From the NCBI GenBank assembly GCA_963665845.2, contig OY762492.1:96001-160000 (forward strand): a stretch of 64,000 nt of DNA, given 5' to 3'. This document shows positions 1-64,000 of the stretch, in pieces (positions within the stretch are counted from its first letter, which is position 1; every line of letters starts with the position of its first letter). The translations under genes and the position numbers were made by a program. This DNA is from Candidatus Poribacteria bacterium (GTDB lineage: Bacteria; Poribacteria; WGA-4E; GCA-2687025). The notes beneath the pieces were generated by a model that was not told where the DNA came from, did not search any database, and saw only the letters and a list, made by a program, of their open reading frames with translations.

Positions 1-513
1 CACCGAAAAGCGGACGGCGGCGGCTCCCTGCTGGACTACTGTTGCTACGGCGCCTGCATCTCCCGCTGGATGTTGGGCGAATCGCCCCAAGCGGTCATGG
101 GAATGGCGGCAAATTTCACGAGCGGATGGGGCGATGCGGACGACAACGCGGCGCTGCTTGTCCGTTACCCGTCCGCGATGGCGATTCTGGAATCGACATG
201 GAACTGCGTTAACCACGGCGTCTCGTCCCGCCATCTGATTTACGGAAGCGAAGGGACGCTGGCGATGGTTCCCGGCGGCGTTCAGGTGTTTAAAGACAGG
301 GGCGAAGGGGAGCTGCGCAAGCCGCAGCCGCTGCCTGAAAACCGAAACACCATGGCGAAGGAGCTGATTCATCATCTGGAAACGGGCGAGCCGATTCATC
401 CGACGCTGGACGCGCCGGTCAACATCGACGCGATGGCGATCTTGGACGCCGGGCTGCGTTCGGCGGAAAGCGGACAACTTGAAATGACGCGGTCCTTGGC
501 ATGGGCAACTTAA
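1..513 (+). CDS. Gfo/Idh/MocA family oxidoreductase, C-terminal part (5' truncated by window)
   Basis: Frame 1 is open from base 1 (HRKADGGGSLLDYCCYG...); GGGxLxDxxxY motif and DDNA/ESTW C-terminal domain features. Confidence 0.8.
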   Translation, partial: HRKADGGGSLLDYCCYGACISRWMLGESPQAVMGMAANFTSGWGDADDNAALLVRYPSAMAILESTWNCVNHGVSSRHLIYGSEGTLAMVPGGVQVFKDRGEGELRKPQPLPENRNTMAKELIHHLETGEPIHPTLDAPVNIDAMAILDAGLRSAESGQLEMTRSLAWAT

Positions 514-528
514 ACGAAGGAGAGAACG

Positions 529-1476
529 ATGCTGAAAGCAGGATTCATCGGAGCGGGCGGACGCGCGGCAGGCGCCCATTATCCGTCCGTCAACCGCCTT
601 GAGAATGTGTCGATGGCGGCGGTCGCGGAGCTGGACGAGGCGCGCGGACAGCGCGTCGTGGAGAGATACGACATTCCGAAATTCTACCGCGACCATCAGG
701 AGATGCTTGCGGAAACGGACCCCGACATCGTGTACTGCGTCATGAACGAGATCTACACGACGAAGCCGGCGATCGACTGCATGAACGCGGGCAAGCATGT
801 GTTCATTGAAAAGCCGCCCGGCGCGAACGCCGACGAAGCGGAGCGGCTGCGGGACGCGGCGGTTCAAAACGATGTGTACTGCGCTGTCGGCTTGCAGCGG
901 CGTTTCGCGTCGGTCACGCAGGAGGCGATGCGCCTTGTGAATGAGCGCGGTCATCCGACGCTTGTGACGGCGTCCTTCAACAAGCTGCTGCGCGGCGGAC
1001 CGGGCAACACGACGACGCTTTGGAACGATGTCATTCATATCGTCGATCTGGTGCGGTATATGGCGCAGAGCGAGGCGGCGGAAACGACCGCTTATCAGGA
1101 CTGTTTTGACGAAAACTGGCGCAACTGCTACACCAGCATGATCCGCTTTGAGAACGACGCGACCGGCATTGTGATGGGCAACCGCATATCGGGCGGGCGC
1201 GTTCTGCGGGCGGAGCTGCATGGGATCGGCGTCGGGTGCTATATGCGTCTGCCGGAGGGCGTTGAGATTTTGGCGGACAACCAGAAGCCTGTTTGGAAAA
1301 GCGGCGCCGAGATCGCCGGCAGCGAGGAAGGCGACGAGCCGCGCTATGAAGGCGTTTTGACGATGCATGAGCATTTTGCGTCATGCGTCCTGGACGGCGA
1401 GACGCCGATCAACGACATTCGGGACGTTGTCCATACGGCGCGGCTGACCGAGGCGCTGGAGGGGGACGCGGAGTAG
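529..1476 (+). CDS. Gfo/Idh/MocA family NAD(P)-dependent oxidoreductase
   Basis: GFIGAGG Rossmann start, GKHVFIEKP motif, AAGGAG RBS upstream. Confidence 0.9.
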   Translation: MLKAGFIGAGGRAAGAHYPSVNRLENVSMAAVAELDEARGQRVVERYDIPKFYRDHQEMLAETDPDIVYCVMNEIYTTKPAIDCMNAGKHVFIEKPPGANADEAERLRDAAVQNDVYCAVGLQRRFASVTQEAMRLVNERGHPTLVTASFNKLLRGGPGNTTTLWNDVIHIVDLVRYMAQSEAAETTAYQDCFDENWRNCYTSMIRFENDATGIVMGNRISGGRVLRAELHGIGVGCYMRLPEGVEILADNQKPVWKSGAEIAGSEEGDEPRYEGVLTMHEHFASCVLDGETPINDIRDVVHTARLTEALEGDAE

Positions 1477-1479
1477 CCG

Positions 1480-3768
1480 CTACTTCAACAGAACCATGCG
1501 CCGCGTCTCTGAAAAGCCGCCCGCCTGAATGCGCGCAAAGTACACGCCGCTGGCGGAAAGCGCGCCGAGGGCGTCGCGTCCGTCCCAGTAGGCGGCTTTC
1601 TCTTTGTCGCGGTAGGTTCCAGCCGGCAATTCGCCCAGCTGTAAAACGCGGACGGTTTGACCGGCGGCGTTGTAGATGGTGATCGTTACGGCGCTTTGTC
1701 TCGCTAAATCGAACGGGATCCATGTTTCAGGGTTGAACGGGTTCGGATAATTCGGCAAAAGCGCGTTTCTAAAGAGCGGCGAGTCAGGGCGTTTGGCGTC
1801 TGACCACTGGATCGGGAGATTTTCAAGGCGCCAAAGGAGAACGCGACCGTCCTGCCCGCCGCTGACAAGGGAGTTTCCGTCCGGCGAGAACGCGACCGCG
1901 TTGACCGATCCGTTCCGCCCTTCTATTGTCCGGTTCAGTTTGCCGGTTGCGGCGTTCCAAAGGCGTACCGTTCCGTCTTCGCCTCCGCTCGCCAGCGTCT
2001 GTCCGTCCGGCGAGAACGCGACCGATAGAACGCTTCTTTTATGCCCTTCCAGGATCGATCTCGTTTGCCCCGCCATCATATTCCAGAGTCGAATGGAGCC
2101 GTCCTTCCCTGCGCTCGCCAGCGTCAAACTATTTGGCGAAAAGGCGACCGAATTGACTTCGCTTTCATGACCTTCCAGCCGGCGCGTCAATCGTCTGCCG
2201 GAGACGTTCCAGATGAGAATAGTAGAGTCTTCGCCCGCGCAGGCAATCGCCTCCCCGTCCGGCGAAAAGGCGATGGAACGGAGTTCGCCTGGGAACATCA
2301 ACATTTTCAAAACCTCTCCCGTTGCGATGTTCCATACTCGAATATCCCCGTAGCTGCCTGTTTGGCTGAAAACGAGCCTTTTTCCGTCCGGCGAGAACGC
2401 CATGGCGCGCGCAGAATATATGTTCAGTTCCGCTGTCGTTTCGCCTGTGAGCGGGTCTATTATCCGAATCGCTCTATCGACGCTGACCGCGGCGCTCTTT
2501 CCGTCCGGCGACGCAACGGCGGCTTGGATTTGTTCAGCGCCCCGCTTCAAGCCGCCTGTTTTAACATCCCAAAGACGCGCGCGATTCTCGTCAGCGCTGA
2601 CGCTCAATACAGACAGCCCCTCCCGCATAAACGCGACCGAATCGATGCGGCTGCCATGCCCGATCATCTCCGTTACGGGCTGGCGATTTGCAATGTTCCA
2701 AGTCTGAATGTTCCCATGCCCTGGATCGGAGCCGGCCAGAGCGGAGCCGTCGGGCGCGAAGGCATGGATGTACAGATCAGCCTCGTTCTCCATGGCGGCT
2801 GCGATTCTGCCGGTTTCCACATCCCATACCCGACCGCCATTCGCCGCGCCGCGCAAGGCGACCCATCGGCTGTCGGGAGAGAATAGGGGCCAGATGTGTT
2901 TGCCTTCCAGTTCGGCTTTGATTTCTCCGCTTTCTAGGTTCCATAGAGAAACCGCGCCCTCTAGATCTTCGCTGACAAGCGACCTTCCGTCTGGGGAGAG
3001 TCCAGCTCTACTGAAATCGCCGCCGATGGAGCGTATCAGCGCGCCGGTTTCCGCGTCCAGAAGATGAGCGGTTTGGAGACGCTGGGCGGGGGCGTCGTTC
3101 GATTGCTTCTCAAAGGTGAGAACGGACAGTGAGCGTCCGTCAGGGAGAAACGCCACTTGGCGGGCTTGGGCGTTGGGCGCATTTTTTATGGACGCGGTCA
3201 TCTTCGCCGTTTCCACATTCCAGATATAAACGCTGTCCGTTCCGCCGGCGGCGATGAGGCGTCCGTCGGAGGAGTAGTCGATCGATCTTATGAAGCCGCT
3301 GACGCCGCTCAATTCGGTACGTATGCCGCCGGTCTCGATGTCCCATACGAGAATTTTTCCATCCCAGACCTCGCTGCCCGCGAAGGTTTGACCATCGGGA
3401 GAAAACGCCCCGGCAGTCACAACGCTTGTTTGATCCAGCGGCTTCACTTGTCCAGTTTCAACATCCCATACGAAAGCCGACATCATCGCATAGCCGGCGA
3501 GGTAACGTCCGTTGGGTGAAAACTGTACCTTATCGACGCGCCAGTCAAGCATTTGTAACGTTTTCTTTTTCGCGCCTGTTGAGGCGTCCCATAGAATCAC
3601 GGCTCCATCCGTCCCTCCGCTTGCGAGGGTCCGGCTGTCTGGAGAGTAGTCCGCCGAAACGACATCTCCAGGATGAAAGCCGATCTGCTTCTGCGCCTTT
3701 CCGTTCTCAATCGGCCAACCGAAAACTGCCAACGCCAGCATCGTCCAAACAAACGCGCGCTTCATCAT
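1480..3768 (-). CDS. Secreted WD40-repeat protein with C-terminal FlgD-Ig/T9SS-A-like domain
   Basis: Signal peptide MMKRAFVWTMLALAVFG; ~15 xSPDG..W-D units; C-terminal LLPNYPNPFNPETWIPF...WDG...SGVYF...RRMVLLK. Confidence 0.9.
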   Translation of the reverse strand: MMKRAFVWTMLALAVFGWPIENGKAQKQIGFHPGDVVSADYSPDSRTLASGGTDGAVILWDASTGAKKKTLQMLDWRVDKVQFSPNGRYLAGYAMMSAFVWDVETGQVKPLDQTSVVTAGAFSPDGQTFAGSEVWDGKILVWDIETGGIRTELSGVSGFIRSIDYSSDGRLIAAGGTDSVYIWNVETAKMTASIKNAPNAQARQVAFLPDGRSLSVLTFEKQSNDAPAQRLQTAHLLDAETGALIRSIGGDFSRAGLSPDGRSLVSEDLEGAVSLWNLESGEIKAELEGKHIWPLFSPDSRWVALRGAANGGRVWDVETGRIAAAMENEADLYIHAFAPDGSALAGSDPGHGNIQTWNIANRQPVTEMIGHGSRIDSVAFMREGLSVLSVSADENRARLWDVKTGGLKRGAEQIQAAVASPDGKSAAVSVDRAIRIIDPLTGETTAELNIYSARAMAFSPDGKRLVFSQTGSYGDIRVWNIATGEVLKMLMFPGELRSIAFSPDGEAIACAGEDSTILIWNVSGRRLTRRLEGHESEVNSVAFSPNSLTLASAGKDGSIRLWNMMAGQTRSILEGHKRSVLSVAFSPDGQTLASGGEDGTVRLWNAATGKLNRTIEGRNGSVNAVAFSPDGNSLVSGGQDGRVLLWRLENLPIQWSDAKRPDSPLFRNALLPNYPNPFNPETWIPFDLARQSAVTITIYNAAGQTVRVLQLGELPAGTYRDKEKAAYWDGRDALGALSASGVYFARIQAGGFSETRRMVLLK

Positions 3769-3783
3769 GTCAAGCCTTTCTCT

Positions 3784-3951
3784 CTGACCTCACGTCTTAA
3801 GTTAGGACATGCCGGCATGCGAACGCGGACGTCTTCTGAGGCGCCTCTAGATTCCCGCTTACGCGGGAATGACGGTTTGGTTGGCGGCGCCTTTTTCCCA
3901 TGAATAGAGCGATCGTCTGTCCAAATGTCCCAACTCTCGGCATGAGGTCAG
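3784..3951 (+). mobile_element. MITE copy 1
   Basis: Imperfect 27-bp TIRs (CTGACCTCACGTCTTAAGTTAGGACAT / revcomp CTGACCTCATGCCGAGAGTTGGGACAT); TTTCTCT on both flanks (3777-3783, 3952-3958); internal ATTCCC-N8-GGGAAT at 3851-3870. Confidence 0.8.
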
Positions 3952-4103
3952 TTTCTCTGTAAAACCGCCGTTGAATGCGCATACGCAAGAATAGCGCCAA
4001 CGCAGAAACCCGCTGAATGTCGGAGATCGTGTGAAAAAGCGCGTCCGGGATGGACGTTATGGTACGCGCGCGTGACGAAAACGTACGCTGTAGAACCATT
4101 CGG

Positions 4104-5423
4104 TTATGTTTTTTGCGGACGCTCCTTCGCCGCGGGGAACAGGACGTTGTTTAAAATGAGGCGGTAGCCTGGGGAGTTGCGATGCAGGTTCAGGTCGGTC
4201 GGCTTCTCCCCGACCAGATGCCGGTAATCTTCCGGGTCATGCCCGGCGAGATAGGTGAAGAAGCCCTTGCCGAATTTCCCGTGGATATACTTCACATAGT
4301 CGGTTCCGCGCATATCGCCCAGTATCGTGATGGAGTTTTTGAGCAGGCTGCGCCGAAACGAAGTCGTCTGCCCCAGAAAACCGCGCACCTGCGCCACATG
4401 GCACTGCGTCAACATCGTCGGTATCGGATCGTATTTGGCGGAAAATTCAAATAGGGTGAAATTCTCCGTCCCGGTGTCGCCGTGCAGGTCCGGATCAGGG
4501 TTGTCAATATCCGAGAATTCGTACACCAACGGGTCCGGGATCAGCTTGAAGTTTTCAAACGCAAGCGTTTTGTTGTAGTTCAGCTTCTGCGCGTAACTTG
4601 AATCGATGGGCGATCCGTCCAGCTCTGACGCGACGATGTCGACCTTGCCTTCTTCGGCGGCGAGCGCGATGTCCAGCGTCTCCGGCGCGGAACACATCGC
4701 AAAGACGAACCCGCCCGACGCGATATATTCGCGTATTCCCGCCGCGACGCTCCCTTTCGCTTCGGCGACGCGGTCGAAGCCGAGCCGCTGCGCCTCCGCC
4801 TTGAAAAGCGCCGTTCGCTGCTGGTACCAGAAGACGCTGCGGTAGGCGCCGTGGAATTTGCCGTGCTGCCCCGTAAAATCCTCATGGTGCAGATGGAGCC
4901 AGTCGTACGTTTCGATGTTCACTTCGCCGCGCACGACCTGCTCATCCCAGACCGTTTCGTAAGGTATTTCGGCGTATTCGAGCGCCATTTTGACAGCGTC
5001 GTCCCACGGGTCTTCAAAGAGCGAGCCGTCCGGCGGGGCGTAAACCGCGATCTTCGGCGCCTTCTCCAGCGTAACGACATCCATATTGCCGTCCGCCATG
5101 ACCGTTTTGATGGCGCGTATCTGCGCGTCGGTCACCGGCTCCAAGGCGACGCCGCGCGACAACGCCCAGCTGCGCACATCGGGTCTGTCCTCCAGCAGAA
5201 ACGCTCCGCCGCGGTAGTTCAGCAGCCATTCCGCTTTATAGAAGCGCGGCTCCTGAAGCGTCCAGTAGGTTAGCCCGTATGCTTTCAAGTGATCCGTCTG
5301 CTGGTCGTCCATCGGCGCGAGCAGTCCGTCCGCATGCGCCGCCGCGGAAACAAAGAGCAGAGCCGCCAGAATCGCGCTAAAATTCGCGTATTTTGATATT
5401 TTTAAACCAAACCTTTCCGCCAT
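4104..5423 (-). CDS. Secreted conserved protein (family often mislabelled 'asparagine synthetase B'; class-I GATase-like region)
   Basis: Signal peptide ending AAAHA; QTDHLKAYG, WLLNYRGG, PWDDAV, WLHLHHEDFTGQHGKF, FAMCSA, GYRLILNN motifs; start moved to the ATG at 5423. Confidence 0.7.
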   Translation of the reverse strand: MAERFGLKISKYANFSAILAALLFVSAAAHADGLLAPMDDQQTDHLKAYGLTYWTLQEPRFYKAEWLLNYRGGAFLLEDRPDVRSWALSRGVALEPVTDAQIRAIKTVMADGNMDVVTLEKAPKIAVYAPPDGSLFEDPWDDAVKMALEYAEIPYETVWDEQVVRGEVNIETYDWLHLHHEDFTGQHGKFHGAYRSVFWYQQRTALFKAEAQRLGFDRVAEAKGSVAAGIREYIASGGFVFAMCSAPETLDIALAAEEGKVDIVASELDGSPIDSSYAQKLNYNKTLAFENFKLIPDPLVYEFSDIDNPDPDLHGDTGTENFTLFEFSAKYDPIPTMLTQCHVAQVRGFLGQTTSFRRSLLKNSITILGDMRGTDYVKYIHGKFGKGFFTYLAGHDPEDYRHLVGEKPTDLNLHRNSPGYRLILNNVLFPAAKERPQKT

Positions 5424-5970
5424 GGTCTTGCAGCCCGATATGCCCCTTTCGGGGGAGATCCGCCCATGCGTTTCGGAACTTCGTACGGCTGCCGTCAAGG
5501 TTTTCATTCGGCTTCGTCCATTGCGAAATGTCCGCCTCAACGACCGTCTCGCCGTTCAGGTCGATGCGGATGTCGCTGCCGTCGCAGACGATCGTTGTCG
5601 AGTTCCATTCGCCGGCGGGTTTCATCATCTGCTTCGCCGGCGGAACCAGCTCATACAACGCCCCGCAGTCATGCTTTCCGACGCGGTTTTCGCCTGGCGT
5701 GTCCAGTATCTGCATCTCCAAGCCCGTATGAACGGGGTCGTTCAGGTTTGACCACTGAAAGAAGATGCCGCTGTTGCAGCCGGGGACGATCTTCCAGTCG
5801 ATGCGCAATTCGTAGTTCTCGTACGCTTTTTCGGTGTGGAGGTATCCGCCTCTCTGGGCGAGGCAGGCGATCGTTCCGTCTTCAACGACCCACCCGTCGG
5901 GGTTGCCGGTCGCTTTCCATCCGTTCAGCGTTTCGCCGTCGAACAGGCTTGTCCATTCCTCGTTCGCCAT
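5377..5970 (-). CDS. DUF1080 / 3-keto-disaccharide hydrolase family protein
   Basis: LFDGETLNGW, NSGIFF, EMQILD, GEWN, GHIGLQDHG, FKNIKIRE. Confidence 0.9.
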   Translation of the reverse strand: MANEEWTSLFDGETLNGWKATGNPDGWVVEDGTIACLAQRGGYLHTEKAYENYELRIDWKIVPGCNSGIFFQWSNLNDPVHTGLEMQILDTPGENRVGKHDCGALYELVPPAKQMMKPAGEWNSTTIVCDGSDIRIDLNGETVVEADISQWTKPNENLDGSRTKFRNAWADLPRKGHIGLQDHGGKVWFKNIKIREF

Positions 5971-6009
5971 GTGGTCTCCTTGCTCTTGTATGCGCGCGGG
6001 TTGTCAGAT

Positions 6010-6039
6010 ATTGTGGCGCATACGGGGCTGTTTTGTCAA
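6010..6039 (-). promoter_or_regulatory. Putative sigma70 promoter for DUF1080 gene
   Basis: TTGACA-N18-CACAAT on the minus strand, 40 bp upstream of the ATG. Confidence 0.45.
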
Positions 6040-6144
6040 TGCCGTTTGCGTTTTCAAGCGTCATGCGGTACTGTTTGTTTAAGGGCTTAGGCTCCGATAA
6101 ACCAGGCGGATACGGATTGAACCATAGACCAGAAGGAGCATGGC

Positions 6145-6816
6145 ATGGCGGAGAAAGTGAAGAAGGGCGTCGTCGCATTAAATCAGGACGAGAAAATCGA
6201 ATCTCTCGAGAAGAAAATCGACGGTAATTATGAAGACCTGAGCAATAAAATCGACGAAAACGGCAGGAATATCGCCCGAAACGCCGAAAAAATTGACCGA
6301 AACGCCGAAAAAATTGACCGAAACGCTGAAAAGATTGACCATCTGGACACAAGGCTCGAGGAGGCAGTGCGTAGATTGGACCACCTTCGGGGGAGCGACC
6401 TAGAAAAGTCGATGCCGAAAAGAATCGGGTCTCACCTCAACACCAAAATGGGACTGCGGAATCAAACCATTTTGCTGAGCGCCCTGCATGATATGGATAA
6501 GGAACTGACGCAAACCCTATACAGGGCGTTGGATGACGGGCTGTTGACGCATGAAGAGTATTCGCGCATTTTCGATACCGATCTCATTGTGAGGGCGTTC
6601 ACACCGGACGGCGGGGAGGTCTGGCTCGCGCTTGAAATTTCCTCCACCATCAATGACGACGACATTGAACGCGCTCTCAAATCTGCCGACATCATACAGC
6701 GCGTACTCGAAAAACAATCGGTCGCCGCAGTCGCAGGATACACGATGCCAGCCCCGCAGGCTGAAAAAGCCGTAGAAATGAACGTCGAAGTTCTTGTCTT
6801 CAGCGAGCGTCTCTGA
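6145..6816 (+). CDS. Coiled-coil protein with C-terminal PD-(D/E)xK-like (DUF3782-type) domain
   Basis: Heptad repeats RNAEKID; C-terminal DTDLIV...LALEIS...DDIERA; AAGGAG RBS. Confidence 0.6.
   Translation: MAEKVKKGVVALNQDEKIESLEKKIDGNYEDLSNKIDENGRNIARNAEKIDRNAEKIDRNAEKIDHLDTRLEEAVRRLDHLRGSDLEKSMPKRIGSHLNTKMGLRNQTILLSALHDMDKELTQTLYRALDDGLLTHEEYSRIFDTDLIVRAFTPDGGEVWLALEISSTINDDDIERALKSADIIQRVLEKQSVAAVAGYTMPAPQAEKAVEMNVEVLVFSERL
6277..6339 (+). repeat. In-frame 21-bp tandem repeat x3 (RNAEKID)
   Basis: CGAAACGCCGAAAAAATTGAC twice, then CGAAACGCTGAAAAGATTGAC. Confidence 0.9.
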
Positions 6817-6825
6817 CGCTGGACA

Positions 6826-7203
6826 ATGTTTGGAGCGGCGGTGCGCGATCTGCTCTATGTAGGCATCGGCGGTTTTTTTGGCGCGGCGTGCCGTTATCTT
6901 GTGTCGGTCTGGGCGCGCGGCTGGACGGCGCAGTTTCCGTTTGGAACGCTGACGGTGAATGTTCTTGGGTCGTTGGCGCTCGGTTTTGGCGCGGCGTTCT
7001 TAACAAAAGAGCCGCTGCGTTTATGCGCTGCGGTCGGTTTTTTAGGCTCGTTCACCACCTTTTCCGCTTTCAGTTATGAATCGATGCTGCTGTGGGAAAA
7101 CGGGCGCTGGGCGGCGTTTTTGTTGAACGCGGCGCTGAATGTGGTCGCGTGTCTGGGCGCGGCGGGGCTAGGGATGTACGCAAGCCGCGCATTGACGTCG
7201 TAA
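6826..7203 (+). CDS. crcB: Fluoride efflux channel CrcB/FluC
   Basis: GGFFGAACRY, FPFGTLTVNVLGS, GFLGSFTTFSAF. Confidence 0.93.
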   Translation: MFGAAVRDLLYVGIGGFFGAACRYLVSVWARGWTAQFPFGTLTVNVLGSLALGFGAAFLTKEPLRLCAAVGFLGSFTTFSAFSYESMLLWENGRWAAFLLNAALNVVACLGAAGLGMYASRALTS

Positions 7204-7219
7204 TTTGGGAGGCGTTTTG

Positions 7220-9211
7220 ATGGAAAACTCCAAGGCGAACCAAGCGGAATCGCTGCGCAAAGAGCTGGCGGGGCGAGAGCGTTACTCCTTTTCGCGCGGC
7301 TGGTGGGTTTGGGACCGCCTGCGCTATCGTTATGTGGAGGGCGGACGAAAAGACAGCGCCGCCTTTCAACAGCTGGAGGCGGCTTTCCGCGCGCTCATTC
7401 TGGACTGGCATGAGAAGCTGGAAGCGAAGGGCGAAGGCGGGCATATGTATCTCTACTTCACGACGCGAACGGGAACGCGCCGCGAAGAGATCATCGACCA
7501 GGACGGGCGCATTCTCCGCCGAGACCTCCACGGCGGCGGATACCATGGCGGATGGGGCGGCGCCGCCCGCATGCGCGTCTATGAAGAGCTGGCGAACCAG
7601 GGCGCGCTATCCGACAGCGACCAAGAGCGGTTTCGTCGGCTTGTTCATCAAAGCATGGAGAAGCGGTTTATCGACTTTAAAGCGAAAACGCAATCCGCCA
7701 ACAACCACTCTTACGGCAACGCGGGCGGCGTCGCTTTGGCGCTCAAGCTGTTTCCGGACGCGCCTCAAGCGGAGGAAGCGGAAGCATGGATCCACCGCAT
7801 ATGGCGGCATCTGTCCGATTTCGGCGACTGGAAAGAATGGAATTACTACCCGTACGGTCCCATCTTCCTGCATGGCATGCTGGACATCGCCGAAGCGGCG
7901 GGGCGCATCGACTCCGACCGCGCGCTGATTCAGACGATCGGCGATCGGTGCCTCGGATTTGTGCGGGCGGGCGTTCGCGGCAATCCGAATTGCGGTTCGC
8001 CGACTCGAAAAGAGCTGCCCGCCGTTTACGAGGACCCTTGGAATGTCGGGTATTACGAGGTGGAGACCTCCGCGCGGGATGCGCATTTTTGGCGGCGCAT
8101 GGCGCGTCATTTTGAAAAGCCTGAATATCTTTGGGCGGCGGAGCAGGTTTCGTTGGGCGGGCGTCCGCCTGACAGAGACGCGCCGCGCGATTATGAAGCC
8201 GCCTACAGACGCGCTTTTGGATGGTTCGCCGACCGCGGAATACATCCGCGCGCTCCTTCCGGAGAAGCCAGCGTCGGCATGCTCAGCCCTGGAAAGCATA
8301 ACATACCGGAGCGGCTTTATTTGAGCTCTAGCCGGGAGCCGGGCGCGTCCTTCGCCTCCTTTTTTCTTTATGACAAAAAAGAGGCGCATCTGGACAATCT
8401 AGGCGGCTTTTTATATGAGTACGCCGCAAACGGCGCCAAGTTTCTCCACTGCTCCGGCAAGTATAACAACGTCTATTCAGGCGATGTTCTGCGCGGCGGC
8501 GGGGCGGGCGAATCGAGTCTCGACCTGCTGGTTGCCGTCCACAAGCGGCATGCGTTTCCGCATCACCCAAACCGCAAAGGCGATGAGCGCGATCCGATGC
8601 GCATGGGGCAGATTCAGCTGGACGCCGATTCCCCCATAGCAGAAAACAACGCAGACGGCGACGCCTACGGGCATTTCACATTTCACCGCTACTACGGCGC
8701 CGACAGCCGATGGACGCGCCGCGCGATGCTCACAACGGAAGGCGTACTCATCATCGCGGACGAGTACGTCCCGGGCGCCTCGCTTGGAGAAGCGTATCAG
8801 GCGGGACCGGTATGGCATCTCGCGGCGGAAGAAGGCATGAGAACAGGCGCGCAGGAAGCGAACTGGTTCTCCGCGCCGGCGCTGGATCATGCCTGGTGGC
8901 AGAACGCGCCTCAACGGGTCGCGCTCTATTTTCATCCGGACGCGGGCAACCGGTACGGCTCCGTTCAGCAGACCGTTTCTCAAGACATCGGCGGCCGAAA
9001 TACCGCTGTCTTCGCCTACCGCCCTGTGAGCGCTGAAGAAACGGCGCGCTTTTTGAGCGTCTTCGTTCCGTTCGGCGCGGATGCGTCGGATGAAGAAACC
9101 GCCGCGCAGATTAAAACCTCGCTGTCCGAATCGGGCGACTATGCGGTTGAGATTGGGAATATCGCAGCGCGGATGGAGGCGGGAGGCGGCTGGTCGGTTC
9201 TCCGTAAATAG
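7220..9211 (+). CDS. Hypothetical protein, possibly polysaccharide lyase (alginate lyase/heparinase II-like architecture)
   Basis: GGAGG RBS before ATG 7220; helical N-half with NNH motif and W-E..Y..Y segment; beta-rich C-half with H-D. Confidence 0.45.
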   Translation: MENSKANQAESLRKELAGRERYSFSRGWWVWDRLRYRYVEGGRKDSAAFQQLEAAFRALILDWHEKLEAKGEGGHMYLYFTTRTGTRREEIIDQDGRILRRDLHGGGYHGGWGGAARMRVYEELANQGALSDSDQERFRRLVHQSMEKRFIDFKAKTQSANNHSYGNAGGVALALKLFPDAPQAEEAEAWIHRIWRHLSDFGDWKEWNYYPYGPIFLHGMLDIAEAAGRIDSDRALIQTIGDRCLGFVRAGVRGNPNCGSPTRKELPAVYEDPWNVGYYEVETSARDAHFWRRMARHFEKPEYLWAAEQVSLGGRPPDRDAPRDYEAAYRRAFGWFADRGIHPRAPSGEASVGMLSPGKHNIPERLYLSSSREPGASFASFFLYDKKEAHLDNLGGFLYEYAANGAKFLHCSGKYNNVYSGDVLRGGGAGESSLDLLVAVHKRHAFPHHPNRKGDERDPMRMGQIQLDADSPIAENNADGDAYGHFTFHRYYGADSRWTRRAMLTTEGVLIIADEYVPGASLGEAYQAGPVWHLAAEEGMRTGAQEANWFSAPALDHAWWQNAPQRVALYFHPDAGNRYGSVQQTVSQDIGGRNTAVFAYRPVSAEETARFLSVFVPFGADASDEETAAQIKTSLSESGDYAVEIGNIAARMEAGGGWSVLRK

Positions 9212-9316
9212 GACTGCATTTGCAGTTAAGTTTGGGCAGCTTTGACGGTGAATGCGGACAATGTCTGACGGACTCTGGATTCCCGCGCGTTAACCGCAAG
9301 GGCGGGAGCGTCTGTG

Positions 9317-9345
9317 TTGAGTTTTTGCAGCCGCAGGGCTAATAT
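9317..9345 (+). promoter_or_regulatory. Putative sigma70 promoter
   Basis: TTGAGT-N17-TAATAT upstream of the ORF at 9380. Confidence 0.4.
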
Positions 9346-9379
9346 ATACGCGTCCTCGTCTTTTATTCGGAGCGCTTGA

Positions 9380-9724
9380 ATGACCCGATTTTCGTTTCAA
9401 CGCCGCGTTCGCACCCTTTCCTCTGAACAATACGCCATTTTCGACAACGAGGCGGATCTGCCGACCCAAGCGGTTGGGCAGGCGGACATCCATTACAGTA
9501 TGGACGCTTTTCGATTTTCGGCGTCGATTGTGCTGATGCAGGATGCGTTGGACGAGGAGAGCGTGGAGGAGCTGATTGCGGCGTTGGACGCCGCCGCTCT
9601 TGCCGCCTCCAACGGGGGCGCAGATCGGCATGTGGTCGTCTTTTTTGCCTCCGACAGCGCGGTGTACGATTTTGGAGACGAAGACAGCGAAGAGGAGTTC
9701 ACAGGAGAAATCCAGGTGGTATGA
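9380..9724 (+). CDS. Small acidic hypothetical protein
   Basis: GGAG RBS; 114 aa with acidic C-terminus; host-like codon usage. Confidence 0.65.
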   Translation: MTRFSFQRRVRTLSSEQYAIFDNEADLPTQAVGQADIHYSMDAFRFSASIVLMQDALDEESVEELIAALDAAALAASNGGADRHVVVFFASDSAVYDFGDEDSEEEFTGEIQVV

Positions 9725-9771
9725 TCATCTTCGCGCCGCGCTCAATTCAACTTCAAGATGGAGAAACAACC

Positions 9772-10530
9772 ATGAAAATACTGATCAGATCGCTGTGCGC
9801 CGCCGCGTTCGCCTATCTGCTGACCGCGCCGACAGCCGGGGCAGATATGGTGTTCTATCTGCCGATGGACGAAGGAGCGGGAGCGCCGCAGGACGTCTCC
9901 GGCAATAACAACCATGGAGCCTTTGAAGCCGAGCCGGACTGGATCGACGGACAATTCGGCAAGGCTCTCAGCTTCAAATCGCAAAAGTGGCTGAAGATAC
10001 CGGTGGGCGACCCTGACATCTTCATCAACCCGTTCACCGTCACGGTCTGGATCAATCCGCCCTTGGCGGGGAACACGTGGCAGCAGGTGGTGCGGTGCGG
10101 ACCTCACAACGGCTCCGGCCGTTACTCATGGTTCGTCAACAACGGCGGATTCATGTCCTGGCGCGGATTTGCCGGCGGCGGATGGAACGCATGGAGCACC
10201 ATGCCGGGCGGCGTCATCTCCGCGAACGAATGGACGCAGGTCGCGATCGTCAACACAGGCGACGAGTTTGTCAACTATGTCAACGGCAAAGAGGTGAATC
10301 GCAACGCCTTTGCCGCCGGCGACGGACAGACAACCTATGTCGGACTCGGCTGGGACGGCGTTTCGGGCGGCGAGTTTTATGACGGCGCGGTGGACGATGC
10401 CGCCGTCTTTGACGAAGCGCTCAGCGCCGACGACATCGCCAGGTTTGCGGACGGGACGGTCGGCGAAGCGTTGAGCGTCGATCCGCAGGGCAAGGCGGCC
10501 GTTTCCTGGGGCTTGTTGAAGTCTGAATAA
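9772..10530 (+). CDS. Secreted LamG / concanavalin A-like domain protein
   Basis: GGAG RBS, signal peptide, YLPMDEGAG..DVSGNNNHG, GQFGKAL, YVNGKEV, DDAAVFDEALS; C-terminal VDPQGKAAVSWGLLK. Confidence 0.88.
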   Translation: MKILIRSLCAAAFAYLLTAPTAGADMVFYLPMDEGAGAPQDVSGNNNHGAFEAEPDWIDGQFGKALSFKSQKWLKIPVGDPDIFINPFTVTVWINPPLAGNTWQQVVRCGPHNGSGRYSWFVNNGGFMSWRGFAGGGWNAWSTMPGGVISANEWTQVAIVNTGDEFVNYVNGKEVNRNAFAAGDGQTTYVGLGWDGVSGGEFYDGAVDDAAVFDEALSADDIARFADGTVGEALSVDPQGKAAVSWGLLKSE

Positions 10531-10544
10531 AGGCGCCTTTTAAG

Positions 10545-10813
10545 ATTCCCGCTTGCGCGGGAATGACGACGAGAAGCGGCGCGCCGCGTCCGATTCCCCC
10601 CTTGAAAAGGGGGGCTAGGGGGGTTTGAGCGCGCGGGTTGCGCTGGGTTTTGAACTAGGATGGAAGGATGATTAAGATTGCCAAGATAGTTGTCATTCGG
10701 GAATCCTCTTGGCAATCTTTTCCATCTTGGCAATCCTAGTTCAGACGACAACCGCGGCGCCGGCTAAGATTCCCGCTTGCGCGGGAATGACGAGAAGGGC
10801 CGCGGGAATGACG
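10545..10813. repeat. Mosaic intergenic repeat cluster
   Basis: ATTCCC-N8-GGGAAT at 10545-10564 and 10769-10788; CCCCCCTTGAAAAGGGGGG hairpin at ~10596-10614; TGAACTAGGAT...ATCCTAGTTCA inverted repeat at 10651-10743. Confidence 0.85.
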
Positions 10814-10832
10814 CAGAGCGGCGGCTTCGCAT

Positions 10833-12206
<1,374 letters not shown>

Positions 12207-12215
12207 GTCTCTCCA

Positions 12216-12244
12216 TTGCTTTCGCCGCCGAATCGTCGTATGAT
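12216..12244 (+). promoter_or_regulatory. Putative sigma70 promoter for plsC-like gene
   Basis: TTGCTT-N17-TATGAT. Confidence 0.45.
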
Positions 12245-12274
12245 GCGCTCATCCTACAACGGGGAGCCGGCGCC

Positions 12275-12952
12275 ATGGGTCGTTCATTATACAATTATCC
12301 GTCGGATCGGTTTCTTTACAACATCGTTCATCGTTGGGTGTCGATTCCGCTGAACTTGCTGTCGCGCGCGGTTTGCTACGATCTTCACCGCATGCCGATG
12401 GAGGGTCGGCTGCTGGTTGCGGCAAATCACACCAGTTACCTTGACCCGATTTATCTGGGGGCGTTTCTTCCGCGCGAGGTGAATTTTATGGCGAAGCATA
12501 CGTTGTTTGCGCGTCCGTTCGGCTCTTTTTTGCGCGGGGTCGGGGCGTATCCGATCAACCGGGAGAAGGCGGATATATCGGCGCTGCGCCATTCGCTTCG
12601 GCTGTTAAAAAATGAGCAGGCGATTGTCATGTTTCCAGAGGGGACGCGCGCCGGGGAGGAGGAGATTCTGGAGGCGCAGCGCGGGATCGGCTATCTGGCG
12701 GCGCGCTGCGAAACGCCTGTTCTGCCGGTCTATTTGAACGGCGCCTCGGACGTATGGGGGAAGGGCCGAAGCGGGATCCGCCGCTCTCATGTGAGCCTCC
12801 ATATCGGCAACCCGCTGCATTTTGACAAGGACACCGACCATGTGGATGCGGCGAACGCGACCCTAGAAGCGATTGACGGAATGCGCCTTGCGGCGCAGAA
12901 CGGGCAGTTTGCCGGCAGCCCGACTCCGCTCGGCGCGCCCTTAAAAATTTGA
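12275..12952 (+). CDS. plsC: 1-acyl-sn-glycerol-3-phosphate acyltransferase (lysophospholipid acyltransferase)
   Basis: NHTSYLD (HX4D), FMAK, FPEGTR; GGGAG RBS before ATG 12275. Confidence 0.85.
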   Translation: MGRSLYNYPSDRFLYNIVHRWVSIPLNLLSRAVCYDLHRMPMEGRLLVAANHTSYLDPIYLGAFLPREVNFMAKHTLFARPFGSFLRGVGAYPINREKADISALRHSLRLLKNEQAIVMFPEGTRAGEEEILEAQRGIGYLAARCETPVLPVYLNGASDVWGKGRSGIRRSHVSLHIGNPLHFDKDTDHVDAANATLEAIDGMRLAAQNGQFAGSPTPLGAPLKI

Positions 12953-13043
12953 GAATCGTCTTGCAAGCCCCGCGTTTTGTACTCATGAGCCGTAAGAAAA
13001 CGCAAAATGGACCTCCTGACGAGATCGGCGGGGTTGATTTTCA

Positions 13044-13072
13044 TTGCGAAACGGCGCATGGTTTGCTATCCT
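13044..13072 (+). promoter_or_regulatory. Putative extended -10 promoter for P-type ATPase-like gene
   Basis: TTGCGA-N17-TATCCT, with TG two bases before the -10. Confidence 0.35.
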
Positions 13073-13207
13073 TTATGGCATGGTTCAACCGCCGAGACGG
13101 CATCAGCGAGTGACGGACAACATCAGTGAATGTTCAATCAACCCAAGACCGCGCATCGCATTTGACCAACATCCCCTGCAATCGAACGCTCATCACGGAA
13201 GATTCGT

Positions 13208-16051
13208 ATGTCGAACTGGTACTCACAGGATTTATTCTTTCTTCAAAAAACTTTAGACACCAATCTTAAGACAGGATTAACGCCCACGGAGGCGCAGCGC
13301 CGGCGCGGCGAGTCGGCAGCGAACGACGATCTAATTTTCTGGCGCCCGACGCCGTTTTTCAAAGCGGTCGCGGAGCAGGCGTCCAATGCGCGCAGCCTCG
13401 CGCTTCTGATTCTTGGGGTCGCGGGGCTTTTGTACGGGCTGTCGCAGAGCGCGGCGCTCTATATCGGCGGCGCGGTTCTCGGTTTGACGATCCTTGAGAT
13501 CGGAATGCGGACGGCGCAGCAGATCATCTTAGAAAATCATCTGAGCTGGATTGAGCGGGGCAGTTACCGAACGGCGCGCGCCATGCGGGGCGGTCAAACG
13601 GCGGAGTGCTTCCCGAACGAGATCGTCCCCGGCGATGTGATCCATCTTCAGGCGGGCGACTATGTGCCGGCCGACGCCCGCGTCTTTGAGTCGAATCGGC
13701 TGCGGGTCAACGAGTTTCCGCTGACCGGCTTCTCGGATATGCAAGAGAAGCAGATTGAGCCGCTTGAAAGCGGCGTCAGCCCGTCGCGCCATTCCGACCA
13801 GACCAACATGGTTTTTGCGGGAACCTTTGTGCATGCCGGCTCCGGGAAAGCGGCGGTGGTCGCCACCGGCGCCGATCGGGCTATCTGTAAAAAATACGCC
13901 CGTCAGACGATTCAGCTGCCGAAATCGGAATCCAGCGCGCGCCTTGAGCGGATCGCGCCGTATTTGACTTGGACGGGCGGCATCGGCGGCGTCGTCTTGA
14001 TGTTCGCGCTTATAGCGCTGGGTACCGATGTTTTGACCGCGGCGGCGGCGGGGGCGGCTCTATTCGCCGCGGCGGCTCCTGGGTATGGAGCCATCGCCTC
14101 GGCGATCGTCTTCACGCAGGGCATGCGCCAGCTGCGGTCAATGGACGACGCATGGACGATTGTGCAAAAGCCGGAAGCTTTAGAAAAAATGAGCGGAGCC
14201 ACCGCGCTCTGTTTCGACCCGAAGGGCGTCTTGACCTACGACAAGATGTCGCCTCAACAAGTTCTGGTCGACGGACAGATTTACGATATAGAGGCGATAC
14301 GGCAGATGTTCCAAGAGGAGCAGGACGCCGAAGAAGCGCCGCTTGACGACCCCGCTCCGGCTCCGGCGGCGGAGCCTAATGAAGAAGAAGAGGAGCCGAC
14401 CGGCAAAGAGGCGGACATATCTGACCAAGAGGAAGAGGCGCCGACATACGAAAAGCCGCAGGACATGTACATGCTGCTGCTCGCCGCCTCGTTGTGCGCG
14501 AAGCATTCCGCTCCCGGCGAGGAGGGGGTCGCCGGCGTTGACCCGCTCACGTTAGAGGCGCTGTATGAGCTGAACGATATTGTCGGACTTCCAATAGACC
14601 GTTACGACAAGAGCCTCGTCAAAAAACGGGAGACGCCTTACAACTCGGAGACGAAATGGCAGCGCGTCGTCTTTGAAAAGCCGGACGGCAAATATGTGGA
14701 GTTCATCATCGGACGAAGCCCGCAGCTGATTGAGCTGTGCCGGCTGACGCGGATGCATGGCGAGGTGGTCGTTCTCCCGACGGGGCAGCGGGAGTATCTG
14801 CAGGGCGTGAACCATTATTTCCAGTCCGATTACATGCAGACCTTGACGGTCGCCTACCGCGACATCAACGACTTAGATGAGATGGCGGACGCGCCCGAAC
14901 GGATGAACCAGAACATCATCTTTTTAGGGATGCTCTGTTTTCACAACGAGCCGCGCGAGGATATTCAAAAGGTGATCCAACGCTGCCGCGACGACGGGCT
15001 TCGGCTCATGGTCATGTCGGACGGGGAGATCTCGCATGTGGAGAGCATGGCGCGCCACGCGGGGCTGCTTAGCAATTCGCAGCAGTCGCTGTCGGGCGAG
15101 GCGATTCAGCGGATGGAGGATGAGGAGCTGATGCTTCGCCTGGACGACGCGGTGGTGTGCGCGCAGATGCCGAGCGAACAGAAGGCGCGCGTGATACAGA
15201 TGCTGCAGCAGAAAGATCAGCGGGTCGCGTTCCTCGGTTCTCAGCTGGCGGACATACCGGCGATGGAAGCGGCGGACATCGGCTTGGCGCCGTATGACGG
15301 AAGCGCGGACGCGCTGGCGCATGAAGCGGGCGCGCTGACGCTGGATTCCAGTTTAGGCGGTCTCTACAACCTGCTGAAATTCGCCAAGAACGCCGGCAGG
15401 CGCGTCGCGTGGACGGCAAGCTGGACGCTCTCGGTTCATATCGGCCTCGCGGCGATGCTGATCGCGTCCTATGTTCTTTTTGAAATGGGCAAGCAGTGGA
15501 CGCTCCCGATAGAGGTACCGGAGCCGCTGTCGCTGGGGGCGATACTCTGGACGCAGCTGCTGGCTCTAGGATATCCGCTGACGGCGATGGCGCGGAGCGT
15601 CAATCTGACCCCCTCTAGACGCCGAATACTCGCCAATCAGCTGGATCAGCGGATACTGCAGTGGCGGTCGATCATATGGCAGGGGTTGAGTTTAGGCGTC
15701 ATAGGGTTTTTCATAGGGCTTCTGTTCTGCGAGTTTTCCGAAGCGTCTGACGCGCATAAGAGCGCGTTATACGGAGCTTTGCTGATCTTTTTATGCAGCG
15801 CGCTGGTCATGTTGACGCGCGGACTGGCGGGCATCGACACCTCCAGGATCGCGTTTTTCCGAGCAAACGGCGGGTTGCTGCTCGTATTCGCCTTCGCTGT
15901 CGCTGTCGCTGTCATTGCGATGACGACGCCGGCGTTAGGGTGGATTGATGGCAGCGCGCCTGGAGCGCGCGCCGGCGTCTCGTTTCCGTCAGAATGGTGG
16001 ATCGGCGCCATACTGGCAGCCGTGTCATGGTTCGCAACAACAATGGAATGA
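13208..16051 (+). CDS. P2-type cation-transporting ATPase-like protein with degenerate catalytic motifs
   Basis: GLTPTEAQRR, IVPGDVIHLQAGDYVPADAR, NMVFAGT, AVVVATG, PSEQKARVI, ~10 hydrophobic segments; but DPKGVLT, TGFS and GSQLAD replace the canonical motifs. Confidence 0.85.
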   Translation: MSNWYSQDLFFLQKTLDTNLKTGLTPTEAQRRRGESAANDDLIFWRPTPFFKAVAEQASNARSLALLILGVAGLLYGLSQSAALYIGGAVLGLTILEIGMRTAQQIILENHLSWIERGSYRTARAMRGGQTAECFPNEIVPGDVIHLQAGDYVPADARVFESNRLRVNEFPLTGFSDMQEKQIEPLESGVSPSRHSDQTNMVFAGTFVHAGSGKAAVVATGADRAICKKYARQTIQLPKSESSARLERIAPYLTWTGGIGGVVLMFALIALGTDVLTAAAAGAALFAAAAPGYGAIASAIVFTQGMRQLRSMDDAWTIVQKPEALEKMSGATALCFDPKGVLTYDKMSPQQVLVDGQIYDIEAIRQMFQEEQDAEEAPLDDPAPAPAAEPNEEEEEPTGKEADISDQEEEAPTYEKPQDMYMLLLAASLCAKHSAPGEEGVAGVDPLTLEALYELNDIVGLPIDRYDKSLVKKRETPYNSETKWQRVVFEKPDGKYVEFIIGRSPQLIELCRLTRMHGEVVVLPTGQREYLQGVNHYFQSDYMQTLTVAYRDINDLDEMADAPERMNQNIIFLGMLCFHNEPREDIQKVIQRCRDDGLRLMVMSDGEISHVESMARHAGLLSNSQQSLSGEAIQRMEDEELMLRLDDAVVCAQMPSEQKARVIQMLQQKDQRVAFLGSQLADIPAMEAADIGLAPYDGSADALAHEAGALTLDSSLGGLYNLLKFAKNAGRRVAWTASWTLSVHIGLAAMLIASYVLFEMGKQWTLPIEVPEPLSLGAILWTQLLALGYPLTAMARSVNLTPSRRRILANQLDQRILQWRSIIWQGLSLGVIGFFIGLLFCEFSEASDAHKSALYGALLIFLCSALVMLTRGLAGIDTSRIAFFRANGGLLLVFAFAVAVAVIAMTTPALGWIDGSAPGARAGVSFPSEWWIGAILAAVSWFATTME

Positions 16052-17379
16052 AAACGATGGCAAGAACATCGCCCCGCCTCCGCATACGTCTTAATTGGAA
16101 GCGCGCTCTCGGCTGTTTTGCCGCTCTCATGCTGGCGGCGGGGCTGATCGTCGGATGGGCGTCAGCTCTCCCGCGCGCCGACTCGCCAGAAGAGGTCGGC
16201 ATGTCGTCGGAACGGCTGCAGCGGCTCGACAAGGTCATGCGGCAGTATGTGGACAATCAACGTCTCGCGGGAGCCGTAACGCTCATCGCGCGGCGCGGAA
16301 AGATCGCCCATCTCGGCGTGTACGGCATGGCGAACCGCGAAACGAAACAGCCCATGCAGAGCGGTACGCTTTTCCGCATCGCCTCCATGACGAAACCGAT
16401 TACGAGCGCCGCCGCCATGATGCTCTATGAAGAGGGGAAGTTTCGCCTTGATCAGCCTGTTGAACAGCTGCTGCCGGAATTCAAGGACGCGCGGGTCGTC
16501 AAGGAAAACGCGGACGGCGGCGGGGACGAAGCGTTTGAAGAGCCGATACGAAAAATGACGATACGGCATCTGTTGACGCACACGTCAGGGCTGACCTACG
16601 GAGGCGGGCCGGCGGCGCCCTATTACCGCGGCAAGCGACTCAATCCTGGCTTCAGGCTCGCGGACATCACGCTGGCGGAGATGAGCGAGGAGCTGGGGAA
16701 AGTCCCGCTGGCGTTCCACCCCGGCGACCGATGGCAGTACGGTTATTCAACCGATGTGCTGGGTCGCGCGGTGGAGGTTGCGTCGGGGATGACGCTGGCG
16801 CAGTTTTTTGAGGAGCGCATCTTCAAGCCGCTCCAGATGAACGACACCGCCTTTTTCTATCCGAAGGAGGCGAAGGAGCGGTTTGCGGTCGTCTACTCGC
16901 CGGACGCGGAGGTCGGCTTGAAGCCGCATCCGAGAATAACGCAGTTCGGCTGGCGCTCCGTCGCGTATCCGTATGAGGGACCGCAGAAAACCTACTGCGG
17001 CGGAAGCGGACTCAGTTCGACGGCGGTCGACTATGCGCGGTTTTGCCAGATGATCCTGAACGGCGGAGAGCTGGACGGCGTCCGGCTGCTTAGCCCAACG
17101 ACGGTGGAGATGATGTCGCGGGACAACCTGAAGGCGGGGGTGGAGTTTCGCAGCGGGCAGCGGTTCGGGCTGGGGTTCATGACGCATACGAACCCGACAG
17201 CGTCGCGCTCCGTAACCTCCGCGGGGACGATACGATGGAGCGGCATCTGGCATACCGCCTTTTTCATCGACCCGCAGCAGGAACTGATCGGAATCATCAT
17301 GACGCAGCTGTATCCGACTGGGTGGCTGGACGACCAGAAGAAGTTTGAGATGATGACGTATCAGGCGATTTTGGATTGA
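16048..17379 (+). CDS. Serine hydrolase, beta-lactamase (class C-like) family, secreted
   Basis: IASMTKP (SxxK), HLLTHTSG, PGDRWQYG, GLSSTAVDYARF; ATGA overlap with the upstream stop. Confidence 0.9.
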   Translation: MKTMARTSPRLRIRLNWKRALGCFAALMLAAGLIVGWASALPRADSPEEVGMSSERLQRLDKVMRQYVDNQRLAGAVTLIARRGKIAHLGVYGMANRETKQPMQSGTLFRIASMTKPITSAAAMMLYEEGKFRLDQPVEQLLPEFKDARVVKENADGGGDEAFEEPIRKMTIRHLLTHTSGLTYGGGPAAPYYRGKRLNPGFRLADITLAEMSEELGKVPLAFHPGDRWQYGYSTDVLGRAVEVASGMTLAQFFEERIFKPLQMNDTAFFYPKEAKERFAVVYSPDAEVGLKPHPRITQFGWRSVAYPYEGPQKTYCGGSGLSSTAVDYARFCQMILNGGELDGVRLLSPTTVEMMSRDNLKAGVEFRSGQRFGLGFMTHTNPTASRSVTSAGTIRWSGIWHTAFFIDPQQELIGIIMTQLYPTGWLDDQKKFEMMTYQAILD

Positions 17380-18762
17380 TCAGGGGCCGAAAATATCTTT
17401 TAGCGATTCTTCAGGCTCTTCAGCTTGAACAGGGGCTGGTTCTGGTTTTATGGGCCCGCTTCGTTGGATGGTGAGTTTGCGTTCCCATTCTAGATCCTCA
17501 AAGCGATCTAAAAAAGGGCATTCTTTTTCGATGGCGCTGAAATAGACCCACCGCTCCGCGCGCGTGATGCCGAGAAACAGCTCCTCCTGCGAGACGCTGT
17601 CAGATCCCAACAAGGGCATGCGGTTTTCGCTTTCTAAGCCTGGCATCAACACAGTGTCGAAGGTCAAGCTTTTGGCTTTTTCACATGCCATGGCTTTGGG
17701 GCGTCCATTGTTGAAGTCGATCTCTTTTTCGTTGTCTATTTCGTCAACCATTAGTCCGGCATTCTTTAAACCTTCGATATAAATTTGTTTGTCAAATAAG
17801 CGCGTAAACAGAATTGCCACGCGGTCGCCGTTACCAATACAGGAGCGGGCAACTTCCGCCAAGCGGTTGATTTCATCGTTATCGTCTTGCGCAAGGTAAA
17901 GCAGAGGGCGTTGGCGTTCACCCTTCTCGATGACAGGATACTGGGTCAAAAAGGCGGCGCGTTCCAGCTCTTGCCCGACAAACGCCGCCGCAACAGGGGC
18001 AATATGCGCGGGGCCTCCGTAGATATCCAACAGATTTACGTTGGGCCGTCGCAGTTCCAATTCTGAAAGAATCTCCTTTTCGCCGGCTCCTCTGCTGGAC
18101 GCTTGCTGCTTGCTGTCCATAAAAGTAGTGACATGCATGGAGGCGGTTTTCAGGACTCCGTAGGCGGATTTACCAACGTCCTGTCCATCGTCCACCAGAA
18201 TAAAATCGTAAAGAAATTTTGATTTTGTCATCAACTTTGTCATGTTCAAAGCGATTTTAGAGATTGCAAAATTGTTTTTCCTTTCAAGGCGGTTCGCCAT
18301 CTTGCGATCATAGAATTGATCGATCCACTTATCGAAATTTAAGCTGTTTCGAAGGAACTTGAGATCATCCTTATCCAGAAGGCCCAACTTTTTGCCCCAT
18401 ACGTCAAAGGCGGCTGAAAATGTTTCGACGAAGCTCTCGCGCGCCTTGCTTTTCATTTCTTGAAGATAAGATTTACGCAACTTTCGGTACCAATCGCCAA
18501 GGGTCGTTACGCAGTCGGAGGGTATGTCCATTTCTTTCAAAGCGGGGCGAAGATATTCCTTTTGAGCGTTGGAGGAAACGAAAATGCGGTACTTTCCGAT
18601 GGGAACGGGATAATTGTCCATGAGATGGCGGGCGCGGTACAGCAAAACATTTGTCTTTCCGGAACGCGGAGACCCGACAACCGCGCGGTGCCGCTCTATG
18701 TCCATCTCAATCGCGCGGACTTGATCCACCGTCAATTTGCTGCGCGGGACAAGCCAGTTCAT
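17380..18762 (-). CDS. UvrD/Rep-like SF1 helicase-domain protein (degenerate motifs)
   Basis: LTVDQ Q-motif, GSPRSGKT Walker A, ILVDDGQD, MDSKQQ, AKSLTFDTV, LGITRA. Confidence 0.8.
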   Translation of the reverse strand: MNWLVPRSKLTVDQVRAIEMDIERHRAVVGSPRSGKTNVLLYRARHLMDNYPVPIGKYRIFVSSNAQKEYLRPALKEMDIPSDCVTTLGDWYRKLRKSYLQEMKSKARESFVETFSAAFDVWGKKLGLLDKDDLKFLRNSLNFDKWIDQFYDRKMANRLERKNNFAISKIALNMTKLMTKSKFLYDFILVDDGQDVGKSAYGVLKTASMHVTTFMDSKQQASSRGAGEKEILSELELRRPNVNLLDIYGGPAHIAPVAAAFVGQELERAAFLTQYPVIEKGERQRPLLYLAQDDNDEINRLAEVARSCIGNGDRVAILFTRLFDKQIYIEGLKNAGLMVDEIDNEKEIDFNNGRPKAMACEKAKSLTFDTVLMPGLESENRMPLLGSDSVSQEELFLGITRAERWVYFSAIEKECPFLDRFEDLEWERKLTIQRSGPIKPEPAPVQAEEPEESLKDIFGP

Positions 18763-21185
18763 CAGTCGATCCTTACAGATTTGGCGTCGGCGTAGTCGGG
18801 CAGATCGCCTCCAAGCGGCGCATCAACTGAAGATTGACCAATACGCCGCGCCCATTCTGCGATGATCGCCTTCTGCAGCTTCTCGTCGCTGGCGAATACG
18901 GCTCCTGTGTAGTACCATCCCAGTTCCCAGTCAGAAAGCGTCCGGACAGGTCCAAACCGATTCAGAGCTTGTCTCATCTGCCTTTGACTCTCTGCTTTCC
19001 GCCCCTGTTTTGAGGCAATTTGCGCTTTCAAGACATAAGAAGGCGGTCTCTGGTCGCGCTCAATCGCCTTATCGATATTATTCTCCGCCTCTTCAAGGCT
19101 CCCGATCTTTTGCAGCATTGATGCGAGGTTGAACAGCGGGATGTCCCAAGACGGATCCAAGTGCGCCGCTTCAAGATAGTATTTTTGGGCGCGCTCGTAA
19201 TCTTGCATATCATGGCAAAGAATGCCCATTCGGTTAAAAAGAACATCATCAGGGCTGAACTTGCTGAGACTGATCAAAAGGCTAAGAGCCTTTTCCTGCT
19301 TGCCCAGCTCTTTCTCCAGAGTCGCAATTCTCATGACAATCTTTTTTTGCTCTTCCAGCGTCAACGTCTCGACTTTTATCCGCTCTTCTAATTCAAGAAT
19401 TTCGTTGCGCTTTGCGTTCGTGTTCACGACGTGCGTCAGCGGGTTCTCCACCTTACGAGAAAAATCGATCTCCGGTTTACCGGCGAGTTCAAGTTCGAGA
19501 AACAGCTTCTGGTTCAGGTCCATCCGATACCGCAGACGCAACGGATCTCCTTCATGAACAATCGGAGGGATGCGCCAAAGTTCTTTCATCAGCGTCTTCC
19601 CAGCGGAATTGGTCACTTCAACGCGGAGATCGAGGTGTTCTGAGATGACGGTTTTTGGAATAATGAGCCCGCTGTATTCCGCCCATCCGCTGTCGGACGG
19701 GTAAGGCAGCTCCGCGCCCCGCTCAATCAGCGTTTTGGATCCTTTTTCGGTGCGGATGCGTATGGCGCCACCCGCGGCGGGGCGGACGATTCCCTGTCCA
19801 AAAAGCTTCAAGGAAAGAGCTTGATAGGCGGCTCCTTCCGCGACTGCGGTTTGGACGCGCTCCAAATCGTCGAAGCGCAGGATTTCCGCTTCGCTGAAAA
19901 ATTCTTCTACAGCTTCCGCGATCTGCGGAATTAGACTGCTTCCGCCGACCATCAAACAGTAGTCCACCTCCCCGCGCTCTACTTGGGCGCGCTCGAGAGC
20001 GTCTTGAAGCGGGGCGAAGATAGAGCATGTCGCGTGATAATCGAATTCGCGCAGATTCAGCAGATCGGGTTCAAGGAACGGCTTGACCGCGTCTTCGAAT
20101 TGTTCGGTGGTCAGTTTGGGCGATTTCAAGGTCAGCTCATCGCCGTTTTTGAGTCGGCATTCATAGGTGAGGGGCAGCTCTTTAAAGGTCTTTTCGCGCT
20201 CCGTTTCGTATTTGCCGAGCTGTTTGAGCCGCGCAATTTCTTTGGACAAGCCGACTTTCAGGTTCTCGGCGACGCCCAACAACGCGGGTATGACAAATCT
20301 GGATTTTGCCTGATAGTCCAGCTCGTTCTCATCCAGCCTGTTCTGCTCTATGAGCTGCGGGATCAGAACGTTGACAACGATTTCGCGGTCAATGTCTCCG
20401 CCGCCGAGTCGGTGGTATCGGGAAACGGAAAGCGGGGCGATCCGTATCGGCGCTCCTTGCGCTTTCGGCGGCATCAGTTCAAAGAGCGCGACATCGCAGG
20501 TTCCGCCGCCGAAGTCGAACATGAGCAGTCGGCGCTGTCCGCTGACTTCGGCGAAGGCGCTTCTGCCTCGGTCGGCGAGGTAGGCGATGAAGGCGGCGAT
20601 CGGTTCGTCCAGGAGCGCGCCGTCGTCTAGACGGATGCCCGCCATTTCGACGGCTTCGATCGTGTCCTGCCGCTGCGGCGCTTGAAAAGAGGCGGGTACC
20701 GTGACGACTGTTGAGGCGATCGGATCGCTGTTGTCGTCAAGGGCGGCGTCCATGAGGAATTTGAGGATATGTCCGCTAATCTCTTTGGCGGACTGAAAGC
20801 CTTCGGGAGCTTTATGGTAGGTTCGCCGGACGCCGATCTCGTTTTTGCATTCCCAGAAGATGTCTCGATTCTGCTCTAAGTCGAAACTGCTTAAGTCGGA
20901 ACGGAGCCGCTTAGCTCCCTCGCCGACAAACCGATCGCCGTTATGAAGCGCAACGACCGATGGGACGAGAATATCGGTGTAGAGTCCTTCGCGCGTTTCT
21001 TGTTCAACTTCGATGCATTGGACGGGCGGCAGTTTCAGGCTGTCGGGCGGCAGGACGATTTCGGCAACGGCGGAATTCGTTGTGCCGAGGTCAATGCCGA
21101 TGACGCGGAGGGGTCCGTCGGCGGTTCGTATCGTCTGGTTTTCAGGGGCGATGATGCTCAGGTTGTTCATGGCTTCCGTTCTCAT
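18762..21185 (-). CDS. Atypical Hsp70-family ATPase with C-terminal TPR repeats
   Basis: GIDLGTTNS, TVPASF, LDEPIAA, FDFGGGTCDV, LGGGDID, VGGSSLIP; C-terminal TPRs (FNRMG...YERAQKYY..AAHLDP, FNLA...EEAE..IDKAI). Confidence 0.88.
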   Translation of the reverse strand: MRTEAMNNLSIIAPENQTIRTADGPLRVIGIDLGTTNSAVAEIVLPPDSLKLPPVQCIEVEQETREGLYTDILVPSVVALHNGDRFVGEGAKRLRSDLSSFDLEQNRDIFWECKNEIGVRRTYHKAPEGFQSAKEISGHILKFLMDAALDDNSDPIASTVVTVPASFQAPQRQDTIEAVEMAGIRLDDGALLDEPIAAFIAYLADRGRSAFAEVSGQRRLLMFDFGGGTCDVALFELMPPKAQGAPIRIAPLSVSRYHRLGGGDIDREIVVNVLIPQLIEQNRLDENELDYQAKSRFVIPALLGVAENLKVGLSKEIARLKQLGKYETEREKTFKELPLTYECRLKNGDELTLKSPKLTTEQFEDAVKPFLEPDLLNLREFDYHATCSIFAPLQDALERAQVERGEVDYCLMVGGSSLIPQIAEAVEEFFSEAEILRFDDLERVQTAVAEGAAYQALSLKLFGQGIVRPAAGGAIRIRTEKGSKTLIERGAELPYPSDSGWAEYSGLIIPKTVISEHLDLRVEVTNSAGKTLMKELWRIPPIVHEGDPLRLRYRMDLNQKLFLELELAGKPEIDFSRKVENPLTHVVNTNAKRNEILELEERIKVETLTLEEQKKIVMRIATLEKELGKQEKALSLLISLSKFSPDDVLFNRMGILCHDMQDYERAQKYYLEAAHLDPSWDIPLFNLASMLQKIGSLEEAENNIDKAIERDQRPPSYVLKAQIASKQGRKAESQRQMRQALNRFGPVRTLSDWELGWYYTGAVFASDEKLQKAIIAEWARRIGQSSVDAPLGGDLPDYADAKSVRID

Positions 21186-21258
21186 GCGTCGTCGTCAGTT
21201 TATGCGAATCAGCCAACTTTATTATAGCGCCTTTTCTTGCCGGGCGCTCGTTTCGCGT

Positions 21259-22173
21259 CTAAGTTTTGTCTGCCTGTTTTTCAAAAAGCCGCTGTTGGCG
21301 GGCTGTTTTGCGCGGCGATTCGTACGGCGTTGTTCCGTAGTTGGTGATCAGAGCCTCAGTCATGGCGTTGCGGTTTTTTTCTTTGGCGCCTAGGTGGTAG
21401 AAATGGCTTCTCGTTTGGAGGTGGAAAGAAGCCCATAGGCGTTCGATATAGGGGTTTTTTCGGAAGCGGTTGCTGTGCCATGTTGAAAGGATGAAGCCGC
21501 ATGGCGCCTTCGAGAGCGAGCGCGCAAGTTGGCGTTCATGGTCTTCGCCCCATCCGCTGAAGTAGTCCGCATGCCGCGCGATGTAGGGCGGATCGCAATA
21601 GAGAAGATCGCCCTTTTGCGCCGCTTCGATGGTCGCGGTGAAATTCTGGCAGCGGAATTCATAGGCGCCGAGGGCCGTCAGATTCGAGACGGCTTGAACC
21701 TGATTGGCGATTTTCGTTATGTATGCTTGAGAAAAGCGGTTTGGTTTTCGGCAGAACGGGACGTTGAACTGCCCTTTCCGGTTGAATCGCATCAGTCCAT
21801 TAAAGCATGCGCGGTTTAAAAATAGAAAATCTAGCGGGTCTCCGCGCTGGTTGAACCGTTCTCGTACCGCGTAGTAATGTTCGCCTTCTGAGCGCCGCAG
21901 CTCTGCGCCTTCTTCTTTGAGAAAGCGGCGCGTTGAATCCGCGGTGATTTGGCTGTCGGCGACCGCTTGATAAAAGCGGATAATGTGCGGGTTGGAATCT
22001 GCCAGCAACGCTTTCTTTGGGCGGACATTGAACGCGACGGCGCCCGACCCCATGAACGGCTCAATCCATCTCCCGCTGAATTCGGGCGGCATCGCTGAAC
22101 GTATCCATGGCGTCAGTTTGGTCTTGATGCCTTGACATTTGATCGGTGGTACGAGCGTTCTGTTGAGAGTCAT
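21259..22173 (-). CDS. Dam-family DNA adenine methyltransferase, M.EcoRV-like
   Basis: VPPIKCQGIKTKL, EPFMGSGAV, FNGLMRFN, YCDPPY. Confidence 0.92.
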   Translation of the reverse strand: MTLNRTLVPPIKCQGIKTKLTPWIRSAMPPEFSGRWIEPFMGSGAVAFNVRPKKALLADSNPHIIRFYQAVADSQITADSTRRFLKEEGAELRRSEGEHYYAVRERFNQRGDPLDFLFLNRACFNGLMRFNRKGQFNVPFCRKPNRFSQAYITKIANQVQAVSNLTALGAYEFRCQNFTATIEAAQKGDLLYCDPPYIARHADYFSGWGEDHERQLARSLSKAPCGFILSTWHSNRFRKNPYIERLWASFHLQTRSHFYHLGAKEKNRNAMTEALITNYGTTPYESPRKTARQQRLFEKQADKT

Positions 22174-23003
22174 TTGCGGTTGTTTCTTGGGACAATGAGC
22201 GATGCGTCGCCGCCTCGGTATTGGACAAACTCTTTGAGCGAGGTGATTCGTTTCAGTTCCCCAGTTTCGCTTTTCACAGTGATTTTACCATAATTCATCC
22301 AGTAGTCGTCAAACCATTCTTCGCCGAGATTTGCGAACATTCCGTTTACGGACAAAATATCCTCGATTCGCTGAATGCTCCCGATATTCGCTGTGTTGCC
22401 CGACCCTCTCTTGTCGCTTGCGATTTTCCATTTTTCGGACACAAAAAACTGGATATTCGAAATGGTTGACGCGATGGACTGGAGTTTGTCAAGGGAATGC
22501 GGCTGCGTCTGGTCTCTTGTTGAGCTGTCTGATCGGTCGTAAATGATTCCGATGCAAAAATGTCCCGCGTAGGAGCTGTAGGGAAACTGGATATTTTTCA
22601 CGCTTGAGCGGTCTCTAAAATATCTCCCATGCGACCCCAATGTGAAACCGTTGCAGAGCCAAGGTTTTTTGGGATTGCGGTAGGTCGTTTTGAAATCGAC
22701 GGCGAATCGTATTTTTTCATTGTCCTTCGAGACAAACGAAATGTCTGGATAGTAATTTTGATGCTCTGGAAGAACGACTGCAAGACGCTGCTGTTCGGCA
22801 AACTCAAGAATTTTGGGGAACAGGTGAATCTCCAAGATTTTGGATACGACCTTCGTATCTGCCGAAATCGTGTAGATTTGTCGAGAAATATCGATAAATC
22901 CCTTGACAGCCCATTGTCCGTCCGGCGCGCTGGCATGATCGGAAAGGGCGCTTTTCCATGCGTTCAGAGCAGATTCAAAGTCGCTTTTCGTCATTACGGG
23001 CAT
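22170..23003 (-). CDS. Type II restriction endonuclease, EcoRV family
   Basis: DTKVVSKILE, QNYYPD...VDFKTTY (PD..DxK), FTLG, KNIQFPY, recognition-loop-like GSGNTANIGS; ATGA overlap with the MTase. Confidence 0.9.
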   Translation of the reverse strand: MPVMTKSDFESALNAWKSALSDHASAPDGQWAVKGFIDISRQIYTISADTKVVSKILEIHLFPKILEFAEQQRLAVVLPEHQNYYPDISFVSKDNEKIRFAVDFKTTYRNPKKPWLCNGFTLGSHGRYFRDRSSVKNIQFPYSSYAGHFCIGIIYDRSDSSTRDQTQPHSLDKLQSIASTISNIQFFVSEKWKIASDKRGSGNTANIGSIQRIEDILSVNGMFANLGEEWFDDYWMNYGKITVKSETGELKRITSLKEFVQYRGGDASLIVPRNNRK

Positions 23004-23804
23004 CTATGCGCTCCAGATTGCGTTGTTCTTTTGCTGGACGATCTTTTTAATGTCCCGGTACCCGGCGCGTGAAACCAGCTCGCGCGTTTCAGGCGACAGG
23101 CGCGACACGATCGCTTCGGGCAGGTCGCCCATCGGTTTGAACTGCAGATGGTACCGCAGAACCAGGATGCGCCGAATGCGGTCGGTCGGCTTCCAGCGCA
23201 GGGCGCCGTGCGTCAGCCGCTCGGTGATGACGATGAAATCGCCCGCCCGCGGACAGATATTGAGAACGCCGGGCGGGAGTTCGTCCGCGTCGTCGAACGA
23301 GTCTTTTCCAAACAGATCCTTGGGGCGGTCGAATTCGCTTTTGTGCGAACCTGCGACCACGATGACGCCGCCGTCGTCTGGATACACATCGTCCAGATAC
23401 GGAAAGACGACGATATGATCCGCAAAGACGCGCCCATGCCGAACGGCGTAAGGCGGAACCGTCCAGTGGTAATCGTCGCGGGCGCAGTGAAGGCGGAGAG
23501 GCGCGTCCCCCGCCGCGTTGATCTGGAGCGTTCCGCTTGATAGGCGCGGACGGTTGTCCAGCAGCTCCTTGACGACCGGCCATGTCTTCGGGTGAAGCGC
23601 GAGCCGCTCCAGCGCCTTGTCGAAGGCGAACCCGTGGAGGTACCGATTGTTGTCGACGCCAAAGCCCGACGGCAGCTGGTCGGGCGGCGCGTCGATGTAC
23701 CGCTGGGACGCCTCCTGCGCCGCCGCCAGCTCCTCGGCGGTCATCGCGTTCGGGATATGCAGATAGCCGAATGTGTCGAACAGATACCGTTGATGATCAG
23801 TCAT
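23004..23804 (-). CDS. Phytanoyl-CoA dioxygenase (PhyH) family protein
   Basis: YLFDTFGYLHIPNA, LH, YLDDV..DDGG..VVAGSHK, AGD....E.LTHG..W...RR. Confidence 0.85.
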   Translation of the reverse strand: MTDHQRYLFDTFGYLHIPNAMTAEELAAAQEASQRYIDAPPDQLPSGFGVDNNRYLHGFAFDKALERLALHPKTWPVVKELLDNRPRLSSGTLQINAAGDAPLRLHCARDDYHWTVPPYAVRHGRVFADHIVVFPYLDDVYPDDGGVIVVAGSHKSEFDRPKDLFGKDSFDDADELPPGVLNICPRAGDFIVITERLTHGALRWKPTDRIRRILVLRYHLQFKPMGDLPEAIVSRLSPETRELVSRAGYRDIKKIVQQKNNAIWSA

Positions 23805-23828
23805 GCGAGTCTCCTGATGTTGCGCGGT

Positions 23829-24587
23829 TCATTCGTCAAACAGAAAAACGTTGCCGGGCATCGGTTCCCCTGGACCGGTGAAATACTCCTTGCCTTGTAT
23901 TGTCGCCTCGTGGCAGTCGAGGCATGGGGCGAAGTTGAAAACGCCGTGGGTCTCATGGTCGGCGATGATCTCCTCCGTGCTGTGGACATGGCAGCCGATG
24001 CAGGCGTGTTCGTTATACCGGTTACGGTATTCGTGGCACATGGCGCAGGCGGCGTCATGGACGACCTCGCCCTTCGGCGTTTTCGCTTCTAAGGGGAACC
24101 ATGGGTGGCGCGTTTTATGAACGCCATGCGCGATGAAGACGAGGATGAGCGCGATGACGGAGACGAGATGAACGCGCAGGGCGTAATAACGAACCCACCG
24201 CTTCGTGAAGTGGGTCACAAAGCCTGTTAGCATCGCAAAGGAGGCGAGCGCCAGAGCCGCCCATCCGCCGAACGAAGCGGGCGCCATCGCCGTATGGATG
24301 ACAATCAGCGCGAAGCCTGCTCCCGCAAAAAACCAGTGCGCCTTGAGCCAGCGCGCCTGATGTCCAAAGCGTATCCACTTTCGGCGGCGCCGCAGCGCAA
24401 ACGGCATGTTCAGCATAAAGCAGAGGACGCCGACAATGCTGATCGGATGTCGAATCATGTCGTAGCGCGCGATCCATGTGGAAGCCGCCCAGACGGCCAG
24501 CCCCGCCGAGGCGGTTCCCAGCGCGACATAATAAAGCCCGCGTATCCAGTATGCGACGAAACCGCTTTTCCAACGTATTAGCGCCAT
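23829..24587 (-). CDS. Membrane protein with C-terminal triheme cytochrome c domain
   Basis: About five hydrophobic helices containing His residues; CAMCH, CIGCH, CLDCH; AGGAG RBS before ATG 24587. Confidence 0.75.
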   Translation of the reverse strand: MALIRWKSGFVAYWIRGLYYVALGTASAGLAVWAASTWIARYDMIRHPISIVGVLCFMLNMPFALRRRRKWIRFGHQARWLKAHWFFAGAGFALIVIHTAMAPASFGGWAALALASFAMLTGFVTHFTKRWVRYYALRVHLVSVIALILVFIAHGVHKTRHPWFPLEAKTPKGEVVHDAACAMCHEYRNRYNEHACIGCHVHSTEEIIADHETHGVFNFAPCLDCHEATIQGKEYFTGPGEPMPGNVFLFDE

Positions 24588-24675
24588 CGGCTCTCCTTGA
24601 CTATAATGCATACGATACGATGAAACGCCGCGCGTTCCAAGCGGGCGGACATCGGCGCAGCGTAGGGAGAAACAG

Positions 24676-25740
24676 ATGGATCGGGTCAAGATTGCTCTGG
24701 TGGGCGTCGGAAATCGCGGCAGGAACACTTATCTGCCGATCATACAGATTTTGAACCGCGACCTTGAATTTGCCGCGGTGTGCGACGTTCGGGCGGACGC
24801 CGCTGAAGAAGCGGGGCGTTTTGCGGGCGTCCCCGCTTATACGAACCTTGAAAAGATGGTCACGGAGACGCGCCCGGATGTGTGCGCCGTCGTCGTCAAC
24901 CCGAGCCGAACGCATGAGGCGGGCGTCCCGCTCACGCAGATGGGCGTCAGCTACAGTACCGAAACGCCCATCAACTCCAGCCTGGAGCGGGCGGACGAGA
25001 TGATCGCCGCCGCCGAAAAGCATGGGGTGAAAATCGAGGTGAACGAGCAGTACTACCGCGTCCCGACGGAGCGCATCAAGCGGCAGATGATACTGGAAGG
25101 CGTCTTTGGAAAGGTGTTGACCGCGTATAACGACTTCCGCGGGCATGGCTACCATGGGGTAGGCTTGATCCGCAGCTACATCGGCTTTGAGGTGAAGGCG
25201 ACTCGGGCGTTCGGCTTTTCCCGAAAACATGCGGTTCAAAGCCACTACTACCGCGGCAGAAATCCGAAGGATGAGGGCTGGCAGCATGGCGTTATTGAGT
25301 TTGAAAACGGCAGCGTCGGCATTTTCAACTTCTCAAGCCTGTCGTACGGCTCGCCGCTGCGCCGTTTCAGGTCGACGAAGTTTTTTGGCGAACGCGGTTT
25401 TTGCGTCAAGGAGGAGGCGTCCGTGCTGGACGATTCCGCTTCAGCGCATCGCCCGATTGCGATTGCGAAGCGAACGCATACGGTGGACGGCGTGGAGACG
25501 ATTGCGGCGATGGAAGCGGACGCGCCGACGCCTGTTGTCTGGGAAAACCCGCTGCGCGATTATCCGCTCAACGAAGGGCAGATCTCCGTCGCGTCGGAGA
25601 TCATGAGCATCGCGAACGCCGTGCGAAACGGTACCGAGCCTGAATACGGACCGCATAACGGACGCGCCGACCGAGAGATCGATCTGGCGATGTCGCGCTC
25701 ATGGGATTCCGGCGGCGCCGCTGTGGAATTGCCGCTTTGA
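24676..25740 (+). CDS. Gfo/Idh/MocA family oxidoreductase
   Basis: IALVGVGNRG, AVCD, ETP (EKP variant), GYH. Confidence 0.85.
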   Translation: MDRVKIALVGVGNRGRNTYLPIIQILNRDLEFAAVCDVRADAAEEAGRFAGVPAYTNLEKMVTETRPDVCAVVVNPSRTHEAGVPLTQMGVSYSTETPINSSLERADEMIAAAEKHGVKIEVNEQYYRVPTERIKRQMILEGVFGKVLTAYNDFRGHGYHGVGLIRSYIGFEVKATRAFGFSRKHAVQSHYYRGRNPKDEGWQHGVIEFENGSVGIFNFSSLSYGSPLRRFRSTKFFGERGFCVKEEASVLDDSASAHRPIAIAKRTHTVDGVETIAAMEADAPTPVVWENPLRDYPLNEGQISVASEIMSIANAVRNGTEPEYGPHNGRADREIDLAMSRSWDSGGAAVELPL

Positions 25741-25763
25741 CCAACGCCGTTGAAGAGACCCGC

Positions 25764-26114
25764 ATGGAGCCTGACTGGATCACTTTAACCGAGGCGGCGG
25801 AGCGGATACAGGCGCTGTATGCGAGCTCGGGCAGATCGGTCTCCCGCAAAACGATCAGCCGATGGGCGGCAAGCGGCAAAATCGAGGCGAAGCGGGAGGG
25901 GCGGTACTGGAAAGTAAACGCGGAGTCGCTTCGCGCCGCGGCGGCGGAAACGCTTGGAGAGGTTGAGGCTGGGCATGTTGAGGAGACGCCGGCGGATGAA
26001 CCCGCGCCGCTTGAGCCAGAAGAGCCGGCGGAGGATGCGGTTAGCGCGCTGCGGCGGTTCATACAGCGTCGGAACGCGCTGTTTTTGCGCGATCTTGAAG
26101 ACGGCGTGGATTGA
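25764..26114 (+). CDS. Excisionase/MerR-like helix-turn-helix protein
   Basis: ITLTEAAERI...VSRKTISRWAASGKIEAKREGRYWKV, typical HTH_17 pattern; acidic linker. Confidence 0.75.
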   Translation: MEPDWITLTEAAERIQALYASSGRSVSRKTISRWAASGKIEAKREGRYWKVNAESLRAAAAETLGEVEAGHVEETPADEPAPLEPEEPAEDAVSALRRFIQRRNALFLRDLEDGVD

Positions 26115-26123
26115 CCGAACGCG

Positions 26124-27074
26124 ATGATACTGGTTTATCTGCGCGAGCTGAACGAATGGCGCCAAAAACGCATACAGGCAGCCGCCGATGAGGCTGGGCG
26201 TCCGGTCGTCTTTGCGGAAACAAAAGAGCAGTTGATGAAGCATGGCGCGGACGCCGAGATACTGTTCGCATACAGCGCCGAGGAAGTGTTTGCCGCCGTT
26301 CCAAATGTGAAGTGGGTTCAGACCTCCGGCGCGGGAATCGAGAAGCAGCTTTATCCAGCGATGATGAAAAGCGGGGCGGCGTTCACCAACGCGGCGGGCG
26401 TCTACGCGCCTCAGGCGGCGGAGCATGCGTTTGCGCTGCTGCTGGCGTTGACGCGCGGACTGGGCGTTTCCATACGGCGTCAGGAGCGGCGCGAATGGTT
26501 TTCAACGCGCGGATCGGTTTTGGAGATTGGCGGATGGACGCTCGGCGTGATCGGAATGGGCGGGTTCGGTCGGGAGATGGCGAAACGGGCGAAAGGGTTT
26601 GAGATGCGCGTCCTCGCCGTGGATCCATACTGCGCCGAGAAGCCGGCAAATGTGGACGAGCTGCTGCCGCTGGATCGGCTGCCTGAATTGCTGCGCCGGT
26701 CGGACGCGGCGATGCTGGCGTGTCCGCTCACAACGGAGACGGAGCGGATCATGGACGCGAACGCCTTGTCTCATATGAAGCGGACGGCGTATCTCATCAA
26801 TGTGGCGCGGGGGCGTCTTGTGGACGAGGCGGCTTTGTGCGCGGCGCTGCGGTCGGGACAGATCGCGGGCGCGGGTCTGGATGTCATGGAGACGGAGCCG
26901 CTGCCGCCTGAAAGTCCGCTTTGGGAGATGGAGAATGTGATCCTCACATCGCATTCGGCAGGGTATTCACAGCGGAGAGCCGACCGCATGGTCGCGCTGT
27001 TTTGCGACAACCTGAAAAGGTACTCGCGCGGAGAGCCGCTGCTGAATGTCGTTCGGAAGGAGCTGGGGTTTTAG
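26124..27074 (+). CDS. D-2-hydroxyacid dehydrogenase family protein
   Basis: AEHA, GVIGMGGFG, CPLTTET, INVARG, LDVMETEPL, ILTSHSAG. Confidence 0.92.
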   Translation: MILVYLRELNEWRQKRIQAAADEAGRPVVFAETKEQLMKHGADAEILFAYSAEEVFAAVPNVKWVQTSGAGIEKQLYPAMMKSGAAFTNAAGVYAPQAAEHAFALLLALTRGLGVSIRRQERREWFSTRGSVLEIGGWTLGVIGMGGFGREMAKRAKGFEMRVLAVDPYCAEKPANVDELLPLDRLPELLRRSDAAMLACPLTTETERIMDANALSHMKRTAYLINVARGRLVDEAALCAALRSGQIAGAGLDVMETEPLPPESPLWEMENVILTSHSAGYSQRRADRMVALFCDNLKRYSRGEPLLNVVRKELGF

Positions 27075-27109
27075 CCCGTCTATATTATCGACAGCTGCAA
27101 TATAGAGCG
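27035..27109 (+). repeat. ~75-bp direct repeat copy A (3' end of dehydrogenase gene plus downstream)
   Basis: GCCGCTGCTGAATGTCGTTCGGAAGGAGCTGGGGTTTTAGCCCGTCTATATTATCGACAGC...AATATAGAGCG; matches 28778-28853. Confidence 0.9.
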
Positions 27110-27179
27110 GAAGTCGCGCTATGTTATCGAAAACGCCCTCTTTCTTGCAATATGGAATGTCCGCTGGGTTAGGCGCCGC

Positions 27180-28685
27180 TCATCGAAGCATAAGGAAGGT
27201 GGACAGCGGCAAACTGACGATGCGCGGATCATCGACCGTTTCGGCGTCCACCTGCGTGATGAGTATTCCGAAGGGGGCGTTGTTCGCCGATTTTTCCAAA
27301 AATGAGCGCAGCCCCAACGTGTCGCGGTGCGAATCGATGCGCTTGCGGTATTTCACTTCTACAGGGATGCGGTAATTGCCAACCGTCAAAACAAAATCGA
27401 CCTCCTGGTCCATACCTCTTTGCGGAAAATGAGCGATGTCGAGACCATGAATGGTTGAAGCCGCCGCGCCAAAGACGCTTTCCGCGATACGCCCAGCCAT
27501 GTGCGACATTTCAGGCTGTGCCGCTAGAATGTCCGGCGCAAGCGGAATCTGCTCCTGGAGCCAACAGGCGCGGAGGCTATGGTCAGCCAAGCATATTTTG
27601 GGTCCGCCGCGGTTCTTTTTCAGACGGAGCTCCAAAGGAGGAACCAACCTCAACAGCAGCGTATCTCCAAGCAGCTTCAAGTAGCTGACAACGCGCTGAT
27701 AGTTAATGCTTGATCCAAGCTTCAAATGCGCTTCTTCCGTTAGAGTGGATGCGTTGGGAGCTTGACCCGCGTAGCGGCATGCCAAACGCAAAACCTCTTC
27801 CAATAATTCTGGGTCCCGTTGCATTCCTCGTCCGCTTGCCTGCAGGTCATGCTGAATAACTCTCTGTATGACCGTCTCATTCAGATGCCCCGTCAAATCT
27901 GCCATCGGAACATCTTTTTCTTTATGGGCTATTGGGTAGCCGCCTCTCTCTGAAAAAAATCGAAACGCTTCATCTCGAAATTCTTGCTGCGCCGCCCCGT
28001 GATCGCGCAAAGCCGCCCAATACTCTTTATCGCGCAGATTGGAGATGCCGTTCTCCTCAAGAAACGGCGCCGACGATGAAAGACCGCGCAGCGCGCCGAT
28101 CTCCGTAAGCGACAGGACGCCCGCCTCAATTGTGGTGATGCGACCCGCGAGGCTGTCGCGTCCGGCTTCAATGCGTAAGGCAGAACTGCCCGTAACGACC
28201 GCTTTTACGGAGGCGCGATCCACGAGAGACTTCAGCTGCGCGTCCCAGCCTTTTAGGTTTTGGATTTCATCAAAAAAGAGATAAGCAGGTTCGCTGTCAT
28301 GCGCCAGCGCATTGAACCGTTTGGGCGCGACATGCCGCTCAAACCAGTCGGCGACGCGCAGGATCGGCTCCCGAAGTTTTTTCAACGAATCCAGCTCGTC
28401 AAATTGAATGCGCAGAATGCGTCGGGGATCGACTCCCTCGTCTAGCAGGTCCTGAATCAGCTGGAGCTGCGCTGTCGTCTTGCCGATTTGACGCGGCCCT
28501 CGAACCACAACTGCCGGCGCCAAGCCGAGGTCTAAGCTTCGGCGAATCTGCGGAACCAGATGGCGGCGAATAGAGGGCTGCAGCGGCATCGCGTCGCCCT
28601 CCCACCACGGGTTGAAACTGCGCAGATCCGCCGACAGATCCTGGGGAAGATTCATATCGGCGAAGAACGCTATCGGACCAGCCAT
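27180..28685 (-). CDS. AAA_14 ATPase + DUF4143 (PD-(D/E)xK C-terminus) protein
   Basis: FNPWW, GPRQIGKTT, FFDEIQ, VTGSS, SLAGR, GGYP, EVDFV..IPVEVKY. Confidence 0.9.
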   Translation of the reverse strand: MAGPIAFFADMNLPQDLSADLRSFNPWWEGDAMPLQPSIRRHLVPQIRRSLDLGLAPAVVVRGPRQIGKTTAQLQLIQDLLDEGVDPRRILRIQFDELDSLKKLREPILRVADWFERHVAPKRFNALAHDSEPAYLFFDEIQNLKGWDAQLKSLVDRASVKAVVTGSSALRIEAGRDSLAGRITTIEAGVLSLTEIGALRGLSSSAPFLEENGISNLRDKEYWAALRDHGAAQQEFRDEAFRFFSERGGYPIAHKEKDVPMADLTGHLNETVIQRVIQHDLQASGRGMQRDPELLEEVLRLACRYAGQAPNASTLTEEAHLKLGSSINYQRVVSYLKLLGDTLLLRLVPPLELRLKKNRGGPKICLADHSLRACWLQEQIPLAPDILAAQPEMSHMAGRIAESVFGAAASTIHGLDIAHFPQRGMDQEVDFVLTVGNYRIPVEVKYRKRIDSHRDTLGLRSFLEKSANNAPFGILITQVDAETVDDPRIVSLPLSTFLMLR

Positions 28686-28777
28686 GAAACCCCTTTATCA
28701 GCCGCTTACGGAATAACCGTTCATCATGATAACGGACGGCGCCTGAAAGCGCAAACCGCGGACGGGCAACTTCCCGC

Positions 28778-28853
28778 GCCGCTGTTGAATATCGTTCGGA
28801 AGAAGCTGGGGTTTTAGCCCGTCTATATTATCGACAGCGTATAATATAGAGCG
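28778..28853 (+). repeat. ~75-bp direct repeat copy B, with perfect 10-bp inverted repeat
   Basis: Re-encodes PLLNIVRKKLGF*; contains TCTATATTAT-N9-ATAATATAGA. Confidence 0.9.
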
Positions 28854-28903
28854 CGAACCCGTCTATGCTAAAGGCTGCCTTTAATATGGGACGCTGTTTT
28901 CCG

Positions 28904-30070
28904 TTACGGGCTTTCATCGCTGAATAGGTCGAGATAATCGACGTACCAGAATAGGCGGTTGCGCGTCTGCTCCGTAAGCTCGCTTAGAATGCGAGCCTCC
29001 ACCAATCGCTTCACAAGGTCGTTGGCTGCTGGATAGGACGTTCCAATGATGTTCTGCACTTCTTTCACAGAGATCACTGGAGATTCGTATAGACGCTCCA
29101 GCACTTGATGCCCGTTTGCGGCTGTCCGCCCAAAGTTTTCCGTGATCGCATGGCGATGTTTTTCGCGCAGCAAAATAATCCGGCGGGCTGTATCGGCCGC
29201 TTGGCGGGCGACTTCATTCACGCCGCGCAGAAAGAAGAGGAGCCATTCTTCCCATGTCCCGGCGTCTCGGATCGACTGGAGTTGGTCGTAATATTGCGGG
29301 CGATTCCGCTTGAAAAAATAGGACAGATACAGAACAGGTTTCTGCAGCGCCTGCCGCTCGCAGAGAAGAAAGGTGATCAACAGACGCCCGACGCGGCCGT
29401 TTCCATCGTTGAATGGATGGATCGTTTCAAACTGCGCATGCGCCAACCCGATTTTGATGAGCAGCGGCAGATGAGCGTCGGACTGGATAAATGATTCCAG
29501 GTTCAACATGTCTTCCCTGACCTGATGCGGCGGAGGCGGGACAAAGACCGCTTCATGAATTGAGCAGCCGGGCGGCCCGATTATGCTCTGCTTGATTCGC
29601 AGTTCGCCTGGCGCGAGGTCTCCCCCGCGGACGCCTTCCATCAGCTTTTGATGGATTTCGCAAATTAAGCGAGTCGAAACAGGCGCCTCCTGCAGTCTGT
29701 CTAAGCCGTAACGCATGGCGCGGACATAATTGACCACCTCGCCCGTGTCGTCCAAACGATGCGGGCTGTCGTCCATCGATTCCGCTTTAATCAGATCCAC
29801 CAACGAACTCTGCGCGCCTTCGATTTGGCTGGATAACACCGCCTCCTTGCGCACATACATCTTCGTGAACATATCTGGATTCGGCAGCGTCCATATCGAC
29901 CCGTCCAGCCGACCGACAGCGCGGTCCGCCTGAGAAAGCCGCTCCAGCAACTCGCCCTCAATCGCAATGGGCGGGTCGGACGGCGGCAGCGGGTTTGGGA
30001 AAAAAGCCTTGTAGCCTTTTCGCTGGCGGATGTATTGACCCGCTCTGTTGGAGGTTGCGCGGCTGTTCAT
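28904..30070 (-). CDS. Fic family protein (Fic_N + Fic + C-terminal HTH)
   Basis: HPFNDGNGRVGR motif; EAVLSSQIEG inhibitory-type motif; ATGA overlap with the SIR2 stop. Confidence 0.93.
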   Translation of the reverse strand: MNSRATSNRAGQYIRQRKGYKAFFPNPLPPSDPPIAIEGELLERLSQADRAVGRLDGSIWTLPNPDMFTKMYVRKEAVLSSQIEGAQSSLVDLIKAESMDDSPHRLDDTGEVVNYVRAMRYGLDRLQEAPVSTRLICEIHQKLMEGVRGGDLAPGELRIKQSIIGPPGCSIHEAVFVPPPPHQVREDMLNLESFIQSDAHLPLLIKIGLAHAQFETIHPFNDGNGRVGRLLITFLLCERQALQKPVLYLSYFFKRNRPQYYDQLQSIRDAGTWEEWLLFFLRGVNEVARQAADTARRIILLREKHRHAITENFGRTAANGHQVLERLYESPVISVKEVQNIIGTSYPAANDLVKRLVEARILSELTEQTRNRLFWYVDYLDLFSDESP

Positions 30071-31389
30071 ATCTTGCTCCAATCAAAATGCTCGGCCTCC
30101 GCTTCAACGATTCTGAGATTGTTTTTTCTATAACAATCCATCCCTTGGAATATAGTTACCACATATTCTTCCGGACGACATGAAAAAATATTCTGAACTG
30201 AGTTCCGAATATTTCTTGGGTGCTTATCCACTATCAGTATGTCTTTATCCTTGTTATCCCTAATAATGTCGTTTAGATGCTCATCGGCATAATTGAAGGA
30301 GTAGCCTACAATCACTATTCTAGCAGCGGAGTCTAAAATTTCTTTTGATTTATGCCATACATCGATGAAGCCCCAGGTATCAATTAAACCGGTCAAAGCC
30401 GGTTTGCATTTTAAAGGCGGAATAATACATGGAAGGCTATAGGAATCTGCGACTTCTTTTTCAAACCTGATCTCATTCGCAACAGTACTTTTGATGAATT
30501 CAACTGGGTCTATATTTTCGTCCATTGAACATTTTACCCCGTCAAGCATTCTTGTATAGTTAGACAGCTCACCATGAAAATAGTAGGGTGGATTGCCGCC
30601 AGTACGTTCAGCAGATTTTTGAGCAAAGGATGTATAATTAAGAGTAATCATTTCCCAATCATTAGGCAGTGAAGAATAAAAGGGGAGAGGTTTGCCATCG
30701 GAAAATTTGGAATATGCGGCTTCCTCTTGATGTTTAAGAAAAGCCCAAAGAGTCCATGCTTGATATATGTATCTTTTTATTTTCGCGACATCGTTTGTAT
30801 AAATCCCAAAGAAACTATCTGTTAGCAAGCGTTCGAAATTAATTAGGTTTGATGTAAGATGCCTCAATATACGGTGATTGGGGGTACGCAAGGCTGTATC
30901 TAGAAGGTTGTGTATAAGTTCATTAAACCTCCCAGTAAATGAAGCCCTTGATAGATCAATAACGTCGAAATCATCTATCGGAAACAAATTTTGTTGGGAA
31001 CCCCCTTCATTAAGAAGCATCTTAATCTCTGGGCTTATTCGTACATCCCTTTGAATTCCTTGAATTTTTATTAATATATTAATAATTAGCCTACCCATAT
31101 GTTTATCAGAAGCGTTTATATTTTCATCATTAAGTTCGTAATTAATACTCTCTACAATTGCATCTGTATCATCTCTGTAAGCATTTAACATATTTTGAAC
31201 AGTTTCTGTCGCGAGTGTACTGTACATGAACCTGAGATACGGTAAAGCATCTCTGAGAGATTTGTCAACAGCTTTCCCATCTTCTGTGTTCAAAAACTCG
31301 GTGATTTTCGGGATAAGCTCCGACGCTAAAGGCATGCCTGCCGCTCTGTCCGCGCCTGCTCCGCAAATGACGACCGTTTTCTTTTCCAT
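30067..31389 (-). CDS. SIR2-like (SIR2_2/AbiH-type) NAD-binding domain protein, low GC
   Basis: VICGAGA...GMPLASEL, ITLNYT, YFHG, IIPP, IVGYSF..ADEHLN; GAGGAG RBS before ATG 31389. Confidence 0.8.
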   Translation of the reverse strand: MEKKTVVICGAGADRAAGMPLASELIPKITEFLNTEDGKAVDKSLRDALPYLRFMYSTLATETVQNMLNAYRDDTDAIVESINYELNDENINASDKHMGRLIINILIKIQGIQRDVRISPEIKMLLNEGGSQQNLFPIDDFDVIDLSRASFTGRFNELIHNLLDTALRTPNHRILRHLTSNLINFERLLTDSFFGIYTNDVAKIKRYIYQAWTLWAFLKHQEEAAYSKFSDGKPLPFYSSLPNDWEMITLNYTSFAQKSAERTGGNPPYYFHGELSNYTRMLDGVKCSMDENIDPVEFIKSTVANEIRFEKEVADSYSLPCIIPPLKCKPALTGLIDTWGFIDVWHKSKEILDSAARIVIVGYSFNYADEHLNDIIRDNKDKDILIVDKHPRNIRNSVQNIFSCRPEEYVVTIFQGMDCYRKNNLRIVEAEAEHFDWSKI

Positions 31390-31457
31390 CCCGATGCTCC
31401 TCGCTTTCTCGTTGCGCTCAAAACTTCGGCTCAACGCCGTTTCTTTCTTATGCCCAT

Positions 31458-31487
31458 ACTCTACCACAAGGGCGCGACCCGTGTCAA
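31458..31487 (-). promoter_or_regulatory. Putative sigma70 promoter for SIR2-Fic
   Basis: TTGACA-N18-TAGAGT with TGTGG just before the -10. Confidence 0.5.
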
Positions 31488-31488
31488 C

Positions 31489-32916
31489 TCAAAAGAGCGT
31501 TTGTTTCAAGAGGTCGCCTGTGTAAGGGTCAGCCATCGGCGGCAAGGGGCATGGACGCTCGTTGAAAAACTCCTCGATTGACCAGAGGCTGAGGCGCGGA
31601 TACGCTTGCCCGCGGACGACGATATCGCCCAAATCGGCTGCATTCGCTCTTGCGGTTGAGGAAGTGACCGTTTCTAGCGTAATGAAGCGTCCGATAGCCG
31701 CCTCGCTGCGTTCAACAACGCCGATAAAGTCGCGCAGGCTGCTCAAGTTAAACCGCCCGCCTTTCACCTGCGCCAGCGCCAGTCTGGATTTCCAGTTGTC
31801 AGGCTGGTCGTATATAGTGGCGCGTCCGTCCACGCCTCCGTCGGCAACCTGCTTCGTATTCGGGACGAATCCTGACAATCGGTTCACCGCCCAGGATTCA
31901 AATTCAAAGGGCGATTCCTTTGCCATTTTTTGCGCCGACACAAAATCCGCCGGGATTCCATGAACCGGTATCGTCAAGTCCTTCATGCGCTGCTCGCGTA
32001 TGATGTCGATAGCGAAGGAGCTGATGTCGACGCCCGCCCATTTTCGTTTCAAGCGTTCAGCCGCGTCCATTGCAGTGCCGCAGCCGCAGAACGGATCTAA
32101 AACGATGCCGCCCTCGTTGGACGACGCCTTGATGATTCGCTCTAACAGAGACAGCGGCTTCTGCGTCGGATAGCCTAGACGTTCATTTCTTAAGCGTCCA
32201 ACCGGCGAGAAATCAGGCCACCATGTTTCCGGCACTTTCCCTTTCTGCAGGTACCTGTCCCGAACTTCCGGCGTCATATTGTCGCCCATCATGGCGCCGC
32301 CGCGGTGAGTATTTAATTTTTTGTAAGGGATGCGCACATCGTCAACGTTGAATATCCATGAATCTCCGTTGGAGTACCAAAAGATGACGTCATGCTTGCG
32401 TTTGAATTGGCGGACCTTTGACGATCCTGGACCTGTATAAGCCCAGATGATTTCGTTTCGGAAGTTGGCTTGTCCGAAGATGGCGTCCATGAGCAATTTT
32501 AGGCTGTGGCTCGCGGTCGGGTCGCAGTGGAGGTAGATGGAGCCTGTCGGTTTCAGAATGCGCCGCATCTCTTCAAGGCGCTCCGCCATGTAGGTCAGAT
32601 ATGCCAGCATGCCGCTCTCGCCCAGCATATGCCACAGCCCGACAATCGCCTTATGCGCCGGACGCCCGACCGCGTCTCGAAACCCGTTATACCGACGAGC
32701 CGCAGCCGTATCCCAGTACCAGGTGTCTTTGAACGCCCGGTATTGAGCCTTGCCCGCGCCTTTTGTCCCGAAGAGAATGCTGTAATTCGCGTTGGAATTG
32801 AACGGCGGATCTAGGTAGATCAGGTCAACGCAGTCCGCGTCCCATTTTCGCATCCAGTCGAAGCAATCGCCGTAGTAGAGGCTGTTGGGTTGAAGCTGGT
32901 TTCCGCTGTCAGCCAT
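31489..32916 (-). CDS. N6/N4 DNA methyltransferase fused to C-terminal Mrr-like endonuclease domain
   Basis: LYYGDC, IYLDPPFNS, IYLHCD, YPTQKP, LDPFCGCGT; C-terminal FEFESWA...DGGVDG...AQVKGG. Confidence 0.88.
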   Translation of the reverse strand: MADSGNQLQPNSLYYGDCFDWMRKWDADCVDLIYLDPPFNSNANYSILFGTKGAGKAQYRAFKDTWYWDTAAARRYNGFRDAVGRPAHKAIVGLWHMLGESGMLAYLTYMAERLEEMRRILKPTGSIYLHCDPTASHSLKLLMDAIFGQANFRNEIIWAYTGPGSSKVRQFKRKHDVIFWYSNGDSWIFNVDDVRIPYKKLNTHRGGAMMGDNMTPEVRDRYLQKGKVPETWWPDFSPVGRLRNERLGYPTQKPLSLLERIIKASSNEGGIVLDPFCGCGTAMDAAERLKRKWAGVDISSFAIDIIREQRMKDLTIPVHGIPADFVSAQKMAKESPFEFESWAVNRLSGFVPNTKQVADGGVDGRATIYDQPDNWKSRLALAQVKGGRFNLSSLRDFIGVVERSEAAIGRFITLETVTSSTARANAADLGDIVVRGQAYPRLSLWSIEEFFNERPCPLPPMADPYTGDLLKQTLF

Positions 32917-32985
32917 TTTCCGTATCCTTTCTTGAGCCGCGCCTTCATGATACCATAAAGCCGCCGTAGACGGCAACGATAACGC

Positions 32986-33130
32986 CCGACCTTGAGTCCT
33001 TAGTTGAGACAAGTCGGCATGCGAAAGCAGACGGATTTTGCGGCGCCTAAGATTCCCGCTTACGCGGGAATGACGACCCGCAGGGGCGGCTTTTCCGCTG
33101 ATCATCGCAGTTCTTTCGGCATGAGGTCAG
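32986..33130 (+). mobile_element. MITE copy 3
   Basis: CCGACCTTGAGTCCTTAGTTGAGACA ... CGGCATGAGGTCAG; exact 6-bp flanks TAACGC/TAACGC; palindrome at 33052-33071. Confidence 0.78.
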
Positions 33131-33149
33131 TAACGCAGGGAGGCGCCCA

Positions 33150-33989
33150 ATGAAACGGATCGACGTCCATGTCCACATCGGCAGGTTGTGGGACTCCTAC
33201 CCGCCCATGACGGTCGACATCATGCTGCGCTGGATGGACGCGAACGAGATCGAAATGGCGGTTCCGCTGCCGCTTGAAAGCCCCGAAAGCTCCAGCTACT
33301 ACATCTTGACGCGCGACATGCTCGCCCTCTGCAAACAGCATCCGGACCGATTCATTCCGTTCTGCGTTGTCGACCCGCGCGTCGCCGTCTCGGACGGAAA
33401 GCGCAGCGTCCGCAACATCATTCAGCAGTATGTGGAGGAGGGCGCCAAAGGGTTCGGCGAGCTGAAAGCGGGGCTGCCGTTCAACGACCCGAAGATGCAG
33501 GCGCTCTATGCGGCGTGCGACGAGTTCCGCCTGCCGCTGCTGTTTCACTGCGACCATGTCCGCTGCACAGACGATCCGCAGCTGACAGGGCTGGAGGCGA
33601 TGCTGGCGGCGTATCCGAACGTTCAGTTCATCGGGCATGCGCAGGGGTTCTGGGCGGCGGTCTCCGGCGACGCGCGGCAAGAAGAGATGAGCGGATACCC
33701 GAAGCGCCCCGTCGCGCCGGGCGGGGCGGTGGATCGTCTCATGGACGCCTACGGCAACCTGTACGCCGACCTGTCCGCCGGGTCGGGGCATAACGCAATC
33801 ACGCGCGATTGGGAGTTCGGGGAAGCGTTTTTAGAGAGGCGGCATACGCGCCTGCTGTTCGGCACCGACTTTCTCCGCCCGAATCAGCCGATCCCGCAGT
33901 TTGAGATGTTGGCGAAGGCGGATCTGTCGGAGAAGGCGCGCCGCGCCATCGCGTATGAAAACGCGAGTCGGCTGTTTGGGCTGACATGA
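33150..33989 (+). CDS. Amidohydrolase_2 family protein
   Basis: IDVHVH, GFGELK, LLFH, FIGHA, LYADLS, LLFGTD, ENA.RLF. Confidence 0.9.
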   Translation: MKRIDVHVHIGRLWDSYPPMTVDIMLRWMDANEIEMAVPLPLESPESSSYYILTRDMLALCKQHPDRFIPFCVVDPRVAVSDGKRSVRNIIQQYVEEGAKGFGELKAGLPFNDPKMQALYAACDEFRLPLLFHCDHVRCTDDPQLTGLEAMLAAYPNVQFIGHAQGFWAAVSGDARQEEMSGYPKRPVAPGGAVDRLMDAYGNLYADLSAGSGHNAITRDWEFGEAFLERRHTRLLFGTDFLRPNQPIPQFEMLAKADLSEKARRAIAYENASRLFGLT

Positions 33990-35089
33990 AAACCCCTGCG
34001 CGCGTGGCGCTGGCGGGTCTCGGTCAACGCGGGCTGCAGCATCTGAACGCGCTGACATCCCCGCCCCTGCGGGAGCTGGCGCAGATAACGGCGCTCATTG
34101 ATGTGAACGAAGAGAATCTGCGCCTCGACAAGCTCGCCCGATACGCCCCCGCGCTGGACAGCTCCAGCGCCGCGCGTTTCACAAACGTTCATGACGCGCT
34201 CAAGTCGCGCCGTTTCGATGCGCTGTACATCGCCATTCCCCCGTCCATGCATGAAGGAGAAGCTGCCGCCTCGGCGGAAGCGGGCGTTCATCTTTTTGTT
34301 GAAAAGCCGATGAGCCTCTGTATGGAGCAGGCGGAAGAGATGCGCCGCGCCATCGACAAGGCGGGCGTCGTCTCGGCGGTCGGATTTCAGCAGCGGTATG
34401 TACCCGCCAATGAAGCCGTCCACAACTTCCTCGCCGACAAGCGCGTCGTCATGATAACCGCCGTCCACAACGGCGCGCTGGAACATCACTCGGTGAAACA
34501 CACCGCCGCCGAGCGTCAAGGCGGACCGAAGAACCGCGTATGGACGGCGAACCGCGCATGGTCGGGAACAACCGTCGTCGAAGCGGGCATACATCAGGTC
34601 GACCTGATGCGCTACTGGGCGGGCGATATCGCCTGGGTGGAAGCGACCTACATCCATCGGGACGAGAGCGACATCGAAGACGGCGCGGACAACCCTTACG
34701 CCTACCGCGTCGCGCTGGGGTTTGAATCGGGCGCGGCGGGCAACCTGATCATCTCGCGGCTGCGCAGAACCTACTACTCCGATTCCTATACGAGCGTTTT
34801 ATGGACGAACGGGCATATCAAGTTTGAAGCGGACGGCGCCGCTGCTTATTACTACGACGGGGACGATCCGCCGCCGACGCGCCCATCGATAGAATCGCTG
34901 CGCCGCCTGTTGCCGAGTCCGCCTCCCTGCGACCCGACGGTCGAGATTCACCGCGCATTTTTAAACGCGGCAGCGTCGGGCGATCCTTCCAGCATACGCA
35001 GTACCTTCGGCGGCTCCATGAACAGCCTTGCCGCCGTCCTCGGCGCGAACCTGTCAGACGAACGGGGCGGCGAACGCGTCTGGTTATAG
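33986..35089 (+). CDS. Gfo/Idh/MocA family oxidoreductase
   Basis: ALAGLGQRG, HLFVEKP, VGFQQRY, EAGIHQVD. Confidence 0.9.
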   Translation: MKTPARVALAGLGQRGLQHLNALTSPPLRELAQITALIDVNEENLRLDKLARYAPALDSSSAARFTNVHDALKSRRFDALYIAIPPSMHEGEAAASAEAGVHLFVEKPMSLCMEQAEEMRRAIDKAGVVSAVGFQQRYVPANEAVHNFLADKRVVMITAVHNGALEHHSVKHTAAERQGGPKNRVWTANRAWSGTTVVEAGIHQVDLMRYWAGDIAWVEATYIHRDESDIEDGADNPYAYRVALGFESGAAGNLIISRLRRTYYSDSYTSVLWTNGHIKFEADGAAAYYYDGDDPPPTRPSIESLRRLLPSPPPCDPTVEIHRAFLNAAASGDPSSIRSTFGGSMNSLAAVLGANLSDERGGERVWL

Positions 35090-35109
35090 AAAAAACTTCG
35101 CGCCGCCGG

Positions 35110-36081
35110 TCAGGGTCGGCGCCGCGGCTCCCGTAGAAAGCGGCTGCCGATCGTCTCCGCGTTCTCCTTGATCCAGGCGGTCAGGCTAATTGAGCCGGCG
35201 GGCGGCTCTTGAGAGTCGAGACGGTTGCGCGACAGCCCTTTCAGCTCGTCAAGCGTCAAAATCGTTTCGCGCATGAGATGCGAAGCGGCGCCGTAAAGAA
35301 AATGACAAACGCCAATGGGCAAGCGGACGATTTGGGTACGGGCGTTGATGGTACGCGCGATATAACGAATCAGCTCTTGGAACTCGATACGGTCGGGACC
35401 CGTCGCGTCTTGTATAAAAGTCTCCGTTCCGCGGCAGGCGTCCGCAACCAGCTGGGCGTAGTCGTCCACATGGATGGGGCGGACATGGTAGGGATCGCCT
35501 GAAGGAATCGGAAAAACCGGCAGATGACGAACCGCCCAGGCAATGTTTTCAATCAAAAGACCGCCGGGACCGAAAAAGCAGGCGGGGCGGAGGATGGCGT
35601 ACGGAATGCCGCTCTCCTTGACAAAGCGTTCAACCTGCGCTTTGCCGGCGTAATAGGACAGGTCGGGGTCAAGTCCAGGGTTGCCGATGGAGGTCCATAC
35701 CAAGCGCGAGACGCCGGCGGCAAGCGCGCTGTCGACAAGCATGCCGGAACGTTCGGCCGCTTCGGCGTGGGAAAGCCAGGGTCCTTTGTGTCCGACGGGC
35801 GGGCGGTTGTGGCGCGTCCAGTAGGCGCAGGCAAGAATGTCGGCGCCTTCGAGAGCTGAAGTCAGCGCGTCCGGCGCGAAGTTGAACGGAATGCGCTGCA
35901 CAGCCCCCTCGAACGGATCCGGCGACGGGATCGGTCGATTGGTAAGAGAAGCGACCCGATACCCGTCCGCCAAGAGACGGCGCGCGATATGCCGCCCGGA
36001 GTAGGACCAGGCGCCCGTGATGACGACTTTGCGGGACGACGCCTCGCTTGCGGCGTGGTTCGTTTCAGGGGGAATCGTCAT
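35110..36081 (-). CDS. NAD-dependent epimerase/dehydratase (NmrA/NDUFA9-like SDR)
   Basis: VVITGAWSYSG, YYAGK, YAILRP, PIHVDD; GGAG RBS before ATG 36081. Confidence 0.85.
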   Translation of the reverse strand: MTIPPETNHAASEASSRKVVITGAWSYSGRHIARRLLADGYRVASLTNRPIPSPDPFEGAVQRIPFNFAPDALTSALEGADILACAYWTRHNRPPVGHKGPWLSHAEAAERSGMLVDSALAAGVSRLVWTSIGNPGLDPDLSYYAGKAQVERFVKESGIPYAILRPACFFGPGGLLIENIAWAVRHLPVFPIPSGDPYHVRPIHVDDYAQLVADACRGTETFIQDATGPDRIEFQELIRYIARTINARTQIVRLPIGVCHFLYGAASHLMRETILTLDELKGLSRNRLDSQEPPAGSISLTAWIKENAETIGSRFLREPRRRP

Positions 36082-36127
36082 GGATGCTCCGTGTTTCCGC
36101 CTTGGCGTGTGAATCATGCCTATCGTT

Positions 36128-36157
36128 TATATAACATGCGGCGGAAGGGCGAGTCAA
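36128..36157 (-). promoter_or_regulatory. Putative sigma70 promoter for epimerase gene
   Basis: TTGACT-N18-TATATA with extended TG. Confidence 0.4.
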
Positions 36158-36179
36158 GCGTTTTGCTGCCCCCATGCCC

Positions 36180-36362
36180 GTCATTCCCGCGTAAGCGGGA
36201 ATCTAGAGGCGCCGCAGAAGACGTCCGCGTTCACCTCAAGCGTCCGGCGGCTCAAACCGTCATTCCCGCCCTTGCGGTAAAACGTGCGGGAATCTTAGGC
36301 GCCTGCGCCGTCCCCGTTGTCTGAACTAGGATTTTCAGGATTGAAAAGAAGGACAGGATTCG
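36180..36362. repeat. Intergenic REP-like cluster
   Basis: ATTCCC-N8-GGGAAT at 36183-36202; expanded variant at 36262-36293; half TGAACTAGGAT element at ~36322. Confidence 0.8.
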
Positions 36363-36474
36363 GAATGACGCTGAAAAAGGCAGCCGCATTTAAAATAGCC
36401 CGCCCGCGCCCAAAGCGGTATCATATCCCTCGTTGACCGCTGAACCAACCCGCTCATCCGATTTGGAGAGCCTG

Positions 36475-39400
36475 ATGAGACGCCCGCTTCGTTCTGTGAT
36501 GCTTCGCCTTTTCTGCTTGACGGCGCCGCTGCTGTTCGCCGGCATTTTTAACCAAAACAGCCAGGCGCAAACGATGAAAACGCTGGCGGGGCATTCTGCC
36601 AATGTCTGGTCTGTGGCGTATTCACCGGACGGCAAGACGATTGCCAGCGGCAGCGATGACACAACGATTCGTATCTGGGACGCCTATACAGGCGGATTTA
36701 TTCAAGCATTCGTGGGACATACGAGCCGTGTTCATGTTGTGGCGTATTCACCAAATGGTCAAATGCTTGCAAGCAGCAGTCTTGACCGGTCTATCCGCAT
36801 ATGGGAAACTAACACCGGGGAGCTCCTTCGAATCTTTACAGGCCATCACGGCAGCATTGAATCTATGGCGTATTCGCCGGACGGTCAGACGATTGCCAGC
36901 GGCAGCCACGACAGAACGATTCGGATTTGGAATATCCGCACTGGAGCTCAAATCCGAGCGCTTGCCGGTCATGAAAGCTATGTCTTATCTGTGGCATATT
37001 CCCCGGATGGTCAGACGATTGCCAGCGGCAGCTATGACAGAACGATTCGCATATGGGATGCTGATACAGGGGAAACGATCCGAACGCTCACTGGGCATTC
37101 AGAAGGCGTCCGATCACTGGCGTTTTCTCCGGATGGTCAGACGCTCGCGAGCGGCAGTCATGATGACACAATTCGTCTTTGGGACGCCTCGACAGGGACA
37201 CCTCTCCGAACGCTCACCGGGCACGTTGGAGATGTTTGGTCTGTGGCGTATTCTCCGGATGGTCAGACGCTTGCCAGCGTCGATGATCATCACAGCGAAC
37301 TTCGTATATGGAACGCCAAAAATGGGGCGTTAATTCAAACCATTCAATACGCCGGCCGTATGTACTCCCGCCCTAGATCAATAGCCTTTTCGCCTGATGG
37401 AGCGGCAGTTGCCGGAGGGGGCGATGACGATGCCGTTCATATCTATGACGCCAAGATAGGGACGCATCTCCGCACGCTTGCAGGACATGCGCAAGCTGTT
37501 TCTGCCGCGGCGTTTTCTCCAAACGGAAGAGTTGTTGCCACCGGCGGTCATGACCATAGAATTTTGTTTTGGAACGCGAAAACCGGCGCGCATCTCAAAA
37601 CGCTTGAGGGTCATTCCGATCTGGTCGCTTCTGTAGCGTATTCGCCGAACGGAAGGTTGCTTGCGAGCGGAAGTTTAGACAATGAGATCATACTATGGAA
37701 CGCCAATACGGGCGCGCAAATTAATACGCTCACTGGACATGACGACAGGCTCTCTGCCGTCCGATTTTCTCCCGACAATTCCAAGCTTGCCAGCGGAAGC
37801 TTCGACAACACGATACTGCTCTGGGATGTTGAAACCGGCGATCGCATGCAAACCATAAGGGGACATGACGACTGGGTCGTCTCGGTCGATTTCTCGCCGG
37901 ACGGTTCTAAGCTTGTCAGCGGCAGCAGGGACAGCTCCATCCGCGTCTGGAACGCTGAAACGGGCGAGGAGCTGCGGACGCTCAACGGGCATATCGGCGC
38001 CGTTCTCTCCGTCGCTTATTCTCCCGACGGCTCTAAGATTGTCAGCGGCGGGAACGACAAGACGGCGCGCCTCTGGAGCGCTGAAACAGGCGAGCTGCTG
38101 CAAACGCTGGAGGGACATACGGACGCGGTCTGGTCGGTCGCCTTTTCTCCTGACGGTCAACAGATCGCCAGCGGCAGCTGGGACAATGCGATACGGCTCT
38201 GGAACGCCGAGACGGGCGAGCCGATTCAAACGCTCATCGGACATTCTGATCAGGTCTGGTCGGTTGCGTATTCGCCGGACGGGCGGCGCATCGCCAGCGC
38301 GAGCGGCGACAAAACGGTGCGCATCTGGTCGTTCGGCATTCGGCGTCAGGACGCGCCGGACGTTTTAGCTGGACATAAAGGCGGCGTTCTTGCGGCGGCG
38401 TATTCGCCCACCGCTGCTGTTGTCGCCAGCGGCAGCGCCGACAAAACGATACATCTTTGGGACGCGAACACAAGCGAACATCTGCGAACGCTGGAGGGTC
38501 ATACCGATTATGTGTACGCCCTCGCTTATTCTCCCGACGGTTCCGCGCTTGTCAGCGGCAGCAAGGACGGCTCCCTTCGCGTCTGGGATGCGTCAACAGG
38601 GGACGCGCTCCACATCCTGAAACGGCATGACGGCTCCGTTCATGCGGTCGTCTATTCACCGGACGGAAGGCGGATTGCAAGCGGCGGCGCCGACCGAACC
38701 GTACGTCTATGGAGCGCCGAAACGGGCGAGCTGTTGAACACGATCCGAGGGCATACGGGGGCGGTACGGTCGATCGCTTTTTCGCCGGACGGGAGCCTGC
38801 TGGTCAGCGGAAGCGGCGACAAGTCGATCCGTTTCTGGAACCCCGAAACAGGCGAGCAGACTGCGCAGCTGGTTGAGCATCATCGGGCGGTCATGGCGCT
38901 CGCTTTTTCGCCGGACGGTCAGACGCTCGCCAGCGGCAGCTCCGATAAGACGATCCGCTTTTGGGATGTGTCGACGCGGACATTGACGCATGTATTGGGC
39001 GCGAATACAGGCTTGGTGTTCTCGGTCGCCTTTTCGCCGGACGGTCAGACGCTCGCCGCCGGAAATGAGGACGGGACAGCGCGCCTTTATGCGTCCGGAA
39101 ACGGCAGGCATAAAGCGGCGCTGGAGGGTCATACCAGCAACATATATGCGGTCGCGTTTTCGCCGGACGGTACCTCTCTCGTGTCGGCAAGCCGCGACAA
39201 AACGCTGCGCTTCTGGTCGACGCCGACCATCGACCCGGATGTGAACGGCGACGGCGTCGTGGACGCGTACGATCTGCAGATTGTCGCCGCCAATTACGGC
39301 AGAACGACCGCCAGCGACGCCAATCTGCAGGCGGATGTGAACGGCGACGGCGCGGTTGACGTCACCGATGTGCTGCTTGTCGCGGACGCGCTGGGGTCGG

Positions 39401-39855
39401 TTTTGGCGGCTCCCTCTTTGAACGCGCCGCGCGGGATCGTTCCGCCCGCCGCCGTGTCGACATGGCTGAACGACGCCGACCGGCTCCTTGTCCGCAGCGA
39501 CTCGGCGAAGCGCGGCATCGCCGTTTTGGAAAGCATGCTTTTGTCGTCTCGTCATGTTGTGTCCACCAACGCGCTCCTGCCGAATTACCCAAACCCGTTC
39601 AACCCCGAAACCTGGATTCCGTTTGAGTTGGCGGAAGCGGCGCGCGTGAAGATGACGATCTACAACTCGGCGGGTCAAATCGCGCGCGTTTTAGAGCTGG
39701 GCGAGTTGCCTGCAGGCGCCTACCGCAGCCGCGCCAAAGCTGCCCACTGGGACGGGCGGAACAGCATGGGCGAACCAGTCGCCAGCGGCGTTTATTATGT
39801 CCGCATTGAGGCAGGTTCATTCACGGCGCTGCGCCGCATGGTCGTCTTGAAGTAA
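36475..39855 (+). CDS. Secreted WD40 protein (21 repeats) + dockerin-like + FlgD-Ig/T9SS-A-like domain
   Basis: Signal peptide; 21 GH..SPDG..W units; two DVNGDG.VD..D dockerin repeats; LLPNYPNPFNPETWIPF tail. Confidence 0.92.
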   Translation: MRRPLRSVMLRLFCLTAPLLFAGIFNQNSQAQTMKTLAGHSANVWSVAYSPDGKTIASGSDDTTIRIWDAYTGGFIQAFVGHTSRVHVVAYSPNGQMLASSSLDRSIRIWETNTGELLRIFTGHHGSIESMAYSPDGQTIASGSHDRTIRIWNIRTGAQIRALAGHESYVLSVAYSPDGQTIASGSYDRTIRIWDADTGETIRTLTGHSEGVRSLAFSPDGQTLASGSHDDTIRLWDASTGTPLRTLTGHVGDVWSVAYSPDGQTLASVDDHHSELRIWNAKNGALIQTIQYAGRMYSRPRSIAFSPDGAAVAGGGDDDAVHIYDAKIGTHLRTLAGHAQAVSAAAFSPNGRVVATGGHDHRILFWNAKTGAHLKTLEGHSDLVASVAYSPNGRLLASGSLDNEIILWNANTGAQINTLTGHDDRLSAVRFSPDNSKLASGSFDNTILLWDVETGDRMQTIRGHDDWVVSVDFSPDGSKLVSGSRDSSIRVWNAETGEELRTLNGHIGAVLSVAYSPDGSKIVSGGNDKTARLWSAETGELLQTLEGHTDAVWSVAFSPDGQQIASGSWDNAIRLWNAETGEPIQTLIGHSDQVWSVAYSPDGRRIASASGDKTVRIWSFGIRRQDAPDVLAGHKGGVLAAAYSPTAAVVASGSADKTIHLWDANTSEHLRTLEGHTDYVYALAYSPDGSALVSGSKDGSLRVWDASTGDALHILKRHDGSVHAVVYSPDGRRIASGGADRTVRLWSAETGELLNTIRGHTGAVRSIAFSPDGSLLVSGSGDKSIRFWNPETGEQTAQLVEHHRAVMALAFSPDGQTLASGSSDKTIRFWDVSTRTLTHVLGANTGLVFSVAFSPDGQTLAAGNEDGTARLYASGNGRHKAALEGHTSNIYAVAFSPDGTSLVSASRDKTLRFWSTPTIDPDVNGDGVVDAYDLQIVAANYGRTTASDANLQADVNGDGAVDVTDVLLVADALGSVLAAPSLNAPRGIVPPAAVSTWLNDADRLLVRSDSAKRGIAVLESMLLSSRHVVSTNALLPNYPNPFNPETWIPFELAEAARVKMTIYNSAGQIARVLELGELPAGAYRSRAKAAHWDGRNSMGEPVASGVYYVRIEAGSFTALRRMVVLK

Positions 39856-39865
39856 AGCACAGCGA

Positions 39866-39897
39866 ATTCCCCTTGAAAAGGGGGGCTAGGGGGGTTT
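39866..39897. repeat. CCCCTTGAAAAGGGG hairpin repeat
   Basis: TTCCCCTTGAAAAGGGGGGCTAGGGGGTTT; same family at ~10596, 43388, 50231 (reverse) and 58540. Confidence 0.8.
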
Positions 39898-39934
39898 TAG
39901 CGTCAGCAGATGTCCTCTCCTGCGCCTCCTTGCC

Positions 39935-39963
39935 TTGACACCCGCCCCCTCCTGCTGTACACT
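39935..39963 (+). promoter_or_regulatory. Near-consensus sigma70 promoter for WD40 gene
   Basis: TTGACA-N17-TACACT. Confidence 0.6.
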
Positions 39964-40008
39964 CGCCGCAGAAGAAACGCGCGTTTCAACCTGAATGCAT
40001 GTGCCGAC

Positions 40009-41865
40009 ATGACCCAAAAAAACCGCATCCGTTCCAACATTCTGCGCCTTGCGCTGCTGCTCGCCGCGCCGCTTGTTTTAGCCGACGCGCCCGCTCCGCC
40101 TCATAGAACGCTCGCGGGGCATACCTACAACCCGACCTCCATCGCGTATTCTCCGGACGGCAGCCGCCTTGTGTCAGCCGCCTGGGACGGGACGATACGG
40201 CTCTGGGACGCGCGGACTGGCGCCCCGATTCGTCTGATTGAGGGGCATAACGCGCGCATCTATTTCATCTCTTACGCGCCGGACGGGCGGACATTTGCCT
40301 CCGGCGGCTCCGATTTCGCCGTGCGCGTCTGGAACGCCGAAACGGGCGATCCGATCCATACGCTTCCAGGACATACAAACACGATCCGATATGTAACCTA
40401 CTCCCTCGACGGCAAAACGATTGTCAGCGCCGGCAACGACAGCTCCATCCGCGTTTGGAACGCCAAGACGGGCGCGCATCTTCGGACGCTGGAAGGGCAT
40501 ACGGACGATGTGATCTGCATCGCTTTTTCGCCGGACGGCAAGACCCTTGTCAGCGGAAGCGCCGACCATACCATTCGCCTTTGGAACGCCGAAACGGGCG
40601 CGCATCTTCGAACGCTGGAAGGGCATACGAGCGAGGTGAGAACCGTCCAGTACTCCCCCGACGGCAAGACGCTCGCCAGCGGCGCCGAAGACAACGCGAT
40701 ACTGCTCTGGGACGCCGCGACAGGCAAACAGCGCCAAAAGATCGAGGGGCATACGCGCTATGTCTGCTATTTGAGATACGCGCCCGACGGCAGCTTCTTC
40801 GCCACCGCCAGCGACGACCGAACGATCCGCTTCTGGGACGCCAAAACGGGCGGACTCATGCGAACCTTGCGGCGGCATGGAACGTTTGTGGTGTCGCTTG
40901 CTTTTTCGCCGGACGGCAAGACGCTCGCCTCCGCCAGCTTTGACGAAACGATCCGTTTCTGGAACGCCAAAACAGGCGCCGCTCTCCATATGATCGCCGC
41001 GCATGTGTCGGAGGAGGTCCGCGCGGTCGCCTTTTCGCCGGACGGCAACATGATCGCCACAGGCGGCGGGGACAAGACGGCGCGGCTCTGGAACGCGCAG
41101 ACGGGGGCGTATCTTCGGACGCTGGAGGGTCTTTCTGAAGGGGCGTCTTCGGTCGCGTTTTCTCCCGACAGCAAGACGCTTGCCGCCGCCTCCGGCGTGG
41201 GCGTCTGGCTTTGGAACGCGCAGACAGGCGATTTTCTTCAGACGCTGTTTGGGCATCAGGGCGAAGTCGCGGACGTCGTCTTTTCGCCGGACAGCAAGCG
41301 TATCGCCTCCGTTGGGATGGACGACACGGCGCGGATATGGGACGCCCAGACAGGCGGTCTGCTCAACACCCTGCGCGGACATGTCAGTTTTCTGTATGCC
41401 GCCGCGTATTCGCCGGACGGCAAAACGCTCGCTACGGGCGGACAGGACAAAACGGTGCGTATCTGGGACGCGCAGACGGGTCAACATTTAAAAACGCTTG
41501 GAGACAAAAAAGCGGTCGTTCACGACATCGCCTATTCTCCCGACAGCAAGACGCTTGCAGAGACCGGCGGAGGAGGAGAAACGCGCCTCTGGAATGTTCA
41601 AACAGGCGCTCTTCTCAAAACGTTCGGCGCTGGCGCGAAAAACAGGTACGCCTGCGCCTTTTCGCCGGACGGCAAGCTGCTTGCGTCAGCGGGCGAAGAG
41701 GAGGTTATACAGGTTTGGGATGTTGAGACGGGCAAGGTTGTTCATACGTTTTTGGCGGAGGGGGCGCCGATACGTTCATTGGCGTTTTCGCCGGACGGCA
41801 AGAGCCTCGCCGCCGCCGCTGCGGACCACAGCGCGCGCCTCTATCTCCTCGCCCCGCCTGAATAA
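40009..41865 (+). CDS. Secreted WD40 protein (14 repeats)
   Basis: Signal peptide MTQKNRIRSNILRLALLLAAPLVLA; 14 WD40 units; no C-terminal sorting-type domain. Confidence 0.92.
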   Translation: MTQKNRIRSNILRLALLLAAPLVLADAPAPPHRTLAGHTYNPTSIAYSPDGSRLVSAAWDGTIRLWDARTGAPIRLIEGHNARIYFISYAPDGRTFASGGSDFAVRVWNAETGDPIHTLPGHTNTIRYVTYSLDGKTIVSAGNDSSIRVWNAKTGAHLRTLEGHTDDVICIAFSPDGKTLVSGSADHTIRLWNAETGAHLRTLEGHTSEVRTVQYSPDGKTLASGAEDNAILLWDAATGKQRQKIEGHTRYVCYLRYAPDGSFFATASDDRTIRFWDAKTGGLMRTLRRHGTFVVSLAFSPDGKTLASASFDETIRFWNAKTGAALHMIAAHVSEEVRAVAFSPDGNMIATGGGDKTARLWNAQTGAYLRTLEGLSEGASSVAFSPDSKTLAAASGVGVWLWNAQTGDFLQTLFGHQGEVADVVFSPDSKRIASVGMDDTARIWDAQTGGLLNTLRGHVSFLYAAAYSPDGKTLATGGQDKTVRIWDAQTGQHLKTLGDKKAVVHDIAYSPDSKTLAETGGGGETRLWNVQTGALLKTFGAGAKNRYACAFSPDGKLLASAGEEEVIQVWDVETGKVVHTFLAEGAPIRSLAFSPDGKSLAAAAADHSARLYLLAPPE

Positions 41866-41891
41866 ACGCCTCCCGCCCGCGTCCGATTCCT

Positions 41892-42052
41892 CTGACCTCA
41901 TGCCAAGGTTGGGCATCTGAATCAACAAAGCCTTTATTCATGGGAAAAGGCGCCGCCAACCAGACCGTCATTCCCGCGCAAGCGGGAATCCAGAGGCGCG
42001 GCAGACGACGTCCGCGTTCGTCCGCCGCCGTGTCCCAACGACATAAGGTCAG
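41892..42052 (-). mobile_element. MITE copy 4 (inverted), inserted into a hairpin repeat
   Basis: CTGACCTCATGCCAAGGTTGGGCA ... TGTCCCAACGACATAAGGTCAG; 6-bp flanks ATTCCT/ATTCCT; palindrome at 41970-41989. Confidence 0.82.
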
Positions 42053-42131
42053 ATTCCTCCCTTAAAATAAGGGCTAGGGAGGTTTGAGCGCCGGCGGACG
42101 GACGGGGCGGGTTAAGAGCCGTTTCCGCGCT

Positions 42132-43238
42132 TCAATCAAGTCCCGCCGCCGCGCGAAACTCCGCATCCTCCTGCACATCTGCGAACGCATGCTCATTTAA
42201 AAAGCTTTCAGCGATGACGCGGCTTTGATTGAGCATGAAATCGGCGGCAATTTTTAGATGATGAAGCGCCTTGCAGCGGTCTTTTTCGCCCGCCCAGAGG
42301 CTCGCCGCCAGACAATAATGCGTATCCGGAAGGATGTCGTCCGTCTCAATCGCTTTTGTTAGAAAATCGACCGCCTCTTGATACCGCCCCAACCTGAACA
42401 TGCAGGAGCCGACATCATGGCATGTCCAGCGCAGTTCTTCAGTATCGATAGGCTCCCCGGCGTTCTGTTTTTTCTGGAGCCTGTCGATATAGGCGCGCGC
42501 TTCCGCCGCCGCTTCTTCAAACAGCTCCCGCTCAGCCCGCCGCCCATGAACAAGGAGGCGGTTTGAAACGCATGCGAGCCAGAAACTGAAGCCGTCCTTC
42601 CAGTCGGGGTCGTCGTTCGCCTTCTCCAGAGCGGCTTGATAGCGCAGAGCCTCATCCAGCCGTCCATACATCATGCAGACCTCCATCCCGCCCTGCAAAA
42701 AACAGCATCGGCGATACAGGCTCACTTTGGGGCTGTTGAGATTCTGCGCCGCCTCATTGTAAAGCTGAAACCAGTCGTCCAGCCGCCCCTCCCGCTCCCA
42801 GCAGCGCGCATGGGAGGTGTCGTCCAGCGCCTTCAGCGCGTATTCATGGGGCGAAACGGATAACGCCCAGCGGTAGAGCCTCTCTTGTTGCTTGACCGTC
42901 TCCTTGTTTCGTTCGAGGGCGGCGAGCGCGTCGATCATCTCCCAATGCGACCAGAGCCGCTCGCTGTCGTCCAGGTCGCTTTTCAAGTAACGTCGGTGAA
43001 GCTGAACGCGCTTTGCCCAGCCGCGCTTGCCCTTGTAGTAAAAGATGTCATGGGCGAGATGCGCCAGCTCGCGCGTCAGCTCACCCTCCAGCGCCGCTTC
43101 CGCCTTCTCGTACGCTTCATTCAGCAAATCGCTTCCGGCGGTCGGGTCTTTTTTCGCCGTTGACATAAACGAGTCAAAGGCGCGGCGCATCTCCTGGATC
43201 GTATCCGGCACGGCTCTCATCCTTTCGTTACGGTTCAT
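42132..43238 (-). CDS. Tetratricopeptide-repeat / alpha-solenoid hypothetical protein
   Basis: All-helical; GRLDEAL, GSCMFRLGRYQEAVDFLTKAIE, HYCLAA; C-terminal FADVQEDAEF. Confidence 0.7.
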   Translation of the reverse strand: MNRNERMRAVPDTIQEMRRAFDSFMSTAKKDPTAGSDLLNEAYEKAEAALEGELTRELAHLAHDIFYYKGKRGWAKRVQLHRRYLKSDLDDSERLWSHWEMIDALAALERNKETVKQQERLYRWALSVSPHEYALKALDDTSHARCWEREGRLDDWFQLYNEAAQNLNSPKVSLYRRCCFLQGGMEVCMMYGRLDEALRYQAALEKANDDPDWKDGFSFWLACVSNRLLVHGRRAERELFEEAAAEARAYIDRLQKKQNAGEPIDTEELRWTCHDVGSCMFRLGRYQEAVDFLTKAIETDDILPDTHYCLAASLWAGEKDRCKALHHLKIAADFMLNQSRVIAESFLNEHAFADVQEDAEFRAAAGLD

Positions 43239-43315
43239 TTCGTTCCGCTCAATTGTAGACGTACCCTCCGAAAATTTTAGCGGATTTTATTCGATAGAAC
43301 AGCTGTGGGCTTCCG

Positions 43316-43529
43316 GCGCGTTACGTTTACCGCAAGGGCGGGAATGACCCCCGTTTTCACGGGGGCAGGCTATGAGGCGCGTCCGATTTCCCCTTGAAAA
43401 GGGGGCTAGGGGGGTTTAAAGGACGGGCGCGGCGGCTGCGATGCCTTAAGATTCCCGCTTGCGCGGGAATGACGCCGCGCGGGGCGGGGCTTTTCCGCTG
43501 TCATAAGGATTCTTCCGTCATGATGTCAG
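43316..43529. repeat. Composite repeat cluster with MITE right-end remnant
   Basis: 43378-43474 is nearly identical to 58531-58626 (hairpin + dRS3-like unit); ends GGCTTTTCCGCTG...CATGATGTCAG like MITE copy 3. Confidence 0.75.
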
Positions 43530-43538
43530 ATGCGCCTG

Positions 43539-43567
43539 TTGATTTTTAACCTGTAAGACGATAACAT
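43539..43567 (+). promoter_or_regulatory. Putative sigma70 promoter for HEAT/ABC operon
   Basis: TTGATT-N17-TAACAT. Confidence 0.45.
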
Positions 43568-43596
43568 ACATCCATACAACGAAAGCGGGAGGCGCG

Positions 43597-44544
43597 ATGA
43601 AGTGTAAGGGTCAGGCGTTGAAAGGTTTTCAAGGCGTATGCGCATTGGCGGCGCTGGCGCTCATATTCGGATGCGGACAGCAGAATGAGTCGCTCACCGA
43701 GGCAAAGTCGCTTCTCAAATCGGAGAAGCGCAACCGCATTGAGCTTGCCGCCAATCAGCTGAAACAGGCGCTAGAGGCGGAACTGACAAGCCGAGACGAG
43801 GCTGAAGCGCGTTACCTGCTCGGTTATTACGGCATCAACCTTGCCGTTGAAAAGCGCGCCGAGCTGTTTTCAGAAGCCGCCCGCTTGGAACCAAGACGCT
43901 ACGAAGACTCGCTCATCCATGAGGCGCTGCGCGACCAAGACAGCGATATTCGAGAAGCGGTGCGCGCGGCGCTGGCGGAGCGGTATGAATCCCGCAAAGA
44001 ACCAATACGGCGCGCCTTGATGGACGCGCTGAAAGGCAAGGACAACCGCGCCCGCGCCGACGCCGCCTGGGTTCTCGGATACCTCGCCGCCCAAGACAGC
44101 GCCTTGAAGGACGGGATCAAGCAAGCGTTGACGCACAAGCGCATGGAGACGCGCCTGAACGCTGTCGCCGCCATCGAAGAGCTGGCGCAGCACAACCCCG
44201 AAGCCGCCCGCTCCTTTATCCCAGAGCTGCTGGAAAAGATCGACGGAAAGCCGAAGCGCGTCTGGTGGAAAGTATGGGATCGAGAAGGCGAACGCGAAGC
44301 GCCCGAAACGCGCGCCCTGTCGGTACGCGCCCTCGGAACGATGGGAGCGGTTGACGAACTGCTCGGCGTCCTGCGCAACAAAGGCTCCTCGCTCCGCGCC
44401 GACGCCCTGCAGGCGCTCATCGCCGCCGGCGGAAGCGAAACGACCATCGACGCGCTGTTAGACCTGCTCCAAGAAGAGAGCGGCGGCGCAGACGGATGGA
44501 ATTCATCCCGGCGAGACGGACAAACCTTGACGCAGGTACGATGA
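43597..44544 (+). CDS. HEAT-repeat lipoprotein
   Basis: Lipobox IFGC; ALRDQDSDIR, ARADAAWVLG, TRALSVRALG HEAT-like units; GGAGG RBS. Confidence 0.75.
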   Translation: MKCKGQALKGFQGVCALAALALIFGCGQQNESLTEAKSLLKSEKRNRIELAANQLKQALEAELTSRDEAEARYLLGYYGINLAVEKRAELFSEAARLEPRRYEDSLIHEALRDQDSDIREAVRAALAERYESRKEPIRRALMDALKGKDNRARADAAWVLGYLAAQDSALKDGIKQALTHKRMETRLNAVAAIEELAQHNPEAARSFIPELLEKIDGKPKRVWWKVWDREGEREAPETRALSVRALGTMGAVDELLGVLRNKGSSLRADALQALIAAGGSETTIDALLDLLQEESGGADGWNSSRRDGQTLTQVR

Positions 44545-44545
44545 G

Positions 44546-45847
44546 ATGATCAAAGGCTTAACAACAATCCAACGCGCCGGCTGGATATACGCCGCGGTTC
44601 TTTTGACGGCCGCCTTAGCAGGCTGCGGCGAATTGAACGAATGGAAAGACGAACGGCTAGGGCTGACAGCGGAGCGGCTGGACCCGCAGCTCGAAGATCG
44701 ATGGGGCGCCAAGGGGGTCGCCGCGGCGCAGGTTCCGCCCAGTTCCGACCTGGAGCAGGGCGATCTCATCACGCATCTGGCGGCGCGTTACCCTGTCTCT
44801 ACTCAAGGCGAGCTGGAGGCGGCTCTGAAACGCGCGATGGCGCCGCAAAAACGGTTTTGGCATATCGGCGCGGAAGACCGATCCGACGCGTCGGCGCTGC
44901 TTGAAATTGAGCGGAACGGCGAGACGATCTATATCGAACTTGCCGCCCGAAAGCCGTCCGAATGGAACACGCATGGCGCCGCCTTTTCAGGAACGCAGGT
45001 TTCGTCGGTCCGCGCGGGCTATGAATCGTCCCAGTCGCTTAGCCCGGCGGAAGCGGCGGGTCTCGCGCCCGGCGACCGCGTCGCCGCTGTCATCGACGAA
45101 GAAGCGGTCGAAAGCGTCAAGGCGTTCAAAAAAGCGGCGGAACGCGCCCAAAACGCCGCGCAGATTTATGTGTACACCCGCGAGCTGGCGGGCGTCAAAA
45201 TCGAAGCGATACACGCTGTAGGGCAGCTCGGCGCCGACAGCCCAGAAGCGCTGGACAGACTCTTAGCGATCATGGAGCGGGAGAAAGACCCCGCCGTCCG
45301 CCGAACCGCGGCGCGCGCCCTGGAGGCTCTGGCGCCAAGCCAAAAAGACAAACGCCTGCTGGAAGCCGCGCTGCGGCGCCTCAACGAGGCGAATGAGCCG
45401 GATGTCGAGATACGCCGAAGCGCCGCCTCCATGATCGAATCGCTTTCAAAAACGCTAGGGGCAAACGCCTTTGACGAAAACGCGGTCGCCTCGGCCGCCG
45501 AGGCGATGAACGACTCCGACCCAGGCGTGCAGCTGAAAGCGGGCGTTATCTTGAGCCGTCTAGGAGAGCGCTCTCTGCCGGCGCTCCGTTCGGCGCTGAA
45601 CGCGGGCGAATCGCTGCGCGTTCAGGACATCGCCGCTTCCGCTCTGGGCGACATCGGCGGAAACGAAGCGCGCCGAGAGCTGATCAACGCGCTACGTACC
45701 GCTGAAGATGTGACGCTTCAACTGACCATCGCAACGGCGCTCGCCAAAGTGGGCGGAACGCAGCAACTGCGCGCGTTCCTGCAAACCTCCCCCAGCCCAG
45801 GCGTTGAGGAGTTTGTGCGCCAATTGGTTGAATCGCCCGATTCATAG
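44546..45847 (+). CDS. Lipoprotein with PDZ-like domains and HEAT repeats
   Basis: Lipobox LAGC; LEQGDLITHL and SPAEAAGLAPGDRVAAV PDZ signatures; DPAVRRTAARAL, AASALGDIG HEAT units. Confidence 0.75.
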   Translation: MIKGLTTIQRAGWIYAAVLLTAALAGCGELNEWKDERLGLTAERLDPQLEDRWGAKGVAAAQVPPSSDLEQGDLITHLAARYPVSTQGELEAALKRAMAPQKRFWHIGAEDRSDASALLEIERNGETIYIELAARKPSEWNTHGAAFSGTQVSSVRAGYESSQSLSPAEAAGLAPGDRVAAVIDEEAVESVKAFKKAAERAQNAAQIYVYTRELAGVKIEAIHAVGQLGADSPEALDRLLAIMEREKDPAVRRTAARALEALAPSQKDKRLLEAALRRLNEANEPDVEIRRSAASMIESLSKTLGANAFDENAVASAAEAMNDSDPGVQLKAGVILSRLGERSLPALRSALNAGESLRVQDIAASALGDIGGNEARRELINALRTAEDVTLQLTIATALAKVGGTQQLRAFLQTSPSPGVEEFVRQLVESPDS

Positions 45848-45865
45848 GATGTAGAGCGAAAAGCG

Positions 45866-47107
45866 GTGCGTATCCTTGAAGGCATTTTTTCCGGCTGGTC
45901 GGCGCTGAAAGCGAACAAGCTGCGCTCCCTCTTAACGATGCTCGGAATCGTCATCGGAACGGGCGGCGTCATCGGCACCATCTCCTTCGGCGACGGCGCC
46001 CGTCAACTGGTCATGCTGGAGGTGGACAAGATCGGCGGCGCCTCCACCTTCAACGTACACCGCCCCAGCTGGGTGCGCCGAGACGGGCGGTGGATCCCGA
46101 ACCCGAGCAGCGAACGCCTCTCGATGCGCGATGTACAACTGATCGAAACCTACTGCCCCTCCGTTGAATGGGTCGCCCCGGACGCCGGCCGCAGGGTGTT
46201 TCTCTCCAACGAAGGCGATTCCAAAACATCCGACCTCCGCGCCACTACCGGCGTCTATAAACATATCCGCGAATGGTCAAACAGCCTCGGCCGATTCTTA
46301 GAGGATGCCGACGTTGATCTCTGGAACAAAGTGGTCGTCATCGGATCGGAGGTTGCCTCCGATCTTTTCGGCAAGCTGGACCCTGTCGGCGAAGGGCTGC
46401 GCATCAACAACCAACGGTTCACCGTTGTCGGCGTTATGGAATCGAAAGGCGGCGGAGACAGCCCCGCCGGCAGCCTCGACAACCAGGTCTTCGTCCCCTA
46501 CACAACGGCGCATACCGCCTTCTGGGGAGGACAGAAGGTCGACAATCTTCTGCTGAAAGCGTTCTCGCCGGAGCTGCGCGAAAAAGCGGAGAAAGAAACG
46601 CAGGCGGTCCTCCGCCGACACCACGGCGGCGACGACTTTGTCCGTATCTATTCCCAGGCGGCTGAAATGGAAAGCGCCGGCAACTTTCTGGGAAAAGCGA
46701 TACAGATCGCCCTCGGCGCCATCGCCGCCATGTCGCTTCTGATTGCCGGCATCGGCATACTCAACATCATGCTGGTCAGCGTCGCCGAACGGGTGCGCGA
46801 GATCGGGCTGCGAAAAGCGGTCGGCGCGACGCGCATCAATATCGCCGTTCAGTTTCTGGTGGAAGGCGCCTTTCTCTGCCTGATAGGGAGTCTTGTCGGC
46901 GTCTTCTTCGGATGGCTCACCGAACGCGCCCTCGCCTTCGCCGTCGTCACGTTTGTCATGAAGGGCGGCTCTTGGCCCTCTCTCATCTCTTGGACCTCCG
47001 TAGCGCTCTCCGTGTCGGTCGGCTCGTTGACAGGCGTCGTCGCCAGCGCGGCGCCCGCCGTCCGCGCCGCAAAACTTCCGCCCGTTGACGCGCTGAGGCA
47101 TCAGTAA
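45866..47107 (+). CDS. MacB/FtsX-family ABC transporter permease
   Basis: NKLRSLLTMLGIVIG, GRFL, FTVVGV, GIGILNIMLVSVAERVREIGLRKAVGA, PPVDALRH. Confidence 0.93.
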   Translation: MRILEGIFSGWSALKANKLRSLLTMLGIVIGTGGVIGTISFGDGARQLVMLEVDKIGGASTFNVHRPSWVRRDGRWIPNPSSERLSMRDVQLIETYCPSVEWVAPDAGRRVFLSNEGDSKTSDLRATTGVYKHIREWSNSLGRFLEDADVDLWNKVVVIGSEVASDLFGKLDPVGEGLRINNQRFTVVGVMESKGGGDSPAGSLDNQVFVPYTTAHTAFWGGQKVDNLLLKAFSPELREKAEKETQAVLRRHHGGDDFVRIYSQAAEMESAGNFLGKAIQIALGAIAAMSLLIAGIGILNIMLVSVAERVREIGLRKAVGATRINIAVQFLVEGAFLCLIGSLVGVFFGWLTERALAFAVVTFVMKGGSWPSLISWTSVALSVSVGSLTGVVASAAPAVRAAKLPPVDALRHQ

Positions 47108-48375
47108 TGGTCTTCAGCCACAGCTTCTTTCAGGGACTCATGGCGCTGTTCCGCCACAAATTCCGCGCCTTTTTAACGACGCTCGGAATGGTCATCGGCA
47201 TCGCTTCCGTTACCGTCTCCGTCTCCGTCAGCGAGGGCTTGAACCAGATGATCATGGACCTGCTCAACCAGATGGGCATGGGCAATACGGTCATCTGCTT
47301 TCGCCCCGAATGGATTGAGCGCGAGGATGGACGCTGGGAGCGGAACGACTCCCGCGCCTACCTGCGCTACGGCGACGTTCAGGCGATCGAGTCGAACGCG
47401 CCGTCGGTCGAGTTTGTGCTGCCGGAGATGTGGTGGGACCTGCGCGCGACCCATGGCGGACGCTCAAAACAGACGCGCGCTGTCGGCACAACGCAGCATT
47501 ACGCGGTTGGACACAACTGGAAGCTGGACAGAGGCAGATTTATAACCGAACTGGATGTGGAGCGGGAGGACAAGGTGTGCGTCGTCGGAGCCGACCTGGA
47601 ACGCGATCTTTACCCAGGCGACTCCGCCTTAGGCAAGGACATCACCTTGGCGGGGGAGAGGCTGACCGTCGTCGGCGTGATGGAGCGCAAACCGGACGAT
47701 ACGCCCGACTTCACAGGCTCCAACGACAGCCTCATCATGCCGTTGACCACCTTCAGCCAGCGGTTCGCCGGGCATGACGGCGTCGGCGTGTTCTTTATAC
47801 GGGCAAAGTCCGCCCTCGCGGTTGAAGACGCGGTGAAGGAGGTGAAACTGACGCTGCGCCGCCGGCACCGTTTGAGCGCGGCGACGGACGCTTTTCAGTT
47901 CCAAACATCGGACGAAATCATCCGCGCCGTTGAGCAGGTCAGCTTCATCATGAAAGCGTTTCTGTCAGGCGTCGCCAGCATTGCGCTGCTGGTAGGCGGC
48001 GTCGGAATCATGAACATGATGCTCGTGACCGTCACCGAACGAACGCATGAGATCGGTTTGCGAAAGGCGGTCGGCGCCAGACGGCGGCATATCCTTTCGC
48101 AGTTTCTGATTGAGGCGGTCGTTCTCGGCGGACTCGGCGGAGTTATCGGCGTCGGCTTCGGATGGTGTTTAAGCAAACTCGCCTCGTTCGGCATTTCGTC
48201 CGCCCTGCGCCGTTCCAGCGCCGAGGGTTTGATCGTCGATTGGCCCTCCGTCGTCTCGCTGGAGTCGGCTCTGTTCGCCATGCTCATTTCGGGATGCATC
48301 GGCGTCTTGGCGGGGATCTTTCCCGCTTTCCGCGCCGGGCTAATGCCGCCTGTTGATGCGATACGTCATCAATAG
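47107..48375 (+). CDS. MacB/FtsX-family ABC transporter permease
   Basis: RAFLTTLGMVIG, GVGIMNMMLVTVTERTHEIGLRKAVGA, QFLIEA, PPVDAIRH. Confidence 0.93.
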   Translation: MVFSHSFFQGLMALFRHKFRAFLTTLGMVIGIASVTVSVSVSEGLNQMIMDLLNQMGMGNTVICFRPEWIEREDGRWERNDSRAYLRYGDVQAIESNAPSVEFVLPEMWWDLRATHGGRSKQTRAVGTTQHYAVGHNWKLDRGRFITELDVEREDKVCVVGADLERDLYPGDSALGKDITLAGERLTVVGVMERKPDDTPDFTGSNDSLIMPLTTFSQRFAGHDGVGVFFIRAKSALAVEDAVKEVKLTLRRRHRLSAATDAFQFQTSDEIIRAVEQVSFIMKAFLSGVASIALLVGGVGIMNMMLVTVTERTHEIGLRKAVGARRRHILSQFLIEAVVLGGLGGVIGVGFGWCLSKLASFGISSALRRSSAEGLIVDWPSVVSLESALFAMLISGCIGVLAGIFPAFRAGLMPPVDAIRHQ

Positions 48376-48462
48376 AAGTTGGGTCGCCAAACAGCCCATG
48401 TGTCGCCCCGCGCTTGACGCCTCCGCCGCCGCATGCGAAACTGAAACCGCTGCGAAGAGAGG

Positions 48463-50133
48463 ATGCCGATGTTTGAACAGATGATCCCTGACGACTGCGT
48501 CTCCGTCGCCGAAGCGGGAAGATGGGCAAGCGAGCGCCTGAACCGAGAGGTGACCCCCGCCAACATCGCCTACCTGATCCAGTACGGGCGCGTCCAAAAA
48601 TACGAAAAAGAAGGCGCGCCCGCCGTCTCCAAACAGGAGCTGCTGGACTACTACCGCGCCTTTCTGGGACGGCGCGAACTGGACTGGAAAGACCGCCTCG
48701 GCGGCGTCAACTGGAAACTCTCCTTTGACCAATACAAAGAGGCGGAAACGACGAAGCATGTCCATCGGCTGCATCCGTATAAGGGCAAATTCATTCCGCA
48801 GCTGGCGGAGTATTTTTTGGACGGCGGCGTGGACGAGTTCAAAAAAGAGGCGCGCTTCCAGCCAGGCGACATCGTCCTAGACCCGTTCTGTGGAAGCGGC
48901 ACCACGCTTGTTCAAGCAAACGAGCTGGGCATGCATGCGGTCGGAGTGGATGTGTCCGCGTTCAACGCGCGCATCAGCAATGTGAAGGTTGGACGCCAGC
49001 CTCTTGTGAAGGCGCTGACGGAGCTGGACAACATCACGCGCTCGCTGCGCCTGCATGCCGACTCCACAACGATACCTGCATTTGAGGCGCGCTTGTCCGA
49101 GGAGCTGTCCGCATTCAACCGCCGCTTTTTTCCATCCCCAGAATTCAAACGCAAAGCGCGCCTTGGACAGATCGACGAGAAGGCGTACGGCAACGAAAAA
49201 GCGGACAAGTTCACGCGCCGTTTTCTAGAGTTGACCGACGAATACGGCGTCCAGATTCTGCAAGACGGCTCCGACCGATTTCTTGACAAGTGGTTTCTTC
49301 AGCCGGTCCGCGTTGAGATCGACCTTGCCGCCGAGGCGGTCGCGCGCATAGCGGACGAGGCGATACGGCATCTTGCGGAGCTGATCTTGAGCCGAACCAT
49401 CCGCACCTGCCGCGCGACGACGCATGCGGATCTGGCGACGCTGAAGGAGCCGGTGTCGGCGCCGTACTACTGCGCGAAACACGGCAAGATTTGCCGCCCC
49501 CTGTTTTCGATGCTGGGCTGGTGGACGCGGTATTGTCAGGACACGCTGCAGCGGCTTGACCAGTTCAACCAGCTGCGCACCGACACGCGGCAGATCTGCC
49601 TTGTCGGCGATTCGCGCGCCATCGATCTGGAGGCGGAGCTGGCGCAGGAAATGCCGGCGCTGGGTCGGTTGATGAAGGAGCGCGGGATACGCGGAATCTT
49701 CACGAGTCCGCCGTACGTGGGTCTTATCAACTACCATGAGCAGCATGCGTATTCGTACGACCTGTTTTCGTTTGAGCGGCGCGACGCGCTGGAGATCGGT
49801 CCGCTTTTTAAAGGTACGGGAAAGAAGGCGCGGGAAGAGTATGCGGCGGGAGTGTCGGCGGCGCTGCGGAATTGCGCCCGTTTTCTGGCGGACGATTACG
49901 ACGCCTATGTGGTCGCCAACGACAAGCATGGGCTGTACGAGACGATCGCGGACAGGGCGGGCATGCGGATTGTTCAGCGTTATGAGCGCCCCGTCTTAAA
50001 CCGCACCGAGAAGGACAAGAGCGCCTATTCGGAGACGATTTTTCATATGAAAGCGAAACGAGGACAACTTAAGCATGGCGTTTTCAAGCGAACAAAGGCA
50101 GTACCTACAGGCGATGATATTCATTTTGCGTGA
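48463..50133 (+). CDS. Orphan N4-cytosine DNA methyltransferase (alpha motif order) with N-terminal HTH-like segment
   Basis: HRLHPYKGKFIPQL, LDPFCGSGTT before TSPPY; N-terminal VAEAGRWAS...NIAYLIQYGRV. Confidence 0.85.
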   Translation: MPMFEQMIPDDCVSVAEAGRWASERLNREVTPANIAYLIQYGRVQKYEKEGAPAVSKQELLDYYRAFLGRRELDWKDRLGGVNWKLSFDQYKEAETTKHVHRLHPYKGKFIPQLAEYFLDGGVDEFKKEARFQPGDIVLDPFCGSGTTLVQANELGMHAVGVDVSAFNARISNVKVGRQPLVKALTELDNITRSLRLHADSTTIPAFEARLSEELSAFNRRFFPSPEFKRKARLGQIDEKAYGNEKADKFTRRFLELTDEYGVQILQDGSDRFLDKWFLQPVRVEIDLAAEAVARIADEAIRHLAELILSRTIRTCRATTHADLATLKEPVSAPYYCAKHGKICRPLFSMLGWWTRYCQDTLQRLDQFNQLRTDTRQICLVGDSRAIDLEAELAQEMPALGRLMKERGIRGIFTSPPYVGLINYHEQHAYSYDLFSFERRDALEIGPLFKGTGKKAREEYAAGVSAALRNCARFLADDYDAYVVANDKHGLYETIADRAGMRIVQRYERPVLNRTEKDKSAYSETIFHMKAKRGQLKHGVFKRTKAVPTGDDIHFA

Positions 50134-50149
50134 CGGCCCGCCGATCCAG

Positions 50150-50280
50150 ACCGTCATTCCCGCGTAAGCGGGAATCCAGAGGCGAACGCATAACGTCCCG
50201 CGTTCGGCTGTTATGCCCGCGTCCGCGGAAACCCCCCCAGCCCCCCTTTTCAAGGGGGGAATCGGACGCGGCGGCGCGTC
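50150..50280. repeat. REP-like cluster between convergent genes
   Basis: ATTCCC-N8-GGGAAT at 50156-50175; reverse hairpin CCCCCTTTTCAAGGGGG at ~50241-50259. Confidence 0.8.
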
Positions 50281-50283
50281 GGA

Positions 50284-51369
50284 TTACCGCGCGGACTTTT
50301 CCCTGTTGCACGATTTACAAAGCATCTGGCAATTCTCTTCGTCGGTCTTGCCGCCTTCTGACCATGGCGTTTTATGGTCGGCTTCCATCGCTTTGATTTC
50401 AAATTTCTCCTTACAGACGGGGCAAACGCCGGACTGCTTTTCGTACACCTTTTGCTTCGTCTTGTCTGGAAAGGCGCGTATGTTCAGATGTTTCTCATCG
50501 CCCGTCAGAATGTACGGGTAGATGCCCGCGTCCCGGGTCACCTCATCGTCGTCTACAAGTCGGGCGGTTTCCGCCTCGATCTCATCAGGGTCAAGGTCGG
50601 CGTCTTTAAAATCGCGGTGCAGCGTACCCCAATCTACGCCCCGCATCATTTTTGGTCTTGTGTTCGTGAACGTGGATTTGACCCACTCGATCACCGATTG
50701 AAAATACTCCCATAGGGGCAGCGCGTTTTCTTTCTGCTGATGCGTCCCCATGTAGTCCTCAATCGCGTCTTCGCTGATCCACCTGATCGCTGTCTCCAAG
50801 TACTCTTGTCGGTTTGCCCTACCGCTGACATAATCCTTGCCGATTTGGTATGCTGGGCCAAGATGCCGACTAAAATACCGCTTGGCGTCGGACAACCATG
50901 ATCCAGCGTAGACGGCGTTGCGCAATTCTTGATTCGTCAACTTCAGTCCCGCAATGTTGATCGTCTTGAACCAGTCCAACTTCTCGCTGTCGGTCCCAGT
51001 GCAAACGTAGACCATCAACTTGTAATTCTCGACCAACGCTTTCTCGTCGGATTGGAGATTGTCAAAATATTTGTAGTCGACCGAGAATTTGCCGCCCACA
51101 TACCGCGCAATGGAGATGGTGCGCTGCTGACCGTCAATGATCTCGAACGTGCCGTCTTCCCGAGCTGCCCAGTACATCACGTTCAACGGGAACCCTTTCA
51201 GGATCGAATCGATGACGGCGTTGCGCTCCTTCTCCTTGTAGATAAACTCCCGCTGAAACGGCGGACGGATGTCCAGTTTGCCGCTGTACCCGGTCACGCC
51301 ACCGTCGCCATCGTCCCTGTAATCCTTGACAAGCTCTTCCACCGTGATGTCCAACAACTCGATTTTCAT
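50284..51369 (-). CDS. DUF262 (GmrS/ParB-like) + HNH endonuclease
   Basis: IRPPFQREFIY, IDSILKGFPL, IIDGQQR, FKTIN; CPVC...EADH..PWSEGG.T...NCQMLCKSCN. Confidence 0.9.
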   Translation of the reverse strand: MKIELLDITVEELVKDYRDDGDGGVTGYSGKLDIRPPFQREFIYKEKERNAVIDSILKGFPLNVMYWAAREDGTFEIIDGQQRTISIARYVGGKFSVDYKYFDNLQSDEKALVENYKLMVYVCTGTDSEKLDWFKTINIAGLKLTNQELRNAVYAGSWLSDAKRYFSRHLGPAYQIGKDYVSGRANRQEYLETAIRWISEDAIEDYMGTHQQKENALPLWEYFQSVIEWVKSTFTNTRPKMMRGVDWGTLHRDFKDADLDPDEIEAETARLVDDDEVTRDAGIYPYILTGDEKHLNIRAFPDKTKQKVYEKQSGVCPVCKEKFEIKAMEADHKTPWSEGGKTDEENCQMLCKSCNREKSAR

Positions 51370-52358
51370 GGCTGCAGCCTCCTGTTGCGGATGACGATTC
51401 GCGCATAAAGCATTTTGCCGTTGATTTTAAATCTACTTGACTTGCCTGTTATCTGCTTTACGAGAGACGTATCCACATCGATAATTTCAAACTGTTCGGG
51501 ATTGTGCTTGTCCAAAAAGGTGATCGGCACGCCCATTTCTCCAGCATAGTCCGCTGGGATTTTAGCGACCCTGCCTACTTCGATGGCGTCATAGTTGTCG
51601 TAATTCGGGTATTCCTCCGGCGAATATCGTTTGAACAAAACCAGTTCTTCATTTCGCTTCTTGTGGCCTAGGTTGGTGAACCAACAAGCGTTTCCCAATC
51701 TGCCCTTGACGACGCCATCCACCCGTCGGTAGGCGCTGCCCTCCTTCTTGTTTTTAACCAATTCTCTCGCATAGGCTTCCGGCACATCAAAAAGCATATC
51801 TTTGCCAGCCGGACCATGACCAAGCCACAACTTGCCGCTTCTGATAAGGGGAAATACCTCCTTGTAAGTGATCGCGTTCATGCTTCCGATAACGACAAAT
51901 TTTTTGCCGTATTCGACCAGTTGCGCGACATACTCCCTGAACAATGAAAACGGCGGATTCGTAACGACGATGTCCGCCTGTTGAAGCAGATCAATGCATT
52001 CCTGGCTTCTAAAATCGCCGTCTTCTTCGAGTTGAAATTCGGCGGGTTCCGCTCCAATGCCGACATACTCAAGTCCGGCGGCAGTTTCCATGTCGTGATT
52101 GCTGAAGAGGTCTGTCTGCCGATTTTTGTAGCAGGTTGTGATCAGTCTTTTGAGTTCAAGTTGCTCGAACTTCAAATGAAAGTAGCGGAAGAAATTGCTG
52201 ACGGCGGGATCGTCGCAATTGCAGTAAACGGTTTTGCCGCGAAAATGTTCATCGTAATGCGTCAGCTCATTCTCGATGTCCGGGAGCTGCGTGTAAAATT
52301 CATCGTTCTTTGCCCTGTTCGCAGCGTGCAGAGCCTGATTTTTCGCCATAATACGCAT
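51366..52358 (-). CDS. Adenine-specific methyltransferase, EcoRI family
   Basis: KNDEFYT, VYCNCDDP, GDFRSQEC, VVTNPPFSLFREY, MGVPITFLDK. Confidence 0.92.
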   Translation of the reverse strand: MRIMAKNQALHAANRAKNDEFYTQLPDIENELTHYDEHFRGKTVYCNCDDPAVSNFFRYFHLKFEQLELKRLITTCYKNRQTDLFSNHDMETAAGLEYVGIGAEPAEFQLEEDGDFRSQECIDLLQQADIVVTNPPFSLFREYVAQLVEYGKKFVVIGSMNAITYKEVFPLIRSGKLWLGHGPAGKDMLFDVPEAYARELVKNKKEGSAYRRVDGVVKGRLGNACWFTNLGHKKRNEELVLFKRYSPEEYPNYDNYDAIEVGRVAKIPADYAGEMGVPITFLDKHNPEQFEIIDVDTSLVKQITGKSSRFKINGKMLYARIVIRNRRLQP

Positions 52359-52381
52359 CCAATTCCGCCTGTATGCGTGTA

Positions 52382-52410
52382 AGTCTACACCATGCCGTCT
52401 TTTGATTCAA
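52382..52410 (-). promoter_or_regulatory. Putative sigma70 promoter for MTase-HNH operon
   Basis: TTGAAT-N17-TAGACT. Confidence 0.5.
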
Positions 52411-52412
52411 GT

Positions 52413-52602
52413 CGCCTAAGATTCCCGCTTACGCGGGAATGACGCCAGCTGGAGCGGCGCCTCTGGATTCCCGCTTACGCGGGAATGACGTTTTGGGCCG
52501 CCGGACGCTTCAGGTGAACGCGGACGGTTTCAGCGGCGCCTCTGGATTCCCGCACATTTTACCGCAAGGACGGGAATGCATGTCCTCGCGGAAGCGGGGA
52601 AC
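52413..52602. repeat. Three tandem dRS3-like palindromes
   Basis: ATTCCC-N8-GGGAAT at 52421-52440 and 52467-52486; expanded variant at ~52546-52577. Confidence 0.85.
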
Positions 52603-52612
52603 GATCCTGAAC

Positions 52613-55600
52613 TTACAGCCCAAGCGCCTCGCGCAAAAACTTGCCCGTGTAGGAGCTTTCCGCCGCGGCGATCTCTTCAGGCGAACCCTGCGCGACGATA
52701 TACCCGCCCGACTCGCCCCCTTCAGGACCAAGATCGATCACATGATCCGCCGCCGCGATGACCGACAGATGATGCTCAATCACAATCACCGCGCTGCCCT
52801 GGTCCACCAGCCGATGTATAACATTCAGCAGCTTGCGCACATCGTCATAATGCAGCCCTGTCGTCGGCTCGTCCATCAGATACGCCGTCCCCTGCGTTGA
52901 ACGGCGCGCCAGCTCTTTGGCGAGCTTCACCCGCTGCGCCTCCCCGCCGGACAGCGTCGGCGCCGGCTGCCCAAGCTGAACATAATCCAAACCGACATCC
53001 TTGAGCGTCTGCAGCCGCCGCCGTATTTGCGGGATGCTGTCAAAATGCGCCAGCGCATCGTTCACCGTCATTTGTAGAATTTCGGCGATGTTTTTGCCGC
53101 GGTACTGCACATCCAGCGTCTCTCGGTTGTAGCCTGTCCCTGCGCATGTCTCGCACTCGATCCACACATCCGGCAGAAACTGCATCTCAATGCGGTTATG
53201 CCCATGCCCATGGCACGATTCGCACTGCCCGATCGGGAGGTTGGAGCTGAAACGGCGGGCGTCGTAGCCGCGCGCCTGCGCCTCCGGCATTTCGGCAAAA
53301 ATCTTACGTATATCGGTGAACACATCCGTATAGGTGGCGGGGTTGGAACGCGGCGTTTCGCCGATCGGCTTCTGGTCTATGTTGATCACCTTGTCAAGCC
53401 GCTCAACGCCCAGCAGTTGATGGAACGGTCCAGGATCGCGCGACTGGACGCCTCCAAGCCGGCGGGCGAGCGCGGGGTACAACGTCTCTTGAACCAGCGA
53501 CGATTTGCCGGAACCGGAAACGCCCGTAACGCATGTGAGCGCGCCCAGCGGAAACGCCGCGTCAATGTTTTTTAGGTTGTTCAGTTTCGCGCCAGTGATG
53601 CGAATATATCCTCTCGGCGGCTGCCGCTGTCCGTTTCGGCGCGGGATAGCCTCTTTCCCTGACAGGTACAACCCTGTCAACGATGTTGGATTCTGCGTCA
53701 AATCGTCTGCGCCGCCTTCCGCCACGATCTCTCCGCCATGCCGCCCCGCTCTGGGACCGAAATCGAATACCCTGTCGGCGGAACGAATCGTCGCGTCGTC
53801 ATGTTCAACAACAATGACCGTGTTTCCAAGATCGCGCAGCCGCGCCAGCGCTTTCAGCAGCCGCTCATTGTCGCGCGGATGCAAGCCGATCGTCGGCTCA
53901 TCCAGCACATACAGCACGCCTGTCAAGCCCGACCCCAGCTGCGACGCGAGGCGAATGCGCTGCGCCTCCCCGCCGGAGAGGCCCGGCGCCGGGCGGTTCA
54001 ACGTCAGATACTCAAGCCCGACATCCACTAAAAACTGCAGCCGGTTGATCGTTTCGCTCAACAGCTCCTGCGCGATCTGCGCCTTCTGCCCTTCGAGCCG
54101 CAGGTCGCGGAAAAAACGCAGCGCCGCCTCGGTCGTCAGCTCGGTGACCTCCGTCATGTTCAGCCCCCCGATCTGCGCGCCCAGCGCAAACGGGTTCAGC
54201 CGCGAGCCTTTGCATGACGGGCAGACCACCTCGCGCACAAACGGGCGAACCTCCCGCGTCCGCGCGCCGCGTACATGGAGCCAGTCAACCGTCCCGACCG
54301 CGCCGCGGAATTGAACCTTGCCGCCGTCCATCTCATAAAGCTTGTCGGAACCGTAGAGCAGGATCTCCTGCGCCTCCAGCGGTATTTTTTCAAACGAAGT
54401 CGAGAGCGAGAACCCGTACTCTCGGCACAAGCTGGCGATGAAGCCCGCAAGCGGATTCCCCGGCAGCACAGGTCCCCATGCCAGAACCGCCCCGCCGCGC
54501 AGCGACTTTCGGGGGTTGGCGACAACCGCCTTCGCGTCCGCCCCTGTGACCCGCCCGATGCCCTCGCATCGATCGCAGCGCCCAAGCGGGCTGTTGAACG
54601 AAAAATGCTGCGGCGTCAGCGGCTCAAAACTAAGCCCGCACGGCGCGCACGCAAAATGTTCAGAGTAGGTCTCCGACAAACGCCGAGTCTCCTCAACCCC
54701 CTCCTCGTTCAAAACGCGGCAGCTTCCTTCGATGCGCATGACGCCTTTGCCCTGCTCCAGAGCCGTTTCAACCGCTTCGGCGAGGCGCGACTTTTCCGAC
54801 TCGCGCAAGATTAGCCTGTCGATCACGATGCCGGCGTCATGGCGTATGCGCCTGTCCAGCTCCATGTTTTCAACGATGTCGACCGTCTCTCCGTTCACCC
54901 ATGCGCGTATGAATCCGTCTTTTGCGGCGCGTTGAAAAACCTCGCTGTATTCTTCCCCGCGCGCCAGCTGTATCGGAGCCAGAATGTTCAGACGGCTCTC
55001 CGCCGGGAGCGTCATGATGTTGTCGACGATCTGCTGCGAGGTTTGCGTCCCGACAGGAGAGCCGCATTCTGTGCAGTGCGCCGTCCCCGCCCGCGCAAAC
55101 AGCACTCGCAGATAATCGTAGATCTCCGTCACCGTTCCGACGGTTGAGCGCGGGCTTTTGCTCGGCGCTTTTTGGTCGATGGCAATCGCCGGCGACAGAC
55201 CCTCGATGCTCTCCACATGCGGCTTGTCGACGCGCCCTAAAAATTGCCGCGCATACGCCGAAAGCGACTCCACATAACGCCGCTGCCCCTCGGCGTAGAT
55301 CGTGTCCAGCGCCAGCGACGTCTTCCCCGACCCTGAAACCCCTGTGAACGCGACCATCTGCCGCATCGGAATATCGACATCGATGTTTTTCAGGTTATGC
55401 TCGGCGGCGCCGCGCACCTTGATTTCGCGCAATGGTTCCGGCCGCTCTGACGGCGCCGCCTCCTCCTTCTCCGCCTCCTTGACGGAGGACCGCTTCTGAA
55501 GAGCCGCTTTCAAAAAACGCCCCGTTTCGGTCAGATTCTCGGCGGAGGCGATCTCTTCGGGCGTCCCGGCGGCGAGAAGATAACCGCCCTCCTCCCCGCC

Positions 55601-58345
55601 TTCAGGACCGAGGTCGATAATATGGTCAGCCGTCTTCACCACCTCCATATTATGCTCAATGACGACGACCGCGTTGCCCCGATCCACGAACGCATGCAGC
55701 GCCTCCAGCAGTTTGCGCACATCCTCAAAATGAAGCCCTGTCGTCGGCTCGTCCAAGATATACAGCGTATGTCCGGTTGAGGCGCGGCTCAGCTCCTTGG
55801 CGAGCTTGACGCGCTGCGCCTCGCCGCCGGAGAGCGTCGGCGCCGGCTGACCTAACTTGATATAGTCCAGCCCAACATCCAGCAGCCCTTGCAGCTTCCG
55901 CGCGATCTTCGGCAGACCGCCAAAATGCGCCATCGCTTCGTTCACATCCATATTCAAAATGTCGGCGATATGCTTGCCTTTGAAATCGATGCTCAGCGTT
56001 TCGTCGTTGAAACGGGAGCCGTTGCACACCTCGCATTTGATCCAGACATCCGCCATCAGCTGCATCTCGATCTTTTTATACCCGTACCCTTGGCACGCTT
56101 CGCACCGCCCGCCTTTGACGTTGAAGCTGAACCTGCCAGGTTTGTATCCGCGCACCTGCGATTCAGGCAGCTGGGCGTATAAGGCGCGAATCGCGTCCCA
56201 CACTTTGACATAGGTTGCGGGGTTGGAGCGCGGCGTCCTGCCGATGGGCGACTGGTTGATGCAGATCATTTTGTCGACATCGTCCATCCCTTCGACATCG
56301 TCATGGTCGCCTGGGCGCTCGTCGGCGCGCATGAGATCGCGCGACAGACGCTTCGCCAGAATATCGTTCACCAGCGACGACTTGCCCGACCCGCTGACGC
56401 CCGTGACGCATGTGAACGCGCCGAGAGGAATTGCCGCATCGATATTTTTCAGATTGTTATGCCGCGCGCCTTTGACCTTGAGCCAGCTGCCGTTCGGCGT
56501 CCGCCGCGTTTCAGGAACCGGTATCTCCTTTTTCCCTGAAAGATATTGACCCGTGATGGAATCGGGGCTTTGCATGAGGCGCGAAGGCGAACCCGCCGCC
56601 ACCAGCTCTCCGCCCTGAACGCCTGCTCCAGGACCGAAATCGACCAGATAATCCGACTCCAGCATCGTCTCTTCGTCATGCTCAACGATGATGATCGTGT
56701 TGCCGATGTCGCGCAGCTGCTTGAGCGTATTGAGAAGTTTGAGATTGTCGCGCGCATGGAGGCCGATGCTCGGCTCGTCCAGCACATACAGCGCGCCGAC
56801 CAGACCCGCCCCAATCTGGCTCGCCAGTCGTATTCGCTGCGATTCGCCGCCCGACAGCGTCGGCGCCGTTCGGTTCAGCGCCAGATAATGCAGCCCGACA
56901 TTTTTTAAAAACCAGAGACGCGCGCGGATCTCCTTCAACACCTGCTCGCCAATCTGCAGCTGCCGCGGCGTCAGCTCTAGGTTGTCAAAAAACGCCTGCG
57001 CCTCGCCGACCGGCATCGCGGCAATGTCAAAAATCGTTTTTCCGTTGATAAGCGCCGCGGACGCTTCCCGCCGAAGCCGCCGCCCGTCGCATTCCGCGCA
57101 TGTCTGTACCTCCATGAACTTCATGAGCCATTTGCGGACATTTTCGGAATGCGTGTTGTTGAACCGCCGGTTCACGTTGTTGAGCAGCCCTTCAAAACGC
57201 CATCTCCGCTGTCTCGCCTCGCCGTTGCGGTAGACGGTGACAGGAAGCCGCCTTCTTCCAATTCCGTTTAAAACGGCGTTCTGGGCGCGCTTCGAGAGCG
57301 TCTCCCATGGCTCGTCCAGCGAAAAGCCGATATACTCCGCCAGCCCCTCCGCCGTCGGGTGATGATCCTTCAATTCGCCCCAAGGCGCGACCGCCCCTTC
57401 GCGTATCGACAACGAGGCGTCCTTGATCATTCGGTCCGCCGACGCCTGCGTCGCGCTTCCGATGCCGTTGCAGGTCGGGCATGCCCCCTTCGGGCTGTTG
57501 AAGGAGAACATCTGCGGCGACGGCTCCTCATAGCTGACGCCGCACTCGGCGCAGGCGTAAAGCTGGCTGAACATGATCTCTTCGCCGTCAACGATGTCGG
57601 CGATCATGATTCCGCCCGCCAGCTGAAGCGCGCTCTCCACCGAGTCGGAAAGCCGCTCCCGTATATCCTCTTTGACGACGATGCGGTCGATGACGATTTC
57701 GATGTTGTGGCGCAGGTTCTTGTCCAGCTGAACGGCGTTCGTCAGTTCGTAAATTTCCCCGTCGATGCGGGCGCGGGCGTAACCGGCGCGGAGGGCGTCC
57801 TCCAGCTCCTCTTTGTGTTCGCCTTTTCTCCCCTGCGCGACGGGCGCGAGTATCTGCAGCCGCGTACCTGTTTCCAGGTTGAGCAGCTTGTTGACGATCT
57901 CCTCTCGGCTCTGCGCGCCGACCTCGCCGCCGCATTCCAGGCATGTCATGGAGCCGACGCGCGCATACAACAGCCGAAGGTAGTCGTAGATCTCGGTGAT
58001 CGTGGCGACCGTGGAGCGCGGGTTGTAGCCAGTCGATTTCTGATCAATGGAGATGGTCGGCGACAAGCCGCCGATGAAGTCAACCGCCGGCTTTTCCATC
58101 TGACCTAGAAACTGCCGGGCGTAGGCGGAGAGCGATTCAATATACCGGCGGCGCCCTTCGGCGTAAAGCGTGTCGAAGGCGAGCGAGGATTTGCCGGATC
58201 CGCTCACGCCGGTGAAACAGATCAGCTGGTTTTTGGGAAGGTCAAGGTCAATGTTGCGCAGATTGTGTTCGCGGGCGCCCCGCACGGTGATCAGTTCGAG
58301 TTGACTATTTTTTGGGCGTTCGTTCGATTGCATGCCGTGTTCCAC
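52613..58345 (-). CDS. uvrA: Excinuclease ABC subunit A, double-length (two tandem UvrA modules)
   Basis: Two copies each of GAx[34 protein letters not shown], [14 protein letters not shown], zinc fingers and DEPTTGLH; 1910 aa. Confidence 0.95.
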
Positions 58346-58530
58346 ACGCCTTAGAGGGTGAGACGATTCCTGTTTGCCATATTATATCGTATCATGGGGC
58401 GTCAGACGGCTGCGTCAAGCAATATGTGAACGCAAATCGGGCGCGCCATCCCCGTGATGGATACGTTTATGCGGGCGCGTCCGTTTCATGAAACGCGGAC
58501 CGAACGCCCATACGGCCCTATTCGCGGCGC

Positions 58531-58626
58531 CGCGTCCGATTCCCCCTTGAAAAGGGGCTAGGGGGGTTTAAAGGACGGGCGCCGCGACTGCGATGCCTTA
58601 AGATTCCCGCTTACGCGGGAATGACG
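58531..58626. repeat. Composite hairpin + dRS3-like repeat
   Basis: Near-identical to 43378-43474. Confidence 0.85.
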
Positions 58627-58678
58627 ACCAGCGGCGCAGCGCTTTAGAGTCAAAAATGAAAATCCCCGCATGGGCGAA

Positions 58679-59350
58679 CTATCCTCTCGTCCACCGCTTC
58701 ACCTGCCAGCCCTCCCGCCGCGCCAAAGAGAGCAGCCCCCGCGACGGATTCACCGCTGTCGGATTGCCGACCAGACGCAGCAGCTCCGCGTCCGCCATGC
58801 TGTCGCCGTAGGCGTAACTTGCCGACAAATCGATCTCCCGTTCCGCCGCGAACGCGCGCGCCGCGTCCGCCTTCGCTTCCCCGCTCAACGGCGGAGTCGT
58901 CAGCTCGCCTGTAAAAAGCCCCTCCGACGCCTCCAGCTGAACCGCCATCACCCCAGACGCGCCCAGCAGACGTCCCAGCGGCGCGGCGATCATCTCCGCA
59001 GTCCCCGTCACCAGAGCCGTCTCATGCCCCTGCGACGCATGACGCTCAAACGTCTCTTTCGCTTTAGGAAACATTTTCGGCAGCGCATACGACTCCGCCG
59101 TCTCCTCCATCAGACGAAAAAGCCGCTCCGCCTCCATCCCTTTGTAAAAGCGGTAAAACATGCGGTTGAACGCCGCGCGGCTAAAAGCGTCAACGGCTAA
59201 GAGGACGGGGATCCAGGGAGCGAAGCGAATCTTCCACCAAGCGCGCTGACGCCGAGACATCCCCGCCGTCGAAAGATGCGCATAAAAATGTACGATGGTC
59301 GAGTCGAGAAGCGTTCCGTCAATGTCAAAAAATGCGGCAGGCTTGCTCAT
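58679..59350 (-). CDS. HAD-IB family phosphatase
   Basis: FFDIDGTL, LVTG, K, AYGDS.AD..LL..VG.P.AVNP; ATGA overlap with the upstream gene. Confidence 0.9.
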   Translation of the reverse strand: MSKPAAFFDIDGTLLDSTIVHFYAHLSTAGMSRRQRAWWKIRFAPWIPVLLAVDAFSRAAFNRMFYRFYKGMEAERLFRLMEETAESYALPKMFPKAKETFERHASQGHETALVTGTAEMIAAPLGRLLGASGVMAVQLEASEGLFTGELTTPPLSGEAKADAARAFAAEREIDLSASYAYGDSMADAELLRLVGNPTAVNPSRGLLSLARREGWQVKRWTRG

Positions 59351-61908
59351 ACGCCTCCAAGCTCTCTCACCGCCCGCTCCACTCGGTCTGCGATCTCTCG
59401 ATAGAGACGAAAATTCGGCTCGGAATCGGCGCGCTCCTGATAGGGCGACATCAAAATCGGCTCCCCAAAACGGGTCTGAACCGGCGCCGGTATCGGAAAG
59501 GCGCGCCCTACCGGCATCGCCTGCCGCGTCCCCGAAATATACGCCGGCACAATCGCGGCGCCCAGCTCCAGCGCCAAAAGCCCCAGACCAGGTTTGAACG
59601 GCTGAAGGCTCCCGTCCCGCGACCGCGTGCCTTCAGGAAAAATCAGCAGCGACCGACCGCGGTTCAGAGCCTCCCGCGACAGCTGCAAACTGCGCAAAAA
59701 GTTGCCGCGCCGATCAAACGGAAGAACGTTCAAAAGCGTGTTGACCGCCCATCCTTTAGCGTATGAATCAAAAAAGTAATCCTTCGCCCCAAGCACATGA
59801 AAACGCGACGCCGACCGCCCCAAAGCCGAAAGCAACGCGGGGCTGTCCAAATGACTGGAATGGTTCGCCGCGACGATACAGGGCGATTCGGTCAGCAGCC
59901 GATCCGCCCCTTCCGTTTTCAAACGAAACGCCGTCTTGAAAACCAGGCGAGTCGTCCAACGAAAACTGCGCCCAACAACCTTCTGAAGCGGCGAATAGTC
60001 CAAATACTGCATCTCCGCTTCAAGCGACGCCGATTCGTCAGACTGAAGCGCATCGCCCTGCGGAATCCGCTTCTCAACATACGGCTCCAAAAAATCGACC
60101 GCGTCCTGAACCGTCTGAAAACGAAGCGCAATCTGTTCTGGAATCGAGACGTTGAAACGCTTCTCCACCGCCGCCAGCATCTCCACCTTCATGAGCGAAT
60201 CGAGCTGCAGATCCTTGTCAAGGTCGTCGCTCAACTGCACCGATCCGGCGTCCGCGCCCGATATGAGCGCCATCTCATTCGCCAGCTCCCGCTTCCAGCC
60301 CTCCTCTATCGGCTCGCCCGCTTCGGCGCGGGGCGCCTCAACCGTCTGCTTCCCCCCGCCTTCCAGAATCCACTCCCGCACGGCGTCCCGCCGCAGACGC
60401 ATGGCGCTCGTCTTCGGCAGCTCCTCAACCCGAAAATGAGTCCTCTGAAGACGCTGATAAGACGGAATCGCCGCCCCCCGCTCCTGTATCGCCGCCTGTA
60501 GTTCCGCCATCTTCTCCATGTCGTTCAGAACGACCGACGCGACCGTGAAGACGCCGTGGACCTCCTCCCGCTGCTGCCGGCTCTTGACGCCGATGACGCA
60601 CATCTCGCGCACATACGGCAGGTTTTTGTAAATCAGCTCCACCTCGTCCGGGTACACATTTTTGCCGGCGCTGGTGACGATCATGTCCTTGAGGCGCCCC
60701 GTCAGGTAAAGGTACCGATCCTCGTCCAGACGCCCTAGATCGCCTGTTCGGAGCCATCCGCCGCGCAGCTTCTCCTCGCTTGCTGTCGCGTTGTTTAAGT
60801 ACCCTTGCATCACATTCGGACCGCGCGCGATCACCTCGCCGATTTCGTCGTCCCCCGGCGCGTCGATCTGAATCTCCACCTCCGGCACGGCGACGCCGAC
60901 GCTCGCTTTTTTCGTCTTACGGTACGGATTCACCGTCAACACGGGCGACGCCTCCGTCAACCCGTAACCCTCATGAATCGGCATGTCCGCGCTCAAAAAC
61001 AGATCGTACGCGTCATGATCAAGAGCCGAACCGCCGCACACCAGAACGCGGACGCTGTCGCCAAACAGCTTTCGCAATTCGCTTTCCGGCGATTCGTTCG
61101 ACTCGGCGGCGCGTCGGCGCGCCATGTCCGCGCACATCTGAAACAGCCGCGGGATGCCGAGCATGACGGTCGCGCCCACTTCGTTCAACATCGCCAGTAT
61201 CTTGCGCGGGTTGAACGTGCCGGCATAGGTTACCGACGCGCCCGCGGTGATCGGTCCCAAAAGCCCGTTCGTGAACTCAAAACCGGCGTTCAACGGCAAG
61301 GTGGATAAAAACTCGTCTGTCGGAAACGGATGCAGGAGGCGCGAGACGCTCCCGACATTCGCCAGCAGATTTGAATGCGACAGCATGGCGGCGCGCGGTT
61401 CAATCGTCGTCCCGGCGATGAAGATGATTGATGCGACGGCGTCCGGCTCTCCGCGGTCGATTTCCTCCCCAGGCGCGTCCGGCAGCGCGTTGAATGTCCA
61501 TACAGGCTCTTCGCCGTCCGCCTCGTCCAAACCTTTTTTGAGATGCGGCGCGAGGCTGTCTGACGCGATGAAACACCGCGCCTCCGCAAAATCGCGTATC
61601 GCCAGCGCCTCGTCCATGCGCGTTTGCGGATCCAGCGGAATGACGCTCATGCCGGCGGCGGCGCACCCGAAATAGGCGACCGCCCATTCGGGGCAACTTT
61701 CCCCCAACAGAATCGCCCGACTCCCCCTGTCGAATCCCCGCTCCGCCAGATGCCGCGCGAATCCCTGCGACCTGCGAGCCGCCTCCCCGTAGGAAAGCTC
61801 ATCCCACACATTCTGCCGCTTCATACGAAAAGCGGTTTTGTCGTCAAACTGCTCCGCCGTCTGAAGCAGCAGCCGCGTCAACGTTATTTCGGAGAAATCT
61901 AAGTCCAT
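59347..61908 (-). CDS. AMP-binding (acyl-CoA synthetase-like) + ACP + acyltransferase multidomain protein
   Basis: EGYGLTE, RTGDLG, GRLKD, KNVYPDEVE; ACP LQLDSLMKVE; NHSSHLD and FPEGTRS; GGAGG RBS. Confidence 0.9.
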   Translation of the reverse strand: MDLDFSEITLTRLLLQTAEQFDDKTAFRMKRQNVWDELSYGEAARRSQGFARHLAERGFDRGSRAILLGESCPEWAVAYFGCAAAGMSVIPLDPQTRMDEALAIRDFAEARCFIASDSLAPHLKKGLDEADGEEPVWTFNALPDAPGEEIDRGEPDAVASIIFIAGTTIEPRAAMLSHSNLLANVGSVSRLLHPFPTDEFLSTLPLNAGFEFTNGLLGPITAGASVTYAGTFNPRKILAMLNEVGATVMLGIPRLFQMCADMARRRAAESNESPESELRKLFGDSVRVLVCGGSALDHDAYDLFLSADMPIHEGYGLTEASPVLTVNPYRKTKKASVGVAVPEVEIQIDAPGDDEIGEVIARGPNVMQGYLNNATASEEKLRGGWLRTGDLGRLDEDRYLYLTGRLKDMIVTSAGKNVYPDEVELIYKNLPYVREMCVIGVKSRQQREEVHGVFTVASVVLNDMEKMAELQAAIQERGAAIPSYQRLQRTHFRVEELPKTSAMRLRRDAVREWILEGGGKQTVEAPRAEAGEPIEEGWKRELANEMALISGADAGSVQLSDDLDKDLQLDSLMKVEMLAAVEKRFNVSIPEQIALRFQTVQDAVDFLEPYVEKRIPQGDALQSDESASLEAEMQYLDYSPLQKVVGRSFRWTTRLVFKTAFRLKTEGADRLLTESPCIVAANHSSHLDSPALLSALGRSASRFHVLGAKDYFFDSYAKGWAVNTLLNVLPFDRRGNFLRSLQLSREALNRGRSLLIFPEGTRSRDGSLQPFKPGLGLLALELGAAIVPAYISGTRQAMPVGRAFPIPAPVQTRFGEPILMSPYQERADSEPNFRLYREIADRVERAVRELGGV

Positions 61909-63443
61909 GATTCGGAACCCTCCGACATAGGACGATCCACATGCTCAGCGTCATCCGAGATTTTCAATACGTTGCGTTTCAGCCCCGGTATATGCGCCTC
62001 CATCAGATAAGCGCGCCAGTCGATCTTCGAGACGTCAAAACCCCACCGCTGCCGCTCCTCGTCGGTTTGACGCTCCATCATCGCGCGCGTTTTGGATGTG
62101 TCGAACAGATACCGATTCTGAATATACGGTCCGTAAATCTCCGTGTAGTACAGCAGGCGTTCCCCCGCGTTGCGAAGAAGACTCAGGCGCTGCCGACGGC
62201 GCCGCATCCGTTTTGACGGAACCGCGGACAGCAGCTTGTCCACAATGCCGAGCAGTTTCAGTTTACGCCGCAACTGCGCCTGATACGCCTCTATCGGCGG
62301 AAAAGTGAACTCTGGAACCGCCACAGGCGACCCAGACTTGTCGGTCATCGGCCACTGGAGAAAATAGTCGCGCGTGTATTGGTACAGGTTACGGTATGAT
62401 AGCGGGTTTTCGGCGCCGCTGGCGACATGGTAATGCCGCATCCCGCCCTTTTCCGCCGTCTCAACAACCGCGGTGAGCGTCGCGTTGACAACATAATCGA
62501 CCGGTATCAGATCTGCAGTGACCTCTGGGTTGAGCGGAAAATCGGGCAGGCGCCCCTTTCCAAACGCCGCGATGATCGGATCCGCCATCCGAAACCCGTC
62601 GATCCAGCCAGGGTCAGGTTCCCGCAGGCTGCTTTCGATGATCGACGGACGCACAATCAGAACGGGCAGATCGCCGCGCGACAGCTCCGTTACCCGCTCG
62701 CCGAGAGCTTTTGTGTAGGCGTAAGTGTCGCTCCATCCGCGTTCGCGCGCCCTGTCCATGCCGGCTTTGACAAGCGCGGTTCGCCGTTCCTTCTCGTCGG
62801 CGTATTCCCCCTCTTCGCATGCCCGTTTGAGCGTTTCGATCTCTTTGTCGACATCATGCGGCAGAACAGGACCGGTCCATCCGTCGGGCTTGTCTTTCTC
62901 GGTCGGCAGGGCGGCTTCTGGGGCGGCGTTCGGGTTTCCGGCGTTCACATAGGCGGTGGAGATATGCGCCAGAACGGCGCCGCCGCACTCTTGAGCAAAC
63001 TGAACGATGCGCCTCGGCGCCTCCGCGTTCATCTCCAAAGCCTCGTCCAACGGCGAATCGAAGACGACGACCGCCGCGCTGTTGACGACGATCTGAACCT
63101 CCGCGGCGAGAGCGTCGTACACCTCGTCTGACATGCCGAGTTTCGGCAGGCCGATGTCGCCGTTGACCGCCTTCACCTTCTCCCGTACGCGCGCGTCAAA
63201 GTCGGCGCCCCATTCTTCGCGCAGCCTGTCGAAGACCCCTATCGGCAGCATCTCCTGTTCAAACCGCTCCTGAGCAGTCATGGTACGTCCGCGCGCGTCG
63301 GTCTTTTCGCGTATGAGAACATAGACGCGGCGTATATCGGGCGCGGCGCGCAGCAGTTTTTCTACCAGCGGTTTTCCCAAAAAGCCGGTGGCTCCTACAA
63401 TGAGAGCGGTTTTTCCGGCGTAGAAACCTTGAACACGATCCAT
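61899..63443 (-). CDS. Fatty acyl-CoA reductase (NAD_binding_4 + Sterile domain)
   Basis: GATGFLGK..VEKLLR, HISTAYV, YAYTKALGE, IVRPSIIES, PGWIDG, DLIPVDYVVN, FDVSKIDW. Confidence 0.92.
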   Translation of the reverse strand: MDRVQGFYAGKTALIVGATGFLGKPLVEKLLRAAPDIRRVYVLIREKTDARGRTMTAQERFEQEMLPIGVFDRLREEWGADFDARVREKVKAVNGDIGLPKLGMSDEVYDALAAEVQIVVNSAAVVVFDSPLDEALEMNAEAPRRIVQFAQECGGAVLAHISTAYVNAGNPNAAPEAALPTEKDKPDGWTGPVLPHDVDKEIETLKRACEEGEYADEKERRTALVKAGMDRARERGWSDTYAYTKALGERVTELSRGDLPVLIVRPSIIESSLREPDPGWIDGFRMADPIIAAFGKGRLPDFPLNPEVTADLIPVDYVVNATLTAVVETAEKGGMRHYHVASGAENPLSYRNLYQYTRDYFLQWPMTDKSGSPVAVPEFTFPPIEAYQAQLRRKLKLLGIVDKLLSAVPSKRMRRRRQRLSLLRNAGERLLYYTEIYGPYIQNRYLFDTSKTRAMMERQTDEERQRWGFDVSKIDWRAYLMEAHIPGLKRNVLKISDDAEHVDRPMSEGSESWT

Positions 63444-63525
63444 TGGACGACGCCTTTCTTTGCTGCGCCTGTTTCTCGCATGGAATCATATCATGCCATG
63501 CTTCGTTTCTAAGCGCAAGCAATGC

Positions 63526-63735
63526 GCGCCGCCGGTCGTCATTCCCGTGAAAACGGGAATCTTAGGCGTCGCAGACGCCGTCCATATCGCGTCTCCGATC
63601 AACATCATCGTATGAGCGTACTGCCATGCCGCGCCGCCGGCCGTCATTCCCGTGAAAACGGGAATCTTAGGCGTCGGAGACGCCGTCCATATCGCGTCTC
63701 CGATCAACATCATCGTATGAGCGTACTACCGCGCC
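63526..63735. repeat. Two tandem 105-bp copies, each with ATTCCCGTGAAAACGGGAAT
   Basis: Period 105 (palindromes at 63541 and 63646); only a few mismatches. Confidence 0.9.
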
Positions 63736-63740
63736 GCCCG

Positions 63741-63769
63741 TTGACCTCCCTCCAAAAGTCGTCTATGAT
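63741..63769 (+). promoter_or_regulatory. Putative sigma70 promoter
   Basis: TTGACC-N17-TATGAT. Confidence 0.55.
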
Positions 63770-63807
63770 CATCGCATGATCAGCATTGAGAAAAGGAGCG
63801 GCTTCGA

Positions 63808-64000
63808 ATGAATGTCCTCATCACCGGCGGCTTCGGATGCATCGGCAGCTACGCCGCCCGCGATCTGTTGAACGCCGGCGATCATGTCGTCATTTACGAT
63901 ATGGCAGACGATCGGTCCATACCGCGCATGGCGATGCCGATTGAACAGGCGGAGGCGCTTGTTTTTGAGCCAGGGGACATAACCGACCTGCCGGCGCTTC
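63808..64000 (+). CDS. NAD-dependent epimerase/dehydratase, N-terminus (3' truncated by window)
   Basis: AAGGAG RBS; MNVLITGGFGCIGSYAARDLLNAGDHVVIYD. Confidence 0.85.
   Translation, partial: MNVLITGGFGCIGSYAARDLLNAGDHVVIYDMADDRSIPRMAMPIEQAEALVFEPGDITDLPAL

Follow-up and report, generated by a model that had tools for sequence, protein, structure and literature searches.

Directly downstream of a restriction-modification (R-M) pair, a 64,000-nucleotide stretch of a Candidatus Poribacteria genome (hereafter, the window) carries two adjacent reverse-strand genes, encoding an Hsp70-like ATPase and a helicase-fold protein. What does this pair do, and which of its proteins controls the other? A sequence-only reading had proposed an undescribed defence system, in which TPR repeats sense a foreign protein and the Hsp70 switches the helicase. 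It described the first gene product as an 807-amino-acid Hsp70 with intact ATPase motifs and a TPR C-terminus, with which the open reading frame, Pfam and an alignment of 44 homologues all agree. The gene lies at 18762..21185 (minus strand); the database gene call begins at Met6 (802 amino acids), which is the probable true start (21170). Pfam matches are to HSP70 (2e-32) and to TPR models at residues 650-776. In the structure model (pLDDT 87.7, pTM 0.83), a nucleotide-binding domain (residues ~26-462) is followed by a complete beta-sandwich (~467-588), and then by a helical bundle and TPR repeats (~591-784) that replace the lid. The catalytic set (DLGTTNS, K114, P164, R172, DEP at 193-195 and DFGGGTCD) is intact, with little or no variation among the 44 aligned homologues; these conserved residues presumably fill the roles of the catalytic Lys, Glu and Thr and of the Pro/Arg switch. 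The protein scores 118.7 bits against the NCBIfam DnaK/HscA models, far below their cut-off of 648, and is not their equivalog. Its linker reads GQGIVRP in place of VLLL, and a further altered position presumably corresponds to R167 of DnaK. Because both are replaced, ordinary DnaJ-driven folding by this Hsp70 is unlikely. The earlier remark that no dnaJ or grpE lies nearby is correct but carries no weight as evidence, since the ordinary dnaK of this genome (C1:1.634 Mb) is likewise distant from grpE-dnaJ (C1:0.808 Mb).

As the sequence-only reading had stated, the genes are coupled by a stop/start overlap, TGATG (18760..18764, minus strand), with one base, 18762, in common; AAGGA precedes the helicase start codon. 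The co-occurrence check bears out a conserved two-gene module. Of the homologous loci that are informative, 68 of 70 have the helicase after the Hsp70 (58 of 60 once Hsp70s are merged at 90% identity), with a gap of at most 20 nt in 65 of the 68, while the Hsp70 genes of loci L135 and L168 are accompanied by no trace of a helicase. Assembly error is an unlikely source of the gene arrangement, because a public-run contig covers 16557-23000 with zero differences in each of two runs, both from one study and possibly from the source sample. The helicase profile matched in 2 of 151 genomes of the same phylum (the window copy and an unrelated long frame) and in 3 of 401 and 1 of 401 genomes of two other groups, and a helicase-first search for upstream Hsp70 genes gave one new match, at a contig edge. 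The pair is rare, scattered and multi-phylum. A conserved third gene was considered and rejected: the downstream genes of the distant loci L008, L178 and L180 are unlike when that of L008 is compared with each by BLAST, and Atlas assigns the L008 gene to no family. Phage carriage is likewise unsupported, with no helicase match among 50,697 phage records; across 80 viral-contig loci, near-full-length relatives occur in L007 and L008 only, and the others match little past the generic Hsp70 core, with weak matches in the helicase scan.

The setting is of a defence type, as had been suspected. Upstream on the same strand are a Dam-type adenine methylase (21259..22173) and an EcoRV-family restriction endonuclease (22170..23003; 1e-115), forming the neighbouring type II R-M pair. 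On the other side, there is indeed no spacer: the helicase stop meets that of a convergent beta-lactamase/serine-hydrolase family gene (15994..17379, plus strand) at 17379/17380, and the latter stop is the left edge of an exchangeable slot (17381..21188) whose flanks are the same in a genome of the same genus, G008. There, the slot is taken up by a methylase-HNH gene together with one for SIR2 (PADLOC PDC-S65, 7e-189), and the EcoRV R-M pair is kept although the Hsp70-helicase module is absent. Also common to both genomes is a TATAAT box upstream of the slot (21221..21226, minus strand), which is not in the promoter scan list and for which no -35 match was found. Among fully flanked loci, 14 of 25 have an R-M, BREX, Hma, Druantia or Dnd-type gene within the four nearest, compared with 5 of 28 control sites (p=0.005, which overstates the enrichment because the controls, 28 of 39 fetched random own-genome sites, come from a single genome and partly overlap, and because the test loci are related). 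In 30 of 72 loci, many of them on short contigs, no defence-type match was found among the nearest genes. The pair has a defence-island location and a patchy distribution, both expected of anti-phage systems. Since the slot carries other defence-type genes in the sister genome, these two genes likely form an anti-phage module that has no name yet, and we regard a defence role for this candidate as probable.

The second gene (17380..18762, minus strand) encodes a minimal SF1 helicase-fold protein of 460 amino acids. The earlier designation as UvrD-like stands (Pfam UvrD-helicase, 2e-6; PcrA/UvrD are the nearest relatives by profile and fold), but the motif degeneracy of this copy had been overlooked. 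The protein has two RecA domains, no 2B domain and a lineage-specific helical insertion, and ends in a disordered linker and an acidic-hydrophobic tail. Motifs I to V are all decayed, through the changes G33R, E192D, Y222S, R249G and G365S, at positions where 162, 159, 135, 161 and 164 of 166 homologues, respectively, have the consensus residue. The Walker B DE, motif III aromatic, motif IV arginine and motif V glycine are lost with the last four of these, and K36, T37, D191, Q219 and R401 are retained. Such a protein would be a poor motor. Having lost the glutamate of Walker B and the arginine of motif IV, it is likely a regulator rather than the output. These two residues are also missing in four relatives, and the motif decay is common to a five-helicase clade (support 1.0), 41-86% identical to the window copy. 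The copy at this locus is a natural, catalytically decayed helicase variant. In two fusion proteins, P0189 and P0214, the loss is reversed: the helicase is near-canonical, whereas the Hsp70 has lost its substrate-binding domain (SBD), its TPR and some of its motifs, which favours the helicase as output in those fusions. The acidic-hydrophobic tail is found in 45 of 52 paired helicases, compared with 5 of 298 neighbour proteins; both TPR-less fusions lack it.

A physical complex is predicted, as anticipated. We modelled the Hsp70 and the C-terminal half of the helicase of the homologous locus L098, which gave an ipSAE of 0.75 (best of three controls, 0.00), with at least 78% of contacts shared between runs and a partner pLDDT of at least 78; the acceptance mark thereby passed is reached by 116 of 157 solved pairs and 2 of 215 mismatched pairs. 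In this model, the second RecA domain of the helicase spans the Hsp70 nucleotide cleft, from a lobe-I hairpin to lobe IIB, and the acidic tail docks at the TPR start, as foretold before folding. The hairpin is family-specific, holds the invariant Q62, T64 and G67, and aligns with the NAEG loop of DnaK, which we take to be the one that GrpE binds. According to PMC4753570, GrpE acts as a wedge in the DnaK cleft and turns subdomain IIB, which opens the chaperone. Predicted interface columns are not above average in conservation (0.59 vs 0.60 and 0.58 vs 0.60), and the window pair agrees with the interface consensus at just 17 of 41 and 16 of 31 columns. Because the tail sits at the TPR start and the helicase body on the exchange-factor surface, the model suggests that the helicase may control the Hsp70. 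The earlier proposal that the Hsp70 switches the helicase on is not supported for this copy, given the five motif changes.

Our tentative proposal, with chances somewhat short of even, is that the pair forms a mobile defence module: the Hsp70-TPR is an intact ATPase, and the helicase-fold protein bridges its nucleotide cleft as a built-in regulator. The second RecA domain would bridge the lobe-I hairpin and lobe IIB, with the acidic tail as a tether near the TPR start. In typical members, single-stranded nucleic acid of an invader would engage the helicase, which would then open the Hsp70 cleft in the manner of an exchange factor, and the beta-sandwich and TPR end of the Hsp70 might grip or free a target protein, which would be the output. 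In the window lineage, the helicase, lacking catalytic residues, would keep the regulator role only.

A doubtful but serious alternative keeps the direction of the sequence-only reading and makes the helicase the output of a defence module. Here, TPR or SBD would bind a phage protein, for example an SSB whose acidic C-terminal tail displaces that of the helicase, and the Hsp70 would release the helicase to act as a motor or to burn ATP, with the window copy disarmed or repurposed. Certain helicase tails finish in DLPF or DFPL, endings that resemble SSB tails. Across most of the family, selection on the helicase motifs is strong (Walker B glutamate in 159 and motif VI arginine in 163 of 166), both fusions drop SBD and TPR yet keep the helicase, and several systems are described as triggered by phage SSBs. 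However, this alternative must accommodate a catalytically decayed helicase that is kept in five divergent proteins, with Hsp70 motifs intact beside it in the window, P0002 and P0003, and a helicase with neither a 2B domain nor any nuclease. That the window copy is instead a decaying remnant, its helicase drifting to loss at a locus with no current function, is very improbable. The helicase does deviate from the family at 25 of 97 conserved columns, where the median is 5, and has a long branch in the tree, and it gains two residues past its tail, with the stop codon at the slot junction. Yet the Hsp70 is typical of its family (departing at 15 of 200 conserved columns; median 13), and the clade keeps open reading frames and the contact strand EKGERQRPLLY.

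Two further alternatives would remove defence from the pair, or make it subsidiary. The pair might be mobile and serve in stress response or in quality control of nucleic acids, as a specialised chaperone with an RNA/DNA remodeller, and might merely share integration hot spots with defence genes. The complete beta-sandwich would suit a chaperone, islands gather varied cargo, and the available text of PMC12642450 discusses DnaK-like domains fused to EACC1 proteases as possible stress sensors. We consider this improbable, given occurrence in under 1% of genomes of the two sampled groups, exchange of the slot with SIR2 and methylase-HNH genes, and the linker and R167-position replacements. More improbable again is an accessory of the adjoining restriction systems, inert alone, which would chaperone or reactivate type IIG, type III, Hma or BREX machines, for instance by freeing them of DNA-mimic inhibitors. 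The pair has no effector domain, and the genes most often found beside it encode type IIG methylase-nucleases and PLD-SNF2 proteins (clusters in 13, 7 and 20 of 72 loci). But the neighbouring systems are varied and unrelated to one another (IIG, III, I, Hma, BREX, Druantia, Dnd, EcoRV-type IIP), or there are none, and the EcoRV pair persists in G008 in the absence of the module.

The regulator proposal has a bolder form, which we hold to be unlikely: a new immunity class, in which a dedicated Hsp70 has a helicase for its nucleotide-exchange factor. The chaperone switch would be flipped by nucleic acid from the invader, or by the acidic tail of an invader protein that pushes the helicase tether aside, and would then act on a protein target. 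In this reading, the complex would be the unit under selection, since one lineage, that of the window, has given up helicase catalysis, and another, that of the fusions, the Hsp70 motifs and TPR. Since PMC4753570 describes GrpE as the sole bacterial Hsp70 exchange factor, such a helicase would be a second type. The complex model suggests that a helicase can sit where GrpE does on an Hsp70; if true, this would extend what is known of chaperones and add to the known immune switches. Neither protein matches a nuclease or toxin domain in PADLOC or Pfam, and with no obvious killing domain the output would be of an unfamiliar kind. As a two-gene candidate, the pair is easily cloned, and the complex model points to exact residues for mutation; the decayed window helicase and the TPR-less fusions, as natural variants, make the direction of signalling testable.

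The sequence-only reading had not recognised the pair as a named system; PADLOC, Pfam and NCBIfam name none for it either, and no description of an Hsp70-TPR/helicase pair was found in the literature searched, which covers subscription journals poorly. Hsp70, DnaK and UvrD are absent from the main texts of 10.1101/2025.01.08.631966, 10.1101/2025.01.08.631726 and PMC12366544, whose supplements may list the pair among predictions, and the accessible parts of PMC7159879 and PMC8195603 describe different Hsp70 uses. PADLOC does not call this multi-phylum defence candidate. Among the closest known systems is CoCoNuT type III-B/III-C, in which, according to the text available of PMC11090510, CnuD combines Hsp70 NBD and SBD with HEAT-like repeats and CnuH is an SF1 helicase: in both, one predicted defence operon, often near R-M genes, encodes an SF1 helicase and an Hsp70 that is non-canonical and ends in helical repeats. 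However, CnuD motifs are described there as degenerate whereas those of the Hsp70-TPR are intact, and CnuH is large and UPF1-like, with OB and coiled-coil inserts, unlike the minimal PcrA/UvrD-like fold of ~410 amino acids. In contrast to type III CoCoNuTs as described in that text, the pair comes with neither McrB/McrC nor a CnuE nuclease. No McrB-like NxD GTPase or McrC/DUF2357 partner lies beside it in the window, no recurrent McrB/C cluster was found among the neighbours of 72 loci (one locus, L004, has an McrB-like AAA_5 gene three genes downstream), and neither protein contains a CnuE-type or fused nuclease effector (HEPN, Vsr, PLD).

Gabija is likewise a two-gene unit with a UvrD-like partner, and the helicase has weak GajB profile matches (6.6e-8), which are short (40-60 residues on models of 565-635 positions, E-values 7e-8 or weaker). 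GajB regulates its Gabija partner, a role resembling the one favoured here for the helicase. Unlike Gabija, the pair has no OLD-family GajA ATPase-TOPRIM nuclease, and the upstream gene is an Hsp70, which PADLOC does not match. With DnaK, HscA and HscC, the Hsp70-TPR shares the nucleotide-binding fold and catalytic residues identical in kind, and the helicase is predicted on the cleft surface that GrpE uses on DnaK; but TPR repeats stand in for the lid, the linker is altered, the partner has a helicase fold, and the genome has a separate dnaK. The accessible text of 10.64898/2026.10.19.760177 mentions Hsp70-like replacements in tripartite sensor, NTPase switch and effector (STAND) proteins. 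As in these and in the DnaK-fused EACC1-protease modules treated in the available part of PMC12642450, an Hsp70-like NTPase would serve as an immune switch, with repeats for interaction; unlike in either, as described in those texts, there is no fused effector or protease, and the helicase partner is separately encoded. Novelty lies in the composition and predicted architecture of the pair, whose domains, like Hsp70-like immune switches in general, are already known.

The Hsp70-TPR gene (window 18762-21185, minus strand; 807 aa) and the helicase gene (17380-18762, minus strand; 460 aa) are two ORFs overlapping by 1 nt, as the sequence-only reading had described, and the Dam-type methylase and EcoRV-family endonuclease that it placed upstream, like the zero spacer to a convergent gene (here found to be of the beta-lactamase family), were borne out. 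Its remark that neither grpE nor dnaJ lies near the pair is true, but says little as evidence, since the genome's ordinary dnaK is also remote from both. Positions 16557-23000 are spanned without differences by a single contig in two runs of one study, possibly the source sample. Compared with the housekeeping-type genes on its flanks (G+C 0.60-0.62; GC3 0.74-0.78), the pair is poorer in G+C (0.55 and 0.49; GC3 0.64 and 0.57).

The strongest local evidence on the pair's context is a swap of cargo in an exchangeable slot (17381-21188). The same-genus genome G008 has both flanks of the slot, matching at 87% on the left (to 17380) and 91% on the right (from 21189), and has in common with the window a TATAAT box in front of the slot. 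Where the window has the pair, G008 carries (L191:4475-8017 = G008:C21 ~60474-64016) two other genes, one encoding an N6/N4 methylase-HNH fusion of 561 aa, the other a SIR2 protein of 602 aa that matches the PADLOC candidate PDC-S65 (7e-189). Run X5, from another study, has one contig that tracks the left flank to 17380 and is unlike the window beyond, and a second with a helicase 90%-like the window's joined at 17380, so both slot states are present in that run.

Co-occurrence of the two genes among homologues, which had been proposed as a check, is pronounced. We compared 87 loci (five of six genome loci, a TPR-only match being dropped; two of 80 viral; the best 80 of 552 metagenome loci), 70 of them informative in having at least 500 bases downstream of the Hsp70. 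The helicase lies directly downstream in 68 of these 70 (gap at most 20 nt in 65), and in 58 of 60 after merging at 90% identity; all loci were picked via the Hsp70, and the count reads from Hsp70 to helicase, hardly the reverse. L135 and L168 are the informative loci with an Hsp70 and no helicase downstream; L100 has a truncated helicase, and in L139 as well as L152 the helicase is split. On two plasmids and a Bacteroides-like viral contig, a distant form (~26-32% identity) has the same gene order, and the gene that comes after the pair differs among the three. Furthermore, in P0189 and P0214 an Hsp70 nucleotide-binding domain with partly decayed motifs is joined directly to the helicase, without beta-sandwich domain (SBD), TPR or acidic tail. 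Because their helicase parts cluster together (tree support 0.87), the two may stem from a single fusion event.

The Hsp70-TPR family, with proteins of ~800 aa, is tight: among 3342 matches, the best 120 are 44-72% identical over nearly full length, the window's own record excepted. An AlphaFold model (pLDDT 87.7, pTM 0.83) predicts, in order, a nucleotide-binding domain, an eight-strand beta-sandwich, a helical bundle and TPRs, whereas DnaK has its lid at the position of the last two; a fold search gave, among the matches listed, DnaK/BiP-type entries only. Aligned with the genome's own DnaK, the protein keeps the phosphate loops, the catalytic K114, E194 and T229 and the Pro/Arg switch (P164, R172), labelled by what we take to be the roles of the DnaK residues. 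The VLLL linker and the equivalent of DnaK R167, presumably the J-domain contact, are replaced, and the NAEG loop is lengthened to a hairpin with Q62, T64 and G67 invariant. One record, P0060, joins a Ser/Thr kinase N-terminally to a full Hsp70-TPR of this family.

The helicase family, matched at <1e-30 by 345 representatives (50% clustering), has a minimal PcrA/UvrD-like fold of ~410 aa with neither 2B domain nor nuclease, and its fold search gave only PcrA/UvrD-type entries among the matches listed. The C-terminus is a disordered linker followed by an acidic-hydrophobic motif, a tail present in 45 of 52 paired helicases and 107 of 167 in a wider set, versus 5 of 298 neighbour proteins. The window's helicase departs from 25 of 97 conserved columns (family median 5), its partner Hsp70 being typical. 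Among the changes, given here with the number of 166 homologues that have the usual residue, are G33R in Walker A (162), E192D in Walker B (159), Y222S in motif III (135, with F in a further 23), R249G in motif IV (161) and G365S in motif V (164). The proteins that it groups with (P0122, P0123, P0125 and P0126; tree support 1.0) have this decay in common with it, yet their frames are open and they retain the strand placed on Hsp70 by the complex model, from which we infer that the window's copy probably belongs to a long-lived pseudo-helicase lineage and is not a fresh pseudogene. Another decayed helicase (L113:12421-13731; GVVGTGKT, VDDGSE) is placed separately from this clade, which suggests that catalysis has been lost repeatedly in the family. 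Weak helicase-profile matches, one with an internal TGA, also lie ~12 kb outside the window's left end, at G000:C1 82571-84219 (L094, L096), which is possibly a split UvrD-like gene.

Because of the fusions, docking of the tail on the TPRs or SBD was predicted before folding. The complex, whose modelling the sequence-only reading had suggested, was folded for a canonical homologous pair, L098 (Hsp70 19-798, helicase 202-419), from purpose-made paired alignments, and scored 0.75 against 0.00 for the best of three controls; at least 78% of contacts recur between runs, and partner pLDDT is at least 78. Among 157 solved pairs 116 attain the score mark, as do 2 of 215 mismatched ones, counts that are only rough for purpose-made alignments. 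The model supports binding between the two proteins. In window numbering, helicase strand 279-287 is predicted to lie against Hsp70 hairpin 64-72, and helicase 303-312 and 335-339 to contact lobe IIB (304-315, 335-340). The helicase tail (454-458) likely partners Hsp70 600-643, where the helical/TPR region starts, a match assigned from contact residues listed per side, not as pairs. So placed, the helicase would bridge the nucleotide cleft, at the same site that GrpE wedges in DnaK, judging by what we take to be the exact GrpE footprint. A published study describes GrpE wedging the DnaK cleft open, with IIB rotated (PMC4753570). Conservation of the predicted interface columns is not above average. 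To our knowledge there is no solved structure of an Hsp70-helicase complex for the predictor to have memorised.

The pair is rare and scattered across the sampled genomes, with hosts, by record title, in PVC, Actinomycetota, Desulfobacterota-type, Bacillota, Gammaproteobacteria and Bacteroidota. An excess of defence-type genes near the pair, as expected, emerged from a PADLOC scan of up to two genes per side at 72 merged loci, with 11 recurrent neighbour clusters labelled from two members each; controls were 28 of 39 fetched random sites, from the window's own genome only. R-M, DISARM-like, BREX, Hma, Druantia or Dnd genes lie beside the pair in 32 of 72 loci, and in 14 of 25 loci with four neighbours versus 5 of 28 control sites (p 0.005); any defence-type match occurs in 42 of 72, and in 16 of 25 versus 8 of 28 (p 0.014), the categories being coded by hand and both p values overstated by locus kinship and the one-genome control. 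Eleven of the 72 loci (L002, L101, L107, L111, L147, L151, L152, L163, L164, L172, L177) have near the pair a short DprA/SLOG-like gene (weak PsyrA match), possibly an optional third component. At L131:13701-15539 a NERD-UvrD nuclease-helicase immediately follows the pair, making this a candidate locus for a cis-supplied effector.

Elsewhere in the window, 27180-33105 holds a second defence-like cluster, comprising an AAA_14/DUF4143 ATPase (PDC-S01 match), a Fic protein (SoFic 1e-116), a protein of 466 aa that is AT-rich and matches SIR2 weakly, and a methylase-Mrr fusion. Downstream of a double UvrA of 1910 aa, a third R-M pair (50284-52358) consists of an EcoRI-type methylase and a GmrSD_N-HNH protein (REase_II 6e-126). 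There are also several long WD40-repeat proteins (1480-3768, 36433-41865) and a LamG protein (9721-10530) whose C-terminal motif would suit a Poribacteria-like host; HEAT-repeat proteins abound in the rest of the genome.

A defence or conflict role for the pair, by whatever route, is probable. As to the route, we tentatively favour one in which the helicase fold would regulate its own Hsp70 partner: in typical members it would sense nucleic acid, in the window's copy it would be no more than a pseudo-enzyme, and the output would come from the SBD/TPR end. The opposite direction, put forward in the sequence-only reading, has the Hsp70 switch the helicase; it is live for the family if rather unlikely, and draws its chief support from the fusions and from strong selection on the helicase motifs. 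Either direction leaves one lineage unexplained.

No description of an Hsp70-TPR/helicase pair was found in the literature searched, and the earlier impression that it matches no named system held: the pair fails the defining tests of CoCoNuT III and of Gabija, as the Hsp70-TPR does those of housekeeping Hsp70s. By analogy, the pair may work most like a repeat-bearing NTPase switch combined with a GajB-like regulator.
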